IMG/VR virus record: IMGVR_UViG_3300031853_000025 | Span: 1-64,000 of that record | From: a virus | Taxonomy: Duplodnaviria; Caudoviricetes | Length of the DNA: 64,000 nt | Direction: 5' to 3' (one strand) | Part shown: positions 1 to 64,000 of the stretch, one piece after another | Layout of the letters: every line of letters begins with the position of its first letter | Position numbering within the stretch: the first letter of the stretch is position 1 | Position numbers and translations under genes: made by a program | Notes under the pieces: model-generated | What the model saw: only the letters and a program-made list of their open reading frames with translations | Database searches by the model: none | Told to the model about the DNA's origin: nothing

Positions 1-118
1 GTTGACTTAATGTATGAGAATATTCTCCTCCAGTACTACCATTATTAAAGTTTACACCATAATCTGACATACCTTGGCCTATTAATACACGACCTGGGGT
101 GGGCGGTGGGGTAAAAAA
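1..118 (-). pseudogene. Headless fragment of a tail-fibre/baseplate tip coding sequence, running off the window edge
   Basis: Minus frame reads *FFTPPPTPGRVLIGQGMSDYGVNFNNGSTGGEYSHTLSQ. GRVLIG...TGGE..HTL is a typical phage fibre/baseplate C-terminal motif. In-frame TAA at 119-121 and no start codon before the motif. Confidence 0.5.
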
Positions 119-130
119 TTAAAAAGATTG

Positions 131-149
131 TATATTATATTTATGAATG
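131..149 (+). promoter_or_regulatory. Phage early-type promoter, copy 1
   Basis: TATATTATATTTATGAATG, then hairpins 147-167 and 181-208, SD AAGGAG 211-216 and ATG 226. Confidence 0.75.
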
Positions 150-225
150 GATGAAAGAAATATCCATAAATCAATTGTTTTGAGATTTATATAGAAGATC
201 TAATCTCAGGAAGGAGAAATGTATT

Positions 226-643
226 ATGAAAACGAAACATATTGTAAAAGAATACTATTGTGATGGTGAGAAAACGTTTTTGTATGCAGTTACTAGACTG
301 GTGGCTGTGCCAACAACTAAACTCGAAAAAGGCAGTAATTGATTTTAAGTATAATTCCATCAATGATCTTGGTGAATTAGACGAAGAGTTAATGATTAAA
401 GCATTGCCTAAAGGAAAGAAGCGCGAGAAAGCATTACAATTTGTAATGTTAATGTTTCCGGAGGTACTTAACTGTGAACTTCCCATACAGGCTCCGTCTA
501 ACTTACAGTTTATTGCTACAGCTGTAGCGATGAAAAAAGACGATATCAAAATGGCGAAGTGGAAGCGTCGTCATCATATTACCACACGGACAGAATATGT
601 TAATGGCGGCTTCATGTACACATGCTATGAATTTCAAGAATAA
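226..643 (+). pseudogene. Early-cassette gene with an apparent +1 frameshift (about 138 aa if repaired), function unknown
   Basis: The SD-led ORF 226-342 (MKTKHIVKEYYCDG...KLEKGSN*) joins the 260-643 frame (..KAVIDFKYNS..) if one base is removed at the A5 run 326-330. Confidence 0.55.
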
Positions 644-650
644 TATTTTA

Positions 651-677
651 GGAGAAGGCCAATCTCTAGCCTTCTCC
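651..677. terminator. Intrinsic terminator hairpin
   Basis: GGAGAAGGC/GCCTTCTCC stem followed by a T-rich tract. Confidence 0.75.
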
Positions 678-801
678 AAAATTTTATTTTTTGAAATATT
701 TGTCTTCAATATATTTTTTAGCTAGTATAAATAAATATTTAACTAGTCTGATACCATTAACTTTTATTTTTTGTAGCTTATGAAATTTATTAATTTTAAA
801 A

Positions 802-2031
802 TCAAGTATTGTCATTTTTATTTCCTTTAAATGGAAGATTATGGTTCAATACTGGATTATAGTCTAACTCGTTAAATCTTATGCTCTCAAATTGATTTAG
901 AGCTGCACTATCAAATTTATATCCTGTATCTAAAAATATTTCTTTAAATAGTTTCATTTCCATATGGCGTAATTCGCATTGATTTCGTAGTTTACTTTCT
1001 AAAGAACCTGCACAATGCTTACATGTTACCATACATTCAAAACAATGTAATGCGTGGCATGGTTTTCCTTTATACATCATACCACAGCTTGGAGGTTTAT
1101 TATAATCCGCTACGAAATTTTCCATTTTAGTTTTATCCAAGCCTTCATAGATATTACCAAAATTTGTATCTTCATCATGTACTTTAGAAATATCGTCTGA
1201 TAAAGAACACGGGAAAATTTCTCCCTGAGGATTAAAAAATAACGTAGCTCCTAGATGTCTACATGTTACCCATCTACGTCTACTTTGGAAATCCATCTTA
1301 ATATCATTATAGCACATATAAAGCATATTTTCAATATTAATTATATATTCTGCAATTTTATGCTCTCTAGCATATAAGAAAATTTTTCTAAGCTGTTCCT
1401 CAGTTTTTGAAATGAAATCATCTTCTTCAAAAACTTTCTCATCATTTATTACATAATATTCCCAGTGTTTGCAACCATTTTCAACTACGAATCTATAGTC
1501 ATCAAATAATTCATCTATAGTATCTCGTGTAGCAGCAGTTCTAATATTAATTCCTTCTCTATATTCGTTGCATAGTGTTCCTAAGTATTTTATATTTTTA
1601 TTAAAAAACTCATCATCATAAGCTTTATTTTTTACTAGTCTACTTCTTGATGCACTATGTAAACCATCCCATGAAAGATGAAAGAAATATGGTTCAATAT
1701 ATCCTTCATCCATAAGACCAATTAATTCTTTAAGTTTAGAACCATTGGTGAATACGTTATAGCAAAATTTGGTATCTTTATATCGTCTGACTTTATTAAT
1801 TTGCTTACATGCATTTCGTAATTCATCTACCGCTAAGCTAGGTTCTCCACCAGATAGCATAAATGAAACTCTTGGAGCTAACGGAAGTTTAATTAAAAAT
1901 TTATTTAACGCTTTATAATCAGTAAATTTTGTAGTTTCATTTTTTACATATTCATGCTGATAGCAATATTTACAATTTAGATTGCAAAAATTTGTCACAC
2001 GTAATCCAAGAACACTTATTTCATCATACAT
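802..2031 (-). CDS. Radical SAM/SPASM-domain enzyme C (409 aa)
   Basis: CNLNCKYC motif, SGGEP, C-terminal C...GEIFPC...CHALHCFECMVTC...C. Start reassigned to ATG 2031 behind SD GAGGAGG. Confidence 0.92.
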   Translation of the reverse strand: MYDEISVLGLRVTNFCNLNCKYCYQHEYVKNETTKFTDYKALNKFLIKLPLAPRVSFMLSGGEPSLAVDELRNACKQINKVRRYKDTKFCYNVFTNGSKLKELIGLMDEGYIEPYFFHLSWDGLHSASRSRLVKNKAYDDEFFNKNIKYLGTLCNEYREGINIRTAATRDTIDELFDDYRFVVENGCKHWEYYVINDEKVFEEDDFISKTEEQLRKIFLYAREHKIAEYIINIENMLYMCYNDIKMDFQSRRRWVTCRHLGATLFFNPQGEIFPCSLSDDISKVHDEDTNFGNIYEGLDKTKMENFVADYNKPPSCGMMYKGKPCHALHCFECMVTCKHCAGSLESKLRNQCELRHMEMKLFKEIFLDTGYKFDSAALNQFESIRFNELDYNPVLNHNLPFKGNKNDNT

Positions 2032-3334
2032 CGTCTTCCTCCTCTTTATCATCTTCTCCAGGTGTTGGAACTTCATTAACCGTCCCAAAAGGATAGACAT
2101 CAAATGTTTGAGTTTTAATTTCTCCATCTTTATACTCATTAACTTGTGCAGTTATAATACCATCAATAGAGAAATCTGGAGAGTTTTTAGTTTGTTGGTA
2201 ATCATTTTCATAATATGCCTTAAACAACTCTAAAGTTTCACTGTTATTATTAAACCAATCATCATAGTGTTTTAATGTTTTCTGAAATGATAATACGGAC
2301 GGTTCTTTGGAATTAAGTGTATTGATTATTTTTTCTTCATCACCAAGAACGAACTCTTTATCAATAATATTAATATTCGTCAATTTATCCGATGATTCTA
2401 GTAAATCAGTCATTTTTAATAAACGTCTTACACTAGCAGCATACATTTCAATCATGACTTTATCGTATACCATTAGCCCACTTAGCAATCTTCTCATATC
2501 TGATAAGCCGAGATTCGTATACTTAATAAGTAAATCAAGATATCTGCAAGCCGCATTGAAATCACGGCAAGCAAATGCCAATTCAAATTTAGTATTTAAA
2601 ATAGATACTTTAGCAATGCTGTAATCGCCATATTGAATATTGAATAAGTCTTCATCAATAGATGTAGAATTCAATGCAGTATATGCCGCATAATCAGAAG
2701 ACATTTCATCAGTCATTAATGTAATGCAATGAGCAAATACTTCAAGGTATTCATAATCAAGAATGTCTTTATCTACAATATCTTTATACTTAACTCTGCA
2801 AGAATCCAGATATTCTTTAATTGTGTTAAGATACTCTGGTGTAGATTTATCTTTAATCTTTCTACATAAAGTTTCTGTAGATGCAGTAATATATTTAAGA
2901 TGTACGTAAGAAGACATCTCTTTTAATTTATCCCATTCAATTGATTCATAATAATTTTTATAAATATTTTGGAATACTGGATACGTTCTATCATCATATG
3001 ACCAGTTGATAATATTAGACAAAATAAAGAGTCTAGTTTCTTCATCTTGTGTATAGTCATTATATAAAGCTAATAATTTCTCTTTATTATATGACACATC
3101 GGCACAAACTAATGTTTCAATCTGCATATTTTCTGGAATATATTTATCAATCATTAAATCTACTTCATCTAATATAAACCTAGTGTATTTAGTATTTAAT
3201 TTGTTTTCCCATGCTATAGCATCTACTAAAGAACTTACGCCAGTAAAAGACTCTCCGACTTTTTCAGTAATTAGTCTAAATTCATCTGAGTCTTTTACTA
3301 TTTTATATATTCTTTCTGGCAAATAATAAAGCAT
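2024..3334 (-). CDS. Alpha-helical partner protein 2 of the rSAM cluster (paralog of 5015-6196)
   Basis: 436 aa ORF, translationally coupled on both sides, alignable by eye with 5015-6196. Confidence 0.8.
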   Translation of the reverse strand: MLYYLPERIYKIVKDSDEFRLITEKVGESFTGVSSLVDAIAWENKLNTKYTRFILDEVDLMIDKYIPENMQIETLVCADVSYNKEKLLALYNDYTQDEETRLFILSNIINWSYDDRTYPVFQNIYKNYYESIEWDKLKEMSSYVHLKYITASTETLCRKIKDKSTPEYLNTIKEYLDSCRVKYKDIVDKDILDYEYLEVFAHCITLMTDEMSSDYAAYTALNSTSIDEDLFNIQYGDYSIAKVSILNTKFELAFACRDFNAACRYLDLLIKYTNLGLSDMRRLLSGLMVYDKVMIEMYAASVRRLLKMTDLLESSDKLTNINIIDKEFVLGDEEKIINTLNSKEPSVLSFQKTLKHYDDWFNNNSETLELFKAYYENDYQQTKNSPDFSIDGIITAQVNEYKDGEIKTQTFDVYPFGTVNEVPTPGEDDKEEEDDV

Positions 3335-4383
3335 TATTTCGCCCCCTTAGAGTTTATTGCAGTATATAAATTAACTTCAAAATTGTGATAGTCTTGAATG
3401 ATTTTATATAGTTTTTGGTATTCGCTAAATGTAAGCGAATCTAACCATTCAGTTATCGTTTCATAAATAATTTTAGCCATCTGACATGCAGCTTCCGTAT
3501 GCTTATACTTCCATTCATCTCCGAAGTATAAAACTCTTTCATACCGGCAGCCACCATCACATACACAGCTGTATTTACAATTCTTACAATCTTCTGATAA
3601 GCAAGGACGTTGTAGTTCTTCTTCACTAAAGTCTTTAACCTCTTGTGATAATGCGGTACAAAAACATTTTTTACCATATGGAGTAATTACTTCATATTTA
3701 CCAGCATCACAAGATGCATAATTTTTATCATTATTTAAAATAGCACTTATCCTATTTAAGTGCTCATAATATACATAATCTAAACTAAAAGTTTTTCTAT
3801 AATATTCTTTAAACTTCTTCAAATAATTTTCTGTATATACTTTTCTATGTGCAATAACAAACTCACCATGCACGTTAGGATACTTATTATGCAATTCGAC
3901 AAACGTTTTATGAATATCTGGGAAAATATCTATATTTTCATTTCCCACAACACATTTAATATCAAATACCAATCCTGTTTTAGCTGCATATAAAATATTA
4001 TCCCATACCGTTTTAGATATGGAATTACCAGAAACATCTACTCTATTCTTATCAGAAAATCCATCCCATGACAGTTGAATTTCATTGAGCGGATATTTCT
4101 TATTAAATTCTAAGAATTCTTTAAAATTAACAGATGTAGATGTAACTATTTGGAATTTAATTTTTCCATAATATTTCTTTACGGTTTCTTCTAATAAGTC
4201 TAATCGGACTAATGGCTCACCACCAAAGAAAATAATACGATCTGGTTTCTCTTCAGCAATGATTTTATCAATCTGCTCCATAGTCATAGATTTAGGATTT
4301 GCTCTACCCTTAATATAGCAATATTCACATCTATTAGGACACTGCTCTGTCAGCATTAAATATAGTTCTTTAAAACCAAACAT
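3334..4383 (-). CDS. Radical SAM/SPASM-domain enzyme B (about 349 aa)
   Basis: CPNRCEYC motif, FGGEP, C-terminal SCDAG...KCFC...CKNCKYSCVCDGGC...AC. ATG at 4383, alternative TTG at 4389. Confidence 0.92.
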   Translation of the reverse strand: MFGFKELYLMLTEQCPNRCEYCYIKGRANPKSMTMEQIDKIIAEEKPDRIIFFGGEPLVRLDLLEETVKKYYGKIKFQIVTSTSVNFKEFLEFNKKYPLNEIQLSWDGFSDKNRVDVSGNSISKTVWDNILYAAKTGLVFDIKCVVGNENIDIFPDIHKTFVELHNKYPNVHGEFVIAHRKVYTENYLKKFKEYYRKTFSLDYVYYEHLNRISAILNNDKNYASCDAGKYEVITPYGKKCFCTALSQEVKDFSEEELQRPCLSEDCKNCKYSCVCDGGCRYERVLYFGDEWKYKHTEAACQMAKIIYETITEWLDSLTFSEYQKLYKIIQDYHNFEVNLYTAINSKGAK

Positions 4384-4385
4384 AC

Positions 4386-4997
4386 TCAAATACCACAGTG
4401 CTGGTTATGACATGTGTTATGCTGACAGGATTGGCAAGCTAATTGGCAGGATTGCTGACAAGATACCTGACAACTACGAACGCACCAACCATTACCATCA
4501 AACCAACCCCAATATGTATTATTAAAATAATTAATCATAGTAATTGTATTTTGTCTGTAAATCTGCATCCAATCAGCTTTTAATTCTGGAGAAATGCGGA
4601 CATCTTGATATCTCCAAGTCTGACCAGCTGTAGAGAATGATGATCCGGCTTTAAATTCATCTTCAATATCATCAATAATACGTTTAAATGACGCATACTT
4701 AAATCCAGTTGTTTGAGCTTGACGTTCATTATCTAAAATGGTAACATCATTCCATGCAGTATTATAAGAATCAGCATCACCGACATCTTGTCTAAACCAT
4801 CTAAATGCCTGGTAACGGTTATTCCACATAGGTGGATTATCTTTAACGACATAAGCATCTCTATTTAAAGCCGACCATACGGTTTCAAAGGCTACGCTAA
4901 TTTGTCTTAATTTATTCCATAGTGTTCCATTAGCTAATTCTCCAACATTAATGCTGTCTGGGAAATTTAAATTTTTATTACCAATTCGTACTTGCAT
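4386..4997 (-). CDS. 203 aa protein with a C-terminal C-x3-C repeat (8 Cys); putative rSAM substrate 2
   Basis: Ends WFDGNGWCVRSCQVSCQQSCQLACQSCQHNTCHNQHCGI. Confidence 0.8.
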   Translation of the reverse strand: MQVRIGNKNLNFPDSINVGELANGTLWNKLRQISVAFETVWSALNRDAYVVKDNPPMWNNRYQAFRWFRQDVGDADSYNTAWNDVTILDNERQAQTTGFKYASFKRIIDDIEDEFKAGSSFSTAGQTWRYQDVRISPELKADWMQIYRQNTITMINYFNNTYWGWFDGNGWCVRSCQVSCQQSCQLACQSCQHNTCHNQHCGI

Positions 4998-5014
4998 TTT
5001 GTATAATCACCTCA

Positions 5015-6196
5015 TTATTCTAGAGTACTAATGTAGTCATTAATAACTCTTTTAGCATCTTCTATTACAGCTGTATTAGAAGACAATTCAACTAGCTCAT
5101 CTTCATGAGCTATTAACCATCGTTCAATATACTTATTATACTTGCTTAAAGTCAATTTGTCAAATGTGTAATTAAATCTAGATTTAGAAATAAAATTATC
5201 GCTATTTAAAAAGATTTCATCTGATAATTTTAGATTTACTAGTTTAAAATTTAGCTTATTTTGAAATACATTTTTCAAATGATTCAATCTAATTATGCTC
5301 GTAGCAAAAGAATAAATATTAAATTTATTATAATATCTTAATCCATTAAATAGCTGCGTTAAATCAGCCAATGCGTTATCTGTATATCTAAAAATCTTAT
5401 ATAGCATTAAGAAGAAATTATTATAGTCTTTATTATTTAAATACACTTCAGCGATTTCTTCAAATAGCCAAATAACTCCCATAGAATAGTATTTATTGTC
5501 AAAATCTAGTTTTTCTACATCTGTATCTATTGTAGTAATAATTTCTTGCATATCATCTGTAGATAATTTATTCTCTAATAGACACAAATAACTAGCTTGG
5601 ATTTCTAAGAAGTCATTATTTATTGTATCTGTGCTAACGATATAGGGTTGCAAATCAGTCTTTAATTTTTTATAGTCATCCATAAATGTATTATAATCTG
5701 CAATGCTAAACGTATGAGTCTTATTCTTTAGATAAGAATAATATAGATTATATGCATAGATTTCATAGTAAGTCACATGAATGTATTTAGGCAAGTCCGA
5801 TTTATTTTTATAATTTTCATAAATATAGCAAAACATGCTAATGTATTTATAATAGATTCCATCGTTCATACCATATGTAAGAATCTTATCAAGAATTAGA
5901 AGCTGTTCTTTTTCATTTGTTATTCCCTGAAGCATACTTGTAAGTGTTTCAAGAGAAATATCAGTCGTAGAATAATAAATAATCTTATACAAATCAAGAT
6001 TTGTTTCTTTAATCTTTTCAGTCATTTTATCAAAGTATGTTCTTACGTCTTCACGATTACGTAAATCATAGAAAATCTTTAATTCCAATTCTATTGAATC
6101 AGCGTAATAGTTATCTGATATAGTACGATAGATTTCTTGGAACTCTGGATCATCTTTCAAGTATTCATATAATTCATCAATCAAGTATAATTTCAA
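5015..6196 (-). CDS. Alpha-helical partner protein 1 of the rSAM cluster
   Basis: 393 aa ORF with an SD, colinear similarity to 2024-3334. Confidence 0.8.
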   Translation of the reverse strand: MKLYLIDELYEYLKDDPEFQEIYRTISDNYYADSIELELKIFYDLRNREDVRTYFDKMTEKIKETNLDLYKIIYYSTTDISLETLTSMLQGITNEKEQLLILDKILTYGMNDGIYYKYISMFCYIYENYKNKSDLPKYIHVTYYEIYAYNLYYSYLKNKTHTFSIADYNTFMDDYKKLKTDLQPYIVSTDTINNDFLEIQASYLCLLENKLSTDDMQEIITTIDTDVEKLDFDNKYYSMGVIWLFEEIAEVYLNNKDYNNFFLMLYKIFRYTDNALADLTQLFNGLRYYNKFNIYSFATSIIRLNHLKNVFQNKLNFKLVNLKLSDEIFLNSDNFISKSRFNYTFDKLTLSKYNKYIERWLIAHEDELVELSSNTAVIEDAKRVINDYISTLE

Positions 6197-7762
6197 TTAT
6201 ACCCACCCCCCACTATTTTGATTGTGAGCTGTGTAATACTGACAATCTTGACATGCTACCTGACAAGAACTTTGGCAAGAAACCTGACAGCTTCTTGCAC
6301 ATAAATCATTTTCATCCCAGAAATTATTCTTATTATTAAATACAGTATTGATAGCTTTTAGATTTGAAATAATATTATTAAAAAGAGATTTGCCTATAGT
6401 ATCTCCAGCAGCTAGTAGTCTAAACTGGTTAAATGAATCAATTTCATTATAATCACCATAATAGACTCCTACTGCACCATGATTAGCTTTTAATTCATAT
6501 TCAGTACCATTTTCATCTAATGTAATTTTCCCACCATCACCAACTTTAACTTCAAATTGTTGACCTGGGAAACAATCAATAATCTTAGTCACAACCTTAC
6601 CATCATCAGCAACACTTGTTCCGTATGTATTATTAATAAATCCACGGCCAACTGTGCCAAATTCATTAAAGAAAGATAAATTATGACCACTTGAAGTAAT
6701 CTCTTTTAAGATTACTTCATCTTTATCATTTTTATATTTACCGCCTTCAGCTACTACAGTGTCAAAACTGCTTTGTTCACCGTTGGCTCCATCAGGAAAA
6801 TCTTTCGTTGATTTATAACGGGTCTTATCAATATATATAGCTCCACCACCAACAACAAATACAGAAATCTTTTTAATACCACCCGGTACTGTAAAAGTGT
6901 ATGTTCCTGGCTGGGTATATACCTTATCAAACCCATATTTAGATTTATCTCCACCCTTGACATATGCGATATATACAAAACCGCCAGATGGAATTTTATT
7001 AATGTCTGTATATTTAGCTGGATTAGCTGCTTTACCAACTTTAACTGAATACCCAGTGTTTTCATTTACATTTAAGATTGCATGGATAAATTCTCCATGC
7101 TCTCCACTATTATACTCTACGTCATTATACTGAAGTGTATTTGTCTTTAACCAAGAAATACTACGTTCTGGTCTACCATAATACCCTTCAATCATTTCAT
7201 ATAAACTAAGGCTATACCCTGAGGTAAATGCTAATGCATTTTTCGTGTATTTGCCTACACCACCTGCGGCAATAACCCCTTCAAAAAATGATTCAGAACC
7301 ATCAAACTTTTCAGCTAGTCCACCACCGGCCCCACATACACCAAGAATTACACTTTTGCAACCTTTAGGGGTTACAAAAGTATAGTTTCCTGGCTGTGTA
7401 TATGCTTTAAATTCAAGATTACCAATGGTTTCATCATAACCATATAAATCAGATAATGCTTTATTCATATTAGAAATAATATAGTTAAAATCTTTAGCTA
7501 GTAATGGGTTATTAATAATAGCAGACGACTTATAACGGTCGTCTTCGCTTGTTCTTTCATATGGGTAATAACGATTTACTTTATTATCTGGATTACCATA
7601 TCCAGAAATGACTTGTTTAAATCCTTTAGCCTCTCCTAGATTTTGATTAATAGCATTTACCAATGCATCTAAGAAAGACTTCTTTACCGGAGTCACATTA
7701 TCTGTGATTTCATCCGGAATTGTATATGAGACATGTTTGCCTCGTTTAACGTTTATCGGCAT
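6197..7762 (-). CDS. 521 aa tail-fibre-like protein with two Gly-rich domains and a C-terminal C-x3-C repeat (6 Cys); putative rSAM substrate 1
   Basis: Two YTQPG(N/T)YTF(V/T)(T/V)P.G...GGG domains. Ends FWDENDLCARSCQVSCQSSCQVACQDCQYYTAHNQNSGGWV. Confidence 0.8.
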   Translation of the reverse strand: MPINVKRGKHVSYTIPDEITDNVTPVKKSFLDALVNAINQNLGEAKGFKQVISGYGNPDNKVNRYYPYERTSEDDRYKSSAIINNPLLAKDFNYIISNMNKALSDLYGYDETIGNLEFKAYTQPGNYTFVTPKGCKSVILGVCGAGGGLAEKFDGSESFFEGVIAAGGVGKYTKNALAFTSGYSLSLYEMIEGYYGRPERSISWLKTNTLQYNDVEYNSGEHGEFIHAILNVNENTGYSVKVGKAANPAKYTDINKIPSGGFVYIAYVKGGDKSKYGFDKVYTQPGTYTFTVPGGIKKISVFVVGGGAIYIDKTRYKSTKDFPDGANGEQSSFDTVVAEGGKYKNDKDEVILKEITSSGHNLSFFNEFGTVGRGFINNTYGTSVADDGKVVTKIIDCFPGQQFEVKVGDGGKITLDENGTEYELKANHGAVGVYYGDYNEIDSFNQFRLLAAGDTIGKSLFNNIISNLKAINTVFNNKNNFWDENDLCARSCQVSCQSSCQVACQDCQYYTAHNQNSGGWV

Positions 7763-9140
7763 CAGACTCGTTCCCTTCGTCTGTGAATTTAATCTTAGAA
7801 CCGATAGCAGCTGCCATAATAGCTAAAATCTTACTAAGATCTTCACTAAAATAATCTTTAAATGAAGGCAAGAGATTCCCATTCACTTCAACATTTTTTA
7901 CTAATTCGCTAAAGTGATTTAGCTTAAACATGAAATCTCTATCAAGCGGCCCAGATTCTTTCAATACATTATCGAAGTAATCTTTAATCTTAAGATTTTC
8001 AATTAGTACATTGATTTCTCTAGACCTAATATTTGTAGCTTTAAGAAGCTTTTCTCTAAACTTTTGAATTTCTTCATAATACATAATTTCCAACTTGCAA
8101 TATGCATCAGTTGGTTTAAAGAATGTATTATTAGCATAGAAATTCTGGTAAGGACAACCAGACTTACAGCTGTATTTAGCTGGGCAATCTTTACATTCTG
8201 GTTTATCAAAAGTAGCTTTCATTGATTCTTTACGAATTTTATCTACATCTACACCAGTAAAGAAGTTTCCAATCTTTAATTTCTTTAGTGCTTCATTGTC
8301 TGTAGTTGGGAAATCTGGGCATGGCCATACATCACCATTCCAATCGACGACTACCCAACGTGTACTAGCAATATTACACATTTTATCATAATCACCGTTA
8401 GGAGATAATACATTGGTTAATGCATCGTCTACTTTACGGATACTAATATTTCGCTTATTATTTTCATCATTTAGAATATCAATATACATATTTAATGTAT
8501 CACTATAAGCTTTACGTAATTCTTCTACCGCTTCGTCTGACCATTCTAAATCAGATGCGGCTACAGGGCAAATATTATTAATGCCCATATCAATAAACAT
8601 CTTTACACTATCAGCCATATACTTAGCTGTTTCAGGTGTAACAGTCATACGGACTTCAATCAAATGAGAAAGTCCACGATCAATAACCTTATGAATATTT
8701 TCCATAACGACATCAAAAGATCCACAACGATGAGCGTTGTGGGCTTCTTTATTTCCGTCAACTGACGTTAAAAGAAAAATATCATTATCATCAATATAGT
8801 CAAGCATTTCATCAGTCATCATTGTCATATTGGTCGTAATACCAATAGCAAAATCTAAATGCTCTTTATTCTTAAAATCACAAATATGTTTAATTACAGG
8901 CCAAGCTAACATTGGTTCTCCACCAAAGAGATTGACTGTAAATTTATTCTCACCATAAACTTCTTTTGGAAGCTTACGATACGTTCTACGAATAATTTCT
9001 TCAGCTGTTTCTTTAAGAATGTAGTCTTTACCCTTGTTGGTTTCAAAACAATAATCACACCTGAGATTGCAATTATTGGTAAGCAAGATAGTAACAGAAT
9101 CTACAGCTGTATATACGTCTTTAAATTGTTTAATATTCAT
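7746..9140 (-). CDS. Radical SAM/SPASM-domain enzyme A (464 aa)
   Basis: CNLRCDYC, FGGEP, SPASM C...GDVWPC...CKDCPAKYSCKSGCP...YC. Start at ATG 9140 behind SD AAAGGAG. Confidence 0.93.
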   Translation of the reverse strand: MNIKQFKDVYTAVDSVTILLTNNCNLRCDYCFETNKGKDYILKETAEEIIRRTYRKLPKEVYGENKFTVNLFGGEPMLAWPVIKHICDFKNKEHLDFAIGITTNMTMMTDEMLDYIDDNDIFLLTSVDGNKEAHNAHRCGSFDVVMENIHKVIDRGLSHLIEVRMTVTPETAKYMADSVKMFIDMGINNICPVAASDLEWSDEAVEELRKAYSDTLNMYIDILNDENNKRNISIRKVDDALTNVLSPNGDYDKMCNIASTRWVVVDWNGDVWPCPDFPTTDNEALKKLKIGNFFTGVDVDKIRKESMKATFDKPECKDCPAKYSCKSGCPYQNFYANNTFFKPTDAYCKLEIMYYEEIQKFREKLLKATNIRSREINVLIENLKIKDYFDNVLKESGPLDRDFMFKLNHFSELVKNVEVNGNLLPSFKDYFSEDLSKILAIMAAAIGSKIKFTDEGNESDADKR

Positions 9141-9163
9141 TTTTAACGCTCCTTTGAAAAATT

Positions 9164-9775
9164 TTATCGTAGGGCAGCACCAGTATATTGCCAAGCATTA
9201 TTAACCCAAAATTTTACATAAAGCGCATTGGTATCAAACCAAATTTCTTTCTTTTCTTTTGGACTGCTTGGGGCAGATGGCCCAATAGTAATACGAATTC
9301 CACCAACTGTAACAGAATCACCTGCTCTAGTTGCATAATCCGCATTATTAGCGTGAGTTGCATTTGTAGCATTATCAGCATTAACTGCATGGTTAGAATT
9401 GTTTGCTGTATCTGAATATGCAATTGCTGATGGTAGATCTTTAAGATCATTATAAGAACCTGAGAAAGCAACTTTTTTCAGTGTAGCTTTCCAGTTATTA
9501 AAATCTGATGTTAGTAAGCGTTGAGCGATAAGATCCATGATAGTCTTACCAGCATCTTCGTAGTTACCAACGATCGCTTTAAATCGTTTATCAGTGTAAG
9601 TATTTGATTTCTGCTCTACAGAGTTCCAATAAGTACGTTCTGCGGCAGTAATGTGAATATTATTATTAGAAATATGCTTATTAAAATCATCATTATTTAC
9701 TTTCCGATTTAACATGTCTTGTAGACTTGGTGCTAATTCAGCATAAGTAACTTTGTTTTCTTTATTAAAAGCCAT
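9164..9775 (-). CDS. Short tail-fibre-like virion protein, first gene of the rSAM operon
   Basis: Shares the N-terminal ELAPSL...HISNNNIHITAAERTYWN motif with neighbouring fibre genes. Also has NA(D/T)xA repeats and a GPSAPS..EIWFDT tip. Confidence 0.7.
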   Translation of the reverse strand: MAFNKENKVTYAELAPSLQDMLNRKVNNDDFNKHISNNNIHITAAERTYWNSVEQKSNTYTDKRFKAIVGNYEDAGKTIMDLIAQRLLTSDFNNWKATLKKVAFSGSYNDLKDLPSAIAYSDTANNSNHAVNADNATNATHANNADYATRAGDSVTVGGIRITIGPSAPSSPKEKKEIWFDTNALYVKFWVNNAWQYTGAALR

Positions 9776-9809
9776 AACTTTTTAACCTCCTATTAGATAT
9801 AAATGGATT

Positions 9810-9821
9810 TATATGATTGTT
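9810..9821 (-). promoter_or_regulatory. Late-type promoter AACA-N6-TA driving the fibre/rSAM operon
   Basis: AACA atcata TA upstream of SD AGGAGG of 9775. Confidence 0.65.
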
Positions 9822-9889
9822 CTTGGGGTTAAAAAGATCTTAGCGAACTTATAATTAAATTAATTGTTTATATTGAGGTGATAAATAAT

Positions 9890-11116
9890 ATGAAACGCAT
9901 GGGTAAATTAATTACAAATAAAACCGATGTAGATTATATTCTTAGCATTGATGAAAAGATCGGTACTAAGAAATCTACTATTATGGAATTATTCGGAGAA
10001 TTTAATGGTAAAAGAAGATTTAATACATATGATATGATTGATGTTCCCCCTGGAGCATATGGCCCCGAAGGTAGAAAAAATAAAAACAAATTTAGAACGA
10101 CTATTGGTATCTGGATTTTCAATAGAGTATTTATCGAAAGAGAATTATTCGATATGTATCACTATGTAAATAAAACCATTACCAAGAAAGTATTTAATAA
10201 GATTGCTAAAGAGATTACTTTTAAAGTGCTTGAAAATAAGTATCCTCTGGATGCATTGAAACACTATATGCTTAAATGCCAGAAGTTTATGCCTTACGTA
10301 ACTATTCTATCTGAAACGACTACAATGAAATTATTAACTATTACTCAAAAAGTCGAAGTCGAAAAAGCTAAACTCTTAAAGAAATATGAAAAAGAAGTTA
10401 AAGCTAAAGACCCATATGTAATTATTAAAATTCAAAATGAATTACTTAAAATGGCCGAGGACGAATTAAAAGATGATCCATCTATGGATATTTATCGTTC
10501 TGGTGCTAAAGAAAAACTTAACAACGACTTCAAGAATATGTATATCATGAAAGGTCTTACTAAAAACCCTGACCCAACTAAGGGTTACAACTTAATTACC
10601 TCTAGCTATATGACTGGTATTAAAAAAGAAGAATATGCTGATTTTGCTAACTCACTAGCCGAAGGCCCTTACGCTCGTGGTATTAAAACTGGTTTAGGTG
10701 GTTACTGGGAAAAATTAGCTTTACCAGCATATCAGCATATTAAAATGCTTCCTAAGGGAAGTGATTGCCATACAAAAAGACATATTAAAATTAAGCTAAC
10801 TAATGATAATTATGATAAATACATTTATAGCTTTGCTAAAGTTGGTTCTAAGTATGTAGAATTGACTAGTGAAAATAAATCAGATTTTATTGGCAAGGAA
10901 GTGCAATTACGTTTTTCTTCTCTATGTGAAGCAAAAGACGGTATTTGTAATATGTGCGGCGGTAATGCTTTTTATCGTCTTAGTATTACAAATATTGGTG
11001 CAGCCATTCCACAGGTTCCTGCAAAACTTAAATTAATTTCAATGAAAGCTTTCCATGATTCTCAGGTCGTAATGGAAACCATGGATCCAATGAAAGCTTT
11101 TGGATTTGATGATTAA
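9890..11116 (+). CDS. Phage multisubunit RNA polymerase beta' subunit, C-terminal part (408 aa)
   Basis: SGAKEK..MKGLTKNPD, bridge helix ARGIKTGLGGY, GSDCHT, Zn site LRFSSLCEAKDGICNMCGG and trigger loop ISMKAFHD align with bacterial RpoC. The GTG at 9878 is part of the SD GAGGTG. Confidence 0.9.
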   Translation: MKRMGKLITNKTDVDYILSIDEKIGTKKSTIMELFGEFNGKRRFNTYDMIDVPPGAYGPEGRKNKNKFRTTIGIWIFNRVFIERELFDMYHYVNKTITKKVFNKIAKEITFKVLENKYPLDALKHYMLKCQKFMPYVTILSETTTMKLLTITQKVEVEKAKLLKKYEKEVKAKDPYVIIKIQNELLKMAEDELKDDPSMDIYRSGAKEKLNNDFKNMYIMKGLTKNPDPTKGYNLITSSYMTGIKKEEYADFANSLAEGPYARGIKTGLGGYWEKLALPAYQHIKMLPKGSDCHTKRHIKIKLTNDNYDKYIYSFAKVGSKYVELTSENKSDFIGKEVQLRFSSLCEAKDGICNMCGGNAFYRLSITNIGAAIPQVPAKLKLISMKAFHDSQVVMETMDPMKAFGFDD

Positions 11117-11130
11117 AGGAGGTATTTATC

Positions 11131-12795
11131 TTGGGAGAAATCCATAAAAATTATCAAGTGCCAGATAAAATATCTTCTGATAAAGATGGTAATATTGAAG
11201 TTGGACGAATTATAACATGGAGGGATCCCGGTGATCCAGGTAATTTAGTTCCATCAAATCCTAGACATCCAGATGATAAAAAATATCCTAATGACCAACA
11301 TAATCGAGGTCATTCAACAGGAGATATGACATCAGATAATACAGATGAAAAATATACAAATAACTATGGTGAATCTGGTGTTGTATTAGGTGATAAGATT
11401 AATCATAATGCTGAAAAGTATAGACCGATTAATTTCGATAATTTAGTTCCAATTAAAATTACTACCACACAACAACAAAAAATGTTTAAGAATCTTTGTA
11501 TTCCATCAGCTATGCACGCATATTCTGTTGGGGTAGAATTCTTTAAACAATGGATATTAAATAAATTTGATCCAAAGTATTTTAAAACTGTCTATGTAGA
11601 TGGTAAACACCTATTCGATGATTTTTCTAAAATCAATGAATTAGATTTAGTCAAGAAAGGTAAACCAGCTATTGGATTCTTTCCTAATATTGATATTGAT
11701 TACAACCGTGAAGGCATTGAAGCACAAACATATGACTTAATGTATTACGCTAGAACGTTTGACAATAGAGATGCTTTCTTTAAAGATAATGAAAATAAAC
11801 TATATATCTCTATTGCCTTAGAGCAATATTTAATGAATTTCAATATTAAGATTAAAGTAGATACGAGAGCTAAGCAATTAGACTTAGCTAAGTATCTTAG
11901 AATTGCCCTTAAAGTTGGTGCGACAAGTGGGTATTATCTTGATTTAGATTTACATGTACCATATGAAATGCTATTTGCCTTAGCTGAGCAAGCTGGCTTT
12001 GAAGTAGACTATGAAACTGGTCAAGTTAAAGATCCATTTAAATTCTTATTATATTTGAATAGTAAATCAGACGTACCATTTGTATATAAATTACGCTCGA
12101 TCAATGGGATGAATGAATTCTTCTTACGAGCGCCAAATCTATATACACATATCAATGTACAAGATATGAGTATCGACGATGGTGAAAGACAAAATCAAGT
12201 TTCATCAAACTATTTTATTGAATTGAATGCTAAACTATTAATGCCTGCTCCTAAGATGTATTGCCTGTTTACTACAAAGAGAAACGATATTATTTCTATG
12301 ATAGATAAATCAGGGAATATCAAATCTTATGTGGCTAACTTTACAAATGTACCGACTTTGAACAATCGTGGATGGGAACAGTTTGTAACTCTAGATTACC
12401 AAGAGGAAGATAGAACTCGTCCATTAGTTATTGATTTAAATGAAATCTTCCAAGGTGAAAATAATATATATAGTCTTATCGAGTATAATAAATACAATAT
12501 GATTAGTCCATCTACATTTATTGATTTCAAATTATTCAATAATAATAAAGAATGGGACTATGATTTAGACTGGGATAATATGATTATTAAAACTAAGAAA
12601 CCAGTAGATTTTCAGCTAACTGAGATTGTAATATACATTGATAAAAATTATGTAAATACACAAACGATTACTATGAGCAATGATAGTAATTATAGAGTCA
12701 CGTATAACAAGACAGCTGGTAATAATACTAATGAATCTTTCCGTAGCCAAGAAAAAATGAAACGACTCCGTTTAGGCTTATTTCACAAAAAATAA
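11131..12795 (+). CDS. Hypothetical 554 aa protein, probably structural
   Basis: TTG start behind SD AAGGAGG, long clean ORF, no recognised motif. Confidence 0.6.
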   Translation: MGEIHKNYQVPDKISSDKDGNIEVGRIITWRDPGDPGNLVPSNPRHPDDKKYPNDQHNRGHSTGDMTSDNTDEKYTNNYGESGVVLGDKINHNAEKYRPINFDNLVPIKITTTQQQKMFKNLCIPSAMHAYSVGVEFFKQWILNKFDPKYFKTVYVDGKHLFDDFSKINELDLVKKGKPAIGFFPNIDIDYNREGIEAQTYDLMYYARTFDNRDAFFKDNENKLYISIALEQYLMNFNIKIKVDTRAKQLDLAKYLRIALKVGATSGYYLDLDLHVPYEMLFALAEQAGFEVDYETGQVKDPFKFLLYLNSKSDVPFVYKLRSINGMNEFFLRAPNLYTHINVQDMSIDDGERQNQVSSNYFIELNAKLLMPAPKMYCLFTTKRNDIISMIDKSGNIKSYVANFTNVPTLNNRGWEQFVTLDYQEEDRTRPLVIDLNEIFQGENNIYSLIEYNKYNMISPSTFIDFKLFNNNKEWDYDLDWDNMIIKTKKPVDFQLTEIVIYIDKNYVNTQTITMSNDSNYRVTYNKTAGNNTNESFRSQEKMKRLRLGLFHKK

Positions 12796-12799
12796 AGTT

Positions 12800-12832
12800 T
12801 TTGGAGAGAAGGGAAATTCCCTTCTCTCCAAA
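12800..12832. terminator. Bidirectional terminator
   Basis: 16-bp inverted repeat between convergent genes. Confidence 0.85.
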
Positions 12833-12839
12833 CTTTTAT

Positions 12840-13226
12840 TTAGCAGTCTTTAAGCCAGTTGTTGAGATCCTTTTTAAGGTCTCTTGTTTCATAATATTTA
12901 TGCCAGCAGATCTGTTTTAGAGTCTGTTCAAGAGATCTCTTCTGGTAAACGTTAAAACCTTTAGTGAAGTCATCGAAAGATTTTAAACGGTCAATTCCAA
13001 AATGGTATCCGCTTCCGGATTCAGTATAAATATAGATTTTTTTACCGTTTTTATCAAATCCCACAAAAGCCTTTCCTTCGACACTAGAAATGATAGAAGT
13101 TCCGGTTTCTTCACTTAACTGCTCTAACGCATTTGCTAAATGAAACAAATCTCTTTTCAACGGGCTATTGAAGATGTTGTTGTATGCACAAGAGACTGCA
13201 TTTTTTAAAGATTTAAGATTTAACAT
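12840..13226 (-). CDS. Early-cassette hypothetical protein (128 aa)
   Basis: ATG 13226 behind SD AGAGGAG, with its own early promoter. Confidence 0.75.
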   Translation of the reverse strand: MLNLKSLKNAVSCAYNNIFNSPLKRDLFHLANALEQLSEETGTSIISSVEGKAFVGFDKNGKKIYIYTESGSGYHFGIDRLKSFDDFTKGFNVYQKRSLEQTLKQICWHKYYETRDLKKDLNNWLKDC

Positions 13227-13314
13227 GGTATTTCTCCTCTCTGGGATCATAGACATTTTCTATTTAATCCCAATGCAAATGATTAAAATATGAATAGATG
13301 TGTATTCTTTCATC

Positions 13315-13333
13315 CATTCACAATTATAATATA
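13315..13333 (-). promoter_or_regulatory. Phage early-type promoter, copy 2
   Basis: TATATTATAATTGTGAATG. Confidence 0.75.
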
Positions 13334-13365
13334 TGAGCGAATATATTGAGTTTTCAAAATTTTAT

Positions 13366-13393
13366 CCCCCTAGAGGAATTAACCTCTAGGGGG
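13366..13393. terminator. Terminator hairpin
   Basis: CCCCCTAGAGG/CCTCTAGGGGG. Confidence 0.8.
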
Positions 13394-13399
13394 TATTAT

Positions 13400-13495
13400 T
13401 CATTTTAGAAGTTTAAATGCTGTTGTATCCGGTTCAGTATGCTTAACCGTAAAATATACTATAGCAAGACTAAAAAGAATAATAGGAAATAGCAT
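13400..13495 (-). CDS. 31 aa single-TM micropeptide, absent from the ORF track
   Basis: MLFPIILFSLAIVYFTVKHTEPDTTAFKLLK*. SD GAGGTG 7 nt upstream, late promoter at 13528-13539, terminator immediately downstream. Confidence 0.65.
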   Translation of the reverse strand: MLFPIILFSLAIVYFTVKHTEPDTTAFKLLK

Positions 13496-13527
13496 TTTAT
13501 AACACCTCTATTTAGATTATTTCTGAA

Positions 13528-13539
13528 TAGATTAGTGTT
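13528..13539 (-). promoter_or_regulatory. Late-type promoter AACA-N6-TA
   Basis: AACA ctaatc TA. Confidence 0.6.
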
Positions 13540-13549
13540 ATTATTAATT

Positions 13550-15121
13550 TTAATCATAATAGACCAAAGTATAATCAAATGGGATATGACCTGTACCAGT
13601 ACAATATACAGTAACTGTCTTGTTAGTTTTAATACACCAAATATCACCGACTGTACCATTTGGATTTGCCGTAGGAATTACAGATACGGAGAATGAGGTG
13701 TTTTCAAACTCGTGTTCAATGATAGTCCCGTTAGTCCCATTAAAGAAACCTGTACCAGTAACGATAGCATTTTTATTCTTTTTGTTTTCCAAGGCAATTC
13801 GTTCTTTATCTGTAAAGAAACGATTGTTTGGATCTTGAGTAATAATAGATGCCGGTAAATGATCTGGTAGCTTATAATTATTAGCCCCATCTTCAATAGC
13901 ATCTAATTTAGCTTTATCTTCTTTAGACATGTAGCCATTAACTTTAGATGTGGCTGGAACTGTGTCTAATTTAGAATTCCACCGCATCTTTTCTACATCT
14001 GATACAAAGCGGTTATACGCATCTTGTCGAATAATGCTAGGTTCATGATAAAGTGGATGTTCATAATAGTTAGCATTAGCTTGTACAGTATTGAGTTTGA
14101 TTTTATCATAATGACTCATCAAACCATCTAGTGTTTCATTAGCTAAGTTATTATTCGCTTTATTACCCCAGAGTCTAATCTGGTTATCTGTTACAAAGCG
14201 ATTCTTTTCATCTTGTGCAATAATAGATGGAGGAAGATGATCTGGTAAAGTAAAGTTAGTTGCGCCCTCTTCAATACCATCTAGTTTATACTTATCTTCT
14301 TTAGACATCAAACCAGAATACTGGTAAGTTACAAGTCTATCTTCTGCTTTGGCATTCCAATATGCTTTTTCTTTATCCGTTACGTGACGAATAGAAGAAG
14401 TATTTGGATGCACATAATGGTTAGCTTTTTTTTCAATTCCATCTAGCTTAGTTTTGTCTTGATGAGACATTTTACCATCTAATTCATGTGTAGCCATAGG
14501 AATTGAGTTTGCTGAAATAGGAATCCAGTTTTCTCCATCAAAACGATATACAATACCAGTATCGTTTACTGATACAGTCCAACCCTTTTGAGGAGATGGA
14601 TATCTAATAACGATGTCATCAAATCTTTCAACGTTTTCTTTCCAAGTATTATCATATTCTAATTGAGAGAATTTATTATTGATTTCTTCTTTAGAATATG
14701 TATTATTCCATTTGGTTCTATCAGCAGTGGAAACATGCAATGCTGTATTAGAAACGTGTTTATTAAAAACGCTATAGTTAGCATTAATAAGAGCTAAAGC
14801 CCCTTCTTGGTCAATCTTATTATCCCATGTTTCACGTTCTTTTTGAGAAATATGGATCTCAATATTATTTACATGGTCTTTTAAGATTTTATCATTTTTA
14901 AGAATACATCCTTTTTCTGCTGAATTAAGGTGGATGTTTTGGTTAACTAAGTGAGTTAAAACTGCATTATTATTAGCCATTACCTGCTTTAAGTTTAATG
15001 CATTAATCCCACTGTCTTTAGATACAGTCCCTGAATCATCATTAAATACTAAGATATTCCCTGGGGTGGCTGTACCTAAAACGTTATTGTTAATCTTGTC
15101 TAGCAATTTAGGTTTAGCCAT
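13550..15121 (-). CDS. Tail fibre protein with 4 GLMS.EDK.KLD repeats
   Basis: H..N..IH..E...W repeats and G(L/K/Y)MS..DK.KLD.IE.GAN.Y.LP repeats shared with 25178-30214. Confidence 0.75.
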   Translation of the reverse strand: MAKPKLLDKINNNVLGTATPGNILVFNDDSGTVSKDSGINALNLKQVMANNNAVLTHLVNQNIHLNSAEKGCILKNDKILKDHVNNIEIHISQKERETWDNKIDQEGALALINANYSVFNKHVSNTALHVSTADRTKWNNTYSKEEINNKFSQLEYDNTWKENVERFDDIVIRYPSPQKGWTVSVNDTGIVYRFDGENWIPISANSIPMATHELDGKMSHQDKTKLDGIEKKANHYVHPNTSSIRHVTDKEKAYWNAKAEDRLVTYQYSGLMSKEDKYKLDGIEEGATNFTLPDHLPPSIIAQDEKNRFVTDNQIRLWGNKANNNLANETLDGLMSHYDKIKLNTVQANANYYEHPLYHEPSIIRQDAYNRFVSDVEKMRWNSKLDTVPATSKVNGYMSKEDKAKLDAIEDGANNYKLPDHLPASIITQDPNNRFFTDKERIALENKKNKNAIVTGTGFFNGTNGTIIEHEFENTSFSVSVIPTANPNGTVGDIWCIKTNKTVTVYCTGTGHIPFDYTLVYYD

Positions 15122-15902
15122 AAAAAATATTATCCTCCTTTCGGGTAATGTCTTGCTGTTTCATAAAGCTAGATACTTGTAGAGCATAAGAAGCTTCTTC
15201 TGCTAATTTAATTAAAGTATCTATTTTTTCTTGCTTTGTTTTCTCATCAATATTTTGAAATTCAGCCATTAAGAAACCAATAGGTGGTTCTTCAAGTTCA
15301 GACTTATCTAAAATAGCAATAGCTATATAAGAATTAAGTGTGTCATCTTGGTTTAATAATAGCTTATCTACAATATTTAAGTCTTTAGCACTTTTAGTTG
15401 AAATAAAAATGCTGTTATGAAATAAATCACTAAGAAAATCATCTACGGCATTGATGGGGATATTTACTTGCTGTGGTTGTTTTAAAATAGTATTTGAGTG
15501 TGGTTTAAGAATCTCACAAATGCAACTCATCTTAATAAAAGGAAATCCGCTTAAGCTGTAGGTACCATTATGAAAAAGATAAATTGCAATCCGTTCAGCA
15601 TCTACCTCTTCGCAGGCTTTCTTTAGATCTGTTTTCAATAAAGTATTTAGTTTCACGTAAAGCTTAACTAATTGATTTGGTTTCTCTTCAATTTTCCTCT
15701 CAGCCTCCTGGCTTTGGTGTGTAACTTCGGCTGCAATTCGTTTATGAATAAATTCATCTTTATCTAAAAATTTTAAGAAAACTCTTAGGCTAAGAAGAAT
15801 AATTGCAAGAGAAAAGAAAACAGCCAAAAGCAAGAAGATTGCGAGTTCAAAAAATGGATCATTGGAGAGAATTAATTTAAAAAACTCTAAAATTGTTTCC
15901 AT
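15114..15902 (-). CDS. Single-TM protein with a GAF-like soluble domain (T4 gpT-like holin candidate)
   Basis: Hydrophobic helix at about aa 17-43, then AERIAIYLFHNG...PIGFLMAEF GAF-like pattern. Confidence 0.45.
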   Translation of the reverse strand: METILEFFKLILSNDPFFELAIFLLLAVFFSLAIILLSLRVFLKFLDKDEFIHKRIAAEVTHQSQEAERKIEEKPNQLVKLYVKLNTLLKTDLKKACEEVDAERIAIYLFHNGTYSLSGFPFIKMSCICEILKPHSNTILKQPQQVNIPINAVDDFLSDLFHNSIFISTKSAKDLNIVDKLLLNQDDTLNSYIAIAILDKSELEEPPIGFLMAEFQNIDEKTKQEKIDTLIKLAEEASYALQVSSFMKQQDITRKEDNIFYG

Positions 15903-15940
15903 TCTTTACCTCTTCTTTTAATTAAATTATATTACAAACT

Positions 15941-15952
15941 TAATTAAATGTT
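15941..15952 (-). promoter_or_regulatory. Late-type promoter AACA-N6-TA
   Basis: AACA tttaat TA upstream of 15902. Confidence 0.65.
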
Positions 15953-15984
15953 TTGTGAGGGGCTAGCGAGCTATGTTCTTTGTT

Positions 15985-17973
15985 TTATTTTTTACTAACC
16001 TGAATATTGTAGCTATCACCGTAAGTATTACCATAAATAAACTGTGTCTCTAAATTAGTATTTTCTCTAGGATGTAATTGATAGCGCAAATAATCTATAA
16101 ATAATTTTTCTTGTTCAGTTGGGAACGTTGGATTTAAAGTTATATTAATACCGCTACTAACAGCTTTATTTTTAATACTAATAACTGGTCTTTCTTTTAA
16201 AGTAATTATATTACCTTCTTCATCTTCTTCGGTGTCTTTATCATCAGCAAACTCCTTATATTCGTCACCAATATCTACGTCTTCGGTGACGAACGGTTCA
16301 CAGCAAAGCTTGTTAAGAAACTCTTCATTCTTTGAAATATTAAATGGATAATTGATGGCACTAATACCAGATAAATCTGTAAATTCTACTTTGATATCAC
16401 TAAAGATAAATGAATATAAAGAGTATGGTGTATCTAAGAAATCAACTACACCAGTCTTCCAATGAGACATATCTAAAATAATTCTTTTAAGATAAAGATG
16501 ATTTGCTACATATTCTCCTAAAGATTCATATCCATAAATAATTTTCTTATTGAATACATCAATAGCATATGAAGACAAATCTAATTTATTATTAATTGTT
16601 TTTGCTTTATATATTTTATCAGGGAAAGTTTCTTCTAATTTACAAGCCTTAATAATGAAATTAGTATACACTTGTCTTGGTCTAAACTCATTACCAACTG
16701 GTACACTATTGCTAGGCTTTAGTGTAACAAATCCATTTAAATTTACTTTATCATCAGAAGAAAATACTATAGCTGATTTACTAGCTTTAATATTCTTATA
16801 TGTAATTCCATTCGATAATGCTTCATCACGACCTGGATGAATTGTAGGCATCTTAGATGTGGTGGTGTTTGTGCTACCAGTTTTAAAATTACCATACGTC
16901 AAATTATTCGTTTTAGTATAATCATAAAATGCTTGAATATTGCCTTGGAGGTGTTTAACGGTAAAATTCTTAGTTTTACCGACATCTCCTAAAGTGTTTG
17001 TATACAATGGTTCGCCAAAGAATGCTGGAACACGGAAAGTATTTACTCCATCACCAGAAGAAAATAACCCAGCTGCAATATTATAGTTAGTATTATTTAG
17101 CTTATTCTTATATAAGGTCTTCCATTTATCATCAGAAACAACTAACCCTTGGGTTTGTGCGTATTCCCATAATTCAGGTAAGTCTTTTCTAAAATATAAT
17201 GATCCATCTAATGATACCCAACCCTTTGGGGGGCGTTTGCTCATACACATAGCAATTTCACCGACAGGCTGTTCAAATGATGAATCATCTGGAATATATT
17301 TAGATGGAATAAACCCATCTTTATCTAGCTTGACTGTATTATTACCACCAATCAATACCCACTCTTTACCATCAAAGAAGTAAGCATTATCAGTGTCAGT
17401 ATTAATATAGATTTTATTTGTTTCATCAGTAGAAATGATTTCTGAATTTCCTAAAGTATACGCTTTATCTAAGGTTTTATTCATTAAATATTCTAGACTA
17501 GCAGTTGATCTATCAGTCATTGTTAGATATGATGCATTAATCATTGGCTTCTTAGGGAAATTAGTCCCATCCACATATAAGAACCCTGAAGATTGAGTCT
17601 TATTCAACGTCATAGCATTATTAACTTTAGCTGTAATTTTAGCTGGATTATTAGCATAATTGACATGACCATATTCATCAAAATGCACTTCTAAATATTT
17701 GCCAGGAACCATATTTCCTGTGGGGTGAATATATTTATTTGCATTTTCATCAATAGCTGCTAATTTCTCTCTAGCTGATTGTGAGAAGAATGAACTTCCT
17801 AAACCAGCATATTCTGGAATTGTCTTAGAGTTATTATTCCATCTTTCTCTATCAGCTTGAGTAATATGTCTATCTTTATCTTTAGTGTGAGTGTAAATAT
17901 TATCAATCGTATTTGAAAATTCTTTAATAAACTCATGCTTAGTAAGTTTATCTTTATTATTATCGAATGCCAA
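15985..17973 (-). CDS. Tail fibre protein with a phage tail-collar domain
   Basis: PVGEI...PKGWVSLDGS...DLPELW...GDGVNTFRVP. Confidence 0.8.
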   Translation of the reverse strand: MAFDNNKDKLTKHEFIKEFSNTIDNIYTHTKDKDRHITQADRERWNNNSKTIPEYAGLGSSFFSQSAREKLAAIDENANKYIHPTGNMVPGKYLEVHFDEYGHVNYANNPAKITAKVNNAMTLNKTQSSGFLYVDGTNFPKKPMINASYLTMTDRSTASLEYLMNKTLDKAYTLGNSEIISTDETNKIYINTDTDNAYFFDGKEWVLIGGNNTVKLDKDGFIPSKYIPDDSSFEQPVGEIAMCMSKRPPKGWVSLDGSLYFRKDLPELWEYAQTQGLVVSDDKWKTLYKNKLNNTNYNIAAGLFSSGDGVNTFRVPAFFGEPLYTNTLGDVGKTKNFTVKHLQGNIQAFYDYTKTNNLTYGNFKTGSTNTTTSKMPTIHPGRDEALSNGITYKNIKASKSAIVFSSDDKVNLNGFVTLKPSNSVPVGNEFRPRQVYTNFIIKACKLEETFPDKIYKAKTINNKLDLSSYAIDVFNKKIIYGYESLGEYVANHLYLKRIILDMSHWKTGVVDFLDTPYSLYSFIFSDIKVEFTDLSGISAINYPFNISKNEEFLNKLCCEPFVTEDVDIGDEYKEFADDKDTEEDEEGNIITLKERPVISIKNKAVSSGINITLNPTFPTEQEKLFIDYLRYQLHPRENTNLETQFIYGNTYGDSYNIQVSKK

Positions 17974-17982
17974 TTAATTCAC

Positions 17983-19464
17983 CTACTCTCTGACCCTGAC
18001 ATATGCTGATACATATGTACACGCTGGGCAATTTTCGTCGCCTGTATTATATAGAGTGCTATTATCATACTGATAGACTTGGTTCTTTTCTTTAAGAGAA
18101 TCCATATATCCATCAGCTACAGCATTTTTTAAAGCTTTATAATCTGGAGAGTTTTCTTCTTTAAAAGCATATGGGAATGAATAATATGAACCACCATATT
18201 TAATATGCTTTGTGGCATCATCCCGTTTATAAGCTGACCATTTATCAAATGGGCTTTGCACAAACGATTCAGCTTCAGAGGTTTTGATAACTGAATTATT
18301 ATTTGAATTATTATATTTAATCATTGTATTTGTAGTCTTATCATAGAAATTAAATACTGGGAATTCACCAGAGATATTTCTAGTAGACTCTTTATAAAAA
18401 TGATTTTCATTAGAGTTAATATAAGTCTTAGCTCTAATATTAGCCATATGAATCTTTGGAAGAATAATAGAGTCTGGGGCATTATCTTGAGTTCTTACAA
18501 ACGCATAGCAAGATTTATATTTTGTACCAGTGTTTCTTTCCGTAGTATACATATTTAAATAATCGGCATAAGATATAGTGTAAATATCGCCTTTATCAAT
18601 TAAAGCAAATAATTCTGGATAGTCACTTCTACTAATAGTAGATCCATCGCATAATCTATATTTTTTATTATTTAATCCAGTTCTAGAATTGATGGTAATA
18701 ATATGACCTAATGGCATAGAGTTTTGACGAATCAGTGATTTATCAATCTTACCATCTGCGTTTAATGTAATCATATTAGCAGCAGCTAATGAGATAATAG
18801 ATTTCCATGATTGATCTTTATCATCATAATAATACAGCGTTTTATTATTCTGATTATAAAAAATCTTCTTATGAGAAGAAGGCCATGTAGTTCCTAAAGA
18901 TACAGCTGAATCGATAGCATATTCTTTTACTGTTTTTACATTAACCATCTTCTCAATATTATTTACATCATTTACATTAACATCTGGTGAAGATAATCTA
19001 AAGAAACTTGTAGTTGATGTAGGCAAGAATTTAGAATAGTCTAGTCCACCGAAAAAATAAACATTATTTACTGTAATTGGTAAATACCTAGTCTCTAATA
19101 CATCAGTGATATGGCCTTCATTAGAAACCTTATACATGTACGTATTTCTTAAAGCTGAGCCATTATATAATGGGTGAGAATAATTGTTTGCATTGTCTGC
19201 AATAGCATTTAATTTATCTTTCTCTTCTTGAGAAATTAGACCATCGGATGCTGTGGTTGCTAATGGATATCCTTTAAAAGAATTCCATTTTGCTTTCTCT
19301 TCTTTTGTAGTGTGTACTTCATTATTAGCTACATGAGAATCTGCTTCAGCAATCTTAGATTTTAAAATAAAATTTAGTTCTTTGCTAGAAAGCTTATCTA
19401 GCTCTGTATTAAACGTTTCATATGTACTCCACCATTTACGGCGGGTAACATCACTTAGACTCAT
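17983..19464 (-). CDS. Tail fibre protein with a phage tail-collar domain
   Basis: MPLGHII...RLCDGSTISRSDYPELF and the shared N-terminal module. Confidence 0.8.
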   Translation of the reverse strand: MSLSDVTRRKWWSTYETFNTELDKLSSKELNFILKSKIAEADSHVANNEVHTTKEEKAKWNSFKGYPLATTASDGLISQEEKDKLNAIADNANNYSHPLYNGSALRNTYMYKVSNEGHITDVLETRYLPITVNNVYFFGGLDYSKFLPTSTTSFFRLSSPDVNVNDVNNIEKMVNVKTVKEYAIDSAVSLGTTWPSSHKKIFYNQNNKTLYYYDDKDQSWKSIISLAAANMITLNADGKIDKSLIRQNSMPLGHIITINSRTGLNNKKYRLCDGSTISRSDYPELFALIDKGDIYTISYADYLNMYTTERNTGTKYKSCYAFVRTQDNAPDSIILPKIHMANIRAKTYINSNENHFYKESTRNISGEFPVFNFYDKTTNTMIKYNNSNNNSVIKTSEAESFVQSPFDKWSAYKRDDATKHIKYGGSYYSFPYAFKEENSPDYKALKNAVADGYMDSLKEKNQVYQYDNSTLYNTGDENCPACTYVSAYVRVRE

Positions 19465-19479
19465 AATAATTAACCTCCG

Positions 19480-21891
19480 TTATTTGGCTTTAATATAAAA
19501 CTGCGTGATTAAATAATTATAAGAAAATTCTGTACCATTACATCCATTATCAAATTTATATACTTCTGGTAATGCTACAGGCGTATTTGATTCAGTGGTT
19601 CTAACTAATCTAGTGAATACAGTATTTTGAATTTGATCTATTACAGCTGAATCACTATATGATAAATTTAGTTTTGCTGGAGATAGATCAGCGTAATTCT
19701 TAGTCAAAGCAATCTTAGACTCTACAACGATTTCTGGTAAGTGAGCATTATCAATACTAAAATGGCATAACAGTCCATCACTTGTGCTCATGGAATTAAT
19801 TATAGTCTTTAGACTAGTTGCTGAATCTTTAGTTAGATATATTGCTGGAGAGAATACTTCATATGTAGCAATATCTTTATAGTAAACGAAATTCATTCGT
19901 AAGAACTCTGTAGTCTTTTCTGTGTTTGTTACACTAGATAAAGCAGATAAAATTCTAGTTTTATCATCTACTGTATTTAAAGCTAGAATAAATTTATGAG
20001 TTGTATCTGTCTTAATCTTATTTAAAGTTTCTACATCTGGTACATGGTAAATGATTGGAGAATCTTTGATCTCATCATCTACGGAAACTGTGTCATAGGC
20101 AATTTTATAGTATCCTTCGGTAGCGTTCTTTAGTTTATAAATAAAGCAGTCGCCTTTTTCTGTTGTACTATAAGTTCTTCCATAAACATAAAATTTATCA
20201 TAAATATTATATTCAGCATCTAATACTCCCATATATAATTTATTAGATATGGAATTCTTTTTACTATAATCAGAGTATGTGGCTTCTGTACTTGGGGTAA
20301 TTACATTAGATAGCTTATCTTTTCTAAGTGTTAAAGATTTTGCTTCCATCGTTCCAGCAGTTTGTTTATAAATAATTGGATCGTATGAAAGATCATCATC
20401 TTCTGATGTATGAAAAATTGGATCATCTTCAAAACTTTCTTGGAAGAATTCTTCTTTTTTATCTAGTGTTTCATCACTTTCTGGGCCGTCTGGATTATAA
20501 TCTGGATTTGGATATTCTGTTACTTTAGTTAATTTATATGATGTACCGTCATGAGGATAAGACATATATGGATTTCCATATAATGAAAATACAGTATCAG
20601 CTGTTGGAAAACCTGGCTGGAAAATTCCCTTAAAGTCATCTCTATATTTAGAAAATACTGAGTCTGTCATTATATATATTGATGCTTGGTCTTCATTAGT
20701 ATTCTCTTTATCTACATAAATTGCAGTTGGCTGATAATTCAGTATAGGGTAATAAAATGAGGATAGCTTATATGTATTAACCCCATATGGGTGAAATCCT
20801 GTAGCATCTGATGCTGGGTATGCATCATCATATACTATTCCTAAAGGGATACCATCATCTGTAGTCTTATAATTTCTAGGTTCTACATTTGATAATTGAG
20901 GAAGTCTAAATGTAGTAGATCCATCACCAGTAGAAAAGAAACCACAAGCCCCATTATATTGTAAATATGTACCCCATAAATCATCTGAAACAAGATATGT
21001 ACCATTATCTGGGTCATTAATATAGTTCCATAGTTCTGGATAGTCGCTACGCTTTAATAAAGACCCATCAAGCTGTAAGAATCCCAATGCTCTAAGCTGA
21101 GCATCGGAATAAGAAGACAAAGAAAATTGTGGAAGAATAACTCCTACTGGATAAGGAGTCATTTTACTTCTAAAATATTTTTCAGCAATTTTACCTTTAT
21201 TGTCACGATCAATATTTGAAGTTTTATTTAGTTGAACCCACCCACGATCTTTATTATAATAAAACATATTTGAGCCTGAGTCAAATCTAATTTTATTTTC
21301 TACAATATCTAGTGAATCACTTACATAATAAGATGAAGCAATACAATAGTTTTTCATTGTTTTTACATTGACTGCTTGATTCTTATTATCTGTAGTAAAA
21401 TCTTCAATAGTTCTTATCGTCGGTGCAGATGTAACCATTGGATCAGATGATTTCATAAAAAATGAAGTATCTTTACCATTTAAATGAAGTGATTCATTTG
21501 CATCTACATCAACACGGCTTGGATTATCTCCATAAACAATATGACCATTTGAATCAATGGTTAAAACCATATAAGTCTTAGATGTATCTAATGAGTTATA
21601 TTTTGGATGTGTGTATTTATTGGCATAATCTTCAATACTAGCTAATTTCTTTTTCTCTTTAGCTGTAAATAGTAATCCCTGTTGCTGAACTGCTTTAAGG
21701 GAATCCATTCTATTCCATCTTTCTCTTTCTTCTTGAGTCAGATGGATTTCTTGATTATAAATGTGATCAAAAGATTCGTCTATTTCTTTTCGTAAAGAAA
21801 TAGACAGCTCTTGCTCTGTGACTTTCTCTAATTGTGGTTGAGTTAGTATTCTTCGTGTATCACTATAAGAGTGTGCTTTATTATCTCCCAT
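19480..21891 (-). CDS. Tail fibre protein with a phage tail-collar domain
   Basis: YPVGVI...LQLDGSLLKRSDYPELW...GDGSTTFRLP. Confidence 0.8.
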   Translation of the reverse strand: MGDNKAHSYSDTRRILTQPQLEKVTEQELSISLRKEIDESFDHIYNQEIHLTQEERERWNRMDSLKAVQQQGLLFTAKEKKKLASIEDYANKYTHPKYNSLDTSKTYMVLTIDSNGHIVYGDNPSRVDVDANESLHLNGKDTSFFMKSSDPMVTSAPTIRTIEDFTTDNKNQAVNVKTMKNYCIASSYYVSDSLDIVENKIRFDSGSNMFYYNKDRGWVQLNKTSNIDRDNKGKIAEKYFRSKMTPYPVGVILPQFSLSSYSDAQLRALGFLQLDGSLLKRSDYPELWNYINDPDNGTYLVSDDLWGTYLQYNGACGFFSTGDGSTTFRLPQLSNVEPRNYKTTDDGIPLGIVYDDAYPASDATGFHPYGVNTYKLSSFYYPILNYQPTAIYVDKENTNEDQASIYIMTDSVFSKYRDDFKGIFQPGFPTADTVFSLYGNPYMSYPHDGTSYKLTKVTEYPNPDYNPDGPESDETLDKKEEFFQESFEDDPIFHTSEDDDLSYDPIIYKQTAGTMEAKSLTLRKDKLSNVITPSTEATYSDYSKKNSISNKLYMGVLDAEYNIYDKFYVYGRTYSTTEKGDCFIYKLKNATEGYYKIAYDTVSVDDEIKDSPIIYHVPDVETLNKIKTDTTHKFILALNTVDDKTRILSALSSVTNTEKTTEFLRMNFVYYKDIATYEVFSPAIYLTKDSATSLKTIINSMSTSDGLLCHFSIDNAHLPEIVVESKIALTKNYADLSPAKLNLSYSDSAVIDQIQNTVFTRLVRTTESNTPVALPEVYKFDNGCNGTEFSYNYLITQFYIKAK

Positions 21892-21903
21892 TTATATCAC
21901 CTC

Positions 21904-22971
21904 TTATTTTTCTTCAGTTAAAGCCACTGAATATTTTTTGCCACCGCTTAAGAGTTTAAGTTTTCCATCTTCTACATAAAGCTCAAAGTCTTTTGCTTTA
22001 AGATGGTTATTAGATACAGAAACTCCATTGGGGTCATCAGAATCAATAATTTTAATAGCTGGGTTCCATGTCTTATCTCCACTACGGAAATACATATCAT
22101 TTCCAATAAAAATAAATTCATAAGATGTTCCATCATCTGTAGCACGCATACCAAATACAGTTGCATACGTTTGATCAGCATGACGTTTTAAGATATCATC
22201 GCTTAATTGTAAAGACGATAGCTCTTTATAACCATAGAATTTAAAAAATGAAGCATAGTCACTTGGAATAGTATTTACATCTAATTTTTCATTTAATGCT
22301 AACTGAAAATAAGATGCTTCAGTAAATACTGAGTTCCATTTCTTCTTTTCGTCATAAGCACTTAATACATTTTTTGGGCCAATCCAAAAAAGATTCTTTA
22401 AATACGCTTTATTATTATCTGGTTCTTCTTCTGATTTAGTATATGGATGCATATGGTTTAGATAGTAGCTGATATTAATAGCTTCCGTTTCCATAGCATT
22501 ATCAGTTGGGGTTGGAATATTTACTTTGCCTAAGAATACGGGGTTTGCTAGTGTAGCATATTCTGCTGCTGCTTTATTACCTAGCTTATCTGCATTAGAT
22601 ACAGTAATATCTAAATGTGATGGGTTATAACCAGCAGTAACGTGTCCATATTTATTAACGTCGACTACAAGGAAGTTCCCACCGTTTTCACCTAGCTTAT
22701 TATAAGTCGGATGAATATAATTATTTGCGTGCTCTTCAATACCATCTAATTTGACTTTATCTCTCCAAGACATCATACCCTTTTTAGAATGGGTTGCTTC
22801 TGGATAGTCTAAAATTAAATTCCAATTTCTTCGTTCTTCTGCGGTAATATGTCGTACATTATCTGAAATATGAGCATAAGCCTGATTGATCTTTTGTTTT
22901 AAAGATAAAGATAATTCATGCAGAGTTAGTTTATCTATCTCTGGATTATAAACCGGTTTAGAATCTGGCAT
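21904..22971 (-). CDS. Tail fibre protein (shared N-terminal module, no collar domain)
   Basis: KLTLHELSLSL...HISDNVRHITAEERRNWN...GMMSWRDKVKLDGIEEHANNYIHP. Confidence 0.75.
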   Translation of the reverse strand: MPDSKPVYNPEIDKLTLHELSLSLKQKINQAYAHISDNVRHITAEERRNWNLILDYPEATHSKKGMMSWRDKVKLDGIEEHANNYIHPTYNKLGENGGNFLVVDVNKYGHVTAGYNPSHLDITVSNADKLGNKAAAEYATLANPVFLGKVNIPTPTDNAMETEAINISYYLNHMHPYTKSEEEPDNNKAYLKNLFWIGPKNVLSAYDEKKKWNSVFTEASYFQLALNEKLDVNTIPSDYASFFKFYGYKELSSLQLSDDILKRHADQTYATVFGMRATDDGTSYEFIFIGNDMYFRSGDKTWNPAIKIIDSDDPNGVSVSNNHLKAKDFELYVEDGKLKLLSGGKKYSVALTEEK

Positions 22972-23003
22972 TTATTTTTACCTCCTATTGATTGGGATTA
23001 GAT

Positions 23004-23015
23004 TATAAATATGTT
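23004..23015 (-). promoter_or_regulatory. Late-type promoter AACA-N6-TA
   Basis: AACA tattta TA upstream of SD AGGAGG of 22971. Confidence 0.65.
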
Positions 23016-23092
23016 GCTGGGGGCATTTACGGCCGGTTATAGAGGATAAAGGCAACAACTTACAAATAATTTTATTTCCTAGAGGTGGATAT

Positions 23093-23350
23093 ATGAAAAT
23101 TTATAATGTAAGTTGGAATTTAGATGGATCTTATGAATTAGACGGTTCGTTAGATGAGTTATTCATTTTAAAAACATTTGATCCATTACAAATTAAGAAT
23201 GGTGAAATAATTCCATATAAAGTTATCGATAAATACGGAAAAATAAAAAAATATAAGCCTGATGTGGATTCAAATAATTTTCTTGCAGTTTTAGATTATA
23301 ATACTCTTTATACACGTATGGGAGTTAGATGCCTACTTATACAACGTTGA
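23093..23350 (+). CDS. Hypothetical protein (85 aa)
   Basis: SD GAGGTG before the ATG. Confidence 0.6.
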   Translation: MKIYNVSWNLDGSYELDGSLDELFILKTFDPLQIKNGEIIPYKVIDKYGKIKKYKPDVDSNNFLAVLDYNTLYTRMGVRCLLIQR

Positions 23351-23640
23351 CTGATTTTGCATCCAAGCATAATAAGATTAATTGTATTTATGCTATTGGA
23401 AATGAAGTTGGTATTCTTACATCTAAAATTCTTAATAAAGCATATATCGTTGGCTTCGGACCATATGGAATTATCAATGGTTTAGACGTATATAAATTCT
23501 ATCCACTTGAATCATCAATTAAAAAAGAAACTAGTGTAAATAATCTAGCAAGATGGTTTAAAGATAAATTACAACAACGCAAAATTGATAAGATGTCTGG
23601 TAAAGAATATCTCAATACGTATTTTGAATATATCAAATAA
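23329..23640 (+). CDS. Hypothetical protein (103 aa)
   Basis: SD GGGAG, overlaps the upstream gene. Confidence 0.6.
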   Translation: MPTYTTLTDFASKHNKINCIYAIGNEVGILTSKILNKAYIVGFGPYGIINGLDVYKFYPLESSIKKETSVNNLARWFKDKLQQRKIDKMSGKEYLNTYFEYIK

Positions 23641-23692
23641 ACAAAAAATAAAGAGAAGAGTCAAAAGACTCTTCTCTCATTATTGTGGCATA

Positions 23693-24025
23693 TCAGATGT
23701 GTCCCAAGGACTTACATCCAATGATGCGTCCATTGCTGTCACGGACGCTTTCGTTAGGGATGAAAACATCCTCTCTCTCTGGCACCCTCTGCGCCACAAG
23801 CGATGACACAATGAAAACCTTGCCATCTTCAGGCTCAGGCAGGTTTTCTACTTCACCAAACACGGTCTGCGTAACAGGGATGGTGCCTTCAGGGGTTACG
23901 ATTTCTCCAACTGCTTCGGTTTTTGACGACACTCGTGCAACCAAGCCGGACGGCTCGACTACAATTTTGCGGTCTCCAACTACGACGAAAACAATGGAGT
24001 GCGGTGTGAGATTCATGATCTTCAT
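23693..24025 (-). CDS. NLTPH-family small protein in an early cassette; candidate anti-defence protein
   Basis: MKIMNLTPH...EPSG.VARV...LPEPEDGKVFIVS.LVA...R.DVF.P...VRD..GRIIGC..L. Visibly more GC-rich than its flanks. Confidence 0.7.
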   Translation of the reverse strand: MKIMNLTPHSIVFVVVGDRKIVVEPSGLVARVSSKTEAVGEIVTPEGTIPVTQTVFGEVENLPEPEDGKVFIVSSLVAQRVPEREDVFIPNESVRDSNGRIIGCKSLGHI

Positions 24026-24102
24026 AATGTTCTCCTCTCTGGGATCATAGATATTTTTTTATATTGGATCCCAAAACCATGTAAGTATGGATACTATTTA
24101 TC

Positions 24103-24121
24103 CATTCACGTATATAATATA
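24103..24121 (-). promoter_or_regulatory. Phage early-type promoter, copy 3
   Basis: TATATTATATACGTGAATG. Confidence 0.72.
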
Positions 24122-24150
24122 TAATTAGAAATCTTTATTATTCAACAAAT

Positions 24151-24180
24151 ATCCCCTATGGAGAATTCTCCATAGGGGAT
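24151..24180. terminator. Perfect 30-bp palindromic terminator
   Basis: ATCCCCTATGGAGAATTCTCCATAGGGGAT. Confidence 0.85.
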
Positions 24181-24186
24181 TTATTT

Positions 24187-24468
24187 CTAATGATTATTAG
24201 TAGTATTATTTGTTGTAGATGAAGAAGTATTGGCAGCTTTAATATATCCGCCAAATACACCAGCAATAGTTGCTGATAATGTAGATTGATCCCAAATAAT
24301 AGCTAGAATTAAGCCTACACCTAAAAAGGTAATAATAGCTGCATCTAATAAACTAATTGGGAAGAATCTAATCTTTTCATATGCACGTTTACCAGAATCA
24401 ATAGAAATTGGTTTAAACATATCTGTTGGTGTTGGTTGTTTAATTTCGCTTTGTGGTTTATCTTCCAT
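24187..24468 (-). CDS. Small membrane protein, putative holin
   Basis: Hydrophobic segments LLDAAIITFLGVGLILAII and ATIAGVFGGYI, directly downstream of the amidase. Confidence 0.55.
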   Translation of the reverse strand: MEDKPQSEIKQPTPTDMFKPISIDSGKRAYEKIRFFPISLLDAAIITFLGVGLILAIIWDQSTLSATIAGVFGGYIKAANTSSSTTNNTTNNH

Positions 24469-24483
24469 AAGCTTTACCTCAAG

Positions 24484-25080
24484 TTAGGCATTGTCTTTCT
24501 GGTTCTTATACCATAAAGCTTTGCCACGTAGTACATTACCACCAGTTGCAGGGTCATCATAGTCTGCTGTATAAACTGGGCTTTCATCCGTTCCAAGGAA
24601 CTGGAGATCCCAACGTTCTACTGTAGATTGAGGGCCATAATCTTCATGAGCATAAAGACCATCCATATTATCAGCAGCTTCACCATGAGTCATTACATGC
24701 TTCATATCAATATTAAGCCAAAGTGCATCGGCTACTACCTGAATGCATTGAGCCATGGCTTCAATCTGCTTAGCTGTAGGTGGTTCATCACCGAGATCTT
24801 CTGAAGTTGCACCAGCACAGCAGTCTAGGGTAATACCTACAGAACCACTATTGCGTCGCCAAGTGTGTGTAAGTACATCAGAGAGGTCATCAGTAGACAC
24901 GAAGATACGGCCATCCTGGTCAATATTTACATGATAATCATCAAACTTCTGATGATAATGACCAGCAGTCCAATGAAGATAAATCTTCGGTTCGCGACCA
25001 TAGTCTTGAGCTAAACTCCAGATTGCTTCTCTAGCATCTGAGGCCATTGTTGAAAGTTCTTCAAGTGTTACTTCTCGCAT
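24484..25080 (-). CDS. Endolysin, N-acetylmuramoyl-L-alanine amidase (Amidase_2 type)
   Basis: IYLHWTAG, YHVNIDQDG, HTWRRNSGSVGI, VMTHGEAA Zn-amidase motifs. Confidence 0.88.
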   Translation of the reverse strand: MREVTLEELSTMASDAREAIWSLAQDYGREPKIYLHWTAGHYHQKFDDYHVNIDQDGRIFVSTDDLSDVLTHTWRRNSGSVGITLDCCAGATSEDLGDEPPTAKQIEAMAQCIQVVADALWLNIDMKHVMTHGEAADNMDGLYAHEDYGPQSTVERWDLQFLGTDESPVYTADYDDPATGGNVLRGKALWYKNQKDNA

Positions 25081-25123
25081 ATATTTAATACCTCCATTTT
25101 TTCAAACAATAATAAATAGGTCT

Positions 25124-25149
25124 TATTAGTGTGTTAAAACATACTAGTA
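25124..25149. promoter_or_regulatory. Back-to-back divergent late promoters
   Basis: Minus strand AACA cactaa TA (25124-25135); plus strand AACA tactag TA (25138-25149). Confidence 0.7.
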
Positions 25150-25177
25150 ATCGAACGAAAGGAGGACTACATATCTT

Positions 25178-28100
25178 ATGATTAAATTCAATGATATCTT
25201 AGATAAGATAGGTATGAAAGAATTATCTGATGACCTTGTCGTAAAAATTAATAACGCAGGTCAAGCAGCTATTACTAAACTTAATGAGCATATTAATGAT
25301 TCTACAGTTCATGTAACTTCTACAGAAAAAGATAACTGGAATTCTAAAGCTCCAAACCATTCTCCTAATTTTACTGGTGAACCTACAGCTCCAACTACAG
25401 TACAATCCACTAATAATGATCAAATTGCTACAACTCGATATGTAACAGAAAAGATTAATGCTTGGGTTCCTGATGTAGCTAATGAAGCTAAAAAATTAGT
25501 TTCAAAAAATAATTTCTCAATTAAAGGCGCTATTAATTCTTCTGTACAATCATTCGATGGTACAGGTAACGTTGTCTTAGTTGTGGATAATGTTCCGACT
25601 AAAAGTTTAGCTGGTGTAATTGATCCACTTAACTTAGATGGTACTTATAATATTAGTATTACTGGTACAGCTGGTTCTGCTAATAATGCTAGTAGCCTTG
25701 GTGGTGTATTAGCTAAAGATTTTGCTAAACTTGAAAGCCCTACATTTACTGGTAAACCTAAGGCTCCAACTGCTGAAGCTGGAGATTCCAGTATGCAAAT
25801 TGCTAATACGAATTATGTAACCAATGCTATTAATGCAATTCATTTCCCTGAAGATGTAAAGACCGCTGAAAAACTTAAGAATCCGGTCACATTTAAGATC
25901 TCTGGTAAGGTTATTTCAAATGAAGTAGTTTTCGATGGGTCTGAAAATGTAGATCTTAAAGTCACTACAGTTAATATCCAAGATCAACTAGATGCTTATA
26001 TGCCAACCAAGGTTAATAACCATACAGTTGATTCTGACGTACCTGTAAATGCAGTTTTCACGGATACAGTTTATACTCACCCTGATACAGTACAAGACCT
26101 TACAGGTAAATCCTATACTCAGGTTGTAGTTGACCGTCAAGGCCACGTAGTTTATGGTGCTAACCCAGATAATCTTGCTGTTAGTATCGCTGGTAATGCA
26201 GCTACAGCTACAAAACTAGCAAATACATTTAAGATTAAATTAACTGGTGATGCTGTTACAACTGATGCCACTGGTGTAACCGATGGTCAAAACGATGCAA
26301 CTCTAGCATTAGATTCTATCAATGCAAATGCTATTGCTACAGATAAAGATCATCGTCTTGTAACGGATGATGAAAAAGCAAATTATCTTGATAAATATAC
26401 TAAAGCTGAAATGGATGCAAAACTAGAAAAATTCAAATTAGATTCTGGTTTTGATATTATTGGTTCTTCTGATACTGAAGAAGATATTGCAACTGACTTT
26501 CCTCATCCAGTAGATGGCAATGTAGTTGTCGTTAAATCTACTGGGCTTTTATACCGTTTCAATGGTGTATCTTGGAGATGTATGGCAGAATATACATTAG
26601 TCACTAAGACTAAGAATGGTTTAATGTCTGCCGTAGATAAAGTTAAATTAGATGGTATCGAAGAAGGAGCTAATAACTATAAGCTTCCTGATAAATTACC
26701 AGCTTCTATGATTACTGAAGATGAATCACGTAAATTTATTACCTTTGATGAAAAGACTAAGCTTGATAATCTTTATACTAAAGATCAGATTGACCAGCAA
26801 ATTACAAGTGCAACTCCTGAAGCATCAGTAGATAAAGCTGGTCTTTTATCAGCGGCTGATAAGATTAAACTTGATAGCATTGAAACTGGTGCTAATAAAT
26901 ATGTATTGCCTAAGACTTTACCTGCATCTATTATGACAGAAGATGAAGAACATCGGTTCACTACAGATACAGAGAAAGCTTCTTATGCTGATAAATATAC
27001 TAAAGTCGAAGTAAATACTTTAATTAGTAACGCTACACCATTAGCTTCTCATACAGTAAATGGTTTAATGCGTTCTACAGATAAAGTTAAATTAGATGGT
27101 ATTGAAGAAGGGGCCAATAACTATACGCTTCCTGATGAACTACCAGCTAGTATGATTACTGAAGATGAAACGCATCAATTCGTTACATCTACTGATAAGA
27201 CAGTATATGCTGATAAATTTACTAAAGCTGAGACAAGAGATGCTATTGCTAAGGCTACACCAATTGTAACCACTGGTACAGCAGGTCTTATGTCTGCTGC
27301 TGATAAAGCTAAATTAGATGGTATTGAAGCTAACGCTAATAAGTATGTATTACCATCTACTTTACCAGCTTCTATGATTACTGAAGATGTAAACCATCGT
27401 TTTGTAACCGATCAAGATAAATCAGACTATGCTGATAAATATACTAAAGTCGAAGTCGAAGGACTTATTAATGCAGCTAAACCAGAAATCGTTACTAAAG
27501 AAGCTGCTGGTTTAATGAGTGCATCTGATAAAGCTAAGCTTGATGGTATTGAAGCCAATGCTAATAAGTATGTATTACCTAAGACATTACCAGCAACAAT
27601 GATTACGGAAGATAAAGATCATCGTTTTGTAACTGACTTAGAAAAGACTACATACTTAGATAAATATACTAAGAACGAAACAATTGACTTAATTGATGCA
27701 GCTAAACCTGGAGTAGTTACTCAGGAAATTAATGGTTTAATGTCTTCTACTGATAAAACTAAACTTGACGGTATTGCTGAAGGGGCTAATAACTATGTAT
27801 TGCCTGACACATTACCAGCATCTATGATTGTTCCAGATGAACAGCATCAATTTGTTAATTTAACAGAAAAAGCTTCTTATGCTGATAAATATACTAAGGC
27901 TGAAACACAGAATTTGATTACCACTAGTATTCAAAATGCAAATACAGATGGTATGATTTGGCAGAAAGATGTAAACTCATTTAGTGATATTGCAACTACA
28001 TATCCAGACCCCAAGAAGGGATGGACTGTTTCTGTAAACGATACAGGTAAGATTTATCGTTATAATGGTACAGAATGGGTTTCATTATCTGGTTCAGGTT

Positions 28101-30214
28101 CTACTTATCAATTAGTAACACAAACTGAAGATGGCTTAATGGCAGCTACTGATAAAACTAAATTAGATGGTATTGAAGCTGGAGCTAATAATTATGTATT
28201 GCCTAAGACTTTACCAGCTAATATGATTACAACTACAGATGATAAGCAATTTATTAGCAGTGTAGAAAAGACTTCTTATGCTGATAAATATACTAAATCT
28301 GAAGTCACTAACCTTATTAAAGAAGCTAGACCAGCTAATGCAACTACAGCAGCTGCTGGCTTAATGAGTGCTGATGATAAAGCTAAACTAGATGGCATTG
28401 AAGCTAATGCTAATAGATATACGCTTCCTAACGATATTCCAGCTAGTATGATTAAAACCTCAGATGATTTACAATTTGTTTCTCTGACGGAAAAGACTTC
28501 TTATACTGATAAGTATACTAAAGCTGAAACAGTAAATCTTATTAATCAGCATGTACCTGATGTAGTTACTACAAAAACAAATGGCTTAATGATTGCCGCA
28601 GATAAAGTTAAACTTGATGGTATTGAAGCTAATGCTAACCATTATGTATTACCTGAAACACTACCAGCTAGTATGATTACTGAAGATGAAACACATAAGT
28701 TTATTACAACGGATGAAAAGACTAAGATTGCTAATATCTATACTAAAGATGAAATTACAAAAATTGTCAGTGAAGCAACTCCATCAGCTTCTGACACTAA
28801 AGCTGGTTTAATGTCTGCTGCTGATAAAGCTAAGCTTGATGGTATTGCTGCTAATGCTAATAATTATACTCTGCCCGCAACATTACCCGCTAGTATGATT
28901 ACTACAACGGCTGATAAACAATTTATCAGTAATACAGAAAAGACTTCTTATGCTGATAAATATACTAAAGCTGAAGTAGATCAAAAACTTACTGATATCG
29001 CTTCAGGTAATATTAATCTTTCAAATTATACTCGCTATAAAGGCAATATTAGTGCAGCTCAGCTTACAGGTTCTGAAACATACTCTGGTAAAATTGAAAA
29101 AGATGACTTATTTTTCCAAGGTAATGGTTTAATTATTATTACTAAAGCTCCGGATGAATCATCAACAGTACCAGAGTATCAACGCTTGAGTACATTATCA
29201 TTAGTTGATTCTAGCTCAGCTGGTCTGATGTCTGCTGCTGATAAATCTAAGCTTGACGGTATTGCAGCAGGTGCTAATAATTATAAGCTTCCAGCTACTT
29301 TACCAGCTTCTATGATTACTGAAGATACTTCTAGACAATTTGTAACTCCAGCTGAACATACTAAACTTAAGAACTTAGCAAATGCAACTACAACTGTAGA
29401 TGGGTTAATGTCTTCTAAAGACAAGACTAAACTAGATGGTATTGAAGCTAATGCTAATCATTATGTATTACCTGAAACACTACCAGCTAGTATGATTACT
29501 GAAGACAATACTCATAAATTTGTAACTGCGGATGAAAAGACTAAACTTTCTCAAGTTTATACTAAAGCTGAAACGGATAATGCAATTAAGACAGCTAAAG
29601 TAGATAATGCTACAAGTACAACCGCAGGGCTTATGTCTGCTGCTGATAAAGCTAAGCTTGATGGTATTGCTGCTAACGCTAATAACTATGTATTACCTGA
29701 TACATTACCAGCATCTATGATTGAGCAAACTGATTCTTTGAAGTTTGTTTCATCAGATGAAAAGACTAAGATTGGTAATACATATACCAAAACTGAATCT
29801 GATGCTAGATATCTTACTAAGGTTGATTCTCAAACAGATAAACTTGAAATTGGTACAGGTTGGGAAATTAAACCAAATAGTGATGGCAACTTAGAAATTC
29901 TGTATAACGGTGTAGTTAAAACAACCATTAGTACAGATGGTAAAATGCTTGCTCCTAGCATCATTGAAGGTACTTCACTTACTGGTACTGGAGTAACTTC
30001 ACTAAATGATTTAATTAATACAAAAGAAGATAAAACTTCACATGATGCAGATATTAATATGCTTCAAACAAGCTTAGATACTAAAGCAGAAACTACTGAT
30101 CTGAATACTAAAGTATATACAAGAAGCTCTGTAACCAATAATATTTCTAGTTTCCCAGCTAATACTGGTATCTTCTTCATTGAAGAATCTGACACTATCA
30201 CTATCCCGAGCTAA
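25178..30214 (+). CDS. Long tail fibre protein (1678 aa) with 13 tandem copies of a repeat of about 74 aa
   Basis: SPxFTGxPxAPT fibre motifs in the N-terminal part, 13 x GLMSAADKAKLDGIEANANxYVLPxTLPASMITED repeat. Confidence 0.85.
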   Translation: MIKFNDILDKIGMKELSDDLVVKINNAGQAAITKLNEHINDSTVHVTSTEKDNWNSKAPNHSPNFTGEPTAPTTVQSTNNDQIATTRYVTEKINAWVPDVANEAKKLVSKNNFSIKGAINSSVQSFDGTGNVVLVVDNVPTKSLAGVIDPLNLDGTYNISITGTAGSANNASSLGGVLAKDFAKLESPTFTGKPKAPTAEAGDSSMQIANTNYVTNAINAIHFPEDVKTAEKLKNPVTFKISGKVISNEVVFDGSENVDLKVTTVNIQDQLDAYMPTKVNNHTVDSDVPVNAVFTDTVYTHPDTVQDLTGKSYTQVVVDRQGHVVYGANPDNLAVSIAGNAATATKLANTFKIKLTGDAVTTDATGVTDGQNDATLALDSINANAIATDKDHRLVTDDEKANYLDKYTKAEMDAKLEKFKLDSGFDIIGSSDTEEDIATDFPHPVDGNVVVVKSTGLLYRFNGVSWRCMAEYTLVTKTKNGLMSAVDKVKLDGIEEGANNYKLPDKLPASMITEDESRKFITFDEKTKLDNLYTKDQIDQQITSATPEASVDKAGLLSAADKIKLDSIETGANKYVLPKTLPASIMTEDEEHRFTTDTEKASYADKYTKVEVNTLISNATPLASHTVNGLMRSTDKVKLDGIEEGANNYTLPDELPASMITEDETHQFVTSTDKTVYADKFTKAETRDAIAKATPIVTTGTAGLMSAADKAKLDGIEANANKYVLPSTLPASMITEDVNHRFVTDQDKSDYADKYTKVEVEGLINAAKPEIVTKEAAGLMSASDKAKLDGIEANANKYVLPKTLPATMITEDKDHRFVTDLEKTTYLDKYTKNETIDLIDAAKPGVVTQEINGLMSSTDKTKLDGIAEGANNYVLPDTLPASMIVPDEQHQFVNLTEKASYADKYTKAETQNLITTSIQNANTDGMIWQKDVNSFSDIATTYPDPKKGWTVSVNDTGKIYRYNGTEWVSLSGSGSTYQLVTQTEDGLMAATDKTKLDGIEAGANNYVLPKTLPANMITTTDDKQFISSVEKTSYADKYTKSEVTNLIKEARPANATTAAAGLMSADDKAKLDGIEANANRYTLPNDIPASMIKTSDDLQFVSLTEKTSYTDKYTKAETVNLINQHVPDVVTTKTNGLMIAADKVKLDGIEANANHYVLPETLPASMITEDETHKFITTDEKTKIANIYTKDEITKIVSEATPSASDTKAGLMSAADKAKLDGIAANANNYTLPATLPASMITTTADKQFISNTEKTSYADKYTKAEVDQKLTDIASGNINLSNYTRYKGNISAAQLTGSETYSGKIEKDDLFFQGNGLIIITKAPDESSTVPEYQRLSTLSLVDSSSAGLMSAADKSKLDGIAAGANNYKLPATLPASMITEDTSRQFVTPAEHTKLKNLANATTTVDGLMSSKDKTKLDGIEANANHYVLPETLPASMITEDNTHKFVTADEKTKLSQVYTKAETDNAIKTAKVDNATSTTAGLMSAADKAKLDGIAANANNYVLPDTLPASMIEQTDSLKFVSSDEKTKIGNTYTKTESDARYLTKVDSQTDKLEIGTGWEIKPNSDGNLEILYNGVVKTTISTDGKMLAPSIIEGTSLTGTGVTSLNDLINTKEDKTSHDADINMLQTSLDTKAETTDLNTKVYTRSSVTNNISSFPANTGIFFIEESDTITIPS
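26600..29810 (+). repeat. Coding tandem repeat (about 222-225 nt unit, 13 copies with interruptions); boundaries approximate
   Basis: Recurring gataaagctaa(a/g)cttgatggtattg... units seen at DNA level. Confidence 0.85.
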
Positions 30215-30223
30215 TAAAACAAT

Positions 30224-30254
30224 TACCACTAGGGTTACTTAAACCCTAGTGGTA
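30224..30254. terminator. Terminator hairpin
   Basis: TACCACTAGGGTT/AACCCTAGTGGTA. Confidence 0.85.
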
Positions 30255-30308
30255 TATTTTTATTTATAAATGCACTTATTAATAAACTTATCTTTTGGAG
30301 GCGGTATT

Positions 30309-31052
30309 ATGAATCAATTAGATTTACTGGTTAAAAAGTATAATAAAATCTATAAAGGTGATGTAAAATTCGATAAGAAAGACAATTATTTTTGTTTAGT
30401 CCAATTAGTCATGGGTCTATTAGATGTAGGAAATGAAGATGAAGCAGTATTAATTATTAATAGTTATTGCATATCTTTTCCTGAGGGCAAAGGAAAATCT
30501 ATTCTTACTCTAACAGCTTTAATGTATAATCATTATAAGTTATTTAATCTACTAAATACTCTATATGAAGTAGACGTTAATAATAACTTTATCTATAATG
30601 CTATTAAATATAAAGCTGATAAGATTATAGATGGTATTATAGATGATTATAATTCATTTAATATCAATTTCTCAGCAGATAATTATTCTTGTATTCAAAG
30701 AGCTATTCTTGAATGTAATGAAATGGAATATATGCAAGTATTCACTTCTATTATGAAACTATTCTTAACAAGAGCTAAGTCATTAGATTTCTCTAAAGCT
30801 AGAATGATTTATAATTGTTTTATGAAAGATGCTATAGTAGAAAGAAAATGGTTCTTCCTTAGCTTTATTATTTCTTTCTATGGAGAAATCTGTATGAGAG
30901 AAAAAGATGGTAAGCAAATTATGAAAGAAGACTTTAATAACCGTTTACAATCCGATTTATTATTTACTTTAGACTCTCAAGAAGAAATAGATCAGGTAAT
31001 AAAAGATATTAAAGAAGTATATGTACTCAATCTATATTTAGACTTAGAATAA
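30309..31052 (+). CDS. Hypothetical protein (247 aa)
   Basis: ATG 30309 behind SD GGAGG. Confidence 0.65.
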   Translation: MNQLDLLVKKYNKIYKGDVKFDKKDNYFCLVQLVMGLLDVGNEDEAVLIINSYCISFPEGKGKSILTLTALMYNHYKLFNLLNTLYEVDVNNNFIYNAIKYKADKIIDGIIDDYNSFNINFSADNYSCIQRAILECNEMEYMQVFTSIMKLFLTRAKSLDFSKARMIYNCFMKDAIVERKWFFLSFIISFYGEICMREKDGKQIMKEDFNNRLQSDLLFTLDSQEEIDQVIKDIKEVYVLNLYLDLE

Positions 31053-31058
31053 CATTTA

Positions 31059-31088
31059 TCCCTCTAGGAGATAATTCTCCTAGAGGGA
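31059..31088. terminator. Bidirectional terminator
   Basis: TCCCTCTAGGAGA/TCTCCTAGAGGGA between convergent genes. Confidence 0.85.
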
Positions 31089-31096
31089 ATATTTTA

Positions 31097-31927
31097 TTAA
31101 TAATAAATCTGGTATGTAATATCCAGCCCTTTGGAAAGTTCAATGAGCTGTTCGTTAGGCATATTTAATTTAGTAAGTGGACGAATATCCTGATAGTAAC
31201 CAATGCCATCAATATTTTTAAGCCATGCAGTGCAAAGACTAATTGTATTTACACGAGCTTCGTTGATACCTACAGTATTGATGAACCATTCACGACATTC
31301 TTCTTCAGTTACTTTAATCTTTACTTCAACTAATGTTTCAACTTCAAGTTCATTATTATAGCTGTAAATATTGCTATCAATGATAGTACCATCTTCAAGA
31401 CGTTGAATTAGTTTAGGTTCAGATTCAAATGTCTTGAAATAATACGCGGCACGTTCACCAATAACTTTACGACCATGATAAATTTGTTTTTGTGCAGTCG
31501 TAATATCTTCAGTAATCAATGGGAATCTAAATGGAACCAATGCGTCAGTTGTAATCCATTTAGCATAGTTGACTTCTTTAACCTGTGAGTTTTCACGACC
31601 GCAACCATCTGTACCAACACAGAAAAGATAACAACGTTCTTTAGAAGATGGTTGTTCTAATACAGTGTGTTCCAAATTCAATACGGTATTATAAGATGGA
31701 GTAATTTCGTTTCTAGGTAGATCGAAATGTGCTCTTGCAGTAAATGCTGCGCCTGGAAGAATAATTTTATTCTTACCACGGAATAGAACTTTATCGGTAC
31801 CATTAATCTTTACAATGATATCTGTATCCTTATGAGTAGCGGTTTCACGCTGAATGCTTCGTTCAATACGCCCGCTTGTCGTATCTTTAATATTAGAATA
31901 ATCTAATAATAGCAGAGATTTTGACAT
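31097..31927 (-). CDS. Probable baseplate/tail structural protein (276 aa)
   Basis: ATG 31927 behind SD GGAGGG, late promoter upstream, adjacent to the large baseplate-like gene. Confidence 0.55.
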   Translation of the reverse strand: MSKSLLLLDYSNIKDTTSGRIERSIQRETATHKDTDIIVKINGTDKVLFRGKNKIILPGAAFTARAHFDLPRNEITPSYNTVLNLEHTVLEQPSSKERCYLFCVGTDGCGRENSQVKEVNYAKWITTDALVPFRFPLITEDITTAQKQIYHGRKVIGERAAYYFKTFESEPKLIQRLEDGTIIDSNIYSYNNELEVETLVEVKIKVTEEECREWFINTVGINEARVNTISLCTAWLKNIDGIGYYQDIRPLTKLNMPNEQLIELSKGLDITYQIYY

Positions 31928-31962
31928 ATTTTCATTGCCCTCCATTTTAAGTTAAAATTAAT

Positions 31963-31974
31963 TATCTATATGTT
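31963..31974 (-). promoter_or_regulatory. Late-type promoter AACA-N6-TA, inside the 3' end of the upstream gene
   Basis: AACA tataga TA. Confidence 0.6.
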
Positions 31975-34900
31975 TTTATACGGCACAATATAGAGCTTTT
32001 CAGTCGGTTGAACAATTTCTTTTGGATGAGAAACTGCATACAGTCTATCTATACCATCAATATAACTTACTGCCATAATATCAGATAGTGTCATATGAGA
32101 AATATAGACTAGCTTATCAGTAATCTCCATACCAATTTTATCTTTAAATACAAATCTACAAATGATATTCCATACTTCACGGATATCATCGCCTTCATCA
32201 ATAAGACCAAGTTTCTTAAACCAGTATCTAAATAAGTAGATTTTATCTACTAAGTTGACTACTTCTTTAGGTTTAAATCTTGACCATTCTACGCCAAAGC
32301 CATCAATATATTGTACAAAATCAATATAGCTAATTCTAGCATAGTATTTAATACAGTCTATGGCCCTGAGAGTTTGTTCATATTTATTATCGAATTTATA
32401 TAATGTATTAATTGAAGAAATAGTAATCTTATATGACTTGAAGAAGTCAATGACTTTCTTTACATAGTTACGAATAAAGTCAATGCCTACACCCGGGAAT
32501 TTACTCCATAAGTAGTCATATTCTTTAGAATCTAAGTATGTATCAATAGAACTACAAACAGCAAGAATACGTTCTGAAATATACTTTCTCTTTTCAGCTT
32601 TATCTTTAATATTAGAGATATATACGATATTATTATATAATACATCGTCTCTATATTTTAAGAAATTACTATATGTAGCATCCGAAGGAATCTTTTCACC
32701 CGTAGCAATCTTAAAGAATTTAGTGTTATAGTCTATCTGCATTAATGATTCATAAGCAATTTTAAATGCATCATATTCTCGCTTATTATCAGCATCAACC
32801 ATACCACGTAATAACACACGACGTACATTAATATTTTGCTCAAAGATATTCAAGTATTCTTTGATTGAATTTAATTGAGATTTATAAAATCTAAATTTAT
32901 CTACGCCAATATCTTCTGGTTTAAAACCTAGTTTGATAATCTTCTTATTAATAAGATCAATATCAGCTCTAAAGTTAAAACCTTTCATATACATGATCCC
33001 TTCAGGATCTTGCATAATGTCATCTTCTAATTCATAATAATCAAATGTAATGCTAAATAAATAGCATAAGATGTCTGATAGTCTAAACATCTTATACGTT
33101 TGAATATCAGGTACCTGAAGACGTAATCTATCTTCAAGTTTAACATCATCAAATAGCATTCCAAAGAAATATGGTAGCTCAAAAGTTAATTTACTAAAGC
33201 TCATAACGGTATCGATGGAAATATATTTAGTATTTACATAAGAAAATTCTTTATGTAGAATAGCTTCTTTAATATCATCATGTAAGTCTTGCTCTGTATC
33301 CCATAATTTATCTGGTCTAACGAAAGAATCATATGGTTCATATTCGCCTTTATCTTTTAGATACATATCTGGCTTATGGCCAATCGGGACTTTAACAAAT
33401 TTCAAAGTAAAGTCTTTATCAATATTTTCTTCATAGACTTTCTTAAATCTATTATTGATATAATTATAGATAAGACGGATCTTTGTACCATGTTTTGAGA
33501 TTTCCGAATATGGTTTGATGAAATAAATAAATCCATCAATTAATTCATATTCTTCCGGAGGTACTACTGTACCATCTTCTAAAGCTACAATAAATGAATT
33601 ATTCTTTGAAGTCAAATAGTCTTCAGTCGGTAAAGTAACCTTGGCATAACGTTCATCTTCAATATCTACAATAGATTCATTATTGATGATATACTTATTA
33701 TACTTTTCAAAGATATTATTATAGATAAATAATAGAGTAATCTCTCTATCGTCTTTAATTTCTACATCATCATTGAAAGTAATATAATTATCTGCTATAG
33801 TATATCTGTCTTTAGTCATAATCAATGAACCCACTAGTACAATAAATGAATTCCCTGATTGCATATATCTAAAGAAAGGATATGTGAAGCTATACTTGTT
33901 TTTAGTTAGTGTTTTCTGACAATAGACTTGGTCTACAGAAATATTATAAATATTATTTTCAATTGAATAGAAGTAGCAAACAACTACATCAGATAGATTG
34001 AATTTATCTTCTGGTTTAATATAAACCATCTTATGCTGATTAATTTGATAGCTTCCTGGATCTAGTAATTTACCATTATGCATAATTCTTACAGCATTGC
34101 CTGTGTTTAAGAATTCTGGGAATGGTTCTGGTAATGTAATTTCAGTCTGCCCGTTAGCATTAATTACTACATAATTTACATCAATAAATGTATTATTCGG
34201 ATCTTTAGGGTAGTAAAAATGTAAGACAATCTTATGACCTGAATTATATGCTAACGATCTATCTACTAACGTAAGTTTTTCTTTAAGAATAGTATATTGA
34301 TCTGGACGAATTACTTTACCGTCATAAAGAACCTCAATAAGATTATGCTTTTCTGAATAATTTGCAAATGGGTATTGAATCTGATATTGATATAGACCAG
34401 TCTCTACATTAATGGTCTGATATGATTCTTGAAATTCAATTACTTTAGATTTATTATATAAGAAATTGAATTCAATATCTTTATCTTTTGTAAACTGATC
34501 AGATGAATCAATAAATGAAAGCATCTTATTGTTTTCAACGAAATATCTACGGCTATCTAAGAAAGTACCATTTCTTGTAACGAAGAAACTTCTATTAGCC
34601 GCTACATAATTTTCAAATGGTTCTGGTATTTCTACTGAACCAGTATATTCTTTATCAGTAATCTTAGTTATATTTTTAGCATAAATAAATTGGTTATTTG
34701 GATTATCATTATAAATAAAAATTATCGTTACTATTCTACCAGCGGATAAAATGTCTTTTGTATTATCTTTATCGAAAGTAATTGTCTTTTTCGTTGAGTC
34801 AATTGAATATAATTGATTATTTAGAAATACAGAACCAACGGATACAATAACCTGATTATGATCTGTAAAATATTCAGTTGCTCCATCAGGAATATCTAAT

Positions 34901-36342
34901 GAATATTCATATTTACTATTTTCAAATGGGAATTGTTGTACTTTCTGCTTGATTATATATTCATCAAATTTCTTAGATGAAACATCTTCATTCTTTTCAT
35001 TATAGATGAATCTAATTTCTAGATTTGTATTAGCTTTAAGAATAGATTTATCTTTAAAAGAAAGATTTCCATTCGTTACCGTATATTGTTTTGGATCAAT
35101 AATTACTCCATCAGCAATTACATGATACATATTACCTAGATCTTCATACTTAGCTAATGGGTAGTCTAATTTAAAGCTATTGGAAGAAATATTTGAATTC
35201 GTTAATTGAATATTTTGAGATTTAATGCTAACTGGGTTATCTGTATTATCATAAAATCTAGTATCATAATTAAATACATACTCATTGGTGATTGGATCAA
35301 TATTTCTATCTTTAAGCATATAATACTTAAAGATATTAACGGAGTCAAATCCAAATAATGAGCAAATCTCTACCATGCATTTTGCAGTAGATTTATATTT
35401 TAAAAGTGTATTCAGGCTACGGAGCATATTACACTGGTATTTGAATGGGATTTCATCATAATATGGAACCCCATTGGCTTCAAAAATATAACGTACACAA
35501 CGTTCATCAAATGCTTCTCTTTTAATAATATGATCTTGTACTTCAGAGATAAGATCAATCATGGTTTGGATAAGAATAAAAATAATTAAGAATTGATTAT
35601 AGTAGTCTGACTGAAATTCATATGCATCACTCTTTATAGTCTGAATAGTGAATACTCTATTTACTCCATAGCGATCTTTAAACTTTTCCATAATAGTCTG
35701 GAAATCAATACTTGGAATATAAAGTAATTCGTATTCAGCGGCTTTACGTGCAGCATATAAAGATACATCTGTACCAATATAATTAATATAATCATATTCT
35801 GGAGCTGTATAACGTTCAATCATCTTAGCATAAATCCCATAGTCATTTAGACTATTTAATTCATACTGAGTCATCTTATCTATAGAATGAGTATAGTCTA
35901 CACCAATATTATCAATACGAATATCTTCATCAATATATAACGGTGCAGCATCTTTAGGTGGTTTACCTAATATCTTTCTATAATAGTCATTTTCTTCATC
36001 ATAATTAGCTAAGAAATGTTTTCTAGCCACATCTAATGCATCTTTACGAAGATTCTCTGGAATAGCAGATGGGCTATACTTGCATCGTTCTTTTAAATTA
36101 TCCGGTACACCGATTTGTCTAAGCATAATATCGGTATACTTAAACATATCGTATGTGGCTCTATTTTCTATACATTTGCAATACAAATCACCTAAATAGA
36201 GTGATCTTCTTGATTCATTTTTATCGGCTTCTTCTTGATTTTTTACTACAGCTCCTAAGGCTAATAATTTTGTATAGTATACAATATTATCTACGTAAGG
36301 TGAATCTGAGTAATTTTTCTGAATCAGATTTTTGATAATCAC
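31966..36342 (-). CDS. Large baseplate-like structural protein (1458 aa) with 7 internal beta-rich repeats
   Basis: Seven Y.F...GN.F.V..(N/D)G......Y.I....L.F......I.F.F.Y units in the central region; SD AAGGAGG. Confidence 0.65.
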   Translation of the reverse strand: MIIKNLIQKNYSDSPYVDNIVYYTKLLALGAVVKNQEEADKNESRRSLYLGDLYCKCIENRATYDMFKYTDIMLRQIGVPDNLKERCKYSPSAIPENLRKDALDVARKHFLANYDEENDYYRKILGKPPKDAAPLYIDEDIRIDNIGVDYTHSIDKMTQYELNSLNDYGIYAKMIERYTAPEYDYINYIGTDVSLYAARKAAEYELLYIPSIDFQTIMEKFKDRYGVNRVFTIQTIKSDAYEFQSDYYNQFLIIFILIQTMIDLISEVQDHIIKREAFDERCVRYIFEANGVPYYDEIPFKYQCNMLRSLNTLLKYKSTAKCMVEICSLFGFDSVNIFKYYMLKDRNIDPITNEYVFNYDTRFYDNTDNPVSIKSQNIQLTNSNISSNSFKLDYPLAKYEDLGNMYHVIADGVIIDPKQYTVTNGNLSFKDKSILKANTNLEIRFIYNEKNEDVSSKKFDEYIIKQKVQQFPFENSKYEYSLDIPDGATEYFTDHNQVIVSVGSVFLNNQLYSIDSTKKTITFDKDNTKDILSAGRIVTIIFIYNDNPNNQFIYAKNITKITDKEYTGSVEIPEPFENYVAANRSFFVTRNGTFLDSRRYFVENNKMLSFIDSSDQFTKDKDIEFNFLYNKSKVIEFQESYQTINVETGLYQYQIQYPFANYSEKHNLIEVLYDGKVIRPDQYTILKEKLTLVDRSLAYNSGHKIVLHFYYPKDPNNTFIDVNYVVINANGQTEITLPEPFPEFLNTGNAVRIMHNGKLLDPGSYQINQHKMVYIKPEDKFNLSDVVVCYFYSIENNIYNISVDQVYCQKTLTKNKYSFTYPFFRYMQSGNSFIVLVGSLIMTKDRYTIADNYITFNDDVEIKDDREITLLFIYNNIFEKYNKYIINNESIVDIEDERYAKVTLPTEDYLTSKNNSFIVALEDGTVVPPEEYELIDGFIYFIKPYSEISKHGTKIRLIYNYINNRFKKVYEENIDKDFTLKFVKVPIGHKPDMYLKDKGEYEPYDSFVRPDKLWDTEQDLHDDIKEAILHKEFSYVNTKYISIDTVMSFSKLTFELPYFFGMLFDDVKLEDRLRLQVPDIQTYKMFRLSDILCYLFSITFDYYELEDDIMQDPEGIMYMKGFNFRADIDLINKKIIKLGFKPEDIGVDKFRFYKSQLNSIKEYLNIFEQNINVRRVLLRGMVDADNKREYDAFKIAYESLMQIDYNTKFFKIATGEKIPSDATYSNFLKYRDDVLYNNIVYISNIKDKAEKRKYISERILAVCSSIDTYLDSKEYDYLWSKFPGVGIDFIRNYVKKVIDFFKSYKITISSINTLYKFDNKYEQTLRAIDCIKYYARISYIDFVQYIDGFGVEWSRFKPKEVVNLVDKIYLFRYWFKKLGLIDEGDDIREVWNIICRFVFKDKIGMEITDKLVYISHMTLSDIMAVSYIDGIDRLYAVSHPKEIVQPTEKLYIVPYKNI

Positions 36343-36367
36343 CGAGATGTCCTCCTTTCGGGCTAAT

Positions 36368-36416
36368 TATATCTATGTAAAAATTGTCCCAATTTATATA
36401 TCAAAACATTTATTTA
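36368..36416. promoter_or_regulatory. Divergent late promoters
   Basis: Minus strand TACA tagata TA (36368-36379, variant); plus strand AACA tttatt TA (36405-36416). Confidence 0.6.
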
Positions 36417-36440
36417 ATCAATGCTAGGAGGTAATACGAT

Positions 36441-37106
36441 ATGGAAGATAATTCTATTCCAGGAATTACGTCTATACAAGACAATATAAATCCTACAGTA
36501 CAATCCCCATTTGTTCCATTTAATATTTCACTATATCACACTAAATATAGCTTTCTGGATACAGATGAATACGTTAATTTTATCAAAAATAGCGTTTCTA
36601 GATTTAGACGTTCTCGTTTCTATAAAAACTATAAAAGTTATCTAATGTCTCTTGGTATGTATCGTAGTCAATTAAGCGCAAATATTTCTTCTGATATGGC
36701 TACAATTGAAATGCACCATAATATTCTAACGATATTTGATATTGCAGTTATTCTTACTGAGCATGAATTAAATAAAGTCGGAATGATCTCTTCGTTTGAC
36801 TTAGTAAATCTTATGAAGAAAGTCCATAGAGAAAACAAAGTCCAAGTTGTTATGCTGACTCTAACGGAACACCAAGAATTCCATAACAATACAGGATTAT
36901 TTATTCACCCAGATATGTGCTTCGGTAATTGGGTTGAATTTGTAAAAGAATATAGCGATGGCATCACTATTGAAATCGCAAATAAAATTATCAAGTACAT
37001 TAATAGAGCCGAAGAGCTTGGATGTACTTCGGATAATAATTTATTGAAATTGCGGGATGAACTCGTAGATTGGAGTAAAAATAATGAATATGCAAGTATG
37101 CGATAA
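36441..37106 (+). CDS. His-rich HNH-like protein, paralog of 46796-47527
   Basis: IEMHHNILTIFDI...VH.ENKV..V.LT.TEH..FHN..LFI....FGNW. Confidence 0.6.
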   Translation: MEDNSIPGITSIQDNINPTVQSPFVPFNISLYHTKYSFLDTDEYVNFIKNSVSRFRRSRFYKNYKSYLMSLGMYRSQLSANISSDMATIEMHHNILTIFDIAVILTEHELNKVGMISSFDLVNLMKKVHRENKVQVVMLTLTEHQEFHNNTGLFIHPDMCFGNWVEFVKEYSDGITIEIANKIIKYINRAEELGCTSDNNLLKLRDELVDWSKNNEYASMR

Positions 37107-37563
37107 TTTATCAGCCGCTGATAATATTTGGGAATTCCTGCAATTCGCGGGTCTAATTGATGGTCTATTTTCATTTGTTAGCATTTTAATTTTATGCGGG
37201 TTTATCTTTCTATTAGTAAATCGTATTGTAATTACTATTATTAACTTTTATCGTTATAAGTTCATCATTTCTATTGATGTAAATTATGATGAACTAACAT
37301 CTGTGTTAGATACAATCATTACTAGCAGCATAACTGATTACGTTATGCTTAATGGTTTATATGAGCAATTTATCGGAGAACAGCAAGAAGCAAGTCTACG
37401 TCAATATGTTTCAAGTGCATTAGAAGAACAATTATCAGATGCATTTCTTCAAAAGCTGGAGATCATCTATAATAAAGATGCTATCCCAGATTTATTGGCT
37501 AGACGAATTTTGACTACAATTTCTATTTATGTAGCAAAAAATAATGCAGCCACCAAAAAATAA
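37084..37563 (+). CDS. Membrane protein, hypothetical
   Basis: Long hydrophobic N-terminal stretch. Confidence 0.6.
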   Translation: MNMQVCDNLSAADNIWEFLQFAGLIDGLFSFVSILILCGFIFLLVNRIVITIINFYRYKFIISIDVNYDELTSVLDTIITSSITDYVMLNGLYEQFIGEQQEASLRQYVSSALEEQLSDAFLQKLEIIYNKDAIPDLLARRILTTISIYVAKNNAATKK

Positions 37564-37572
37564 ACAAAAAAT

Positions 37573-37600
37573 ATCCCTAACCAGAATTCTGGTTAGGGAT
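37573..37600. terminator. Perfect 28-bp palindromic bidirectional terminator
   Basis: ATCCCTAACCAGAATTCTGGTTAGGGAT. Confidence 0.85.
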
Positions 37601-38373
37601 TATGTAGTCTTAAAACTTAATTGCACTAATAATGAAAACAACTGTTGAATTATATTCTTATTATAAGAAATATCTAAACTCAATTTGTCATTTTCTGTGG
37701 CATCAAAAATCTCATATTTAGAGTTGCCATAGACGATGACAAATGAGGAACTTAGATTAAAAGCCCTATAATATTCAACCGGCAGCTTATAACTATTATA
37801 ATCGTTATACAGTTGTCTTACGAATTGTAATGCGGGCAATGGTCCACTAGTATTCAATGTGTTTAATGCTTGGGTGATAGCATTTATCATGAAATCGAAA
37901 TGCTTTTGTACTCGATACCGATCGATTCCATTTATTTTTATTTTTGTTCCAAGCATATCTACCATTGAATATATTCTAATGGAATTTATATTAATAAAGT
38001 TACTAAATTGGTCTTCTAATGTATACTCTAAATAACCTATTCTAGTAACTTTAGCTAATCTATTTTTTACTATTATGTTAGAAGCATCTATCTCCAATAC
38101 ATCTGGTAACTGTATATTATTTACAGCTAAAAACTTTGAATTAGCGTCTTTTATAATATTATAAACTAACGCTTGAATATTTGGATCCTTTAATACATTT
38201 TCACTATAGTTTCTTTTTATCTCTTCGGTGTTGTTTTTCAAAAAATAATAGACCTTGCGATCTATTATTTTTTCATTAAATAGAATCTCTAATACGGCAT
38301 CATGAATCTTATAGATTCTAATGTCGTAGTCTACTAATAAAGACAGATTGGTTAAATATGGTTGAGTTACCAT
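37600..38373 (-). CDS. Hypothetical protein, last gene of the early operon
   Basis: 257 aa ORF coupled to the upstream gene. Confidence 0.65.
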   Translation of the reverse strand: MVTQPYLTNLSLLVDYDIRIYKIHDAVLEILFNEKIIDRKVYYFLKNNTEEIKRNYSENVLKDPNIQALVYNIIKDANSKFLAVNNIQLPDVLEIDASNIIVKNRLAKVTRIGYLEYTLEDQFSNFININSIRIYSMVDMLGTKIKINGIDRYRVQKHFDFMINAITQALNTLNTSGPLPALQFVRQLYNDYNSYKLPVEYYRAFNLSSSFVIVYGNSKYEIFDATENDKLSLDISYNKNIIQQLFSLLVQLSFKTT

Positions 38374-38885
38374 AAGAATGCACTCCTAGCTGGCGTTCTA
38401 ACTACATAACTAGTTAGTTGTTGCCCGCTGCATACTTTCTCATGTAGCATTAAAAATGTATCCATATACTTAATGATGTTTGATACATCAAATAAATCTG
38501 TCTCATTTATAGACTTGAGATTGTCTAAGTCTTCTTTTAAGAAGACTAAATTACATCTCACACCGAAGTAGAATAGGAAACTATGAATGATTGTTTCTAC
38601 TATGGGAATATCGATTTTACGGTCGAATATAATAACTACATCCGAACCATTATATGCTTCAACAATTAACCCAAAGAGTTCATAAAATAACCCTTCGGAT
38701 TTCTGAAATAAAGCGTCATGGAATTCTTTATCAAACTCAATGGAGTCTGAACTAAAATGCCTTAATACGGATAAGGCATTATTAAGATAATCCATATTAT
38801 TAATATCGAACACCATTGGATTGTCTTTTAGTTCTTCTAAGAGAGAGTTAGCTATTTCTCTTTCCGAGAAGCTGATTGTCATCAT
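38367..38885 (-). CDS. Hypothetical protein
   Basis: 172 aa ORF in the operon. Confidence 0.65.
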   Translation of the reverse strand: MMTISFSEREIANSLLEELKDNPMVFDINNMDYLNNALSVLRHFSSDSIEFDKEFHDALFQKSEGLFYELFGLIVEAYNGSDVVIIFDRKIDIPIVETIIHSFLFYFGVRCNLVFLKEDLDNLKSINETDLFDVSNIIKYMDTFLMLHEKVCSGQQLTSYVVRTPARSAFLW

Positions 38886-39594
38886 TCATAACACCCCATT
38901 CAAATGCTGGCATCTTATGTGTCTGTAGAATACCACCATTAATTTTTCTATGCAAAAATAGCTTTGCATAGTAATTTCTCATTTCTGGAGACAGCATATT
39001 GTACTTATCCCCATATACTGAATACAAAATATAAGATTCAGATTCCGGAGGAAGTCTAGTATACTGATTTTGTAAAACTACATCAACAGTTCTAAGATCT
39101 ACTACACCAACATTTAACAATCGTAATGCTGCACCAAGCACTGAGTATTCACTATTCTCAATACGATATGTGATATCCGTATCTCGGAATGTACGCCCTA
39201 GAGAACGATTTTGAATATACATCATCATTGCCGTAAAAAACGGAAAATCTGGATTCATCATATCATTCAATCCAACGTACATAAAAATCTGATTATGCAT
39301 TGAGGATAGCACAATCATATCCAGTGTTTGATTTAAATAATCATTCGATGCCAGATAATCTTGATACTGACAAATAAATGATTCAACACACTGAAGCTTA
39401 GTATAGCGACCACTTTCCAAGTCATTTATTAACTCATAAACTGTTTCTGTTGGCGGTAATAGTATAGGCAAAGAAATGACTCCGGGCATCATTTTGATAC
39501 CCGGGTCACAATCTTCACTGACTATAACCACTCTAGTGTTTTGTGAATGCAAAGCATTCACAATAATATTCATATCACTAGTGATTATAATCAT
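38848..39594 (-). CDS. Hypothetical protein
   Basis: 248 aa ORF in the operon. Confidence 0.65.
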   Translation of the reverse strand: MIIITSDMNIIVNALHSQNTRVVIVSEDCDPGIKMMPGVISLPILLPPTETVYELINDLESGRYTKLQCVESFICQYQDYLASNDYLNQTLDMIVLSSMHNQIFMYVGLNDMMNPDFPFFTAMMMYIQNRSLGRTFRDTDITYRIENSEYSVLGAALRLLNVGVVDLRTVDVVLQNQYTRLPPESESYILYSVYGDKYNMLSPEMRNYYAKLFLHRKINGGILQTHKMPAFEWGVMNDDNQLLGKRNS

Positions 39595-39610
39595 ATCATC
39601 TCATCTCCAA

Positions 39611-41509
39611 TCAATAGTCACGACGTTTCTGCTTTTTGATAATTACAAAGTTTTCTTCATCTTCTTTACCGTAGATATCTTCTTCCAATGCAATTTTAAT
39701 ATCATTGATTGCATTATATAATTTATCGAAGTACGGTTTCACTTCATCATACTGTTCTTTAGTGATGGCTAATTTATCCAAATTCTTTTCATCAAGCTCT
39801 CCGCCATCCTGATAGTTCATGCTAACCAAGAACACTGATGGAATAAATGAAGATACTAAATATTTATCTCTAACCATTTCTGGAGTCTGATCCATCTTAT
39901 TAATGAATCGAGTCACTTCCTCTAACGAGAAAGGGCTACCATTTTCATTCTCATCTAAAAATGCCTGCGTGTTTTCCTTAATAGCCTCAATTAAATCTTT
40001 TACATTTTCCATTTCAATAATCTCCTTTACTTCTTCAGCTTTACTAGTTATTTCATTGTCCTTTTCAGGTTGTTTTTCTACTTCAGCCTGAACTGGTTCA
40101 ACTACATTAGTTTCTTCCTCAGAGTCATCTAACATAAGTACACGTTTTCTCTTTGGTTTAACTACAGTTAAGTTTTTCATTTGAGGTTTTGTACCAGTAA
40201 GTTCTTCTTCTGTATTAGAAGAATCATCATCCATAACCATACGACGTTTCTTAGGTTTGACTACTTTAAGCGTAGTCTCTTCTTCACGTTTCTTCTTTAA
40301 TTCATCTTTATGTGCTTCATAATCCTGAAGCTCAGATTCATTTCGTGATAAGAATGTGAAGTTACTATGCTTTTTATCTGTATCAAGAACTTTGTCTTTA
40401 TCAATTGGGTCGATAGCTTTACCAATATTAAGAAGTTCTAACCCTCTTGATTTCTTAATACGAATAACTTCTTCTTCTTGAGCTTTGTTATATTGCTCAA
40501 TCTGATTATTCGTATCCTTGATCAGATTATTAACGATAAAATCGTTATAAGTCATTCCAGTTTTTTCTGTAGGATGATTCTTCTCATACTGTTCTTTAGC
40601 CTCCGGACAACTACTATCAAACATAACTTCATTAGTTTCCGGATCGATAAATTTGATACCCATAGTATTCTCCCTTTTCCGTGGCACACGCACTGCCAGC
40701 TTTGGTTTGCCTTTAAATTCAGCGGCTTTAGCTGGCCTACCACAATCCAAACATACTAAACTATTATAACCAGCGGTATATCCTATTCTACCGCCACAAT
40801 ACTTAAGATGCTTTGGATCACTCATATCTGCTATCCCTCGACAGTATAATGTCTCTGGGTCTATTAGATACATATCTGCATAGTCTAAAAGAACTGGGCC
40901 AAATCCTGGACGAACTCCCCAGTTCTTAAATACCTTAGTCCCAAAATCATCTATGACAAATCTCTTGATAAACTTCTGGATAATCTCATATACATCTCCA
41001 CGGATTTCCCAGAATTGATCAAGATTTAGAATCGGAATAACTCGTTCATATACACCAATATTACCATGCTTGTCAATATCAAAACACTTGCATACAAATG
41101 GTTTCAAATACTTTTGATTGACAATTTCATTTGGCATATTTGCTTTAGCAGCCCTGTCTAAAGCAACTTTAACAACGAACTTATCACTCCACAACGGAAC
41201 ATAGACAACTCGATTAGTTCCACAATGTCCTCTCTTATACCCCTTAGGTTTAAAGATGGAATCGAGAACCTCAAACTTTTGTCTAAATCTCCAACCACTC
41301 TTTTTCGTCAGAGCTTCGATTTCTTCGATTTCTTCTGGACTTAGAAGCATATCTACTGAAGGGCCTTGAAGTTCATCAAATGCGATTTCCGATGCGGTTC
41401 TATATCGCAATGCTTCATAAAGCCCTTCAACCCATACATACCTTAAGTCTATCTTTGTATGCTGCAAGTTATACCTTAGGTCATCAATTAGAGTGCTGTT
41501 TAGTTGCAT
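39611..41509 (-). CDS. Protein-kinase-like protein with a Zn ribbon and an acidic/low-complexity C-terminal half (632 aa)
   Basis: GHCGTNRVVY (Gly loop), FVVKVA (Lys), PNE, DDFGTKVFKNWG (catalytic loop), VLLDYA (DFG-like), YC...YC...CLDC. Start ATG 41509 behind GGGAGG. Confidence 0.7.
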   Translation of the reverse strand: MQLNSTLIDDLRYNLQHTKIDLRYVWVEGLYEALRYRTASEIAFDELQGPSVDMLLSPEEIEEIEALTKKSGWRFRQKFEVLDSIFKPKGYKRGHCGTNRVVYVPLWSDKFVVKVALDRAAKANMPNEIVNQKYLKPFVCKCFDIDKHGNIGVYERVIPILNLDQFWEIRGDVYEIIQKFIKRFVIDDFGTKVFKNWGVRPGFGPVLLDYADMYLIDPETLYCRGIADMSDPKHLKYCGGRIGYTAGYNSLVCLDCGRPAKAAEFKGKPKLAVRVPRKRENTMGIKFIDPETNEVMFDSSCPEAKEQYEKNHPTEKTGMTYNDFIVNNLIKDTNNQIEQYNKAQEEEVIRIKKSRGLELLNIGKAIDPIDKDKVLDTDKKHSNFTFLSRNESELQDYEAHKDELKKKREEETTLKVVKPKKRRMVMDDDSSNTEEELTGTKPQMKNLTVVKPKRKRVLMLDDSEEETNVVEPVQAEVEKQPEKDNEITSKAEEVKEIIEMENVKDLIEAIKENTQAFLDENENGSPFSLEEVTRFINKMDQTPEMVRDKYLVSSFIPSVFLVSMNYQDGGELDEKNLDKLAITKEQYDEVKPYFDKLYNAINDIKIALEEDIYGKEDEENFVIIKKQKRRDY

Positions 41510-43709
41510 CGTAAGTCCCTCCCAGCTCTTTGGTGACCCACATCGTATATTCACCATTTGAACTTAGAGTTTTATCATATTCCTCCTTGGTTATATCTTC
41601 TATCGTCATTGTACTATGATATGGGTCAAATTCTGGATTTTTGATCCAAGCATCGTCATCATCAGGCAGTGGACGATTTACCTGATTAAATTGCTCAATA
41701 ATAGAGTTATCAAATTCTACTCTATCTCTATTATAGGCTCTCCCTAAGTTATCTGGTGTATCAATACTTAAAAGACCTTTATTCATTGCCTCCTTAAAAG
41801 AATCATTAGTATCATACTCTGAAAGTAAATCAGACAAAGCGCCAATCTTAGTTTTCAGACCATAATTCTGAAGAGTTTCTCCAAACTCTCTATGGTCATA
41901 CATTCTCTCTAAGTGTCTTGGAACTTTAGCAGCTTCAGCCGCAGCTAAACCACTCGTAATTAAATCACCAATGATTTTACCACGCTTAGTCTTATCTGTT
42001 TCTTTCAAATCTTGAATCTCCATCAATCTAGCAGTGAACGGACAACGTCTAATATCAATAGCATTTACATAATGCTTTTGGCTATTACGCCATTCTAATT
42101 CAGACGCTTCAATGAAAGTTTGTTCAATCTCCTTTCTTCTTCTAGACCAGAATAACAGTCTCTTTTCTTTCTGGTTTAAATCTTTCTCACGTTTATCAAA
42201 TCTAGGAATATAATCCGGATAGTCTTCTGGCTTTTCTCTAGATAATTCTTCTGCTTTGATGGATGCTCTAGTCGCATATTCTGGACGTTTCAAAATTTCA
42301 TTAAATCCAAATGGATCTTCAGCTGTCACCTCTTCTAAAATCTTCTCATAATCCTTTCCAGTTTGATATGCTAATGCTAAAGCATAACGTTCATACGTAA
42401 CTCTCTGGGTTTCTATCATTTCCTTTCGACGATCAAAGTTAGCAGCAAAACGTTGAATCTCCTGCTGCTTATTTAATATAGCTTGGAATAATACACGATT
42501 TTCTCCTGTAAGATAGCTTCCGTATTCTCTAAACCATTGCCGATTAATAGAATTCTTATTGATTTCTTCAATCGGCATGGAATCAGCTGCTTCAGGATGC
42601 CTACGTACATTATACCGTTCCATAGAACGGTGTTCAAAATCCACAAGTCGTTGATTATAATTTTTGATCAACCAGTTTGTTTTAAGCATATTTATTTCCT
42701 GGTTAAACTCTTCTTGTGAATTATACGTCTTAGCCATTTTAGATAATTCGTCCAGCTGTTTCTGAATGTTCTGTAGCTTATAATTGAATTCTCCTACAAC
42801 ACGTTTATCAATCAACCATGGAGAATTCAGCTGTTGAATGATCTTTTCTCTTTCAAGCTGTAGATCAGCAGTCTGATTAAAGATCTCCTGCTTATGTTCT
42901 TCAGCATACTTTCTGGCTTCGTATGCTTTGAGTTCTTCTTCCGAATTATCTTTCGGAGGCTGAACGCTCATCTGTGGCACATATACATATTCCTGAAGAC
43001 GAGTTGGAAGAACAGCCGATGTTTGAATCGGCATATCGGCTTTAGGGAATGGTACAGTCTGATAGTTATGCTGAACCGGTTGGCCTACAGCAATCATAAA
43101 TTCATAATTTGAATTTGTAACCATCATCGGTCGTTGCTGCATATTATATAGATCGGTATAAATCGGTCTAGCATCAAACTGCCCAGTCTTTTGGAAGCTT
43201 TCAGTTCTCTCTGCGTCTTCATCATATTGAAAAGCTTCCGGTATTGGTTGACCATTTCTAAAATATGGTCTATTTGGACTAGATAAGAATCTAGTCCCTG
43301 GTTGGATTTTAAATCCTCCACCAGTCGGATCTAAACCCATGCTAAGACAACGATCTTCAAGCAGCTCCAATTCATGGAGCTGCTTGTTGGTGTTGTTGTT
43401 ATAACACATGCGTGCTACATCTTCATATGTGGAAAATTCATTCCATGGAGGAATAGGTCTTTCTAATCCACATACAACGCTATTTACGTAGTTTCTATAC
43501 ATCTCAGACAAACCAATATCGCTGTTTAATGGATTACCATTAACCATATATGTAGCCTCATTGTTTGACTGATTAATAGCTGTCTCAATGCTATCAGTAT
43601 CATAGATATCTTCTGAAATTCCTCCAGAAAAATCTCCTTGAGACTTAGGAGTGAATGTTGTGGGATTTGAATAAACATCAAATCCCACAAAAGCCTGTTT
43701 CTTCTTCAT
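41484..43709 (-). CDS. Hypothetical 741 aa protein with a coiled-coil-like middle
   Basis: Long ORF in the early operon, no recognised motif. Confidence 0.7.
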   Translation of the reverse strand: MKKKQAFVGFDVYSNPTTFTPKSQGDFSGGISEDIYDTDSIETAINQSNNEATYMVNGNPLNSDIGLSEMYRNYVNSVVCGLERPIPPWNEFSTYEDVARMCYNNNTNKQLHELELLEDRCLSMGLDPTGGGFKIQPGTRFLSSPNRPYFRNGQPIPEAFQYDEDAERTESFQKTGQFDARPIYTDLYNMQQRPMMVTNSNYEFMIAVGQPVQHNYQTVPFPKADMPIQTSAVLPTRLQEYVYVPQMSVQPPKDNSEEELKAYEARKYAEEHKQEIFNQTADLQLEREKIIQQLNSPWLIDKRVVGEFNYKLQNIQKQLDELSKMAKTYNSQEEFNQEINMLKTNWLIKNYNQRLVDFEHRSMERYNVRRHPEAADSMPIEEINKNSINRQWFREYGSYLTGENRVLFQAILNKQQEIQRFAANFDRRKEMIETQRVTYERYALALAYQTGKDYEKILEEVTAEDPFGFNEILKRPEYATRASIKAEELSREKPEDYPDYIPRFDKREKDLNQKEKRLLFWSRRRKEIEQTFIEASELEWRNSQKHYVNAIDIRRCPFTARLMEIQDLKETDKTKRGKIIGDLITSGLAAAEAAKVPRHLERMYDHREFGETLQNYGLKTKIGALSDLLSEYDTNDSFKEAMNKGLLSIDTPDNLGRAYNRDRVEFDNSIIEQFNQVNRPLPDDDDAWIKNPEFDPYHSTMTIEDITKEEYDKTLSSNGEYTMWVTKELGGTYDATKQHSN

Positions 43710-43714
43710 ACAAC

Positions 43715-44263
43715 TTACCCCTTTAACTTGGAGAAAAGAGTTTTCATAAAAGATTCTTTATCTGGCACCAAATTAATAATCTGATTAGCGATATAAAGAA
43801 TTTTATTTCTGTCTGTCTCCATTACCAGTCTAGCATATAACTCATTGATCTTTTCTTCTACCGTTCTAAAATCTGTTGCAGGAGAAAAGGTAATTTGATT
43901 AGTTACTCCTGTGTTTCCATACAAATTATTTGCTACAGATGGCTGATATGCTACCGTAGCCTTTGAAAATTCTTCTTTAGGCTGGTCTTCGGCAGTCTCT
44001 CTAATACCAGCAAACAATTTGAATGCTTTCTTTTTATTCGTTTCCGTTTTTACTTCTGCTGTTTTATTAGTCTCCTCTCTTCTTTCACAATTATCGTTTA
44101 AATTCGATGACGGCGAAACTACATTATTAATTTGAGTATTTTCTATTTCTTTTTTTGGTTCTGAATCGGTGCATTCATAACGACGACGATTTTCTTCACA
44201 TGTTTTCAGTATTCCAGAAACAGCGGCCGAAAGCTGATCATGTAAACTCTTTTCTGTAGTCAT
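43715..44263 (-). CDS. Hypothetical protein, first gene of the early operon
   Basis: SD AAGGAGAGG, early promoter at 44309-44327. Confidence 0.7.
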   Translation of the reverse strand: MTTEKSLHDQLSAAVSGILKTCEENRRRYECTDSEPKKEIENTQINNVVSPSSNLNDNCERREETNKTAEVKTETNKKKAFKLFAGIRETAEDQPKEEFSKATVAYQPSVANNLYGNTGVTNQITFSPATDFRTVEEKINELYARLVMETDRNKILYIANQIINLVPDKESFMKTLFSKLKG

Positions 44264-44308
44264 AATAAACCTCTCCTTTACATAAGTAAATAAAATAATA
44301 ATGGATCT

Positions 44309-44327
44309 TACTCACAAATATAATATA
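44309..44327 (-). promoter_or_regulatory. Phage early-type promoter, copy 4
   Basis: TATATTATATTTGTGAGTA. Confidence 0.65.
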
Positions 44328-44400
44328 CGGTTAAATATGAATTTAGCAATTGATATTTTGCATATTCATTTATTGCTTATTTACTATGATGATGAATTTA

Positions 44401-44429
44401 TAGGAGAAGAGCGTTATACTCTTCTCCTA
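44401..44429. terminator. Hairpin between divergent early promoters
   Basis: TAGGAGAAGAG/CTCTTCTCCTA. Confidence 0.65.
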
Positions 44430-44450
44430 ATAAACTTAATATTTTTTTCA

Positions 44451-44469
44451 TATATTATAATTGTGAATG
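44451..44469 (+). promoter_or_regulatory. Phage early-type promoter, copy 5
   Basis: TATATTATAATTGTGAATG. Confidence 0.75.
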
Positions 44470-44498
44470 ACCTGTAAAGATGAAAGGGGAGGCTCATT

Positions 44499-44678
44499 AT
44501 GAAGAGAAAAGATATAGAGGCGCTTACGTGGAGGGAACTTGTCGACGGGCAAGCCCCAGAACTGGAAATGTTTTTTCCAGAAACAATGTGGTATTATAAT
44601 GAAGCAAAAGATGAGGAGTGGAGCTCCTACTATTTTAAGAAAGAGAGGAGGGAGATATTAAAGCAATTAGTATTCTGA
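44499..44678 (+). CDS. 59 aa early-cassette protein, absent from the ORF track
   Basis: MKRKDIEALTWRELVDGQAPELEMFFPETMWYYNEAKDEEWSSYYFKKERREILKQLVF*. SD GGGGAGG, own promoter and terminator. Confidence 0.75.
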   Translation: MKRKDIEALTWRELVDGQAPELEMFFPETMWYYNEAKDEEWSSYYFKKERREILKQLVF

Positions 44679-44687
44679 TAAAATAAA

Positions 44688-44712
44688 GGGAATTGGATTT
44701 ACTCCAATTCCC
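44688..44712. terminator. Terminator hairpin, same family as 58884-58910
   Basis: GGGAATTGGA/TCCAATTCCC. Confidence 0.8.
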
Positions 44713-44724
44713 CTTATTTATTTT

Positions 44725-45195
44725 TTATTTTTCTGCGGCTAATTGAAGCCCCTTATTAATACAATCATATTTAAGATACTTCATAAAACGATCAAGTTCA
44801 CCTAGCTTAGTTGGCATCTTTGTATAATCATTTTTCGATTCCGCTGCTTCTTTAATGAAATGAACTTGTGCGTTAGGAATCGTAACCACATAGTCATATT
44901 CACTACGATCTTCGATATTGTTTTGAGCACAAATATCATCAAAGCATTTAGCAATATCCAAATCTTCATCTCTTGAATTTGCTGTTGCATAACGGAAGAT
45001 ATCATAAAGATTAATGCAAAGACATTTTTTACCATTTACTGAATTTTCAAATACAGGAATCTGTTCTGCTTCAATACGGTTCCTTCTATCAAGTGTAACT
45101 AACGCTTCAGTAAATTCTTTTACTTCATTAGAGTCTACACTTGTGTTTTCTACTAAAAACATATTTTGCAGCTCCTTCTTAATATCAAAATTCAT
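44725..45195 (-). CDS. Hypothetical late protein (156 aa)
   Basis: SD GTGAGG, late promoter at 45239-45250. Confidence 0.65.
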   Translation of the reverse strand: MNFDIKKELQNMFLVENTSVDSNEVKEFTEALVTLDRRNRIEAEQIPVFENSVNGKKCLCINLYDIFRYATANSRDEDLDIAKCFDDICAQNNIEDRSEYDYVVTIPNAQVHFIKEAAESKNDYTKMPTKLGELDRFMKYLKYDCINKGLQLAAEK

Positions 45196-45238
45196 ATATA
45201 ATAAACCTCACTTTCTTTTTTGTAACCTAAAATAGATT

Positions 45239-45250
45239 TACTATTATGTT
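45239..45250 (-). promoter_or_regulatory. Late-type promoter AACA-N6-TA
   Basis: AACA taatag TA. Confidence 0.6.
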
Positions 45251-45261
45251 TTTGCTATCAA

Positions 45262-46788
45262 CTATACGTCTACTTCAAATTTCCAATTTACTGTCGGTGA
45301 ATTTTTTAATGTATACATCCCATGCTTATATATAAGCATAGAAAACAATTTAGTTACATTTTCATCATTAAATCCACCAGAAAAATTATATAAATTAGGT
45401 TGATATGTTAGATTGTTTAAAAAATTAGTTTTTGCATTTTCTACTAAAGTCTGTTTCTCCGAATCTGTTTTATTAGCTAGTTCATTTATTTGTTTATCAT
45501 ACTCAGTTTTATCACCATAGTAATTCTTTGAAAGTTCACTATAATAATCCGTTAAATAAGAATACAATATTTCAAATATTTGTGCCGGTGAATGCTCTTC
45601 TAACTTACTGAAATCATAATAATTTGATTTATTAACAGTATACCAATCATAATTAGAAATGAGTGTGGAGTCGCTTAAAGTATAAAAATTACAATCATTT
45701 GTAGTTTTTTGGTAGACAAATGGTGAAGAAGATGTACTGTTGCCTATCATGAGTTTGTTATCTTTTGTTGAAAAATAATAGAAAAAGTTATTTGTACTGC
45801 CTCTAACTAATGGGTTTATTAAATAAAAATAAGAACCTGCATTGGTTTTTATTTTTTCAATTATTGAATCACTAGGTAATCTATCGCTAAAAAGAAAATC
45901 ACCAATATCTGCTAGAAATGTTTTTGTTGGTTCTTTTTCACTTAAATAAAAAAACTTTACAGTATCTCTATCTGTACCACTATAATCAGTGATTTTCATT
46001 TGTTCATTTAAAATTTTAAAATCACTGTCTTTAAGATATAAATTAGTTAATACACTGTTTCTTTCAAGCTCATTAAAATTACTCAAACCATTTGTTTTAT
46101 CTATTATAATACACATGTTTTGGGTATCAAATGTAGTTTCACCAATACATTCATATGATACATCTGAAGATGAATACGTAGGTATATATTTTATGGTAAG
46201 TTTCTTCTTATTACTAAAAGTTAAATTACTTATAGAAACATCAGATTTAAGATTTAATTTTATGCTATCAGTAGCAATATCTATACTAGAGAATAATTTA
46301 TCATTTTCTAAGTCTACATGATTACCTGTACTCCAATCAACGGTAAAATTCTGTTTAGTCATTACATATTTAGACGGAAATTGGGGAGGGGCGGTACAAG
46401 CTTCACCTGTTACATATAAAGCATCATTGGTTGAATCAATTTTTGCAGTATAAATATTAGATGGTAAATAACCGGATTCTAACGTTGGCTCAATTTTAAA
46501 TGAACTTTTTGTCATTCCTAGATCATCATTATGAATGGTTGTTAATTCATTATCTCCATCTAATAAAGAAATTTTAACACTCTTAGCATGTAATGCTGGG
46601 TCAATTGTGACCTTTTTAAAATTAAATACACTACTAAAATCTGCACTAGTGCTTGAAGAAGATAAATTCTTAATCTGTCCAGCCATTTCAGATGGTTTAT
46701 ATTTTACTACTGTGCCATTCTTTTCACGTATTGCGTCACCAATTTTGGTTAGTGTGGCTGCACTAACCAATACATTGTCGTTTGCCAT
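45262..46788 (-). CDS. Putative receptor-binding/fibre-tip protein
   Basis: N-terminal LTKIGDAIREKNG....KPSEMAGQIKNL motif typical of phage fibre attachment segments. Confidence 0.55.
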   Translation of the reverse strand: MANDNVLVSAATLTKIGDAIREKNGTVVKYKPSEMAGQIKNLSSSSTSADFSSVFNFKKVTIDPALHAKSVKISLLDGDNELTTIHNDDLGMTKSSFKIEPTLESGYLPSNIYTAKIDSTNDALYVTGEACTAPPQFPSKYVMTKQNFTVDWSTGNHVDLENDKLFSSIDIATDSIKLNLKSDVSISNLTFSNKKKLTIKYIPTYSSSDVSYECIGETTFDTQNMCIIIDKTNGLSNFNELERNSVLTNLYLKDSDFKILNEQMKITDYSGTDRDTVKFFYLSEKEPTKTFLADIGDFLFSDRLPSDSIIEKIKTNAGSYFYLINPLVRGSTNNFFYYFSTKDNKLMIGNSTSSSPFVYQKTTNDCNFYTLSDSTLISNYDWYTVNKSNYYDFSKLEEHSPAQIFEILYSYLTDYYSELSKNYYGDKTEYDKQINELANKTDSEKQTLVENAKTNFLNNLTYQPNLYNFSGGFNDENVTKLFSMLIYKHGMYTLKNSPTVNWKFEVDV

Positions 46789-46795
46789 TTATTTG

Positions 46796-47527
46796 TCACC
46801 TCCGAGAATAAAATTTCTCAATCATTTTCTTCTTGCATTCTTTAAGAAGATTAATAATTTCTTCATTAAGATCTTTAGAGTATCCATCGTTAATATATAG
46901 CTCTTTATGAGCTAAGATTTCTTTATATTTATCATAATCAAATTCTTTACTAGCTCTTTCGATTTCATTTAGCATATCATTCTGTTCAATTGTAAAGAAC
47001 GGTTTATATGCTTCTACAAATAATTTATAATTACCAAATACATGAGTTGTCGGAATAAAAATAACTCCATTATGAACTAACTCATGAATAGTTTCAGATA
47101 ATGGAATTAGTCCAACCATATTATTATAATGAAGCCACATGACTTCTTTAGCTACATTATCTTCATCTAATGGTTCACCAGCTGCTTGACGTTTACGAAA
47201 TACAATTAAGCAAATATCATATAGCGTTAATGGATCATGATGAATTTCAATTTTAATATTATTCGTTAAATTGTTCGATACGTTCATATATATAGTGCAT
47301 CGATTCATTTCAAAAGCATTTCTTAAGTATTGAATATATTCTCTGTATTCAATAGAACCACGGATAGTTTGTTCCAAGTACTTAATATATTTAGTAAAGT
47401 CTTTTGAGTCTTTAAACTCCCAGTCTTCTAGATTATATTCTGGAATATCAGTCATATTTAAGATCTCAGATGGCTCATTTGAATTTACAAATAATTGATT
47501 CATTCTAGGATCTCTCATTAAATTCAC
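46796..47527 (-). CDS. His-rich HNH-like protein, paralog of 36441-37106
   Basis: IEIHHDPLTLYDI...LHYNNMVGLIPLSETIHELVHNGVIFI...FGNY. Confidence 0.6.
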   Translation of the reverse strand: MNLMRDPRMNQLFVNSNEPSEILNMTDIPEYNLEDWEFKDSKDFTKYIKYLEQTIRGSIEYREYIQYLRNAFEMNRCTIYMNVSNNLTNNIKIEIHHDPLTLYDICLIVFRKRQAAGEPLDEDNVAKEVMWLHYNNMVGLIPLSETIHELVHNGVIFIPTTHVFGNYKLFVEAYKPFFTIEQNDMLNEIERASKEFDYDKYKEILAHKELYINDGYSKDLNEEIINLLKECKKKMIEKFYSRR

Positions 47528-47544
47528 CTCTAATTATAAAAAAT

Positions 47545-47567
47545 AAAGAGCCTAAGGTAGGCTCTTT
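47545..47567. terminator. Terminator hairpin
   Basis: AAAGAGCCTA/TAGGCTCTTT. Confidence 0.7.
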
Positions 47568-47576
47568 AAATTTCTG

Positions 47577-48329
47577 TTATAGCAGGTCTCCTAGAATTTC
47601 AGCTCTAGAAAGAACTACGTTATTGTATAATGATAAGCTACCATTATATGGTGGAAATGCTAGTCTCATTCCAAGAGATGGATTAGCTAAACTATTATAA
47701 TTAGATTTAGCAGTTTGAATATATTCTCTAGTCATCGTGTCTACGTATACATTATAATTCAATAAACGTTTTAATTCAGTCTTAAGTTTATTATAGTAAT
47801 CAGTAGATACATTAAAATTAGATGGAAAATTAGAACGAATGAATGCACTTACATAGTTCTTTTTAATCTCATCCGTATGACCATTAACGTGGATTAGTTT
47901 AATTCTTAAGCCTTGGGAATATGCTGCGTTCATAATAATAGCGTCTATTAATTCTCTATTTTTTAATTCATTACCAGATGAAGTCAGTATAGATTCATTA
48001 CCATTATTAACGTTTCTATACCAACCATATATCCAATCTCTTAAACTATAAACGCTATATTGAGAATCACTAAAAATAGTAAAAGATCTTTCTCCATATC
48101 TCATACTCAATTCTTTACATATTCTCATAGCCGCATAGATGGAATACATTTCTCCATAGTTATTCGTGCAATGCTTAAATGGAAATAGCTTTACATCTAC
48201 TATGGAGTCTGATGACTGGTGTACAATTACAACGCCTCCTACAACGATATTACCATTTCTAGTATCGACTTTACCATCGACACTAGCATCTGTAAATAAT
48301 AAAAACTTGTCTTTAAATATTCTATTCAT
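47577..48329 (-). CDS. rnhA: Ribonuclease HI
   Basis: LFTDAS, TNNYGEM, IFSDSQY, KNRELI, HVNGH, N.YVD. ATG 48329 behind GGAGGG. Confidence 0.85.
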   Translation of the reverse strand: MNRIFKDKFLLFTDASVDGKVDTRNGNIVVGGVVIVHQSSDSIVDVKLFPFKHCTNNYGEMYSIYAAMRICKELSMRYGERSFTIFSDSQYSVYSLRDWIYGWYRNVNNGNESILTSSGNELKNRELIDAIIMNAAYSQGLRIKLIHVNGHTDEIKKNYVSAFIRSNFPSNFNVSTDYYNKLKTELKRLLNYNVYVDTMTREYIQTAKSNYNSLANPSLGMRLAFPPYNGSLSLYNNVVLSRAEILGDLL

Positions 48330-48417
48330 AGAAATCCCTCCAATCATTTTAATAATATATGGTTTATCCAATATTTAGTCTCTATACACTAATTAGTGTA
48401 TAGAGACATTTTTGTTT

Positions 48418-48936
48418 TTAATCTGCGAATAATTGTTTATAAATATTTCTACGATATTTGACTTTGGTATCAGGGTCTTCCATTAGTAAAGAAGATTTAA
48501 TGATTCTAAATTGCTTTCTAAATTTAATAGGGAATTTAGCATCCCCTGTAAGATCACTTACAATCTCTGTAAGATTAAGATATTTGGCTTTTGTATAGAA
48601 CGCTTTATATATTTCTTCCCCACCAATAACAAAAATCTTTCTTCTAGACTGAAAGACTCTGCAATATAAGATAGCCTCGTCTACACTATGAACTACCATG
48701 GCTCCTTTGACTTTATAGTCCTTATTATGAGTCAAAATTACATTCACTCTATCAGGTAATAGATGTCCAATAGACTCATATGTTTTTCTACCCATAATAA
48801 CTATATTATTTGTAGTCAGTTCCTTAAAGTTTTTCATATCTTCTGGTATATGATAAAGAAGCTTACCATCTTTACTAATAGAACCATCTTTAGTTATTGC
48901 TGCTAATAATGTAATATTTTTGCTATGGTCTATCAT
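48418..48936 (-). CDS. folA: Dihydrofolate reductase
   Basis: IPEDMKNFKELT, VIMGRKTYESIG..LPDRVNVILT, FVIGGEEIY, GDAKFP. Confidence 0.95.
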   Translation of the reverse strand: MIDHSKNITLLAAITKDGSISKDGKLLYHIPEDMKNFKELTTNNIVIMGRKTYESIGHLLPDRVNVILTHNKDYKVKGAMVVHSVDEAILYCRVFQSRRKIFVIGGEEIYKAFYTKAKYLNLTEIVSDLTGDAKFPIKFRKQFRIIKSSLLMEDPDTKVKYRRNIYKQLFAD

Positions 48937-48949
48937 TATTATCCCCTTC

Positions 48950-49459
48950 TTAAAGATAAGTTATTACGGTAAGATTAGTCTCTAAAGATTTTTTCACATC
49001 AATAATTCTTTGATTAGGCGAACCGCGTAATGGTAGTGTGATATCTCTATATGCTATTTGAAATTCCCCATCAATAAGAATATCAATTAATTTAAGTACT
49101 TTAAGTATTTTATTATTCTTTTTTAATTCTTCAAATAAACCACCAGTCCAAATGAATATTCTAATTTTAGGATAAACTTCTTTAACTTTCTTTACTAGAG
49201 GTAGTACAATACCTATATTTTCTTCACATAATGGTTCTCCACCTAGAATAGATAAATCTCTATGAATACCATTTTTATTAATTAATTTAATAATTCTATC
49301 AATATAATCTTCAGGTAAATCATATCCACCATTAAAATTCCATGTTTGTGGATTATGACATCCATCACAATGATGCGGGCAACCTTGAACCCAGAAGCTT
49401 ACAGCAATTCCATGATCTATATCTACTGTATCATTTGTAATCAAACCAGAATATTTCAA
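48950..49459 (-). CDS. nrdG: Anaerobic ribonucleotide reductase activating enzyme
   Basis: QGCPHHCDGCHNPQTW, ILGGEP, RGSPNQR. TTG start at 49459 behind AGGTG. Confidence 0.95.
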   Translation of the reverse strand: MKYSGLITNDTVDIDHGIAVSFWVQGCPHHCDGCHNPQTWNFNGGYDLPEDYIDRIIKLINKNGIHRDLSILGGEPLCEENIGIVLPLVKKVKEVYPKIRIFIWTGGLFEELKKNNKILKVLKLIDILIDGEFQIAYRDITLPLRGSPNQRIIDVKKSLETNLTVITYL

Positions 49460-49492
49460 GATACACACCTGCCTTCTATTAAAACAAAAATA

Positions 49493-49525
49493 AACCACCT
49501 CTATAGAATTTCTATAGAGGTGGTT
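49493..49525. terminator. Terminator hairpin
   Basis: 16-bp inverted repeat AACCACCTCTATAGAA/TTCTATAGAGGTGGTT. Confidence 0.75.
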
Positions 49526-49537
49526 ATCTTATTTAAA

Positions 49538-52500
49538 TTAGAATTTTTCTTCTGAATTATCTACATGAAGAACGCGTTCTTTAATTTCTTCCGTTCTTCC
49601 TTGATTCCAGAAGTTTGTTCCTATATAGCCGCATGTTCTGCGACTAACGTTTAATTTAGTCTTATCAGTATTTCCACAATTCGGGCATTGCCAATATAAG
49701 TGGCCTTCTTCGCCTTTAATTTCAATTTCTCCAGTGTATCCGCATACTTGGCAATAATCATGCTTAGAATTTAATTCAGCATACATGTTTGTATTATAAA
49801 TAAATTTGATAATAGTCATTACGGCATCAATATTATTACTAAGATCAGGGCATTCTCCGTAGGAGATGTTTCCACCTGGTGATAGTTTTTGAAATTCAGA
49901 TTCTAATTTTAATTTTGAGAAAATATCAATGTTTTCTCGCACATTAACCATACTCACTTAAGAGTATCAGACTATATCATCATCTCATAAGCTGTTATGA
50001 GACGCCATGCGCTTCCACTATACCATTTCAGATATAATGTACTCTACTCGGTTACTCACCCAGACTACGCTCTGAGCTACCCTTTCGATAGTCGTTACAC
50101 TTTTCTAACAAAAGTCTACCATAATAAACACTCCTGTTAGACTTAGCACGGAGTTATTGCACATATGTACAGTTTTCTCCGTTAACATTACAATCTATAC
50201 TTATGTAATAGCATAAATTGTAACATACCCCACAAATATGGGTTCACATGGTTATTCGTAATATCTCACGATATTAAGCCACATTTTTTTAGTCTATGGT
50301 ATGAATTAGTGATGTAATCTTTATCAGTTACGTCTTTAATAATGCCAAATCGTTTCTTTAGACATTTTGCAAATTTATAAGTTGTTGATTCGATAGGAGA
50401 TCCGTATAAGCTATATCCAATATCTTCTTCGGCTCTCCATTTGGCACATTTGTCATTCATATATTGCATGACTTTAAGACCAAATTCTTTACCATTAGTC
50501 TGTGTATGAGATTCACCAGTCATGTATTTTACACATTCATACAAACCAGCGTAACCTAAAGAAATAGTAGAATAATTATGCTTCAATAATTCATTAATAG
50601 TTTCTCCTTTCTTTAGACGGGCGTATGCACCATTTTGCCAAAGAATTGGAGCAATATCAGATTTTGTACCTAGCAATCTATTATGTCTACATTTTAATGC
50701 TTTATGGCACAATTCAAGTCTTTCATCAAAGATCTTCCAGAATTTATCAAAGTCTTTATGAGAAGACAATGCTACATCTGGTAAATTAATAGTTACGACG
50801 CCTTGGTTAAAGCGTCCATAATATTTATGGCCTTTATATTTTTCCCAATTTAATGCTTTAGCATAATTTTCTGTACAGGTATCATTAGTTAAGAATGAAC
50901 GACACCCCATACATGTCAGTTCATCTCCATTTTTTAATTCTCTTTGTACTTTATTGGAAATATAATCTGGAACCATTCTCTTAGCTGAACATTCAGCTGC
51001 AAGTCTGGTTAATTGATAATACTTAGAATCTTCATTAATATTGCATTCATCAAGGGCATAGATGATCTTTGGGAACGCCACTGTAATGTATACACCATTA
51101 GCATTCTTTACCCCTTGAATACGTTGTTTTAAAACTTCTTCAGCTACTAAAGCTAAATCTTGGCGTTCTTTTCCTTCAGGCACTTCATTTAAATTAATAT
51201 AAACAGTTACAAATGGAGCTTGGCCGTTCGTTGTCATTAGGGTTATGATCTGGTATTGTAAAGTCTGTACACCGGCTTCAATATCACGTTTAACTAACTC
51301 TTCGATCTGCTCATCTGTAAATGTTTTATATCTCTTTTTAAAAGTATCTCTTGTTGTTTGGACAAAAGGAGATAAATGTGCCAAACTAACAGATTGTCCC
51401 ACCCTAGAATAATTTTGTGTTTTATTCTAAGCCAGACTATTTCTTATTGACATGGGTATATGTCAATCGATACGTTTCAACTGTAATCTCTTACAGCTTA
51501 CATATATAGTCGTTACAATGTGTTATTTTTTAACAATTTTAATTTCATATTTAGACGGAGTTTCTAAGTATCTTCTAGTTTGAGTTTCTGATTTACAGAT
51601 AAATCTAGCAAATGCAGCAACTGTTTTAAACTCATATTTATTTTTATAAATAATTTTTTCAAACGGTGCTTTATTATTTCTAACTACAGATTTATTCAAA
51701 AAATAATAAGCATGTTTATTGTTTTCACTCTGAGATACCCATTCAAGATTACTTGCTAAATTACAAGTCTTATCACCATTCTTATGGTTAATTGTATTAT
51801 TAATTTCTGAATACCCTGGAACAAATGCAAATCCAACGAGTCTTGCAATAGAAAGATTTGCAGATTTAATTCCATTAAATAATTTGATATACATATAGCC
51901 ACTTAAAATATTTTTAGAAGGTTTTAATAAATAATATGCTCCATATCTTTGAGCATAATTTCTTACTCTACCATAATTAGAAACTTGGTAATTTGGATAT
52001 CCTAGTATCGGTTTCCACTCTTCATCGGAAATTTTTTCATAAGAATAATTTCTAGATGAATTATTCATTATATTTTGTTTACGTTCTTCTGCTTTATTAG
52101 AAGCTCTCTGATCATGAAGAATTCTTTCTCTATTAATATCGTCGTCTACTGTACAAAAGGTTCTAAATTTACCTCTATCAATTCCTAAATCTTTACATAA
52201 TTTAGTAATTGGTTCATCTTTACGTAATAACGAAATAATTTGATTCTTTTTCTTATTAAGAATTTTTTGATTGGAAGGAGTTAAATGCTTTAAATTAGCC
52301 TTTTCAAATCCCCATTCTCTAATTAGAGTAGTAATAGTTTTTCTATCTATTTTAAGGAGTCGTTCTATATAACTAAAACTTCTACCCTCTTTTTCGTATA
52401 AAATTTGAATAGTATCTTTTAATAAAATCGCTTTATCTCTATTATTCATTTAGGCGTTCCACCTTTCAAAAATAACACATCACGAGATTAGAAATTCCAT

Positions 52501-53692
52501 CCTACCTCGTTAGCCACGAAATTAAATTTCGTAACCCATCGTTTTTCTTCGATGTTAGTATCGTTTTACTACGGCAGATTAGAAACCGTACTGCGAAGAC
52601 GCAACTTGAGCGATTACTTGTGTTGCAATATTGCAAGCTGTAGAAAATCTATGAGGTTTTTCAATAAGCACATCAGAAATTACTGTACCATTTTGAAGCA
52701 TGTCTTCTAGATTGACAAGCCCACAATTATTAATTCTTTCAATGAAATAATCAATATCCAACATAGCAGTTTAACTATGTCTGACTATATCACATTCTGA
52801 AATAACTATTACCGCTACTTCAGAACCCAGGAACTTAGGTGATGAATTAAAAATTCACCTTGTAGTCTTGATACTACTCCTACTCTACTCACTTCGTGTA
52901 GAAACTCTACCTTATTTTCAACTCAGCCTATGCCTCTGACTAATTATGAGGACTTATTATTTATACATTTCTGTAAATGCTGTGTTTCTAGTTTTCGATA
53001 GTCGATTGACCTTGATTTGTATTTATATATCAGCGACAAATACAAATCCTTGGCACAGGATTATGCGACCAGTATTAGTAGTCACCCTTCCCTGTTAGCA
53101 GAATGTCTAATCACCATTTACTGTGATTCCTAAATCGTTCATTCTACACCCCATATTCTATGGGTTCACCTGGTTTTCTTAAACAGTCACCTGCTTAAGC
53201 CACAATATTTTTATGGAAATGAATAATACCAGCTTTATGTGCTTCTACTACATCTTTAGGTAATAGATTTCTCATAGACTGATCAGTAGAAACGGCACCG
53301 GCAATATAATCTCTTTGTGTTGTAGCTAATGCAGAATTCTTGTTAGAATTTTCATTACTCCAATAATCATTCCTATCTTCAACAATTTCATTGACTACAT
53401 CATCAATCGTAGATTTGCGTGCATCTGTACGTTTCTGACGATAACGAATATAATCTCTTGCAGTCTCTTTATACTTGCTATGAAGAAGTCTATCTTCTAC
53501 ATAATCTTGTACTTCTTCAACTGTCATTTTATCTTCTTTAGTTTCATCTAAAATATCTTTAGCTACAGTATTGGTAAAGCTAACAAAATCATCTGTTAAT
53601 TTATACACATCAGTTCTGGCTTTAGTCATAGCATTTACAATCTTTTCAGCATTAAAATCAACTACTCTTCCGTCTCGTTTAATAATTTTCAT
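49538..53692 (-). CDS. nrdD: Class III ribonucleotide reductase in 4 exons (53692-53213, 52758-52585, 51399-50296, 49948-49538; spliced product 722 aa)
   Basis: ATP cone; junctions restore IIHFH|DIDY, QYG|GQS and NSYH|VNV; glycyl radical motif RRTCGYIG; Zn finger CQVC/CPNC. Confidence 0.95.
49949..50295 (-). mobile_element. Group I intron 3 of nrdD (347 nt, no ORF)
   Basis: 5' exon ends CCAU pairing with IGS GUGG; R GTAACGACTATC; S GATATAGTCT; terminal G. Confidence 0.9.
51400..52584 (-). mobile_element. Group I intron 2 of nrdD (1185 nt) carrying an HNH homing endonuclease
   Basis: Exon UACGGU pairs with IGS GCCGUA; R GTAACGACTATA; S AAGAAATAGTCT; terminal G; a 13-bp stem brackets the ORF. 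Confidence 0.9.
51523..52449 (-). CDS. Intron-encoded NUMOD4-HNH homing endonuclease (I-HmuI-like) with an N-terminal HTH-like extension
   Basis: EEWKPILGYPNYQVSNYGRVR; INHKNGDKTCNLASNLEWVSQSENNKHA. Confidence 0.9.
   Translation of the reverse strand: MNNRDKAILLKDTIQILYEKEGRSFSYIERLLKIDRKTITTLIREWGFEKANLKHLTPSNQKILNKKKNQIISLLRKDEPITKLCKDLGIDRGKFRTFCTVDDDINRERILHDQRASNKAEERKQNIMNNSSRNYSYEKISDEEWKPILGYPNYQVSNYGRVRNYAQRYGAYYLLKPSKNILSGYMYIKLFNGIKSANLSIARLVGFAFVPGYSEINNTINHKNGDKTCNLASNLEWVSQSENNKHAYYFLNKSVVRNNKAPFEKIIYKNKYEFKTVAAFARFICKSETQTRRYLETPSKYEIKIVKK
52759..53212 (-). mobile_element. Group I intron 1 of nrdD (454 nt, no ORF)
   Basis: Exon CCAU pairs with IGS GUGG; P10 AAUAUU/GAUAUU; R CAATCGACTATC; S GATATAGTCAG; terminal G. 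Confidence 0.9.
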
Positions 53693-53727
53693 ATAACCAT
53701 CCTTTCTATAATAAAAATATAAAAAAA

Positions 53728-53758
53728 TTGAGTAAAGATTTCATTAGTCTTTACTCAA
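53728..53758. terminator. Terminator hairpin downstream of thyA
   Basis: TTGAGTAAAGA/TCTTTACTCAA followed by a U-run on the minus strand. Confidence 0.75.
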
Positions 53759-53821
53759 ATTTTTATTAGTAATTAAATGTCTATTATAAAATTTAGATTT
53801 TCATCTTTGACCTATTATCGG

Positions 53822-54619
53822 TTAAACTGCAACTTTCATCTTTAAGACTCCTAAATCGTTATAACCATTTAGACAAATATCATCAATAGTAAACTTATAG
53901 AAGTCTTTAACCTCTGGATTGATTTCTAATTTTGGAGCAGCAATCTTAGTTGCAACATCCATTCTTTCAATCTGCTCTTTAATCATTGGTATATGATTTT
54001 CATAAATATGAGCATTATTAATTACATGAGTAAATAAACCAGGTTTTAAATTAGTTACTTGAGCAATCAAGTATACCAGAGTAGCGTATTGCGTTAGATT
54101 AAAGCAGATCCCAATGCCCCAGTCCCCGCTGCGCTGGCTCAAAATACAGTTTAGATAGCCATCGGTTACATCCCACATGGTTTCAAAAGCACATGGCTGC
54201 AATGCCATATCAGGTAAGTCTTCATTATTCCATAATGTAACAATCATACGCCTAGACTGATTGTCATTCTTAAGAGTATCGATAAGATTATCTAATTGAT
54301 GATACTTTTTGATTTGATAGCCATACGCTTTACCAATTGTACCATCTTCTCTCATCCATTCATCCCAAACATGACAACCCATTTTCTGTAGTTCTCTTAC
54401 GTCATTTGACTGTTTTTGCCAAATCCATAAGAGTTCTTTAATTGCTGTTTTAAATGCTACATGCTTACTAGATAGAATTGGAAATTCTTTTCTTAAATCA
54501 AACTGCATAATCTGATGAGGTAGTTTGTAAGTCGGAATTCCTGTTCTGTTATTGCTATAATATCCATGATCTAAGATATTCTTAGCAATTGTTAAATATT
54601 GTACATCTGCATTTGCCAT
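53822..54619 (-). CDS. thyA: Thymidylate synthase
   Basis: [19 protein letters not shown]-like [22 protein letters not shown] (dUMP-specific Asn), HIYENH. Confidence 0.96.
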
Positions 54620-54674
54620 AATTTAACCTCCTTAAAATAATTATTTAAATGTGCCGTAAATAATCAAATATAAT

Positions 54675-54701
54675 CCCAGTAGAGTCAATGACTCTACTGG
54701 G
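54675..54701. terminator. Terminator hairpin
   Basis: CCCAGTAGAGTCA/TGACTCTACTGGG. Confidence 0.8.
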
Positions 54702-54710
54702 TATAGTTTA

Positions 54711-55244
54711 TTAAATACTAAATTCGTTTAAACCAATCTCTTTAATTACATCTTCAAATGGTTTATTTAAATATTCAGCAATAGTCTTCTGCTCTGTGTA
54801 ATTCTTCTCTTTAAGATAAGACTCAATATCCTTATTGGTAGTTGTTAGATAATCTAGAATCTTCTTGCTAATAGTAGAAATTTCATCATCTGTATTAGCA
54901 TAACGTAATGGTTCATCAATATCGAGAAAAGCTTTTTTCCGTACAATTTTATTCATATACTTTTCTCTTTGTAATTTGATATTATAATAGATTGTGTAAT
55001 AAATCTCATCAGGTGTCATGTAATTCTCTTCCTGAGAAACACTCGTCGGAGATTTTAAAACAAAATTACCTGATTCATCTACACCCTGGATGTAACCGAC
55101 TTCAACGTTTGGCATATTTGTAACATCGATCCAAACCGTCTTTGGGTCGAAGTAATTCGATAGTTCATCCATTGCTAATGGTGTTTCATAAATATAAATT
55201 ACTTTTTGCTTATATAATTGAGCAAATTTATTTAGTTTAGCCAT
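54711..55244 (-). CDS. Hypothetical protein, possibly tail-fibre-assembly-like
   Basis: 177 aa ORF; the WIDVT..PNVEVGY pattern resembles fibre chaperones (weak). Confidence 0.5.
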   Translation of the reverse strand: MAKLNKFAQLYKQKVIYIYETPLAMDELSNYFDPKTVWIDVTNMPNVEVGYIQGVDESGNFVLKSPTSVSQEENYMTPDEIYYTIYYNIKLQREKYMNKIVRKKAFLDIDEPLRYANTDDEISTISKKILDYLTTTNKDIESYLKEKNYTEQKTIAEYLNKPFEDVIKEIGLNEFSI

Positions 55245-55252
55245 TATTTATT

Positions 55253-56140
55253 TCACCTCTCTTTATCTTGTAGTTCACTTTCTTCGACAATTTCGTCGAC
55301 ATCGTCATCGAGATCTTGTATATTTGCAAATATACTATTCTTAGTGGATTCTTCTTTCATTTTCGAAAGATAATGGATATTCTCTATATCACTAAGATAG
55401 TCAAACTTAAAAGTTGGTTTATAACGTGGATTTGTTATAGCCTCATAAGTTATAGTATATTGCAAATTCAAAGTCTCTTCCGTCTCATTATCTATTGTAT
55501 AATTCTCTAATATCTTTTTTATACTATCAAAGTCTACTTTATTTAATTTTTCATGTCTCGCCTGCACCGAGAATAAATACTCAGGAAGATTGTCATCTTT
55601 TCCAGAGTAGTTCTTATAATCGTAATATATCTTATGAATATCCGGGATATTGTGCAAGGCAATATTATCCGTGATAATCTTTGTCTCTATGCAATTAATG
55701 CTGCATAGATCTTCCGTTAGCATATTAAGAACCTTGACTGGTTCTGCATAATCTATATCTTCCGTTAACCGATGGTATTGATCTAAAGCAAATACCATTG
55801 AAGATACTCCGTCTATCATGTAATATCTATTAATAAAATATACCATCTCCATTATGGATATTTTATATATAGATTGATAATGTGTAAACTTATCAAGATA
55901 AAACGTGAGTTCTTTATAAATATCGGTTTCGTTAGGCTGTATATAGATTAATAAATAATACTGCTTTAAATACTCTCTAAGTATATCCGATATATATAAG
56001 TTGTCTCTGCAATTTTCTAAATATTGTATCGGTACGGCTGGTCTACATAGAATATTTAGATTTAGTGCATTATATTCTTTAAATTCTTTTGTAGGGTCTT
56101 CTTGCCGTTTTTTAAATAATTTATTTAAAAATTTAAGCAT
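55253..56140 (-). CDS. Hypothetical protein
   Basis: 295 aa ORF with an SD. Confidence 0.65.
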   Translation of the reverse strand: MLKFLNKLFKKRQEDPTKEFKEYNALNLNILCRPAVPIQYLENCRDNLYISDILREYLKQYYLLIYIQPNETDIYKELTFYLDKFTHYQSIYKISIMEMVYFINRYYMIDGVSSMVFALDQYHRLTEDIDYAEPVKVLNMLTEDLCSINCIETKIITDNIALHNIPDIHKIYYDYKNYSGKDDNLPEYLFSVQARHEKLNKVDFDSIKKILENYTIDNETEETLNLQYTITYEAITNPRYKPTFKFDYLSDIENIHYLSKMKEESTKNSIFANIQDLDDDVDEIVEESELQDKER

Positions 56141-56167
56141 ATTATCTACACTCCCATATAAAAAATA

Positions 56168-56195
56168 AACCGAGACGATAACTATCGTCTCGGTT
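56168..56195. terminator. Terminator hairpin
   Basis: AACCGAGACGATA/TATCGTCTCGGTT. Confidence 0.8.
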
Positions 56196-56199
56196 ATAA

Positions 56200-56631
56200 T
56201 TATACAATAATTTCTTCACAATACCCATCATTTGTCGTATAATAAATATGACGGATTCCCATAGCCTTAATTTGTGCCATACACGCATTACACGGACGAC
56301 TCATAGCTACTTTATGGGTTTTCTTTGTCTCTCTATACACATACAATTTAGCTTTGCTTAAATCATAATCAAAATAACGGATTTTAAGAAGACAAGCCAT
56401 TTCCGCATGTAATGTATTTTTACACATTTCGGACGGCTCATCTTCAAATCTCAATTTGTTTAATCTTTTTTGCAATGGATGTGATTTATTATTATTAGCG
56501 GAAACAAAAATGTTATCATTACTAATAACCAATACAGCTCCAATATGAGCACTTTTAACATTGCTTGTTTTACTAACTTCTTTCGCAATATTAAAGTATT
56601 TCATATCTCTATGAGTAATCAATACAATCAA
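56200..56631 (-). CDS. Zn-dependent cytidine/dCMP deaminase family protein
   Basis: HAE...SRPCNAC motif. Confidence 0.85.
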   Translation of the reverse strand: MIVLITHRDMKYFNIAKEVSKTSNVKSAHIGAVLVISNDNIFVSANNNKSHPLQKRLNKLRFEDEPSEMCKNTLHAEMACLLKIRYFDYDLSKAKLYVYRETKKTHKVAMSRPCNACMAQIKAMGIRHIYYTTNDGYCEEIIV

Positions 56632-57389
56632 CCTTCTTTAAGAAAATGTGCCAAGTTACTATCAAAGATTTGCCTAATCATATTAAAGATTTGATCTTCT
56701 GTTTTACAACTCTTATCAATATTATCAAGCTCAATGTCATATTGCCTAAAATCGGTTGCTCCATAACTAAACGGAAACTCTTTAAGAAAATTATTTACCT
56801 TATCTAAATAAGTATACTTGTCTTCATTAATTTCGTCATTATGTGATTTATCCACTACTCTACGTTGCTCAATAATGGTCTTACTATCAATGATATTATG
56901 AATCATCTTATAAATAAGATTTGCTTTCGGTAATTTAAATTCTTTTTCATTTAATTCATATATTTCTCTTTCAAAGTCTTTATAAAGATTTTCATATGAA
57001 TAAATATTAAACTTTGCTTCTTTATTGCCTGTCTTTAATGCATATGATGCACCCTGGTAATAAATATTACTATACCAAAATCTATCAAATATCATAATGT
57101 AATTCTTATCATAATATTCTTTAAGCTGCTTATAATATACATCATACATATCAAGCATAAATAATGTACTTACCATCTTCGGAGATAACGGTTGTTTATT
57201 AATATTCCCCTTAAAATACTCTCTCAATAAATAACTCGAATCTCCATCATAATTCGGAAAGCTTACTACAATTACATTACTCGTATATGTATCTTCAATA
57301 TAGTCTTGCAACTTACAAGCATTCGTATACTTAAAAGTACCATCTATACCCTCAAAGTCAATAATAAATGGTTTACTAAGTTTAAACAT
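56628..57389 (-). CDS. tmk: Thymidylate (dNMP) kinase-like protein
   Basis: FEGIDGTFKYT (variant P-loop), FDRFWYSNIYYQG. Confidence 0.8.
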   Translation of the reverse strand: MFKLSKPFIIDFEGIDGTFKYTNACKLQDYIEDTYTSNVIVVSFPNYDGDSSYLLREYFKGNINKQPLSPKMVSTLFMLDMYDVYYKQLKEYYDKNYIMIFDRFWYSNIYYQGASYALKTGNKEAKFNIYSYENLYKDFEREIYELNEKEFKLPKANLIYKMIHNIIDSKTIIEQRRVVDKSHNDEINEDKYTYLDKVNNFLKEFPFSYGATDFRQYDIELDNIDKSCKTEDQIFNMIRQIFDSNLAHFLKEG

Positions 57390-57435
57390 GCCTCATCATA
57401 TCCTCTCTCTATTAAATAATACTATTATATTTATT

Positions 57436-57759
57436 TCAATTATTTTTATTAATAAAATAAAATTCATTATTGTCTTTGTCTAATACAATATCCTTCAAAT
57501 CTAATAGCTTATTTATCTTATCTGAATCTTCGAAGTTCTTTAAGTAATATTTTTTATTGTTAATATATATAAACAATCTTGTCTCTCTATATATCTTAAC
57601 AATATCTTTATCTGGTTTAAACTCTACTATATTGAATCTTTGTCTTTTCTTATTGCTTCTTAAATAATCTACTATTACACATAATGCAGTTAATGATATT
57701 ATAAGAACAATATTATTTCTAAAAGTCTCTTGTATATATACTATTATAGAATCAATCAT
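57436..57759 (-). CDS. Small membrane protein, hypothetical
   Basis: N-terminal hydrophobic helix, SD AAGGAG. Confidence 0.6.
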   Translation of the reverse strand: MIDSIIVYIQETFRNNIVLIISLTALCVIVDYLRSNKKRQRFNIVEFKPDKDIVKIYRETRLFIYINNKKYYLKNFEDSDKINKLLDLKDIVLDKDNNEFYFINKNN

Positions 57760-58049
57760 TTTCTTATCCTAATCTCCTTTGCTAGATTAATATTAAACAG
57801 AAACAATTTTCTCTATATTATATAGAATCAATCATTATCTGCTTATTTAAGCTTTTAATTATTGTTTTTACTTATCTCAATTTCTATGGTTAATTGGTCA
57901 TTTTTAATTAACACTACTTGGCAAGTTAGTTACTTCTAGACTTTACTCTGTAGTAAATGATTAAACGTTAATTTTATACATATTTTTTATTTTTTGTTTT
58001 TGGTTTGTTCATTGACTTTGTTTTAGTTTCTTTTACTCTTGTTTGTTTG

Positions 58050-58335
58050 CCCAGCCTCATTCATCGGGGAAACTACGTTTCCCCAGGCCATTGAGGTGTG
58101 GCCTTCCCCTTCCTTACCCCATCCTAACACTCTAACCCCCCTACCCCCCTTCCTCTCTTCCCTTCCCCAAGCGGACAAAATGCCCCTAGGAACGCGGCCT
58201 GACGTTCCTAAAGACTCCGATTGGTTCTTTCTGGGAAGTTACGCCTCCCTACGCTCACTCGGGAGTGCGATTTAATGGTTCTCAGCTACTACTGACCCAG
58301 GCTCTCCACCTGTTTGGTATGGCCAATAATAGGCG
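58050..58335. other. GC-rich, multi-hairpin non-coding island with a polypyrimidine/polypurine tract
   Basis: Stems 58066-58084, 58085-58104, 58187-58210 and 58245-58265; C/T-rich tract 58103-58168. Confidence 0.6.
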
Positions 58336-58411
58336 CGTATAACTGTGCCAGCTATACTATTTTACTTCATAGTTGTATACGTAATATTTTATTAATTTTT
58401 TACAAAAAATA

Positions 58412-58439
58412 TACAGGCTGAAAATTAATTCAGCCTGTA
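58412..58439. terminator. Terminator hairpin
   Basis: TACAGGCTGAA/TTCAGCCTGTA. Confidence 0.8.
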
Positions 58440-58452
58440 ATAAGAATTCAGT

Positions 58453-58738
58453 TTAGTCAGCAAGCTTTAGCAGGTCTTGTACACCATAGACCATGCGACA
58501 AAGCTTTTCATCGAATTCACGTCCTTTACGATAGAAAACATATGTATCTACGTCGTTCGTCCAAGTGCGGCTATGACATTTGCCGACTTCTCTGAATCCA
58601 TAGAGCCATAACGATGCTGCGTCTTCTTCCATCAATTCTACCGTTACTTCGTCCTTGGTTACAGTTATAGCTACAGTGGAATTGATATTGTCAGTAGCAT
58701 AAACTTAATAAATTAATAAACTTTTCAAAATCTTTCAT
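58453..58738 (-). pseudogene. Early-cassette gene with an apparent +1 frameshift (about 94 aa if repaired)
   Basis: SD-led MKDFEKFINLLSLCY* (58738-58691) joins the frame ..YATDNINSTVAITVTKDEVTVELMEEDAASLW.. on loss of one base. Confidence 0.55.
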
Positions 58739-58796
58739 AATTAAACTTCCTTTCTGGGATCATAGACCCAATGCAAATATTGGTGAGCAAATTACT

Positions 58797-58815
58797 CATT
58801 CACAATTATAATATA
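58797..58815 (-). promoter_or_regulatory. Phage early-type promoter, copy 6
   Basis: TATATTATAATTGTGAATG. Confidence 0.75.
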
Positions 58816-58883
58816 TAATATAAAAAATTTTTCCCTATGTATGATTATACTAGTAAAGAGCTTATTTACAAAAAATAAAATCA

Positions 58884-58910
58884 GGGGAATTGGATTTTAC
58901 TCCAATCCCC
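58884..58910. terminator. Terminator hairpin, same family as 44688-44712
   Basis: GGGGAATTGGATTTTACTCCAATCCCC. Confidence 0.75.
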
Positions 58911-58928
58911 CAAAATTATTTTTACAAA

Positions 58929-59309
58929 TTATTTAAAGAAGGGAATATGATAAACTGTGTATCTCCCCCATACTTCATCGCCTTCAGTAAATTTTTTAAC
59001 TTTCACCCCGTGACGTTTACGCCACTTGGCCGCACGGACTGGATTCTTCACAGAATACACTGCATTGATTACTTCCAGGTTAGACGGAATTCTGACGCTA
59101 TAGTCGTAATCGAAACCATTTGCGAACATGCTGTCTGGCCAGATGTAGCCATTCACATCATCGTCTAATGGCAACAGACTAGTATCGATATCGGCATAGT
59201 ATTCGTGGTTCTTGATGCAATTGTACTTGAAGGCATTCAAGATATTAGTTTCTTTTTTAGTAGTCGGAATCAAGATCATGCCATCATTCTTAGTCATCAG
59301 TTTTTTCAT
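58929..59309 (-). CDS. Early-cassette hypothetical protein (126 aa)
   Basis: SD AAAGGAG, own early promoter and terminator. Confidence 0.75.
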   Translation of the reverse strand: MKKLMTKNDGMILIPTTKKETNILNAFKYNCIKNHEYYADIDTSLLPLDDDVNGYIWPDSMFANGFDYDYSVRIPSNLEVINAVYSVKNPVRAAKWRKRHGVKVKKFTEGDEVWGRYTVYHIPFFK

Positions 59310-59370
59310 TTTAGTTCTCCTTTTCTCTGGTTATATAAACCAGAACCCGTTTTTATGTACACTAATGGTA

Positions 59371-59389
59371 CATTCATAATTATAATATA
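59371..59389 (-). promoter_or_regulatory. Phage early-type promoter, copy 7
   Basis: TATATTATAATTATGAATG. Confidence 0.75.
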
Positions 59390-59421
59390 TTTATATGATA
59401 GTTTTTGAATGATTAAAAATC

Positions 59422-59447
59422 CCCCAATGGAGAATTCTCCATTGGGG
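59422..59447. terminator. Perfect 26-bp palindromic terminator
   Basis: CCCCAATGGAGAATTCTCCATTGGGG. Confidence 0.85.
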
Positions 59448-59458
59448 TGTTAGTTTTA

Positions 59459-62400
59459 TTATAAAGCAGCTAATTGGTCTAGTGATAGACTCATGTGTTG
59501 TTGTTCATAAGACATTCCGTTATTAGAAGAGATCATTTGACTTACACCGTTCATCATAGACTGATTACTTGCTGCCATCATTTGACCAATAGAATTAATT
59601 GCAGAATTAATTGAAGCCTGTTGTTTTTCAACTGCTTCTTTAGACATAGAACCCATATTACCAGTATTAGTAGCAATAGTGGTCAGTAATTGAACTGCAA
59701 TCTTAAGAAGCTCGATTACCCCAGCTTGAGATAAATCTGTATTATTAGTTGCACTTGCATCAGTTTGAGGAGTTGGTAAAACTTGATCTAGAATATTAGA
59801 AATATCTTTATTCCCTCCAGTAACTTTACCGACGATTCCTTGGATAGAACTATTCAAAGCTCCAGAGTTAAATGCAGATTTAAGTGTATCTGAAATAATA
59901 CCTTTACCGTATCTCTTATTAGCAGAGCTAATAGATTTACCCATAGCATTCATAGCTTTATTAGAGGATTTTCCTCCTCTACCAAATCTTAAAGCTAATG
60001 GCCCGTGTTTACCAGCAGCTTCAGCGTTATCATTAGCGCCTTGTTTACCATCTGTTACAACTTGACCGTTGCCTGAACCAGTAGAAATATAACCCCAAAT
60101 ATTACCGAAGAAATCTGAGTGTCTACCATGGCTTACTTTATGACCAGATGTCATATTTGACCAGAAGCCACCTTGACCATCTTCGATTACAGCATGGTCT
60201 GGTTCATCCATGCTACCATCAGTATCAATAATACCAACGTCACCTTCGGCTGCTGGTTGTGAAGCATCTTTCCACATACCAGCTGATTTAGCTTCAGCCA
60301 TTGCTGTTGGTACGTATAGATTAATTGGATTAACTCCAGCATGTTGTAAGTAGTCATTAGCAAAAGCGGTACATCCAGAAGGGCCATACCAATATGGAGG
60401 ATTTACAGAATCTTGTACGTGATCTTTAATCTCTTCAGCCCAAGCCGAAGCTTGCCTAATGCCTTCAGATGTAGCCGTAGAACCTTTCCAAGCACCACCA
60501 GATTTACCACCTTGCTGTTGTTGCTGAGGTGATACTCCGCCTAACATGCTACCGAAAATTTTCGTTGATACATCACTAATTTGTTTAAATGGACCTTCGG
60601 AAGTTATTCCGCCCATAACTTGGTTTAAAGAATTATTCAAGCTGTCAAACGGTTTCATTACAGCATCGAAAATACCATAGCTATTTTGTGGAGCAGAAGC
60701 GCCAGATGATGACATCCCTGAAGAATTGATTGCCCCAGCTGAATAACCTTGTTCTTTCAAATTCTTTAATACAGAAGTTACACCATTAGTATATTCAGAC
60801 AAAGGAGCTTCATAATAACCAGCATCTTTAAGTATTTGAGCAAAAGCCGCAGGATCGCCAGCTTGTGAAGCAGCAGCCAATTCACTACGATGGCCGCCTT
60901 CACCGTCAGCATAAGCGATTGTTTTATTTGCCATAAATTCAGCAGCTTCTTCTAGAGAATTATATGTAGCAAAACCATGCGCACCGCCAGCATTACCGTA
61001 GTTGTAGCCCGGCTTGTGTGTTCCAGGTTTAAAATACTCCCAACCAGACTCTTGAATAATCTGAGCTAGGATAAAATCAGATCTAACACCTGTAATTCCA
61101 GAAACAATTTCAGCATATCTAACTAATTCGCAGTTTTCAGCAGTAGGTGTTTCTTCTGTACCTCTGCCCCATCTCAGTACTCTATTATTATAAGAAGTAT
61201 TTTTATTATTCTTAGAAAAAGACTTAGCCATTGTAGTTTTGCTAAGTACATTAGAAAGTTTATATCTTTGGTTATCATATCTAGATTCAGGATCTTGAAT
61301 AGTTACTGTATCATTTTTAGCATTATAACCAGTAGCGGTTACATAATGAGGATATTCAGCAAATGGATGCTTATTAGATTCACCATTAGGGTCTTCACCA
61401 GATAATACAACTGGATGACCTTTTTGCAGTTCTGTTTTTACATTACCTTCAGCTATATCTTTAGCTGATGCATTATATTTACTAGCATAAGAATTAAAGA
61501 AACGTGGATCGGTTCCTGTATCTTTACCTTTGAAACCGCCGTTTAAAGCATAACTTGAAGCTTGAATTACTGGATCATTAGCACCTGATCCACGACCTAA
61601 TGCTTGAAGTGCATTAACCGCCGCTACAGGACCACACCCAGAATCACCAATAGTTTGTCTAATTGTGTCTCCAGGAACATTAAACCCTACATTAGCGTAT
61701 TGAGTTTGTTTATAATAACCTCTACCAAATAGACCATGTTTACCTTGGCCTTTAGCATCAGAATCTGAACCGGAAGAAGAATCCGATGAGGAACCTGAAT
61801 CAGAAGAAGATTTATCTGAACCATGCTCCTTTTTATAATCTTCAGAGCTTGTTGCAGCTTGGCCGACTGCAACTACAGCACCTATACCGCTGTTGTTGTT
61901 CCATGCGTCAGCTACATTACCTGCTCTAGCACTAACTTCATCTTTAACTTCACCTAAAGTTTGTTTAGCACTTTCATATTTATTTTTTACAAAACTGACT
62001 GCTCTATCTTTAAGATTAGAAGCTGTAGAAGCCACAGATTGATAAGCTTGTTTAAACCAATTCATTCCATTTTCGGCAAGCCATTTAGCATTATTTTTAG
62101 CCCAATTCTTTGCAGCTGTAGCTTTATCACCCACGTATTTGTAGATGTTTTTAGCCGCTTGATTCATCTTAGTTAAAGTATCTTTACCGAAAGAAATTAA
62201 AGTTTCGCCAGTGTCTTTTACAGACTCTAGTAATCCCTTTTCATACATAGCATTGTATTCTTCAACATCTGCTACAGTGTCAGGAGCACCTTTAGGGTGA
62301 GATTCTTTATCTGCATTATAATCATCGACAGCTTCTTGAGCACGAGCTTGTGCTTGAGAAAGATCAAGACCTAAAATAGAAGCTAATGTTTTAAATACCC

Positions 62401-64000
62401 ATTTAACTGGGATAACGCTGAAAAGCAAAGTAGAAATAGCACCAGCTAATACAGAAACATATTTTACATCATCGCCAAGGTCTTCGTTATAAAGTACATC
62501 AGCGTTGTTGTACCATCTTCTCCAACCTTCGTTATAGATATTATCAAAAGCAGATACAAGATTTACTATAGCTACAGGGATAGCTCCGACACCTGTCATA
62601 GCTACACCGATTTGAGCTGCGATTTTAGTCATATATTTAGAACCATTTTTTACAAGACTAGCAATAAATTCGTTAGATAATTTTTGCACCATTGATGCCG
62701 GTAGTTTCTTACTAAGCCCAGGCATTAATGTCTTAACTTTATCAATACCAGCTGTAAGTAAGTTCTTTAAGTAGATTAATGCCTTATCAGACATTCCTTT
62801 GACTTTGCCTTTAGTTTTACTAGCTGCATTAGAAATAGACTCAGTAATTGGAGTGATTTTATTCATAGCTTTAGTCTTAATATCATTCATCTTTTGAGTA
62901 AATTTACTAAAGGCAGATGTTCCTTCAGGTTTAGTATTCCTAGCATCTTCAGCGATAGAACCAGCTTCTTCACTTAAGCTTACATCCGATGTATCTTTCT
63001 TAAAGAAATCAGAAACGCTATATTTAATATCAAGAATCGTATTTAGCGTATCCATGAAATCTCCACTAGAGTTGTCTTGATCACCATCATTAATTGCCTT
63101 ACCATTCTCATCTATTAATTCAAGTTCGCCATCTTCATTTGCAGCATACATCTGGCCTGGTTGAATACCACCAGATGCCTCAGCGGTTTCAGCGGATGAT
63201 TCAGACATAAATGGAAGAACTAACCCAGCAGCTGTAGCGACACCAGATAAGATACTACCCCATTTACCTTTGGAACCAGATTTACCACCAGTTTCCGCAG
63301 CAACAGTAGCTTTAGTTTCAGTAGCAGCAGTACTAGCGTTTTCACTCATCTTTGCTGCTTTATTTTTTTGCTTAGAGCGTTTATTCTTACCTTTACCTTT
63401 TTTACCCTTTTTATTAGATTCAGTTGTCTCAGTATTTTTAGTAGTTGTTTCTTTACCTTTATTGCGATTTTTAAATCTGTCATATAACATACCGCCACCT
63501 TTAGATAATACCATACCAGGTAAACCACCTAGCATTTTATTACCAATAAAAGCACCAGCAACAATCTGTAGTAAACCAGTAGCAAAGTCACCATTTTTAA
63601 AAGAATCAGCGATACTATCGAAGATCATACCGACTGCTTCTTTACCTATTTCGACAATGCCTTTGAATACTTCTTTACCAGCATCAATAATAGCGTCTTT
63701 ATTATCTTTTAAGAATTGAGTAATAATTGGCAATGCTTTAATAATTAATGGCCCAGCAATAGCAGCAAGAGCACCGCCTTTAAGAATAGAGAATAATGCA
63801 CCTGATTTACCCATAAGAGAATCAGCTAAGTTGTGTAAGAATCCTCCTTCTTCTTTCTTTTCTTTCTTACCGCCTAGACCAACAAAACCTTTAAGTTTAT
63901 CACCAATAGAAGCAAACCAACCTTGCTGCTTCTTATCTTCAGCGTCTTTAGCACGTTTCTTATCTGCATTAGCTTCAGAACCTACGAGGACTTTACTACC
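59459..64000 (-). CDS. 3' part of a giant tape-measure-like virion protein with C39-like, GH73 glucosaminidase-like and CHAP/NlpC-like domains (5' end outside the window)
   Basis: Frame stays open from 63814 to 64000. Motifs SGCGPVA..HYVTATGY; ILAQIIQESGWE..YNYGN..GYYEAP..Y; GCTAFAN..HAVI. Confidence 0.8.
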   Translation of the reverse strand, partial: GSKVLVGSEANADKKRAKDAEDKKQQGWFASIGDKLKGFVGLGGKKEKKEEGGFLHNLADSLMGKSGALFSILKGGALAAIAGPLIIKALPIITQFLKDNKDAIIDAGKEVFKGIVEIGKEAVGMIFDSIADSFKNGDFATGLLQIVAGAFIGNKMLGGLPGMVLSKGGGMLYDRFKNRNKGKETTTKNTETTESNKKGKKGKGKNKRSKQKNKAAKMSENASTAATETKATVAAETGGKSGSKGKWGSILSGVATAAGLVLPFMSESSAETAEASGGIQPGQMYAANEDGELELIDENGKAINDGDQDNSSGDFMDTLNTILDIKYSVSDFFKKDTSDVSLSEEAGSIAEDARNTKPEGTSAFSKFTQKMNDIKTKAMNKITPITESISNAASKTKGKVKGMSDKALIYLKNLLTAGIDKVKTLMPGLSKKLPASMVQKLSNEFIASLVKNGSKYMTKIAAQIGVAMTGVGAIPVAIVNLVSAFDNIYNEGWRRWYNNADVLYNEDLGDDVKYVSVLAGAISTLLFSVIPVKWVFKTLASILGLDLSQAQARAQEAVDDYNADKESHPKGAPDTVADVEEYNAMYEKGLLESVKDTGETLISFGKDTLTKMNQAAKNIYKYVGDKATAAKNWAKNNAKWLAENGMNWFKQAYQSVASTASNLKDRAVSFVKNKYESAKQTLGEVKDEVSARAGNVADAWNNNSGIGAVVAVGQAATSSEDYKKEHGSDKSSSDSGSSSDSSSGSDSDAKGQGKHGLFGRGYYKQTQYANVGFNVPGDTIRQTIGDSGCGPVAAVNALQALGRGSGANDPVIQASSYALNGGFKGKDTGTDPRFFNSYASKYNASAKDIAEGNVKTELQKGHPVVLSGEDPNGESNKHPFAEYPHYVTATGYNAKNDTVTIQDPESRYDNQRYKLSNVLSKTTMAKSFSKNNKNTSYNNRVLRWGRGTEETPTAENCELVRYAEIVSGITGVRSDFILAQIIQESGWEYFKPGTHKPGYNYGNAGGAHGFATYNSLEEAAEFMANKTIAYADGEGGHRSELAAASQAGDPAAFAQILKDAGYYEAPLSEYTNGVTSVLKNLKEQGYSAGAINSSGMSSSGASAPQNSYGIFDAVMKPFDSLNNSLNQVMGGITSEGPFKQISDVSTKIFGSMLGGVSPQQQQQGGKSGGAWKGSTATSEGIRQASAWAEEIKDHVQDSVNPPYWYGPSGCTAFANDYLQHAGVNPINLYVPTAMAEAKSAGMWKDASQPAAEGDVGIIDTDGSMDEPDHAVIEDGQGGFWSNMTSGHKVSHGRHSDFFGNIWGYISTGSGNGQVVTDGKQGANDNAEAAGKHGPLALRFGRGGKSSNKAMNAMGKSISSANKRYGKGIISDTLKSAFNSGALNSSIQGIVGKVTGGNKDISNILDQVLPTPQTDASATNNTDLSQAGVIELLKIAVQLLTTIATNTGNMGSMSKEAVEKQQASINSAINSIGQMMAASNQSMMNGVSQMISSNNGMSYEQQHMSLSLDQLAAL

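Follow-up and report, generated by a model that had tools for sequence, protein, structure and literature searches.

A phage operon of radical SAM enzymes and cysteine-tailed proteins suggests cross-linking of fibre-like proteins

Why would a phage encode three radical SAM (rSAM) enzymes beside proteins that end in a regular array of cysteines? The question arises from a 64,000-nt window (the whole stretch that was analysed) of DNA from a large, uncultured phage, in which eight minus-strand genes at positions 802-9821 form one operon. This set of genes points to chemical cross-linking by the phage of its own fibre-like proteins. On balance, we think it probable that the operon is a maturation cassette, in which the three enzymes and TPR-like helpers link the C-terminal tails of late fibre or adhesin proteins of the virion through thioethers.

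Operon layout and promoter-like motif

The operon encodes a fibre-like protein (F), the enzymes rSAM A, B and C, two targets (T1 and T2) with C-x3-C or "CQ" ends, and two paralogous all-alpha helpers (P1 and P2). Its genes either overlap or lie at most 17 nt apart (Table 1). These coordinates and junctions bear out the gene content, gene order and tight minus-strand coupling described in a first-pass annotation of this DNA. For rSAM A the most likely start is the ATG at 9140, behind an AAAGGAG site, and for rSAM C it is 2031; both starts agree with gene calls in relatives.

Table 1. Features of the operon, in coordinates of the 64,000-nt window
Feature	Position	Strand	Remarks
AACA-N6-TA promoter-like motif, AACAATCATATA	9810-9821	-	34 nt upstream of first ATG
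F, 203-aa fibre-like protein, first operon gene	9164-9775	-	weak PHROG tail-protein matches
rSAM A, radical SAM/SPASM	called 7746-9194; likely 7746-9140, 464 aa	-	Pfam domains above cut-off; nearest structure CteB
T1, 521-aa target, two Gly-rich fibre-type domains and C-terminal Cys array	6197-7762	-	Gly_rich_2, PHROG
T1 tail module (conserved), residues 479-521, with its Cys array at 488-507	6200-6328	-	
P1, 393-aa all-alpha partner, paralogue type of jumbo lineage	5015-6196	-	
T2, 203-aa helical target, eight-Cys tail	4386-4997	-	
T2 Cys array, residues 172-201: four C-x3-C, then C-x2-C-x4-C-x4-C	4395-4484	-	
rSAM B, radical SAM, full SPASM-type Cys set, ~349 aa	3334-4389	-	
P2, 436-aa partner, universal 'LPERIY' type, alpha-solenoid	2024-3334	-	
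rSAM C, variant auxiliary Cys set	called 802-2139; likely 802-2031, 409 aa	-	

AACA-N6-TA is rarer in the window than expected (30 observed versus 78 +/- 10), and 10 of the 30 copies are found 10-49 nt before an ORF start, compared with 2-4% for random positions. The promoter previously proposed before the operon corresponds to one such promoter-like copy. It is of a kind that we take to be known from late genes of AR9-type phages, and we infer late expression of the operon.

The sole basis for calling F fibre-like is its weak PHROG tail matches (E about 3e-4). F is 48% identical to the gene in the equivalent position of a 260-kb relative, and an F-specific HMM finds F upstream of A in jumbo-phage lineages.

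The conserved C-terminal cysteine module

Both targets had been described as ending in the same C-x3-C array. Their tails are indeed 60% identical, but while T2 carries eight cysteines, T1 has six and lacks the last two. Judged by sequence comparison, the array is not a chance feature, because a profile of the 50-residue tail recovers 89 protein clusters (at 50% identity), of which nearly all carry it at the extreme C-terminus. The module approximates W-(W/F)-D-x-N-x-x-C-x-R-S-C-Q-V-S-C-Q-x-x-C-Q-x-x-C-Q-x-C-x4-C-H-N-Q-x-C-G, and five cysteines, one H and one Q are invariant across the family. At the codon level the tail is shown to be under purifying selection: changes in the T2 array are 15 synonymous and three non-synonymous versus L003, and 11 and none versus L006. 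In T2 homologues with identities as low as 60% the tail is invariant. Array length differs in some family members, and CQxx is extended to at least 15 repeats in some phage relatives.

None of the tails reaches the cut-off of a precursor family. With the SCIFF precursor models TIGR03973 (cut-off 50 bits) and PF13165 (27), the T1 tail scores 16.8 and 15.1 and the T2 tail has no match; with the TIGR04114 repeat model (cut-off 20 bits) the tails score 10.3. One public record of a tail-family member carries the automatic name 'Six-cysteine peptide SCIFF'.

Cys-tailed proteins of the family are 170-630 aa long. T1 matches Gly_rich_2 (Pfam, 26.4 bits versus a cut-off of 24.3) and PHROG minor-tail families, and aligns along its whole length, at 36% identity, with a 572-aa protein of L011. 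Some relatives have CBM_5_12 domains, F5/8 type C domains or PHROG tail matches; these tail-fibre-type and carbohydrate-binding domains support a structural role for the targets. The AF2 model of T2 (pLDDT 73) is a helical bundle without a PDB match and is unlike known fibres. In the predicted architecture, a target opens with a hairpin and helix that are conserved, continues with a middle that varies (Gly-rich fibre domains in this phage, carbohydrate-binding modules in related proteins) and ends in the invariant tail. Such proteins would most likely be virion components, fibres or adhesins, that are expressed late.

Enzymes, helpers and the likely chemistry

CxxxCxxC and the Cx9-15Gx4C element are present in A, B and C; Cx2Cx5Cx3C occurs in A and B, and C has a variant Cys cluster in its place. 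The SPASM subgroup was tested through a seven-Cys auxiliary set (Cx9-15Gx4C, Cx2Cx5Cx3C and a last C), which A and B possess in full and C in part (first motif only). The first-pass description of three enzymes with CxxxCxxC and SPASM-type Cys sets thus holds in full for A and B but in part for C. Counted from the likely starts, CxxxCxxC lies at residue 24 in A, 17 in B and 16 in C, and it is kept in all 85 scanned homologues of the three. All pass the Radical_SAM model (PF04055, cut-off 29.5 bits; A 63.4, B 66.6, C 34.7) and match Pfam Fer4_12. Pfam SPASM is passed by A only (26.2 bits versus 21.5), and B has no match to it. Orthologues of B are 65% (L011) and 32% (L009) identical, those of C 38% and 31%.

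The top NCBIfam family for all three enzymes is PapB (NF047865; A 200.1, B 59.1, C 82.2 bits), although none reaches its cut-off of 340 bits. The same applies to every named maturase family: A and C score 115.5 (model positions 82-438 only) and 31.6 bits with the SCIFF maturase TIGR03974 (cut-off 425), and 98 and 42.4 with the CXXX-repeat maturase TIGR04115 (350), while A scores 66.6 with the CrpC-type TIGR04463 (525) and 114 with TIGR03906 (QhpD; 453), though the latter is among its top matches. Of the kinds of profile check proposed earlier, SPASM (Pfam model) was positive for A only, and all SCIFF and CXXX scores were below cut-off. The nearest solved structure to rSAM A is CteB (5wgg, E 4.5e-22), the match beginning at CteB residue 93. 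Together, family scores and this structure match support the assignment to peptide- or protein-maturase-type rSAM/SPASM enzymes.

The cluster motif comes 16-24 residues into A, B and C, and none of them contains an RRE (PqqD-like) domain. A search for an RRE as a small partner was likewise negative: P1 and P2 match nothing in Pfam or NCBIfam, and the P2 model is an all-alpha solenoid. These RRE-less enzymes, with one or two TPR-like helpers, would act on the conserved C-terminal module. The likeliest chemistry would be several cysteine-derived thioether (ranthionine-type) cross-links, so that the tail would become a stiff knot or ladder held by covalent staples.

Several known systems share parts of this design. 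SCIFF/CteB (TIGR03973/TIGR03974; PDB 5wgg, 5why) provides the structure nearest to rSAM A, and the Cys-rich SCIFF core, in which C-x3-C spacing is of the SCQ type, gives a weak match to the phage tail. However, SCIFF is a peptide of ~45 residues with a single RRE-containing maturase, whereas the phage tail sits on 170-630-aa proteins beside three RRE-less enzymes, with scores of 115 versus 425 and 16.8 versus 50 bits. PapB/freyrasin (NF047865) has a repeated Cys motif with four-residue spacing and multiple cross-links per substrate; its substrate is a peptide rather than a protein, and PapA has C-x3-D with an acceptor Asp, where the phage tail has Cys four places on and a conserved neighbouring Gln. 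CXXX-repeat systems (TIGR04114/TIGR04115/TIGR04117) likewise pair Cys-x-x-x repeat targets with a SPASM maturase, and the literature searched yielded no paper on their chemistry.

Full-size proteins are also modified. CrpC, a SPASM enzyme of Methanococcus voltae (TIGR04463), was shown experimentally to form ranthionine cross-links on CrpA (Dieter et al. 2026, PMC13692751). This 28.8 kDa protein carries a repetitive Cys region at its C-terminus and a conserved segment at its N-terminus, and CrpB is its helper-like paralogue. In the view of Dieter et al., the C-X-X-Q/D motif found in CrpA and CrpB hints at thioether formation by a radical SAM enzyme, although the cross-linked motifs actually mapped are others (PMC13692751). 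C-X-X-Q/D fits the invariant C-H-N-Q of the phage tail. CrpC differs in having an RRE, acting alone on a 17-residue repeat unit and belonging to an archaeal host with no viral context. QhpD (TIGR03906) forms Cys-Asp and Cys-Glu thioethers in QhpC, a protein subunit of quinohemoprotein amine dehydrogenase, as cited in PMC13692751. It too is a radical SAM/SPASM enzyme whose modified subunit stays in a larger assembly, but it works alone, contains an RRE and modifies a small subunit of an enzyme rather than a modular phage protein.

We consider it rather unlikely that A, B and C modify the tail by another chemistry (C-C or C-O bonds formed with the conserved stretch of Trp/Asp/Asn, epimerisation, or Cys turned into another residue), or that the array is chiefly a metal or disulfide module that they help to mature. 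Family scores far under the cut-offs, matches to many SPASM families of different chemistry (anSME, cyclophane formers, DarE/DynA), the conserved aromatic-x-Asp/Asn stretch just before the array and the presence of three different enzymes, which suggests more than one reaction type, are consistent with another chemistry. The best family (PapB) and best structure (CteB), on the other hand, are both thioether formers, and the invariant residues are cysteines. The strict i, i+4 Cys spacing is, to our knowledge, no known Fe-S or zinc-binding motif and argues against a metal module. In favour of one, the authors of the CrpA study suggest that CrpA may bind metals (PMC13692751).

The helpers P1 and P2 are paralogous (23% identity, E 7e-14). 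P1 has an orthologue in L011 (32% identity), and a P2-type partner is present in most cassettes. The AF2 model of P2 (pLDDT 84, pTM 0.82) is all-alpha with a short C-terminal hairpin; a Foldseek search with it gave no match at E <= 0.001. Its nearest folds are TPR peptide receptors (phage phi105 Rap, Z 9.4; PlcR, Z 9.3), at Z scores below ~13 that are common among helical repeats. We infer a helper role for these partners in the modification.

Resemblance to RRNPP peptide receptors, phage Rap included, and the sub-threshold likeness of the tail to the SCIFF core would also suit giant RiPP precursors, whose modified tail would be cut off to act as a free bacteriocin or signal resembling a ranthipeptide, the TPR-like partner serving as receptor or chaperone. 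This we regard as very improbable. The fold match is no better than helical repeats in general would give, the partners match nothing in Pfam, NCBIfam or PHROG, DNA-binding families included, and proteins of 170-630 aa with binding domains would make a poor leader. We also looked for a protease, a transporter and a small hidden ORF within the operon and found none; no cassette examined has a protease, exporter or immunity gene, in line with what was first noted for this DNA.

Linkage, genomic setting and meaning

Among 26 tail loci in IMG/VR, 25 have an A-type enzyme directly upstream of the tail gene. At 24 loci B and C follow as well, downstream and on the same strand, and P is present at most of these. 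In the other direction, the canonical tail gene directly follows A in 22 of 22 true A orthologues. Cys-tailed proteins are thus obligate genomic partners of the enzymes both ways, and none of these 22 A orthologues stands without a Cys-tailed gene. The cassette is evidently phage-restricted; it is nearly absent from prokaryotes, with three matches, all on MAG contigs, among 185,579 species genomes.

A, B, C and P form separate orthogroups across three divergent lineages. Because A, B and C belong to distinct orthogroups and occur together even where there is only one target, we read them as one putative three-step pathway on the shared tail motif. The idea of one enzyme per target was set aside, as A, B and C are kept together at one-target loci. 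From the first-pass interpretation, the maturase-type enzymes, their obligate Cys-tailed partners and the promoter-like motif remain.

Genomic setting bears on where the modified proteins act. In some lineages the cassette lies amid DNA-metabolism genes rather than tail genes, and in a T4-like contig and the L009 type its neighbours are nucleotide-metabolism, glycosyltransferase and superinfection-immunity genes. Together with a T2 that has no recognisable fibre fold, such neighbours would fit real modification of non-virion proteins acting in or on the infected cell (adhesion, exclusion or takeover). We judge this improbable given the fibre-type and carbohydrate-binding domains in the variable middle, the fibre-like gene heading the operon, the Gp10_C baseplate-type genes beyond the cassette of a 215-kb relative, and the promoter-like motif of what is presumably the AR9-type late-gene kind.

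For thioether stapling of virion fibres or adhesins we counted the two thioether-forming best matches, and for the structural role the position after a fibre-like gene, the Gp10_C neighbours and the varying array length. Against it we counted the sub-cut-off family scores, the helical bundle of T2, the two cysteines missing from T1, an apparent need for three enzymes that stapling does not account for, and the DNA-metabolism setting in some lineages. More tentatively, it is possible that many uncultured phages, from ~40-kb genomes to 280-kb jumbo phages, thioether-staple Cys ladders of their own fibres or adhesins by this three-enzyme pathway, with a TPR-like helper replacing the RRE, as a subtype of a wider phage theme of different Cys-repeat tails and different SPASM enzymes.

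We found no paper on a phage Cys-tail/radical-SAM system in the literature searched, in which cross-linking of a virus's own fibre-like proteins is not yet described. That no characterised example exists holds for phages, but thioethers in full-size proteins are known from QhpD/QhpC and CrpC/CrpA. If true, it would provide the first case of virus structural proteins that radical enzymes cross-link post-translationally, a covalent hardening strategy similar in spirit to the HK97 capsid chainmail. It would place RiPP-type radical chemistry within virion assembly and give phage structural biology a new class of covalent modification, with the tail motif and A, B, C and P as a sequence rule that predicts modified phage proteins. 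It would also offer a natural case of three RRE-less SPASM enzymes on one folded protein substrate, useful for studies of substrate recognition and for stapled-protein engineering, and would bear on the stability of the host-binding apparatus in gut and rumen phages.

A minus-strand operon in a probable jumbo phage

Eight packed genes occupy the operon, with neighbours either overlapping or no more than 17 nt apart, and the genes, order and strand given in the first-pass annotation were borne out. The operon encodes a fibre-like protein (F), three radical SAM/SPASM enzymes (rSAM A, B and C), two target proteins (T1 and T2) that end in a cysteine array, hereafter the tail, and two helical partners (P1 and P2). 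The starts of rSAM A and rSAM C were placed from ribosome-binding sites and gene calls in relatives. The window covers the first 64 kb of an IMG/VR record that is 73 kb long with an estimated completeness of 30%, and close relatives were found on 215-kb contigs. The gene adjoining the operon encodes a protein similar to residues about 660-910 of the bacterial RNA polymerase beta' subunit (E-value of 4e-5), and by this similarity it is a predicted piece of a split beta' subunit. The gene after it had no match in a PDB sequence search. Split pieces of multisubunit RNA polymerases are typical of jumbo phages. Together, the relatives on 215-kb contigs and the beta' piece indicate that the virus is a jumbo phage and encodes a multisubunit polymerase of its own.

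Features of the window and of L011, the 260-kb jumbo-phage relative
Feature	Position (strand)	Product	Remark
Operon	802-9821 (-)		eight genes, listed below in order
F	(-)	203 aa	weak PHROG tail matches
rSAM A	start at 9140 (-)		
T1	(-)	521 aa	
P1	(-)	393 aa	
T2	(-)	203 aa	
rSAM B	(-)		
P2	(-)	436 aa	
rSAM C	start at 2031 (-)		
AACA-N6-TA, extra copy	8620-8631		within rSAM A
beta'-like gene	9878-11116 (+)	412 aa	adjoins operon
Next gene	11131-12795		
L011 radical-SAM-like gene	7378-8700 (+)	440 aa	
L011 internal-array paralogues	12911-15254 (+)	400 and 374 aa	

The motif AACA-N6-TA lies 34 nt 5' of F. Across the window it occurs 30 times where 78 +/- 10 copies are expected, a 2.6-fold depletion, while 10 of the 30 copies sit 10-49 nt 5' of ORF starts (random positions, 2-4%). 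Being depleted overall and enriched just 5' of ORFs, the motif acts like a promoter element. By analogy to phage AR9, whose late genes have a motif of this kind, the copy ahead of the operon may be a late promoter.

Enzymes, tails and partners

All three enzymes passed the Pfam Radical_SAM model, and A additionally passed SPASM. The CxxxCxxC motif is located 16-24 residues from each N-terminus; the seven-cysteine SPASM pattern is complete in A and B, and C has its first half followed by a variant second half. For A, B and C the PapB ranthipeptide maturase was the top NCBIfam family, at 200, 59 and 82 bits, respectively; other peptide maturases came next, and all scores were far below the curated cut-offs. 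The solved structure closest to A is the SCIFF maturase CteB, where the alignment begins at residue 93, past the peptide-recognition domain (RRE); the N-termini of A, B and C are too short to hold an RRE. Matches to rSAM A in 50,697 GenBank phage records were all at 27% identity or less. One of these matches is in phage Phass-1 (L008, OQ749652.1), where the distant homologue is annotated as a split gene, and TAG is a sense codon in this phage (code 15 clade). L011 carries an additional radical-SAM-like cassette gene without the CxxxCxxC and SPASM motifs, whose product may be a pseudo-enzyme or scaffold.

The likeness between T1 and T2 is confined to the last ~45 residues, which are 60% identical. 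In T2 homologues with overall identities as low as 60%, the tail is unchanged residue for residue. The codons under the T2 tail differ by 15 synonymous and 3 non-synonymous changes from the homologue locus L003, and by 11 and 0 from L006, so purifying selection on it is strong. A profile of the 50-residue tail, used in an exhaustive HMM search, yielded 89 clusters at 50% identity. The bulk of these are proteins of 70-630 aa that end in the tail; a few low-scoring internal or repeated matches were apparently spurious. Of 77 representatives, 74 have a tail that reads C-x3-C-x3-C-x3-C-x3-C-x2-C with 10-14 residues after it, and the alignment of all 77 has five cysteines, one histidine and one glutamine as invariant residues, with nearly every cysteine followed by glutamine. 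An N-terminal segment of a hairpin and a helix is common to many members, and from there to the tail runs a variable middle, with Gly_rich_2, CBM_5_12 and F5/8 type C domains among its contents; some middles gave PHROG tail matches. A role of the tail as a ferredoxin-like electron carrier was rejected as a poor match to these variable binding domains and to the i, i+4 spacing.

Known precursor models scored low against the tails (SCIFF 16.8 bits, cut-off 50; CXXX repeat 10.3 bits, cut-off 20). In a few members the CQxx array is lengthened to at least 15 units. The two L011 paralogues contain a shortened five-cysteine CQ array at about aa 236-259, followed by a domain of 120-140 aa ending in CxxC, so the array is not always C-terminal. 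Large proteins (337 to >1300 aa) with long internal C-(Q/E)-x-x runs in IMG/VR loci L016, L053, L083, L093 and L177 may be stalk-like forms of the tail repeat. A back-translated (CQxx)x4 DNA pattern was dropped as a family count in IMG/VR, as it mostly matched 12-bp tandem DNA repeats. Neither tblastn with T2, P0141 and P0077 (for the tail) nor megablast with the whole operon found a match in the 50,697 GenBank phage records, so none of these supplies an isolate with the tail.

P1 and P2 are paralogues of each other, and the P2 type, with a conserved M-x-x-Y-L-P-E-R-I-Y start, is present in nearly every cassette. In the AF2 model (pLDDT 84, pTM 0.82), P2 forms an alpha-solenoid that carries a small hairpin at its C-terminus. 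The structures closest to this model are TPR peptide receptors such as Rap, PlcR and NprR, at a Z of about 9, a value within reach of any helical repeat. Foldseek searches of the PDB with the T2 and P2 models returned nothing at E <= 0.001, and matches in BFVD were limited to family members. The predicted T2-P2 complex scored 0.01 against a mark of 0.32. P may reasonably be proposed as a recognition or scaffolding subunit that would stand in for the RRE.

Linkage and distribution of the cassette

The same cassette parts occur in three divergent lineages, represented by a jumbo phage of 260 kb, by contigs of 33-45 kb and by one contig that is T4-like. We grouped the proteins of sequenced loci by all-against-all BLAST.

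Cassette orthogroups in the window, L011 (260 kb) and L009 (a 33-kb contig type)
Orthogroup	Window	L011	L009
A	rSAM A	r450	r451
B	rSAM B	r346	r388 and a paralogue
C	rSAM C	r392	r422
P	P1 and P2	u391 and u416	u377

Orthogroup HMMs run on 26 IMG/VR loci fetched by the tail alone placed A directly 5' of the tail gene in 25, and in 24 of these B and C follow downstream on the same strand, mostly with P. The converse search, with A as its sole query, gave 22 true A orthologues, every one of which immediately precedes a canonical tail gene. Enzymes in phages lacking cysteine-tailed genes, which the first-pass annotation had named as evidence against its reading, were not seen among these 22, and A and the tail are linked in both directions. 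These related-locus searches required alignment queries; a lone T2 or P1 sequence gave no match. Loci with a single target still hold A, B and C, which suggests one three-enzyme pathway acting on one motif. A search of 185,579 prokaryotic species, one genome each, gave a mere three matches, each on a metagenome-assembled contig, so the cassette looks phage-restricted. No named cluster came from the protein atlas.

Proposed cross-linking and role of the targets

In the reading with the best support, the three enzymes, aided by P, would put several cysteine-derived cross-links into the tail. Thioether links of the ranthionine type are most likely, because the closest families, like the closest structure, form thioethers, because the cysteines are invariant, and because the C-H-N-Q that never varies in the tail agrees with the C-X-X-Q/D motif of the archaeal protein CrpA and of CrpB. 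Speculatively, candidate acceptors for the links are the Q-x-x-C repeat spacing and, ahead of the array, D and N, both conserved. Dieter et al. considered C-X-X-Q/D suggestive of radical-SAM thioether formation, and the motifs that they mapped as cross-linked differ from it (PMC13692751).

We favour the targets as parts of a virion adhesin or fibre, judging from their modular build and domain content, from the fibre-like gene at the head of the operon and, in a 215-kb relative, from baseplate-type genes (Gp10_C) lying past it. Against a virion role, the cassettes of other lineages sit among non-structural genes. The interpretation in the first-pass annotation has support from the genes and their co-occurrence, and its chemistry and virion location remain inferential.

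It is established that radical SAM enzymes make thioether cross-links in peptides (SCIFF, freyrasin) and in a protein (QhpC). CrpA has been a further such protein since September 2026 (PMC13692751). With these links known in peptides and proteins, the kind of chemistry is not new. In the publications that we found on phage radical SAM and cysteine-repeat systems the cassette is undescribed; new relative to them are its occurrence in viruses, its constant trio of enzymes that lack an RRE, its TPR-like helper and this particular tail module borne by fibre-like proteins. A 2017 survey recorded as many as 12 radical SAM genes per genome in T4-like phages from marine sources and gave no substrate for them (PMC5332604).

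More distant phage rSAM/SPASM genes, at most 29% identical to A, adjoin proteins with other cysteine-repeat tails (L165, L170, L173, L174, L176, L179-L186, L188, L189, L191-L193, L195, L196, L199-L202 and L209). These tails include CNCNY-type heptads, CD-x2-CD, TCDCN-type and CSGSC-type repeats. Such distant enzymes beside varied cysteine-repeat tails point to a wider phage enzyme-and-tail family.

Follow-up and report, generated by a model that had tools for sequence, protein, structure and literature searches.

What does a phage gain from ending two otherwise different proteins in the same cysteine-rich tail, among genes for radical-SAM enzymes, and are those tails what the enzymes act on? 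The question was raised by a DNA stretch of 64,000 nucleotides (positions 1 to 64,000 of IMG/VR record IMGVR_UViG_3300031853_000025, Caudoviricetes), analyzed here at its full length and referred to as the window.

Organization of the gene cassette

Both ORFs on which the original prediction was based, encoding proteins of 521 and 203 aa (hereafter Sub1 and Sub2), were recovered on the minus strand as described. They belong to a string of genes that also encodes three radical-SAM enzymes (rSAM-A, rSAM-B, and rSAM-C) and two helical proteins, Hel1 and Hel2 (Table 1). Orthologues of the first protein of the string are situated directly upstream of rSAM-A in two other loci (L029 and L054), and tail-fibre genes lie just upstream of the cassette in the window. 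The true start of rSAM-A is probably the ATG at 9140, while that of rSAM-C probably lies near 2031-2052. Overlapping genes in the window point to translational coupling; a scan for sigma-70 promoters gave hits at chance level only. The virus is a giant phage infecting an anaerobe and also encodes an anaerobic NrdD.

Table 1. Features of the cassette, with positions counted along the window
Feature	Position	Strand	Basis
Tail-fibre-like protein, 203 aa, first of the gene string	9164..9775	-	Weak PHROG tail-protein matches
rSAM-A, radical SAM/SPASM enzyme, no N-terminal RRE	7746..9194	-	Pfam Radical_SAM and SPASM
Sub1, 521 aa: N-domain, two Gly-rich motifs, C-terminal Cys tail	6197..7762	-	Pfam, PHROG, translation
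Sub1 tail module: helix, FWDEND, 6-Cys CQ ladder	6200..6391	-	Translation, family core statistics, L055 orthologue
Hel1, 393 aa, alpha-helical orphan partner	5015..6196	-	Hel2 paralogue
Sub2, 203 aa: beta-hairpin, helices, C-terminal Cys tail	4386..4997	-	AlphaFold2, profile search
Sub2 tail module: helix, WGWFDGNG, 8-Cys CQ ladder, terminal CH.Q.CG	4389..4577	-	Translation, profile search
rSAM-B, radical SAM/SPASM enzyme, start overlapping the Sub2 stop	3334..4389	-	Pfam Radical_SAM (E 4e-18); PHROG 1802
Hel2, 436 aa, helical partner paralogue	2024..3334	-	Hel1 similarity, iterated HMM
rSAM-C, radical SAM/SPASM enzyme	802..2139	-	Pfam Radical_SAM and weak SPASM match

The shared C-terminal module and its carriers

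Sub1 and Sub2 share a module in their C-terminal ~60 residues. It combines an amphipathic helix and a W-[WF]-D-x-N-G motif with a ladder of the form C-x3-CQ-x2-CQ-x2-CQ-x2-CQ-x-C, which in most relatives ends in x4-C-H-[ND]-Q-x-C-G, with 1-4 further residues behind it. BLASTP aligned the two proteins through their tails only (26 of 43 positions identical, E 5e-15), with E > 1 for all other segments, and the translations confirmed the eight cysteines reported for the Sub2 tail, the six of the Sub1 tail, and the I..(F/V)FNN helix ahead of each. The dissimilarity claimed for the rest of the two proteins held in this pairwise comparison, with the qualification that the first ~110 residues of Sub1, a beta-hairpin and helices, recur in short members of the family.

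An exhaustive profile search with the tail module retrieved 146 cluster representatives at E <= 1e-3, including 95 at E <= 1e-10. The module occupies the extreme C-terminus in about 120 of the 146, and the carrier proteins range from 71 to 950 aa, with bodies that fall into 21 BLAST components, eight of which have at least two members. The tail is therefore a portable module, as had been proposed, and some carrier bodies contain domains of tail-fibre or sugar-binding type, namely Gly-rich (Gly_rich_2), discoidin, CBM5/12, or PHROG 17517 tail-protein domains.

The family consensus comprises eight Cys and four CQ pairs. One spacing is kept by 102 unique cores from other sequences, in which C1-C6 and His26 are present in 102/102 and the four Cys are followed by Gln in 97, 100, 89, and 99 cores, respectively, the main substitutes being Met or Glu. 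The last four Cys show a zinc-knuckle-like spacing (C-x2-C-x4-C-x4-C), two of which are missing in Sub1 and its close relatives; since the window's own Sub1 lacks them, the last two Cys are dispensable. The helix ahead of the core is conserved across the family with a 4-3-4 hydrophobic pattern. No relative of the tail profile was found among solved structures.

The two fibre-type Gly-rich motifs noticed in Sub1 (YTQPGxYTF..P.G...GGG) are indeed present. The one at residues 120-148 is followed by another at 281-308, for which Pfam Gly_rich_2 scored 26.4 bits (E 8.5e-6; cut-off 24.3) and PHROG minor-tail families were also matched; these matches span only ~25-50 residues of the protein. In another locus (L055), the Sub1 orthologue is 572 aa long, retains all 8 tail Cys, and is found in the same order, rSAM-A/Sub1/Hel. 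Monomer structure prediction was informative for one of the two proteins: Sub2 was modelled by AlphaFold2 from a 70-sequence alignment with a pLDDT of 80.8 and a pTM of 0.78, the helix at residues 141-161 reaching pLDDT 84-94 and the ladder (residues 174-189) being predicted as helical with moderate confidence (pLDDT 66-76), whereas the Sub1 model reached a pLDDT of only 50 and was not used. A fold search with Sub2 in the PDB returned generic helical bundles only (Foldseek E > 0.8; VIA Z <= 8.7), which gave no basis for assigning a fold. Its top match in BFVD was a 200 aa phage protein automatically named SCIFF.

Linkage to the radical-SAM enzymes and distribution

Loci were collected by a DNA pattern scan and by an rSAM-A profile; in raw form, the scan also caught many unrelated CAG/TGC-rich simple repeats. 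Of the 19 tail loci, 18 have the tail gene flanked by orthologues of all three enzymes; reciprocally, a tail ORF lies just downstream in 17/17 viral loci with rSAM-A orthologues (at least 31% identity). The proposed tie between tails and radical-SAM enzymes is thus found in both directions, and tails standing apart from such enzymes are not common. Members of the Hel family, detected by an iterated HMM, occur in one or two copies in the tail loci with enough flanking sequence. The neighbours of the cassette in other phages encode thymidylate synthase and ligase, or an endolysin, not tail proteins. No tail operon surrounds it in those phages, which makes the carrier proteins no more than candidate virion proteins; nothing was found showing that the tail forms a tip.

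Among 185,579 species genomes, only three matches were obtained, all of them on MAG contigs with the same cassette, so that outside phages the tail family is practically absent. The SCIFF model TIGR03973 had no match in these three MAGs or in the control genomes. The rSAM-A profile detected 223 phage SPASM relatives in IMG/VR. Searches for related loci with the Sub1 alignment or a single rSAM-A sequence found none, and megablast and tblastn searches of GenBank phages with the operon, Sub1, and Sub2 gave no match. As the only relatives of rSAM-A in GenBank phages share at most 27% identity and are all uncultured, no cultured model phage is known.

The radical-SAM enzymes and their helical partner

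The three enzymes represent distinct SPASM radical-SAM orthogroups, all without an N-terminal RRE, and their CxxxCxxC motif is located 17-52 residues from the listed ORF start (at residue 17 in rSAM-B). The 3 + 7 Cys of rSAM-A (CxxxCxxC and SPASM) are invariant in 21 orthologues, and rSAM-B (18 orthologues) and rSAM-C (20) have CxxxCxxC and most of the seven C-terminal Cys (conservation 0.75-1.0). The cassette enzymes therefore display the combination of CxxxCxxC and seven-Cys motif by which SPASM radical-SAM enzymes are recognized, with the Pfam SPASM model scoring above its cut-off in rSAM-A, weakly in rSAM-C, and not at all in rSAM-B.

The ranthipeptide maturase PapB (NF047865) was the best NCBIfam model for A, B, and C, with 200, 59, and 82 bits, respectively, all below the cut-off of 340. 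The closest solved structure to rSAM-A was that of CteB, which makes the thioethers of SCIFF (5WGG, E 4.5e-22), and the ScfB/CteB model TIGR03974 gave 115.5 bits against a cut-off of 425; because these alignments begin at CteB residue 93 and model position 82, the RRE is absent from rSAM-A. Scores of rSAM-A also remained under the cut-off for TIGR04115 (98 vs. 350 bits) and for the CrpC family TIGR04463 (66.6 vs. 525 bits). QhpD and anSME are clearly related to rSAM-A, their NCBIfam models giving 114 and 81 bits, and the solved structure of anSME was matched at E 1.7e-13. Hel1 and Hel2 are paralogues (23% identity, E 9e-14), and neither received an assignment from Pfam, PDB sequences, or the Atlas.

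Comparison with known systems

The resemblance to SCIFF on which the original prediction drew is real but marginal. Sub1 scores 14.5 bits with Pfam SCIFF (PF13165; E 0.033, cut-off 27) and 13 bits with TIGR03973 (cut-off 50), Sub2 matches neither model, and only weak matches to the SCIFF models were obtained in 4/15 tails and 4/70 family members. A match of the same order is found for TIGR04117, the curated family with the most matches (13/70 members, all weak, best E 0.0013; none among the window proteins). By the curated models, the tail module is not SCIFF, which is a free ~45-residue peptide with six Cys. Like SCIFF and other ranthipeptides (CteA-CteB, Tte1186a, and PapA-PapB freyrasin), the phage system combines a C-terminal CxxxC-Q ladder ending in N-Q-x-C with SPASM radical-SAM maturases, for which Cys-to-side-chain thioethers are expected (PMC8326336) and may be presumed in the phage tails. 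Unlike them, it is phage-encoded, its ladder is the end of a protein and has eight Cys with four near-invariant CQ pairs, and three RRE-less maturases with a helical partner take the place of one maturase.

The CXXX-repeat system (TIGR04117 as target, TIGR04115 as maturase) shares a Cys at every fourth residue and a predicted radical-SAM target. It is bacterial and, to our knowledge, a bioinformatic prediction only. In CrpA-CrpC of Methanococcus voltae (TIGR04463), a SPASM enzyme acts on the Cys-rich C-terminal region of a full protein, as the linkage suggests for the phage. CrpC installs several ranthionine cross-links in CrpA, including in CAGM (Met) motifs (Dieter et al. 2026, PMC13692751); the acceptors are Met and Asp, a second protein, CrpB, may help, and phages are not mentioned in that paper (PMC13692751). 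In contrast to the phage cassette, CrpC has an RRE, acts as one enzyme rather than three on another repeat motif, and is archaeal and cellular. QhpC-QhpD and anSME are further radical SAM/SPASM systems with protein substrates. Known thioether acceptors are Asn, Thr, Asp, and Glu, and QhpD, which makes Cys-Asp and Cys-Glu thioethers, acts on a protein (PMC8326336). These systems differ from the phage cassette in their substrates and in not being viral; moreover, QhpD works with an RRE and a leader, and the product of anSME is formylglycine, not a cross-link. Experimental precedents for protein substrates exist (QhpC and CrpA), none of them in viruses, and no paper on phage Cys-tail/radical-SAM systems, or on such chemistry in viruses, was found in the literature searched.

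Proposed modification and alternative explanations

Because the tails occur together with Hel and with three radical-SAM enzymes, we propose that the phage staples its own proteins, and by analogy with the systems above we consider it rather probable that enzymes install thioether staples on surface-type proteins of the phage. From enzyme kinship and synteny only, we infer that the modified tail would be of the ranthionine type. The tail module would be the substrate of rSAM-A, B, and C, which, as in ranthipeptides and protein ranthionines, would abstract a side-chain hydrogen and join the Cys sulfur to the carbon of a nearby residue. The most likely candidate acceptor is the Gln after each Cys, sometimes replaced by Met or Glu, which, like Asp and Asn, have been proven to be acceptors in other systems. 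Rings could form between Q and C in Q-x-x-C (i, i+3) along the predicted helix, or from C to Q (i to i+5), the latter sparing the last four Cys, which might then serve as a metal knuckle. A tail modified in this way would carry multiple staples and resist both reduction and proteases. Substrate recognition may depend on the conserved helix and aromatic motif, on Hel, or on both, in replacement of the RRE. The carriers are probably virion-surface or adhesin-type proteins, for which disulfides would be an unreliable means of stiffening in the phage of an anaerobe.

The invariance of six Cys and one His, together with the zinc-knuckle spacing of the last four Cys, would also suit a structural metal or Fe-S site devoid of covalent change, with the radical-SAM enzymes acting elsewhere. 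We regard this as unlikely, given the near-perfect reciprocal linkage to three SPASM maturase orthogroups encoded by overlapping genes and the lack of any further conserved Cys-rich protein in the cassette that could serve as their substrate. The near-invariant Gln after four Cys is left unexplained by metal ligation, which also does not fit the loss of two knuckle Cys from Sub1 and its close relatives.

It is also improbable that the full-size proteins are giant leaders from which a modified core of ~35 residues is cleaved off as a phage ranthipeptide signal or toxin. This explanation would account for the SCIFF-like core and its position at the extreme C-terminus, and SCIFF products act in clostridial quorum sensing (PMC8326336), but the cassette conserves no protease or exporter, no GG-type cleavage motif precedes the core, and variable bodies with tail-type and carbohydrate-binding domains would be odd for a leader. 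Furthermore, the confidence with which the upstream helix of Sub2 was modelled speaks for a folded element, not for a free leader.

Fibre chaperone domains typically combine a conserved C-terminus with a variable middle, and the 4-3-4 pattern of the upstream helix would agree with a role of the module in oligomerization or folding, in the manner of a foldon or of the intramolecular chaperones at the C-terminus of fibres. The enzymes would then assist the module or be unrelated to it. This explanation is very unlikely, as it leaves both the invariant Cys-Gln pairs and the dedicated enzyme triad unexplained. Finally, although the motif is short and periodic and the DNA pattern scan also caught simple repeats, low-complexity chance and a recent DNA repeat can be dismissed as origins of the likeness, considering the pairwise E-value, the synonymous-site differences between the two tails with no tandem repeat, and more than 100 diverged homologues with fixed spacing and flanking motifs.

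Implications for phages of anaerobes

Extending the thioether-staple reading, we tentatively suggest as quite possible that phages of anaerobes encode sets of radical-SAM enzymes with which they staple the surface proteins of their virions by thioether ladders, as a redox-proof substitute for disulfides, and that the CQ-ladder triad is one family among wider phage pairings of SPASM enzymes with Cys repeats. In a bolder variant, the stapled SCIFF-like tail would mimic a host ranthipeptide signal and be bound by a receptor on the surface of the host. If virion stapling is true, it would be the first case of virus structural proteins being cross-linked post-translationally by radical-SAM enzymes, and cross-linked tails would mean that RiPP-type radical chemistry reaches the proteins of virus particles, beyond small secreted peptides. 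It would also explain the "orphan" SPASM enzymes in many phages of anaerobes and supply natural substrates showing fully modified SCIFF-like ladders, a question that is still open for SCIFF itself (PMC8326336). The ~60-residue module and its defined enzyme set would then constitute a portable tag for placing multiple non-reducible staples on arbitrary proteins, and the modification would matter for how stable such phages are, and how they recognize their hosts, in the gut or rumen.

Genomic context and gene organization

The virus record spans 73 kb in IMG/VR, with an estimated completeness of ~30%, and the window is AT-rich. It comes from a jumbo phage of an anaerobe, judging from this record, a gene for a phiKZ-type RNA polymerase beta subunit, a block of tail-fibre genes, and an ORF matching the middle of the anaerobic ribonucleotide reductase NrdD (a fragment; E 2.4e-60), the latter being consistent with an anaerobic host. 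The genes encoding a 203 aa tail-like protein, the two Cys-tailed proteins (Sub1 and Sub2), three radical SAM/SPASM enzymes (rSAM-A, B, and C), and two helical orphan paralogues (Hel1 and Hel2) form a tight run on the minus strand from 9775 to 802, with overlaps of a few bases between several neighbours, including Sub2/rSAM-B and rSAM-A/Sub1. Two listed starts probably lie too far 5′, namely the TTG of rSAM-A at 9194 and the ATG of rSAM-C at 2139. The true start of rSAM-A is probably the ATG at 9140, as supported by orthologue alignment, and that of rSAM-C is probably an in-frame ATG near 2031-2052, a choice that would eliminate most of the 116 bases shared with Hel2.

Features of the window, with the gene string in transcriptional order (listed ORF coordinates)
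Feature	Position	Strand	Length
Tail-like protein		-	203 aa
rSAM-A	7746-9194	-	
Sub1	6197-7762	-	521 aa
Hel1	5015-6196	-	393 aa
Sub2	4386-4997	-	203 aa
rSAM-B	3334-4389	-	
Hel2	2024-3334	-	436 aa
rSAM-C	802-2139	-	
Tail-fibre genes	13550-22971 and 25178-30214		
NrdD fragment	50266-51402		

The shared tail and its family

The original prediction of a tail common to two otherwise dissimilar proteins was borne out by BLASTP, which aligned Sub1 and Sub2 over the last ~43 residues only (60% identity, E 5e-15). The translations contain the claimed eight (Sub2) and six (Sub1) cysteines, the preceding helix, and both Gly-rich motifs of Sub1, one of them above the Pfam Gly_rich_2 threshold. The dissimilarity of the remainder held between the two proteins, but the first ~110 residues of Sub1 recur in many short family members, so a large subset of the family shares an N-domain as well as the tail. 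Chance similarity is excluded; the ladder does not arise from a tandem repeat at the DNA level, and synonymous sites differ between the two copies.

Scanning DNA for a pattern of four CQ pairs yielded 18 true tail ORFs in 16 viral contigs, many of them 206-287 kb, with the tail at the C-terminus of ORFs of 136-442 aa. A profile built from 15 tails and run against 1.84 billion representative proteins matched 146 at E <= 1e-3 (95 at <= 1e-10); ~120 of these, with lengths of 71-950 aa, have the module at the very end. The core spacing is fixed among 102 unique cores, C-x3-CQ-x2-CQ-x2-CQ-x2-CQ-x-C-x4-C-H-[ND]-Q-x-C-G with a further 1-4 residues before the stop; the His and the first six Cys show no variation, and each of four Cys has a Gln next to it on the C-terminal side in 89-100 cores, with Met or Glu as the main replacements. 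The core is preceded by an amphipathic helix and the motif W-[WF]-D-x-N-G. No ~45-residue peptide occurred among the profile matches. That the core is released as a peptide has a low probability; no GG-type cleavage motif was found upstream of the core in the family. The carrier bodies fall into 21 BLAST components, eight with at least two members, and the longer proteins contain mid-protein Gly_rich_2, F5/8 type C, CBM5/12, NedA-like galactose-binding, and PHROG tail-protein domains.

Some variation in the ladder was observed. In Sub1 (6200-6260) and in relatives 81% identical to it, Ala and Ser replace the last two Cys of the family, so the terminal CH.Q.C part is dispensable in this clade; all eight are present in a 572 aa Sub1 orthologue (L055:1649-3367), whose contig was binned with a Solobacterium MAG. 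In P0036, P0047, P0100, and P0159, additional CQxx, CExx, or CMxx units precede the canonical core, so the repeat number can expand. Five proteins of 740-911 aa (P0156, P0158, P0164, P0165, and P0168) end in a three-Cys ladder, W-F-D-x-D-G-Y-C-Q-R-S-C-Q-I-N-C-Q-T-x-V-Q-K-S-stop, which looks like a distinct short variant. P0022 (115 aa) joins an HTH N-terminus (PF12844/PF01381) to a tail identical to that of Sub2; since its contig has only 602 bases, the fusion is probably not real but a chimera created during assembly.

The Sub2 model, obtained with a 70-sequence alignment (pLDDT 80.8), has a beta-hairpin at its N-terminus, several helices, among them the putative leader helix (141-161, pLDDT 84-94), and a helical ladder (174-189, pLDDT 66-76). 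A pure folding or oligomerisation role for the tail is possible, with low probability. No informative fold match was found in the PDB. The top viral match (BFVD A0A8S5UTL8) was a 200 aa protein of the uncultured 'Myoviridae sp. ctYA416', and the second was a 464 aa neighbour in the same phage (BFVD A0A8S5UTN6). The former bears the automatic name 'Six-cysteine peptide SCIFF', and thus databases have labelled family members from a weak SCIFF match, without any study.

Linkage to radical-SAM enzymes

Orthologues of all three enzymes, which form separate orthogroups by reciprocal scores and are sometimes joined by a fourth enzyme, flank the tail gene in 18 of 19 loci; in the exception (L048), the tail gene lies at the contig edge with its upstream side beyond the sequence. 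An iterated HMM placed Hel in those tail loci with enough flank. Conversely, an rSAM-A profile yielded 223 relatives in IMG/VR, and each of the 17 loci with a relative of at least 31% identity had a CQ-ladder ORF directly downstream and rSAM-B, usually with rSAM-C and Hel. Among 185,579 species genomes, the tail pattern had just three occurrences, always on MAG contigs (one of 283 kb) with the same cassette. Given this linkage in both directions, the tails are not commonly found apart from radical-SAM neighbours, an outcome that would have counted against the original prediction. No cultured phage with the cassette was found in GenBank.

Instead of tail genes, thymidylate synthase and NAD-dependent DNA ligase, or an endolysin, flank the cassette in other jumbo phages (L010:3195-3869 and 9663-11597; L044:9985-10596). 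The cassette behaves as a self-contained mobile module and moves as a unit.

The CxxxCxxC motif lies 17-52 residues from the listed ORF start in all three enzymes, which leaves no room for an RRE, the N-terminal recognition domain of such maturases. All seven SPASM Cys are kept in rSAM-A and most in rSAM-B and rSAM-C. The ranthipeptide maturase PapB was the best curated match of each, followed for rSAM-A by ScfB-related models, QhpD, and anSME, all far under equivalog cut-offs. Among solved structures, the SCIFF synthase CteB comes closest to rSAM-A, in an alignment that covers CteB from residue 93 on, i.e., without its RRE.

Proposed chemistry and function

Thioether cross-linking by radical-SAM enzymes is a known kind of chemistry, first for Cys-rich peptides and lately for proteins too. 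SPASM ranthisynthases connect the sulfur of a Cys with the beta or gamma carbon of an Asn, Thr, Asp, or Glu residue, and QhpD makes such links within a protein subunit (PMC8326336). CrpC was shown in 2026 to install several ranthionine links, including on a CAGM motif (Met), within a protein's Cys-rich C-terminal region, to an extent raised by a paralogous partner protein; phages are not mentioned in that paper (PMC13692751). Our literature search found no paper on the phage setting, a fixed eight-Cys CQ module on full-size proteins, an RRE-less enzyme triad, or the Hel partner.

In the tails, Gln would be the most likely acceptor, in keeping with Cys-Gln pairs that are invariant apart from substitutions by Met or Glu. 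The rings may be staples of the QxxC type (i, i+3) that run along the predicted helix and resemble the NxxC ranthipeptide, or C-to-Q (i+5) rings similar to the Cys32-Thr37 link originally described for the SCIFF peptide CteA; in the latter case, the last four Cys (C-x2-C-x4-C-x4-C) would be available to a metal. Metal binding without any modification is possible, though its probability is low. For cross-linking, because an RRE is lacking, the substrate would probably be recognized through its aromatic motif and conserved helix, through Hel, or through both. This mechanism gives no account of the need for three enzymes.

The tail-type and sugar-binding inserts, together with the tail-fibre neighbourhood in the window, suggest that the carriers may be virion-surface proteins; against this, the cassette elsewhere adjoins the thymidylate synthase and DNA ligase genes, or the endolysin gene, described for other jumbo phages.

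More distant phage SPASM enzymes (viral contigs L075-L135, 22-29% identity to rSAM-A) adjoin other full-size Cys-repeat proteins, with CxxC, C[EQ]xxC[EQ] ladders within 240-790 aa proteins, CxCNNxCYG, or CVCDCNY after a QYNAxR helix; one such neighbour, a 310 aa 'MPMCDFCTE...' protein, recurs. The pairing of Cys-repeat proteins with SPASM enzymes in phages is much wider than the CQ-ladder family and, according to the 223 relatives in the rSAM-A profile search, constitutes a large phenomenon.
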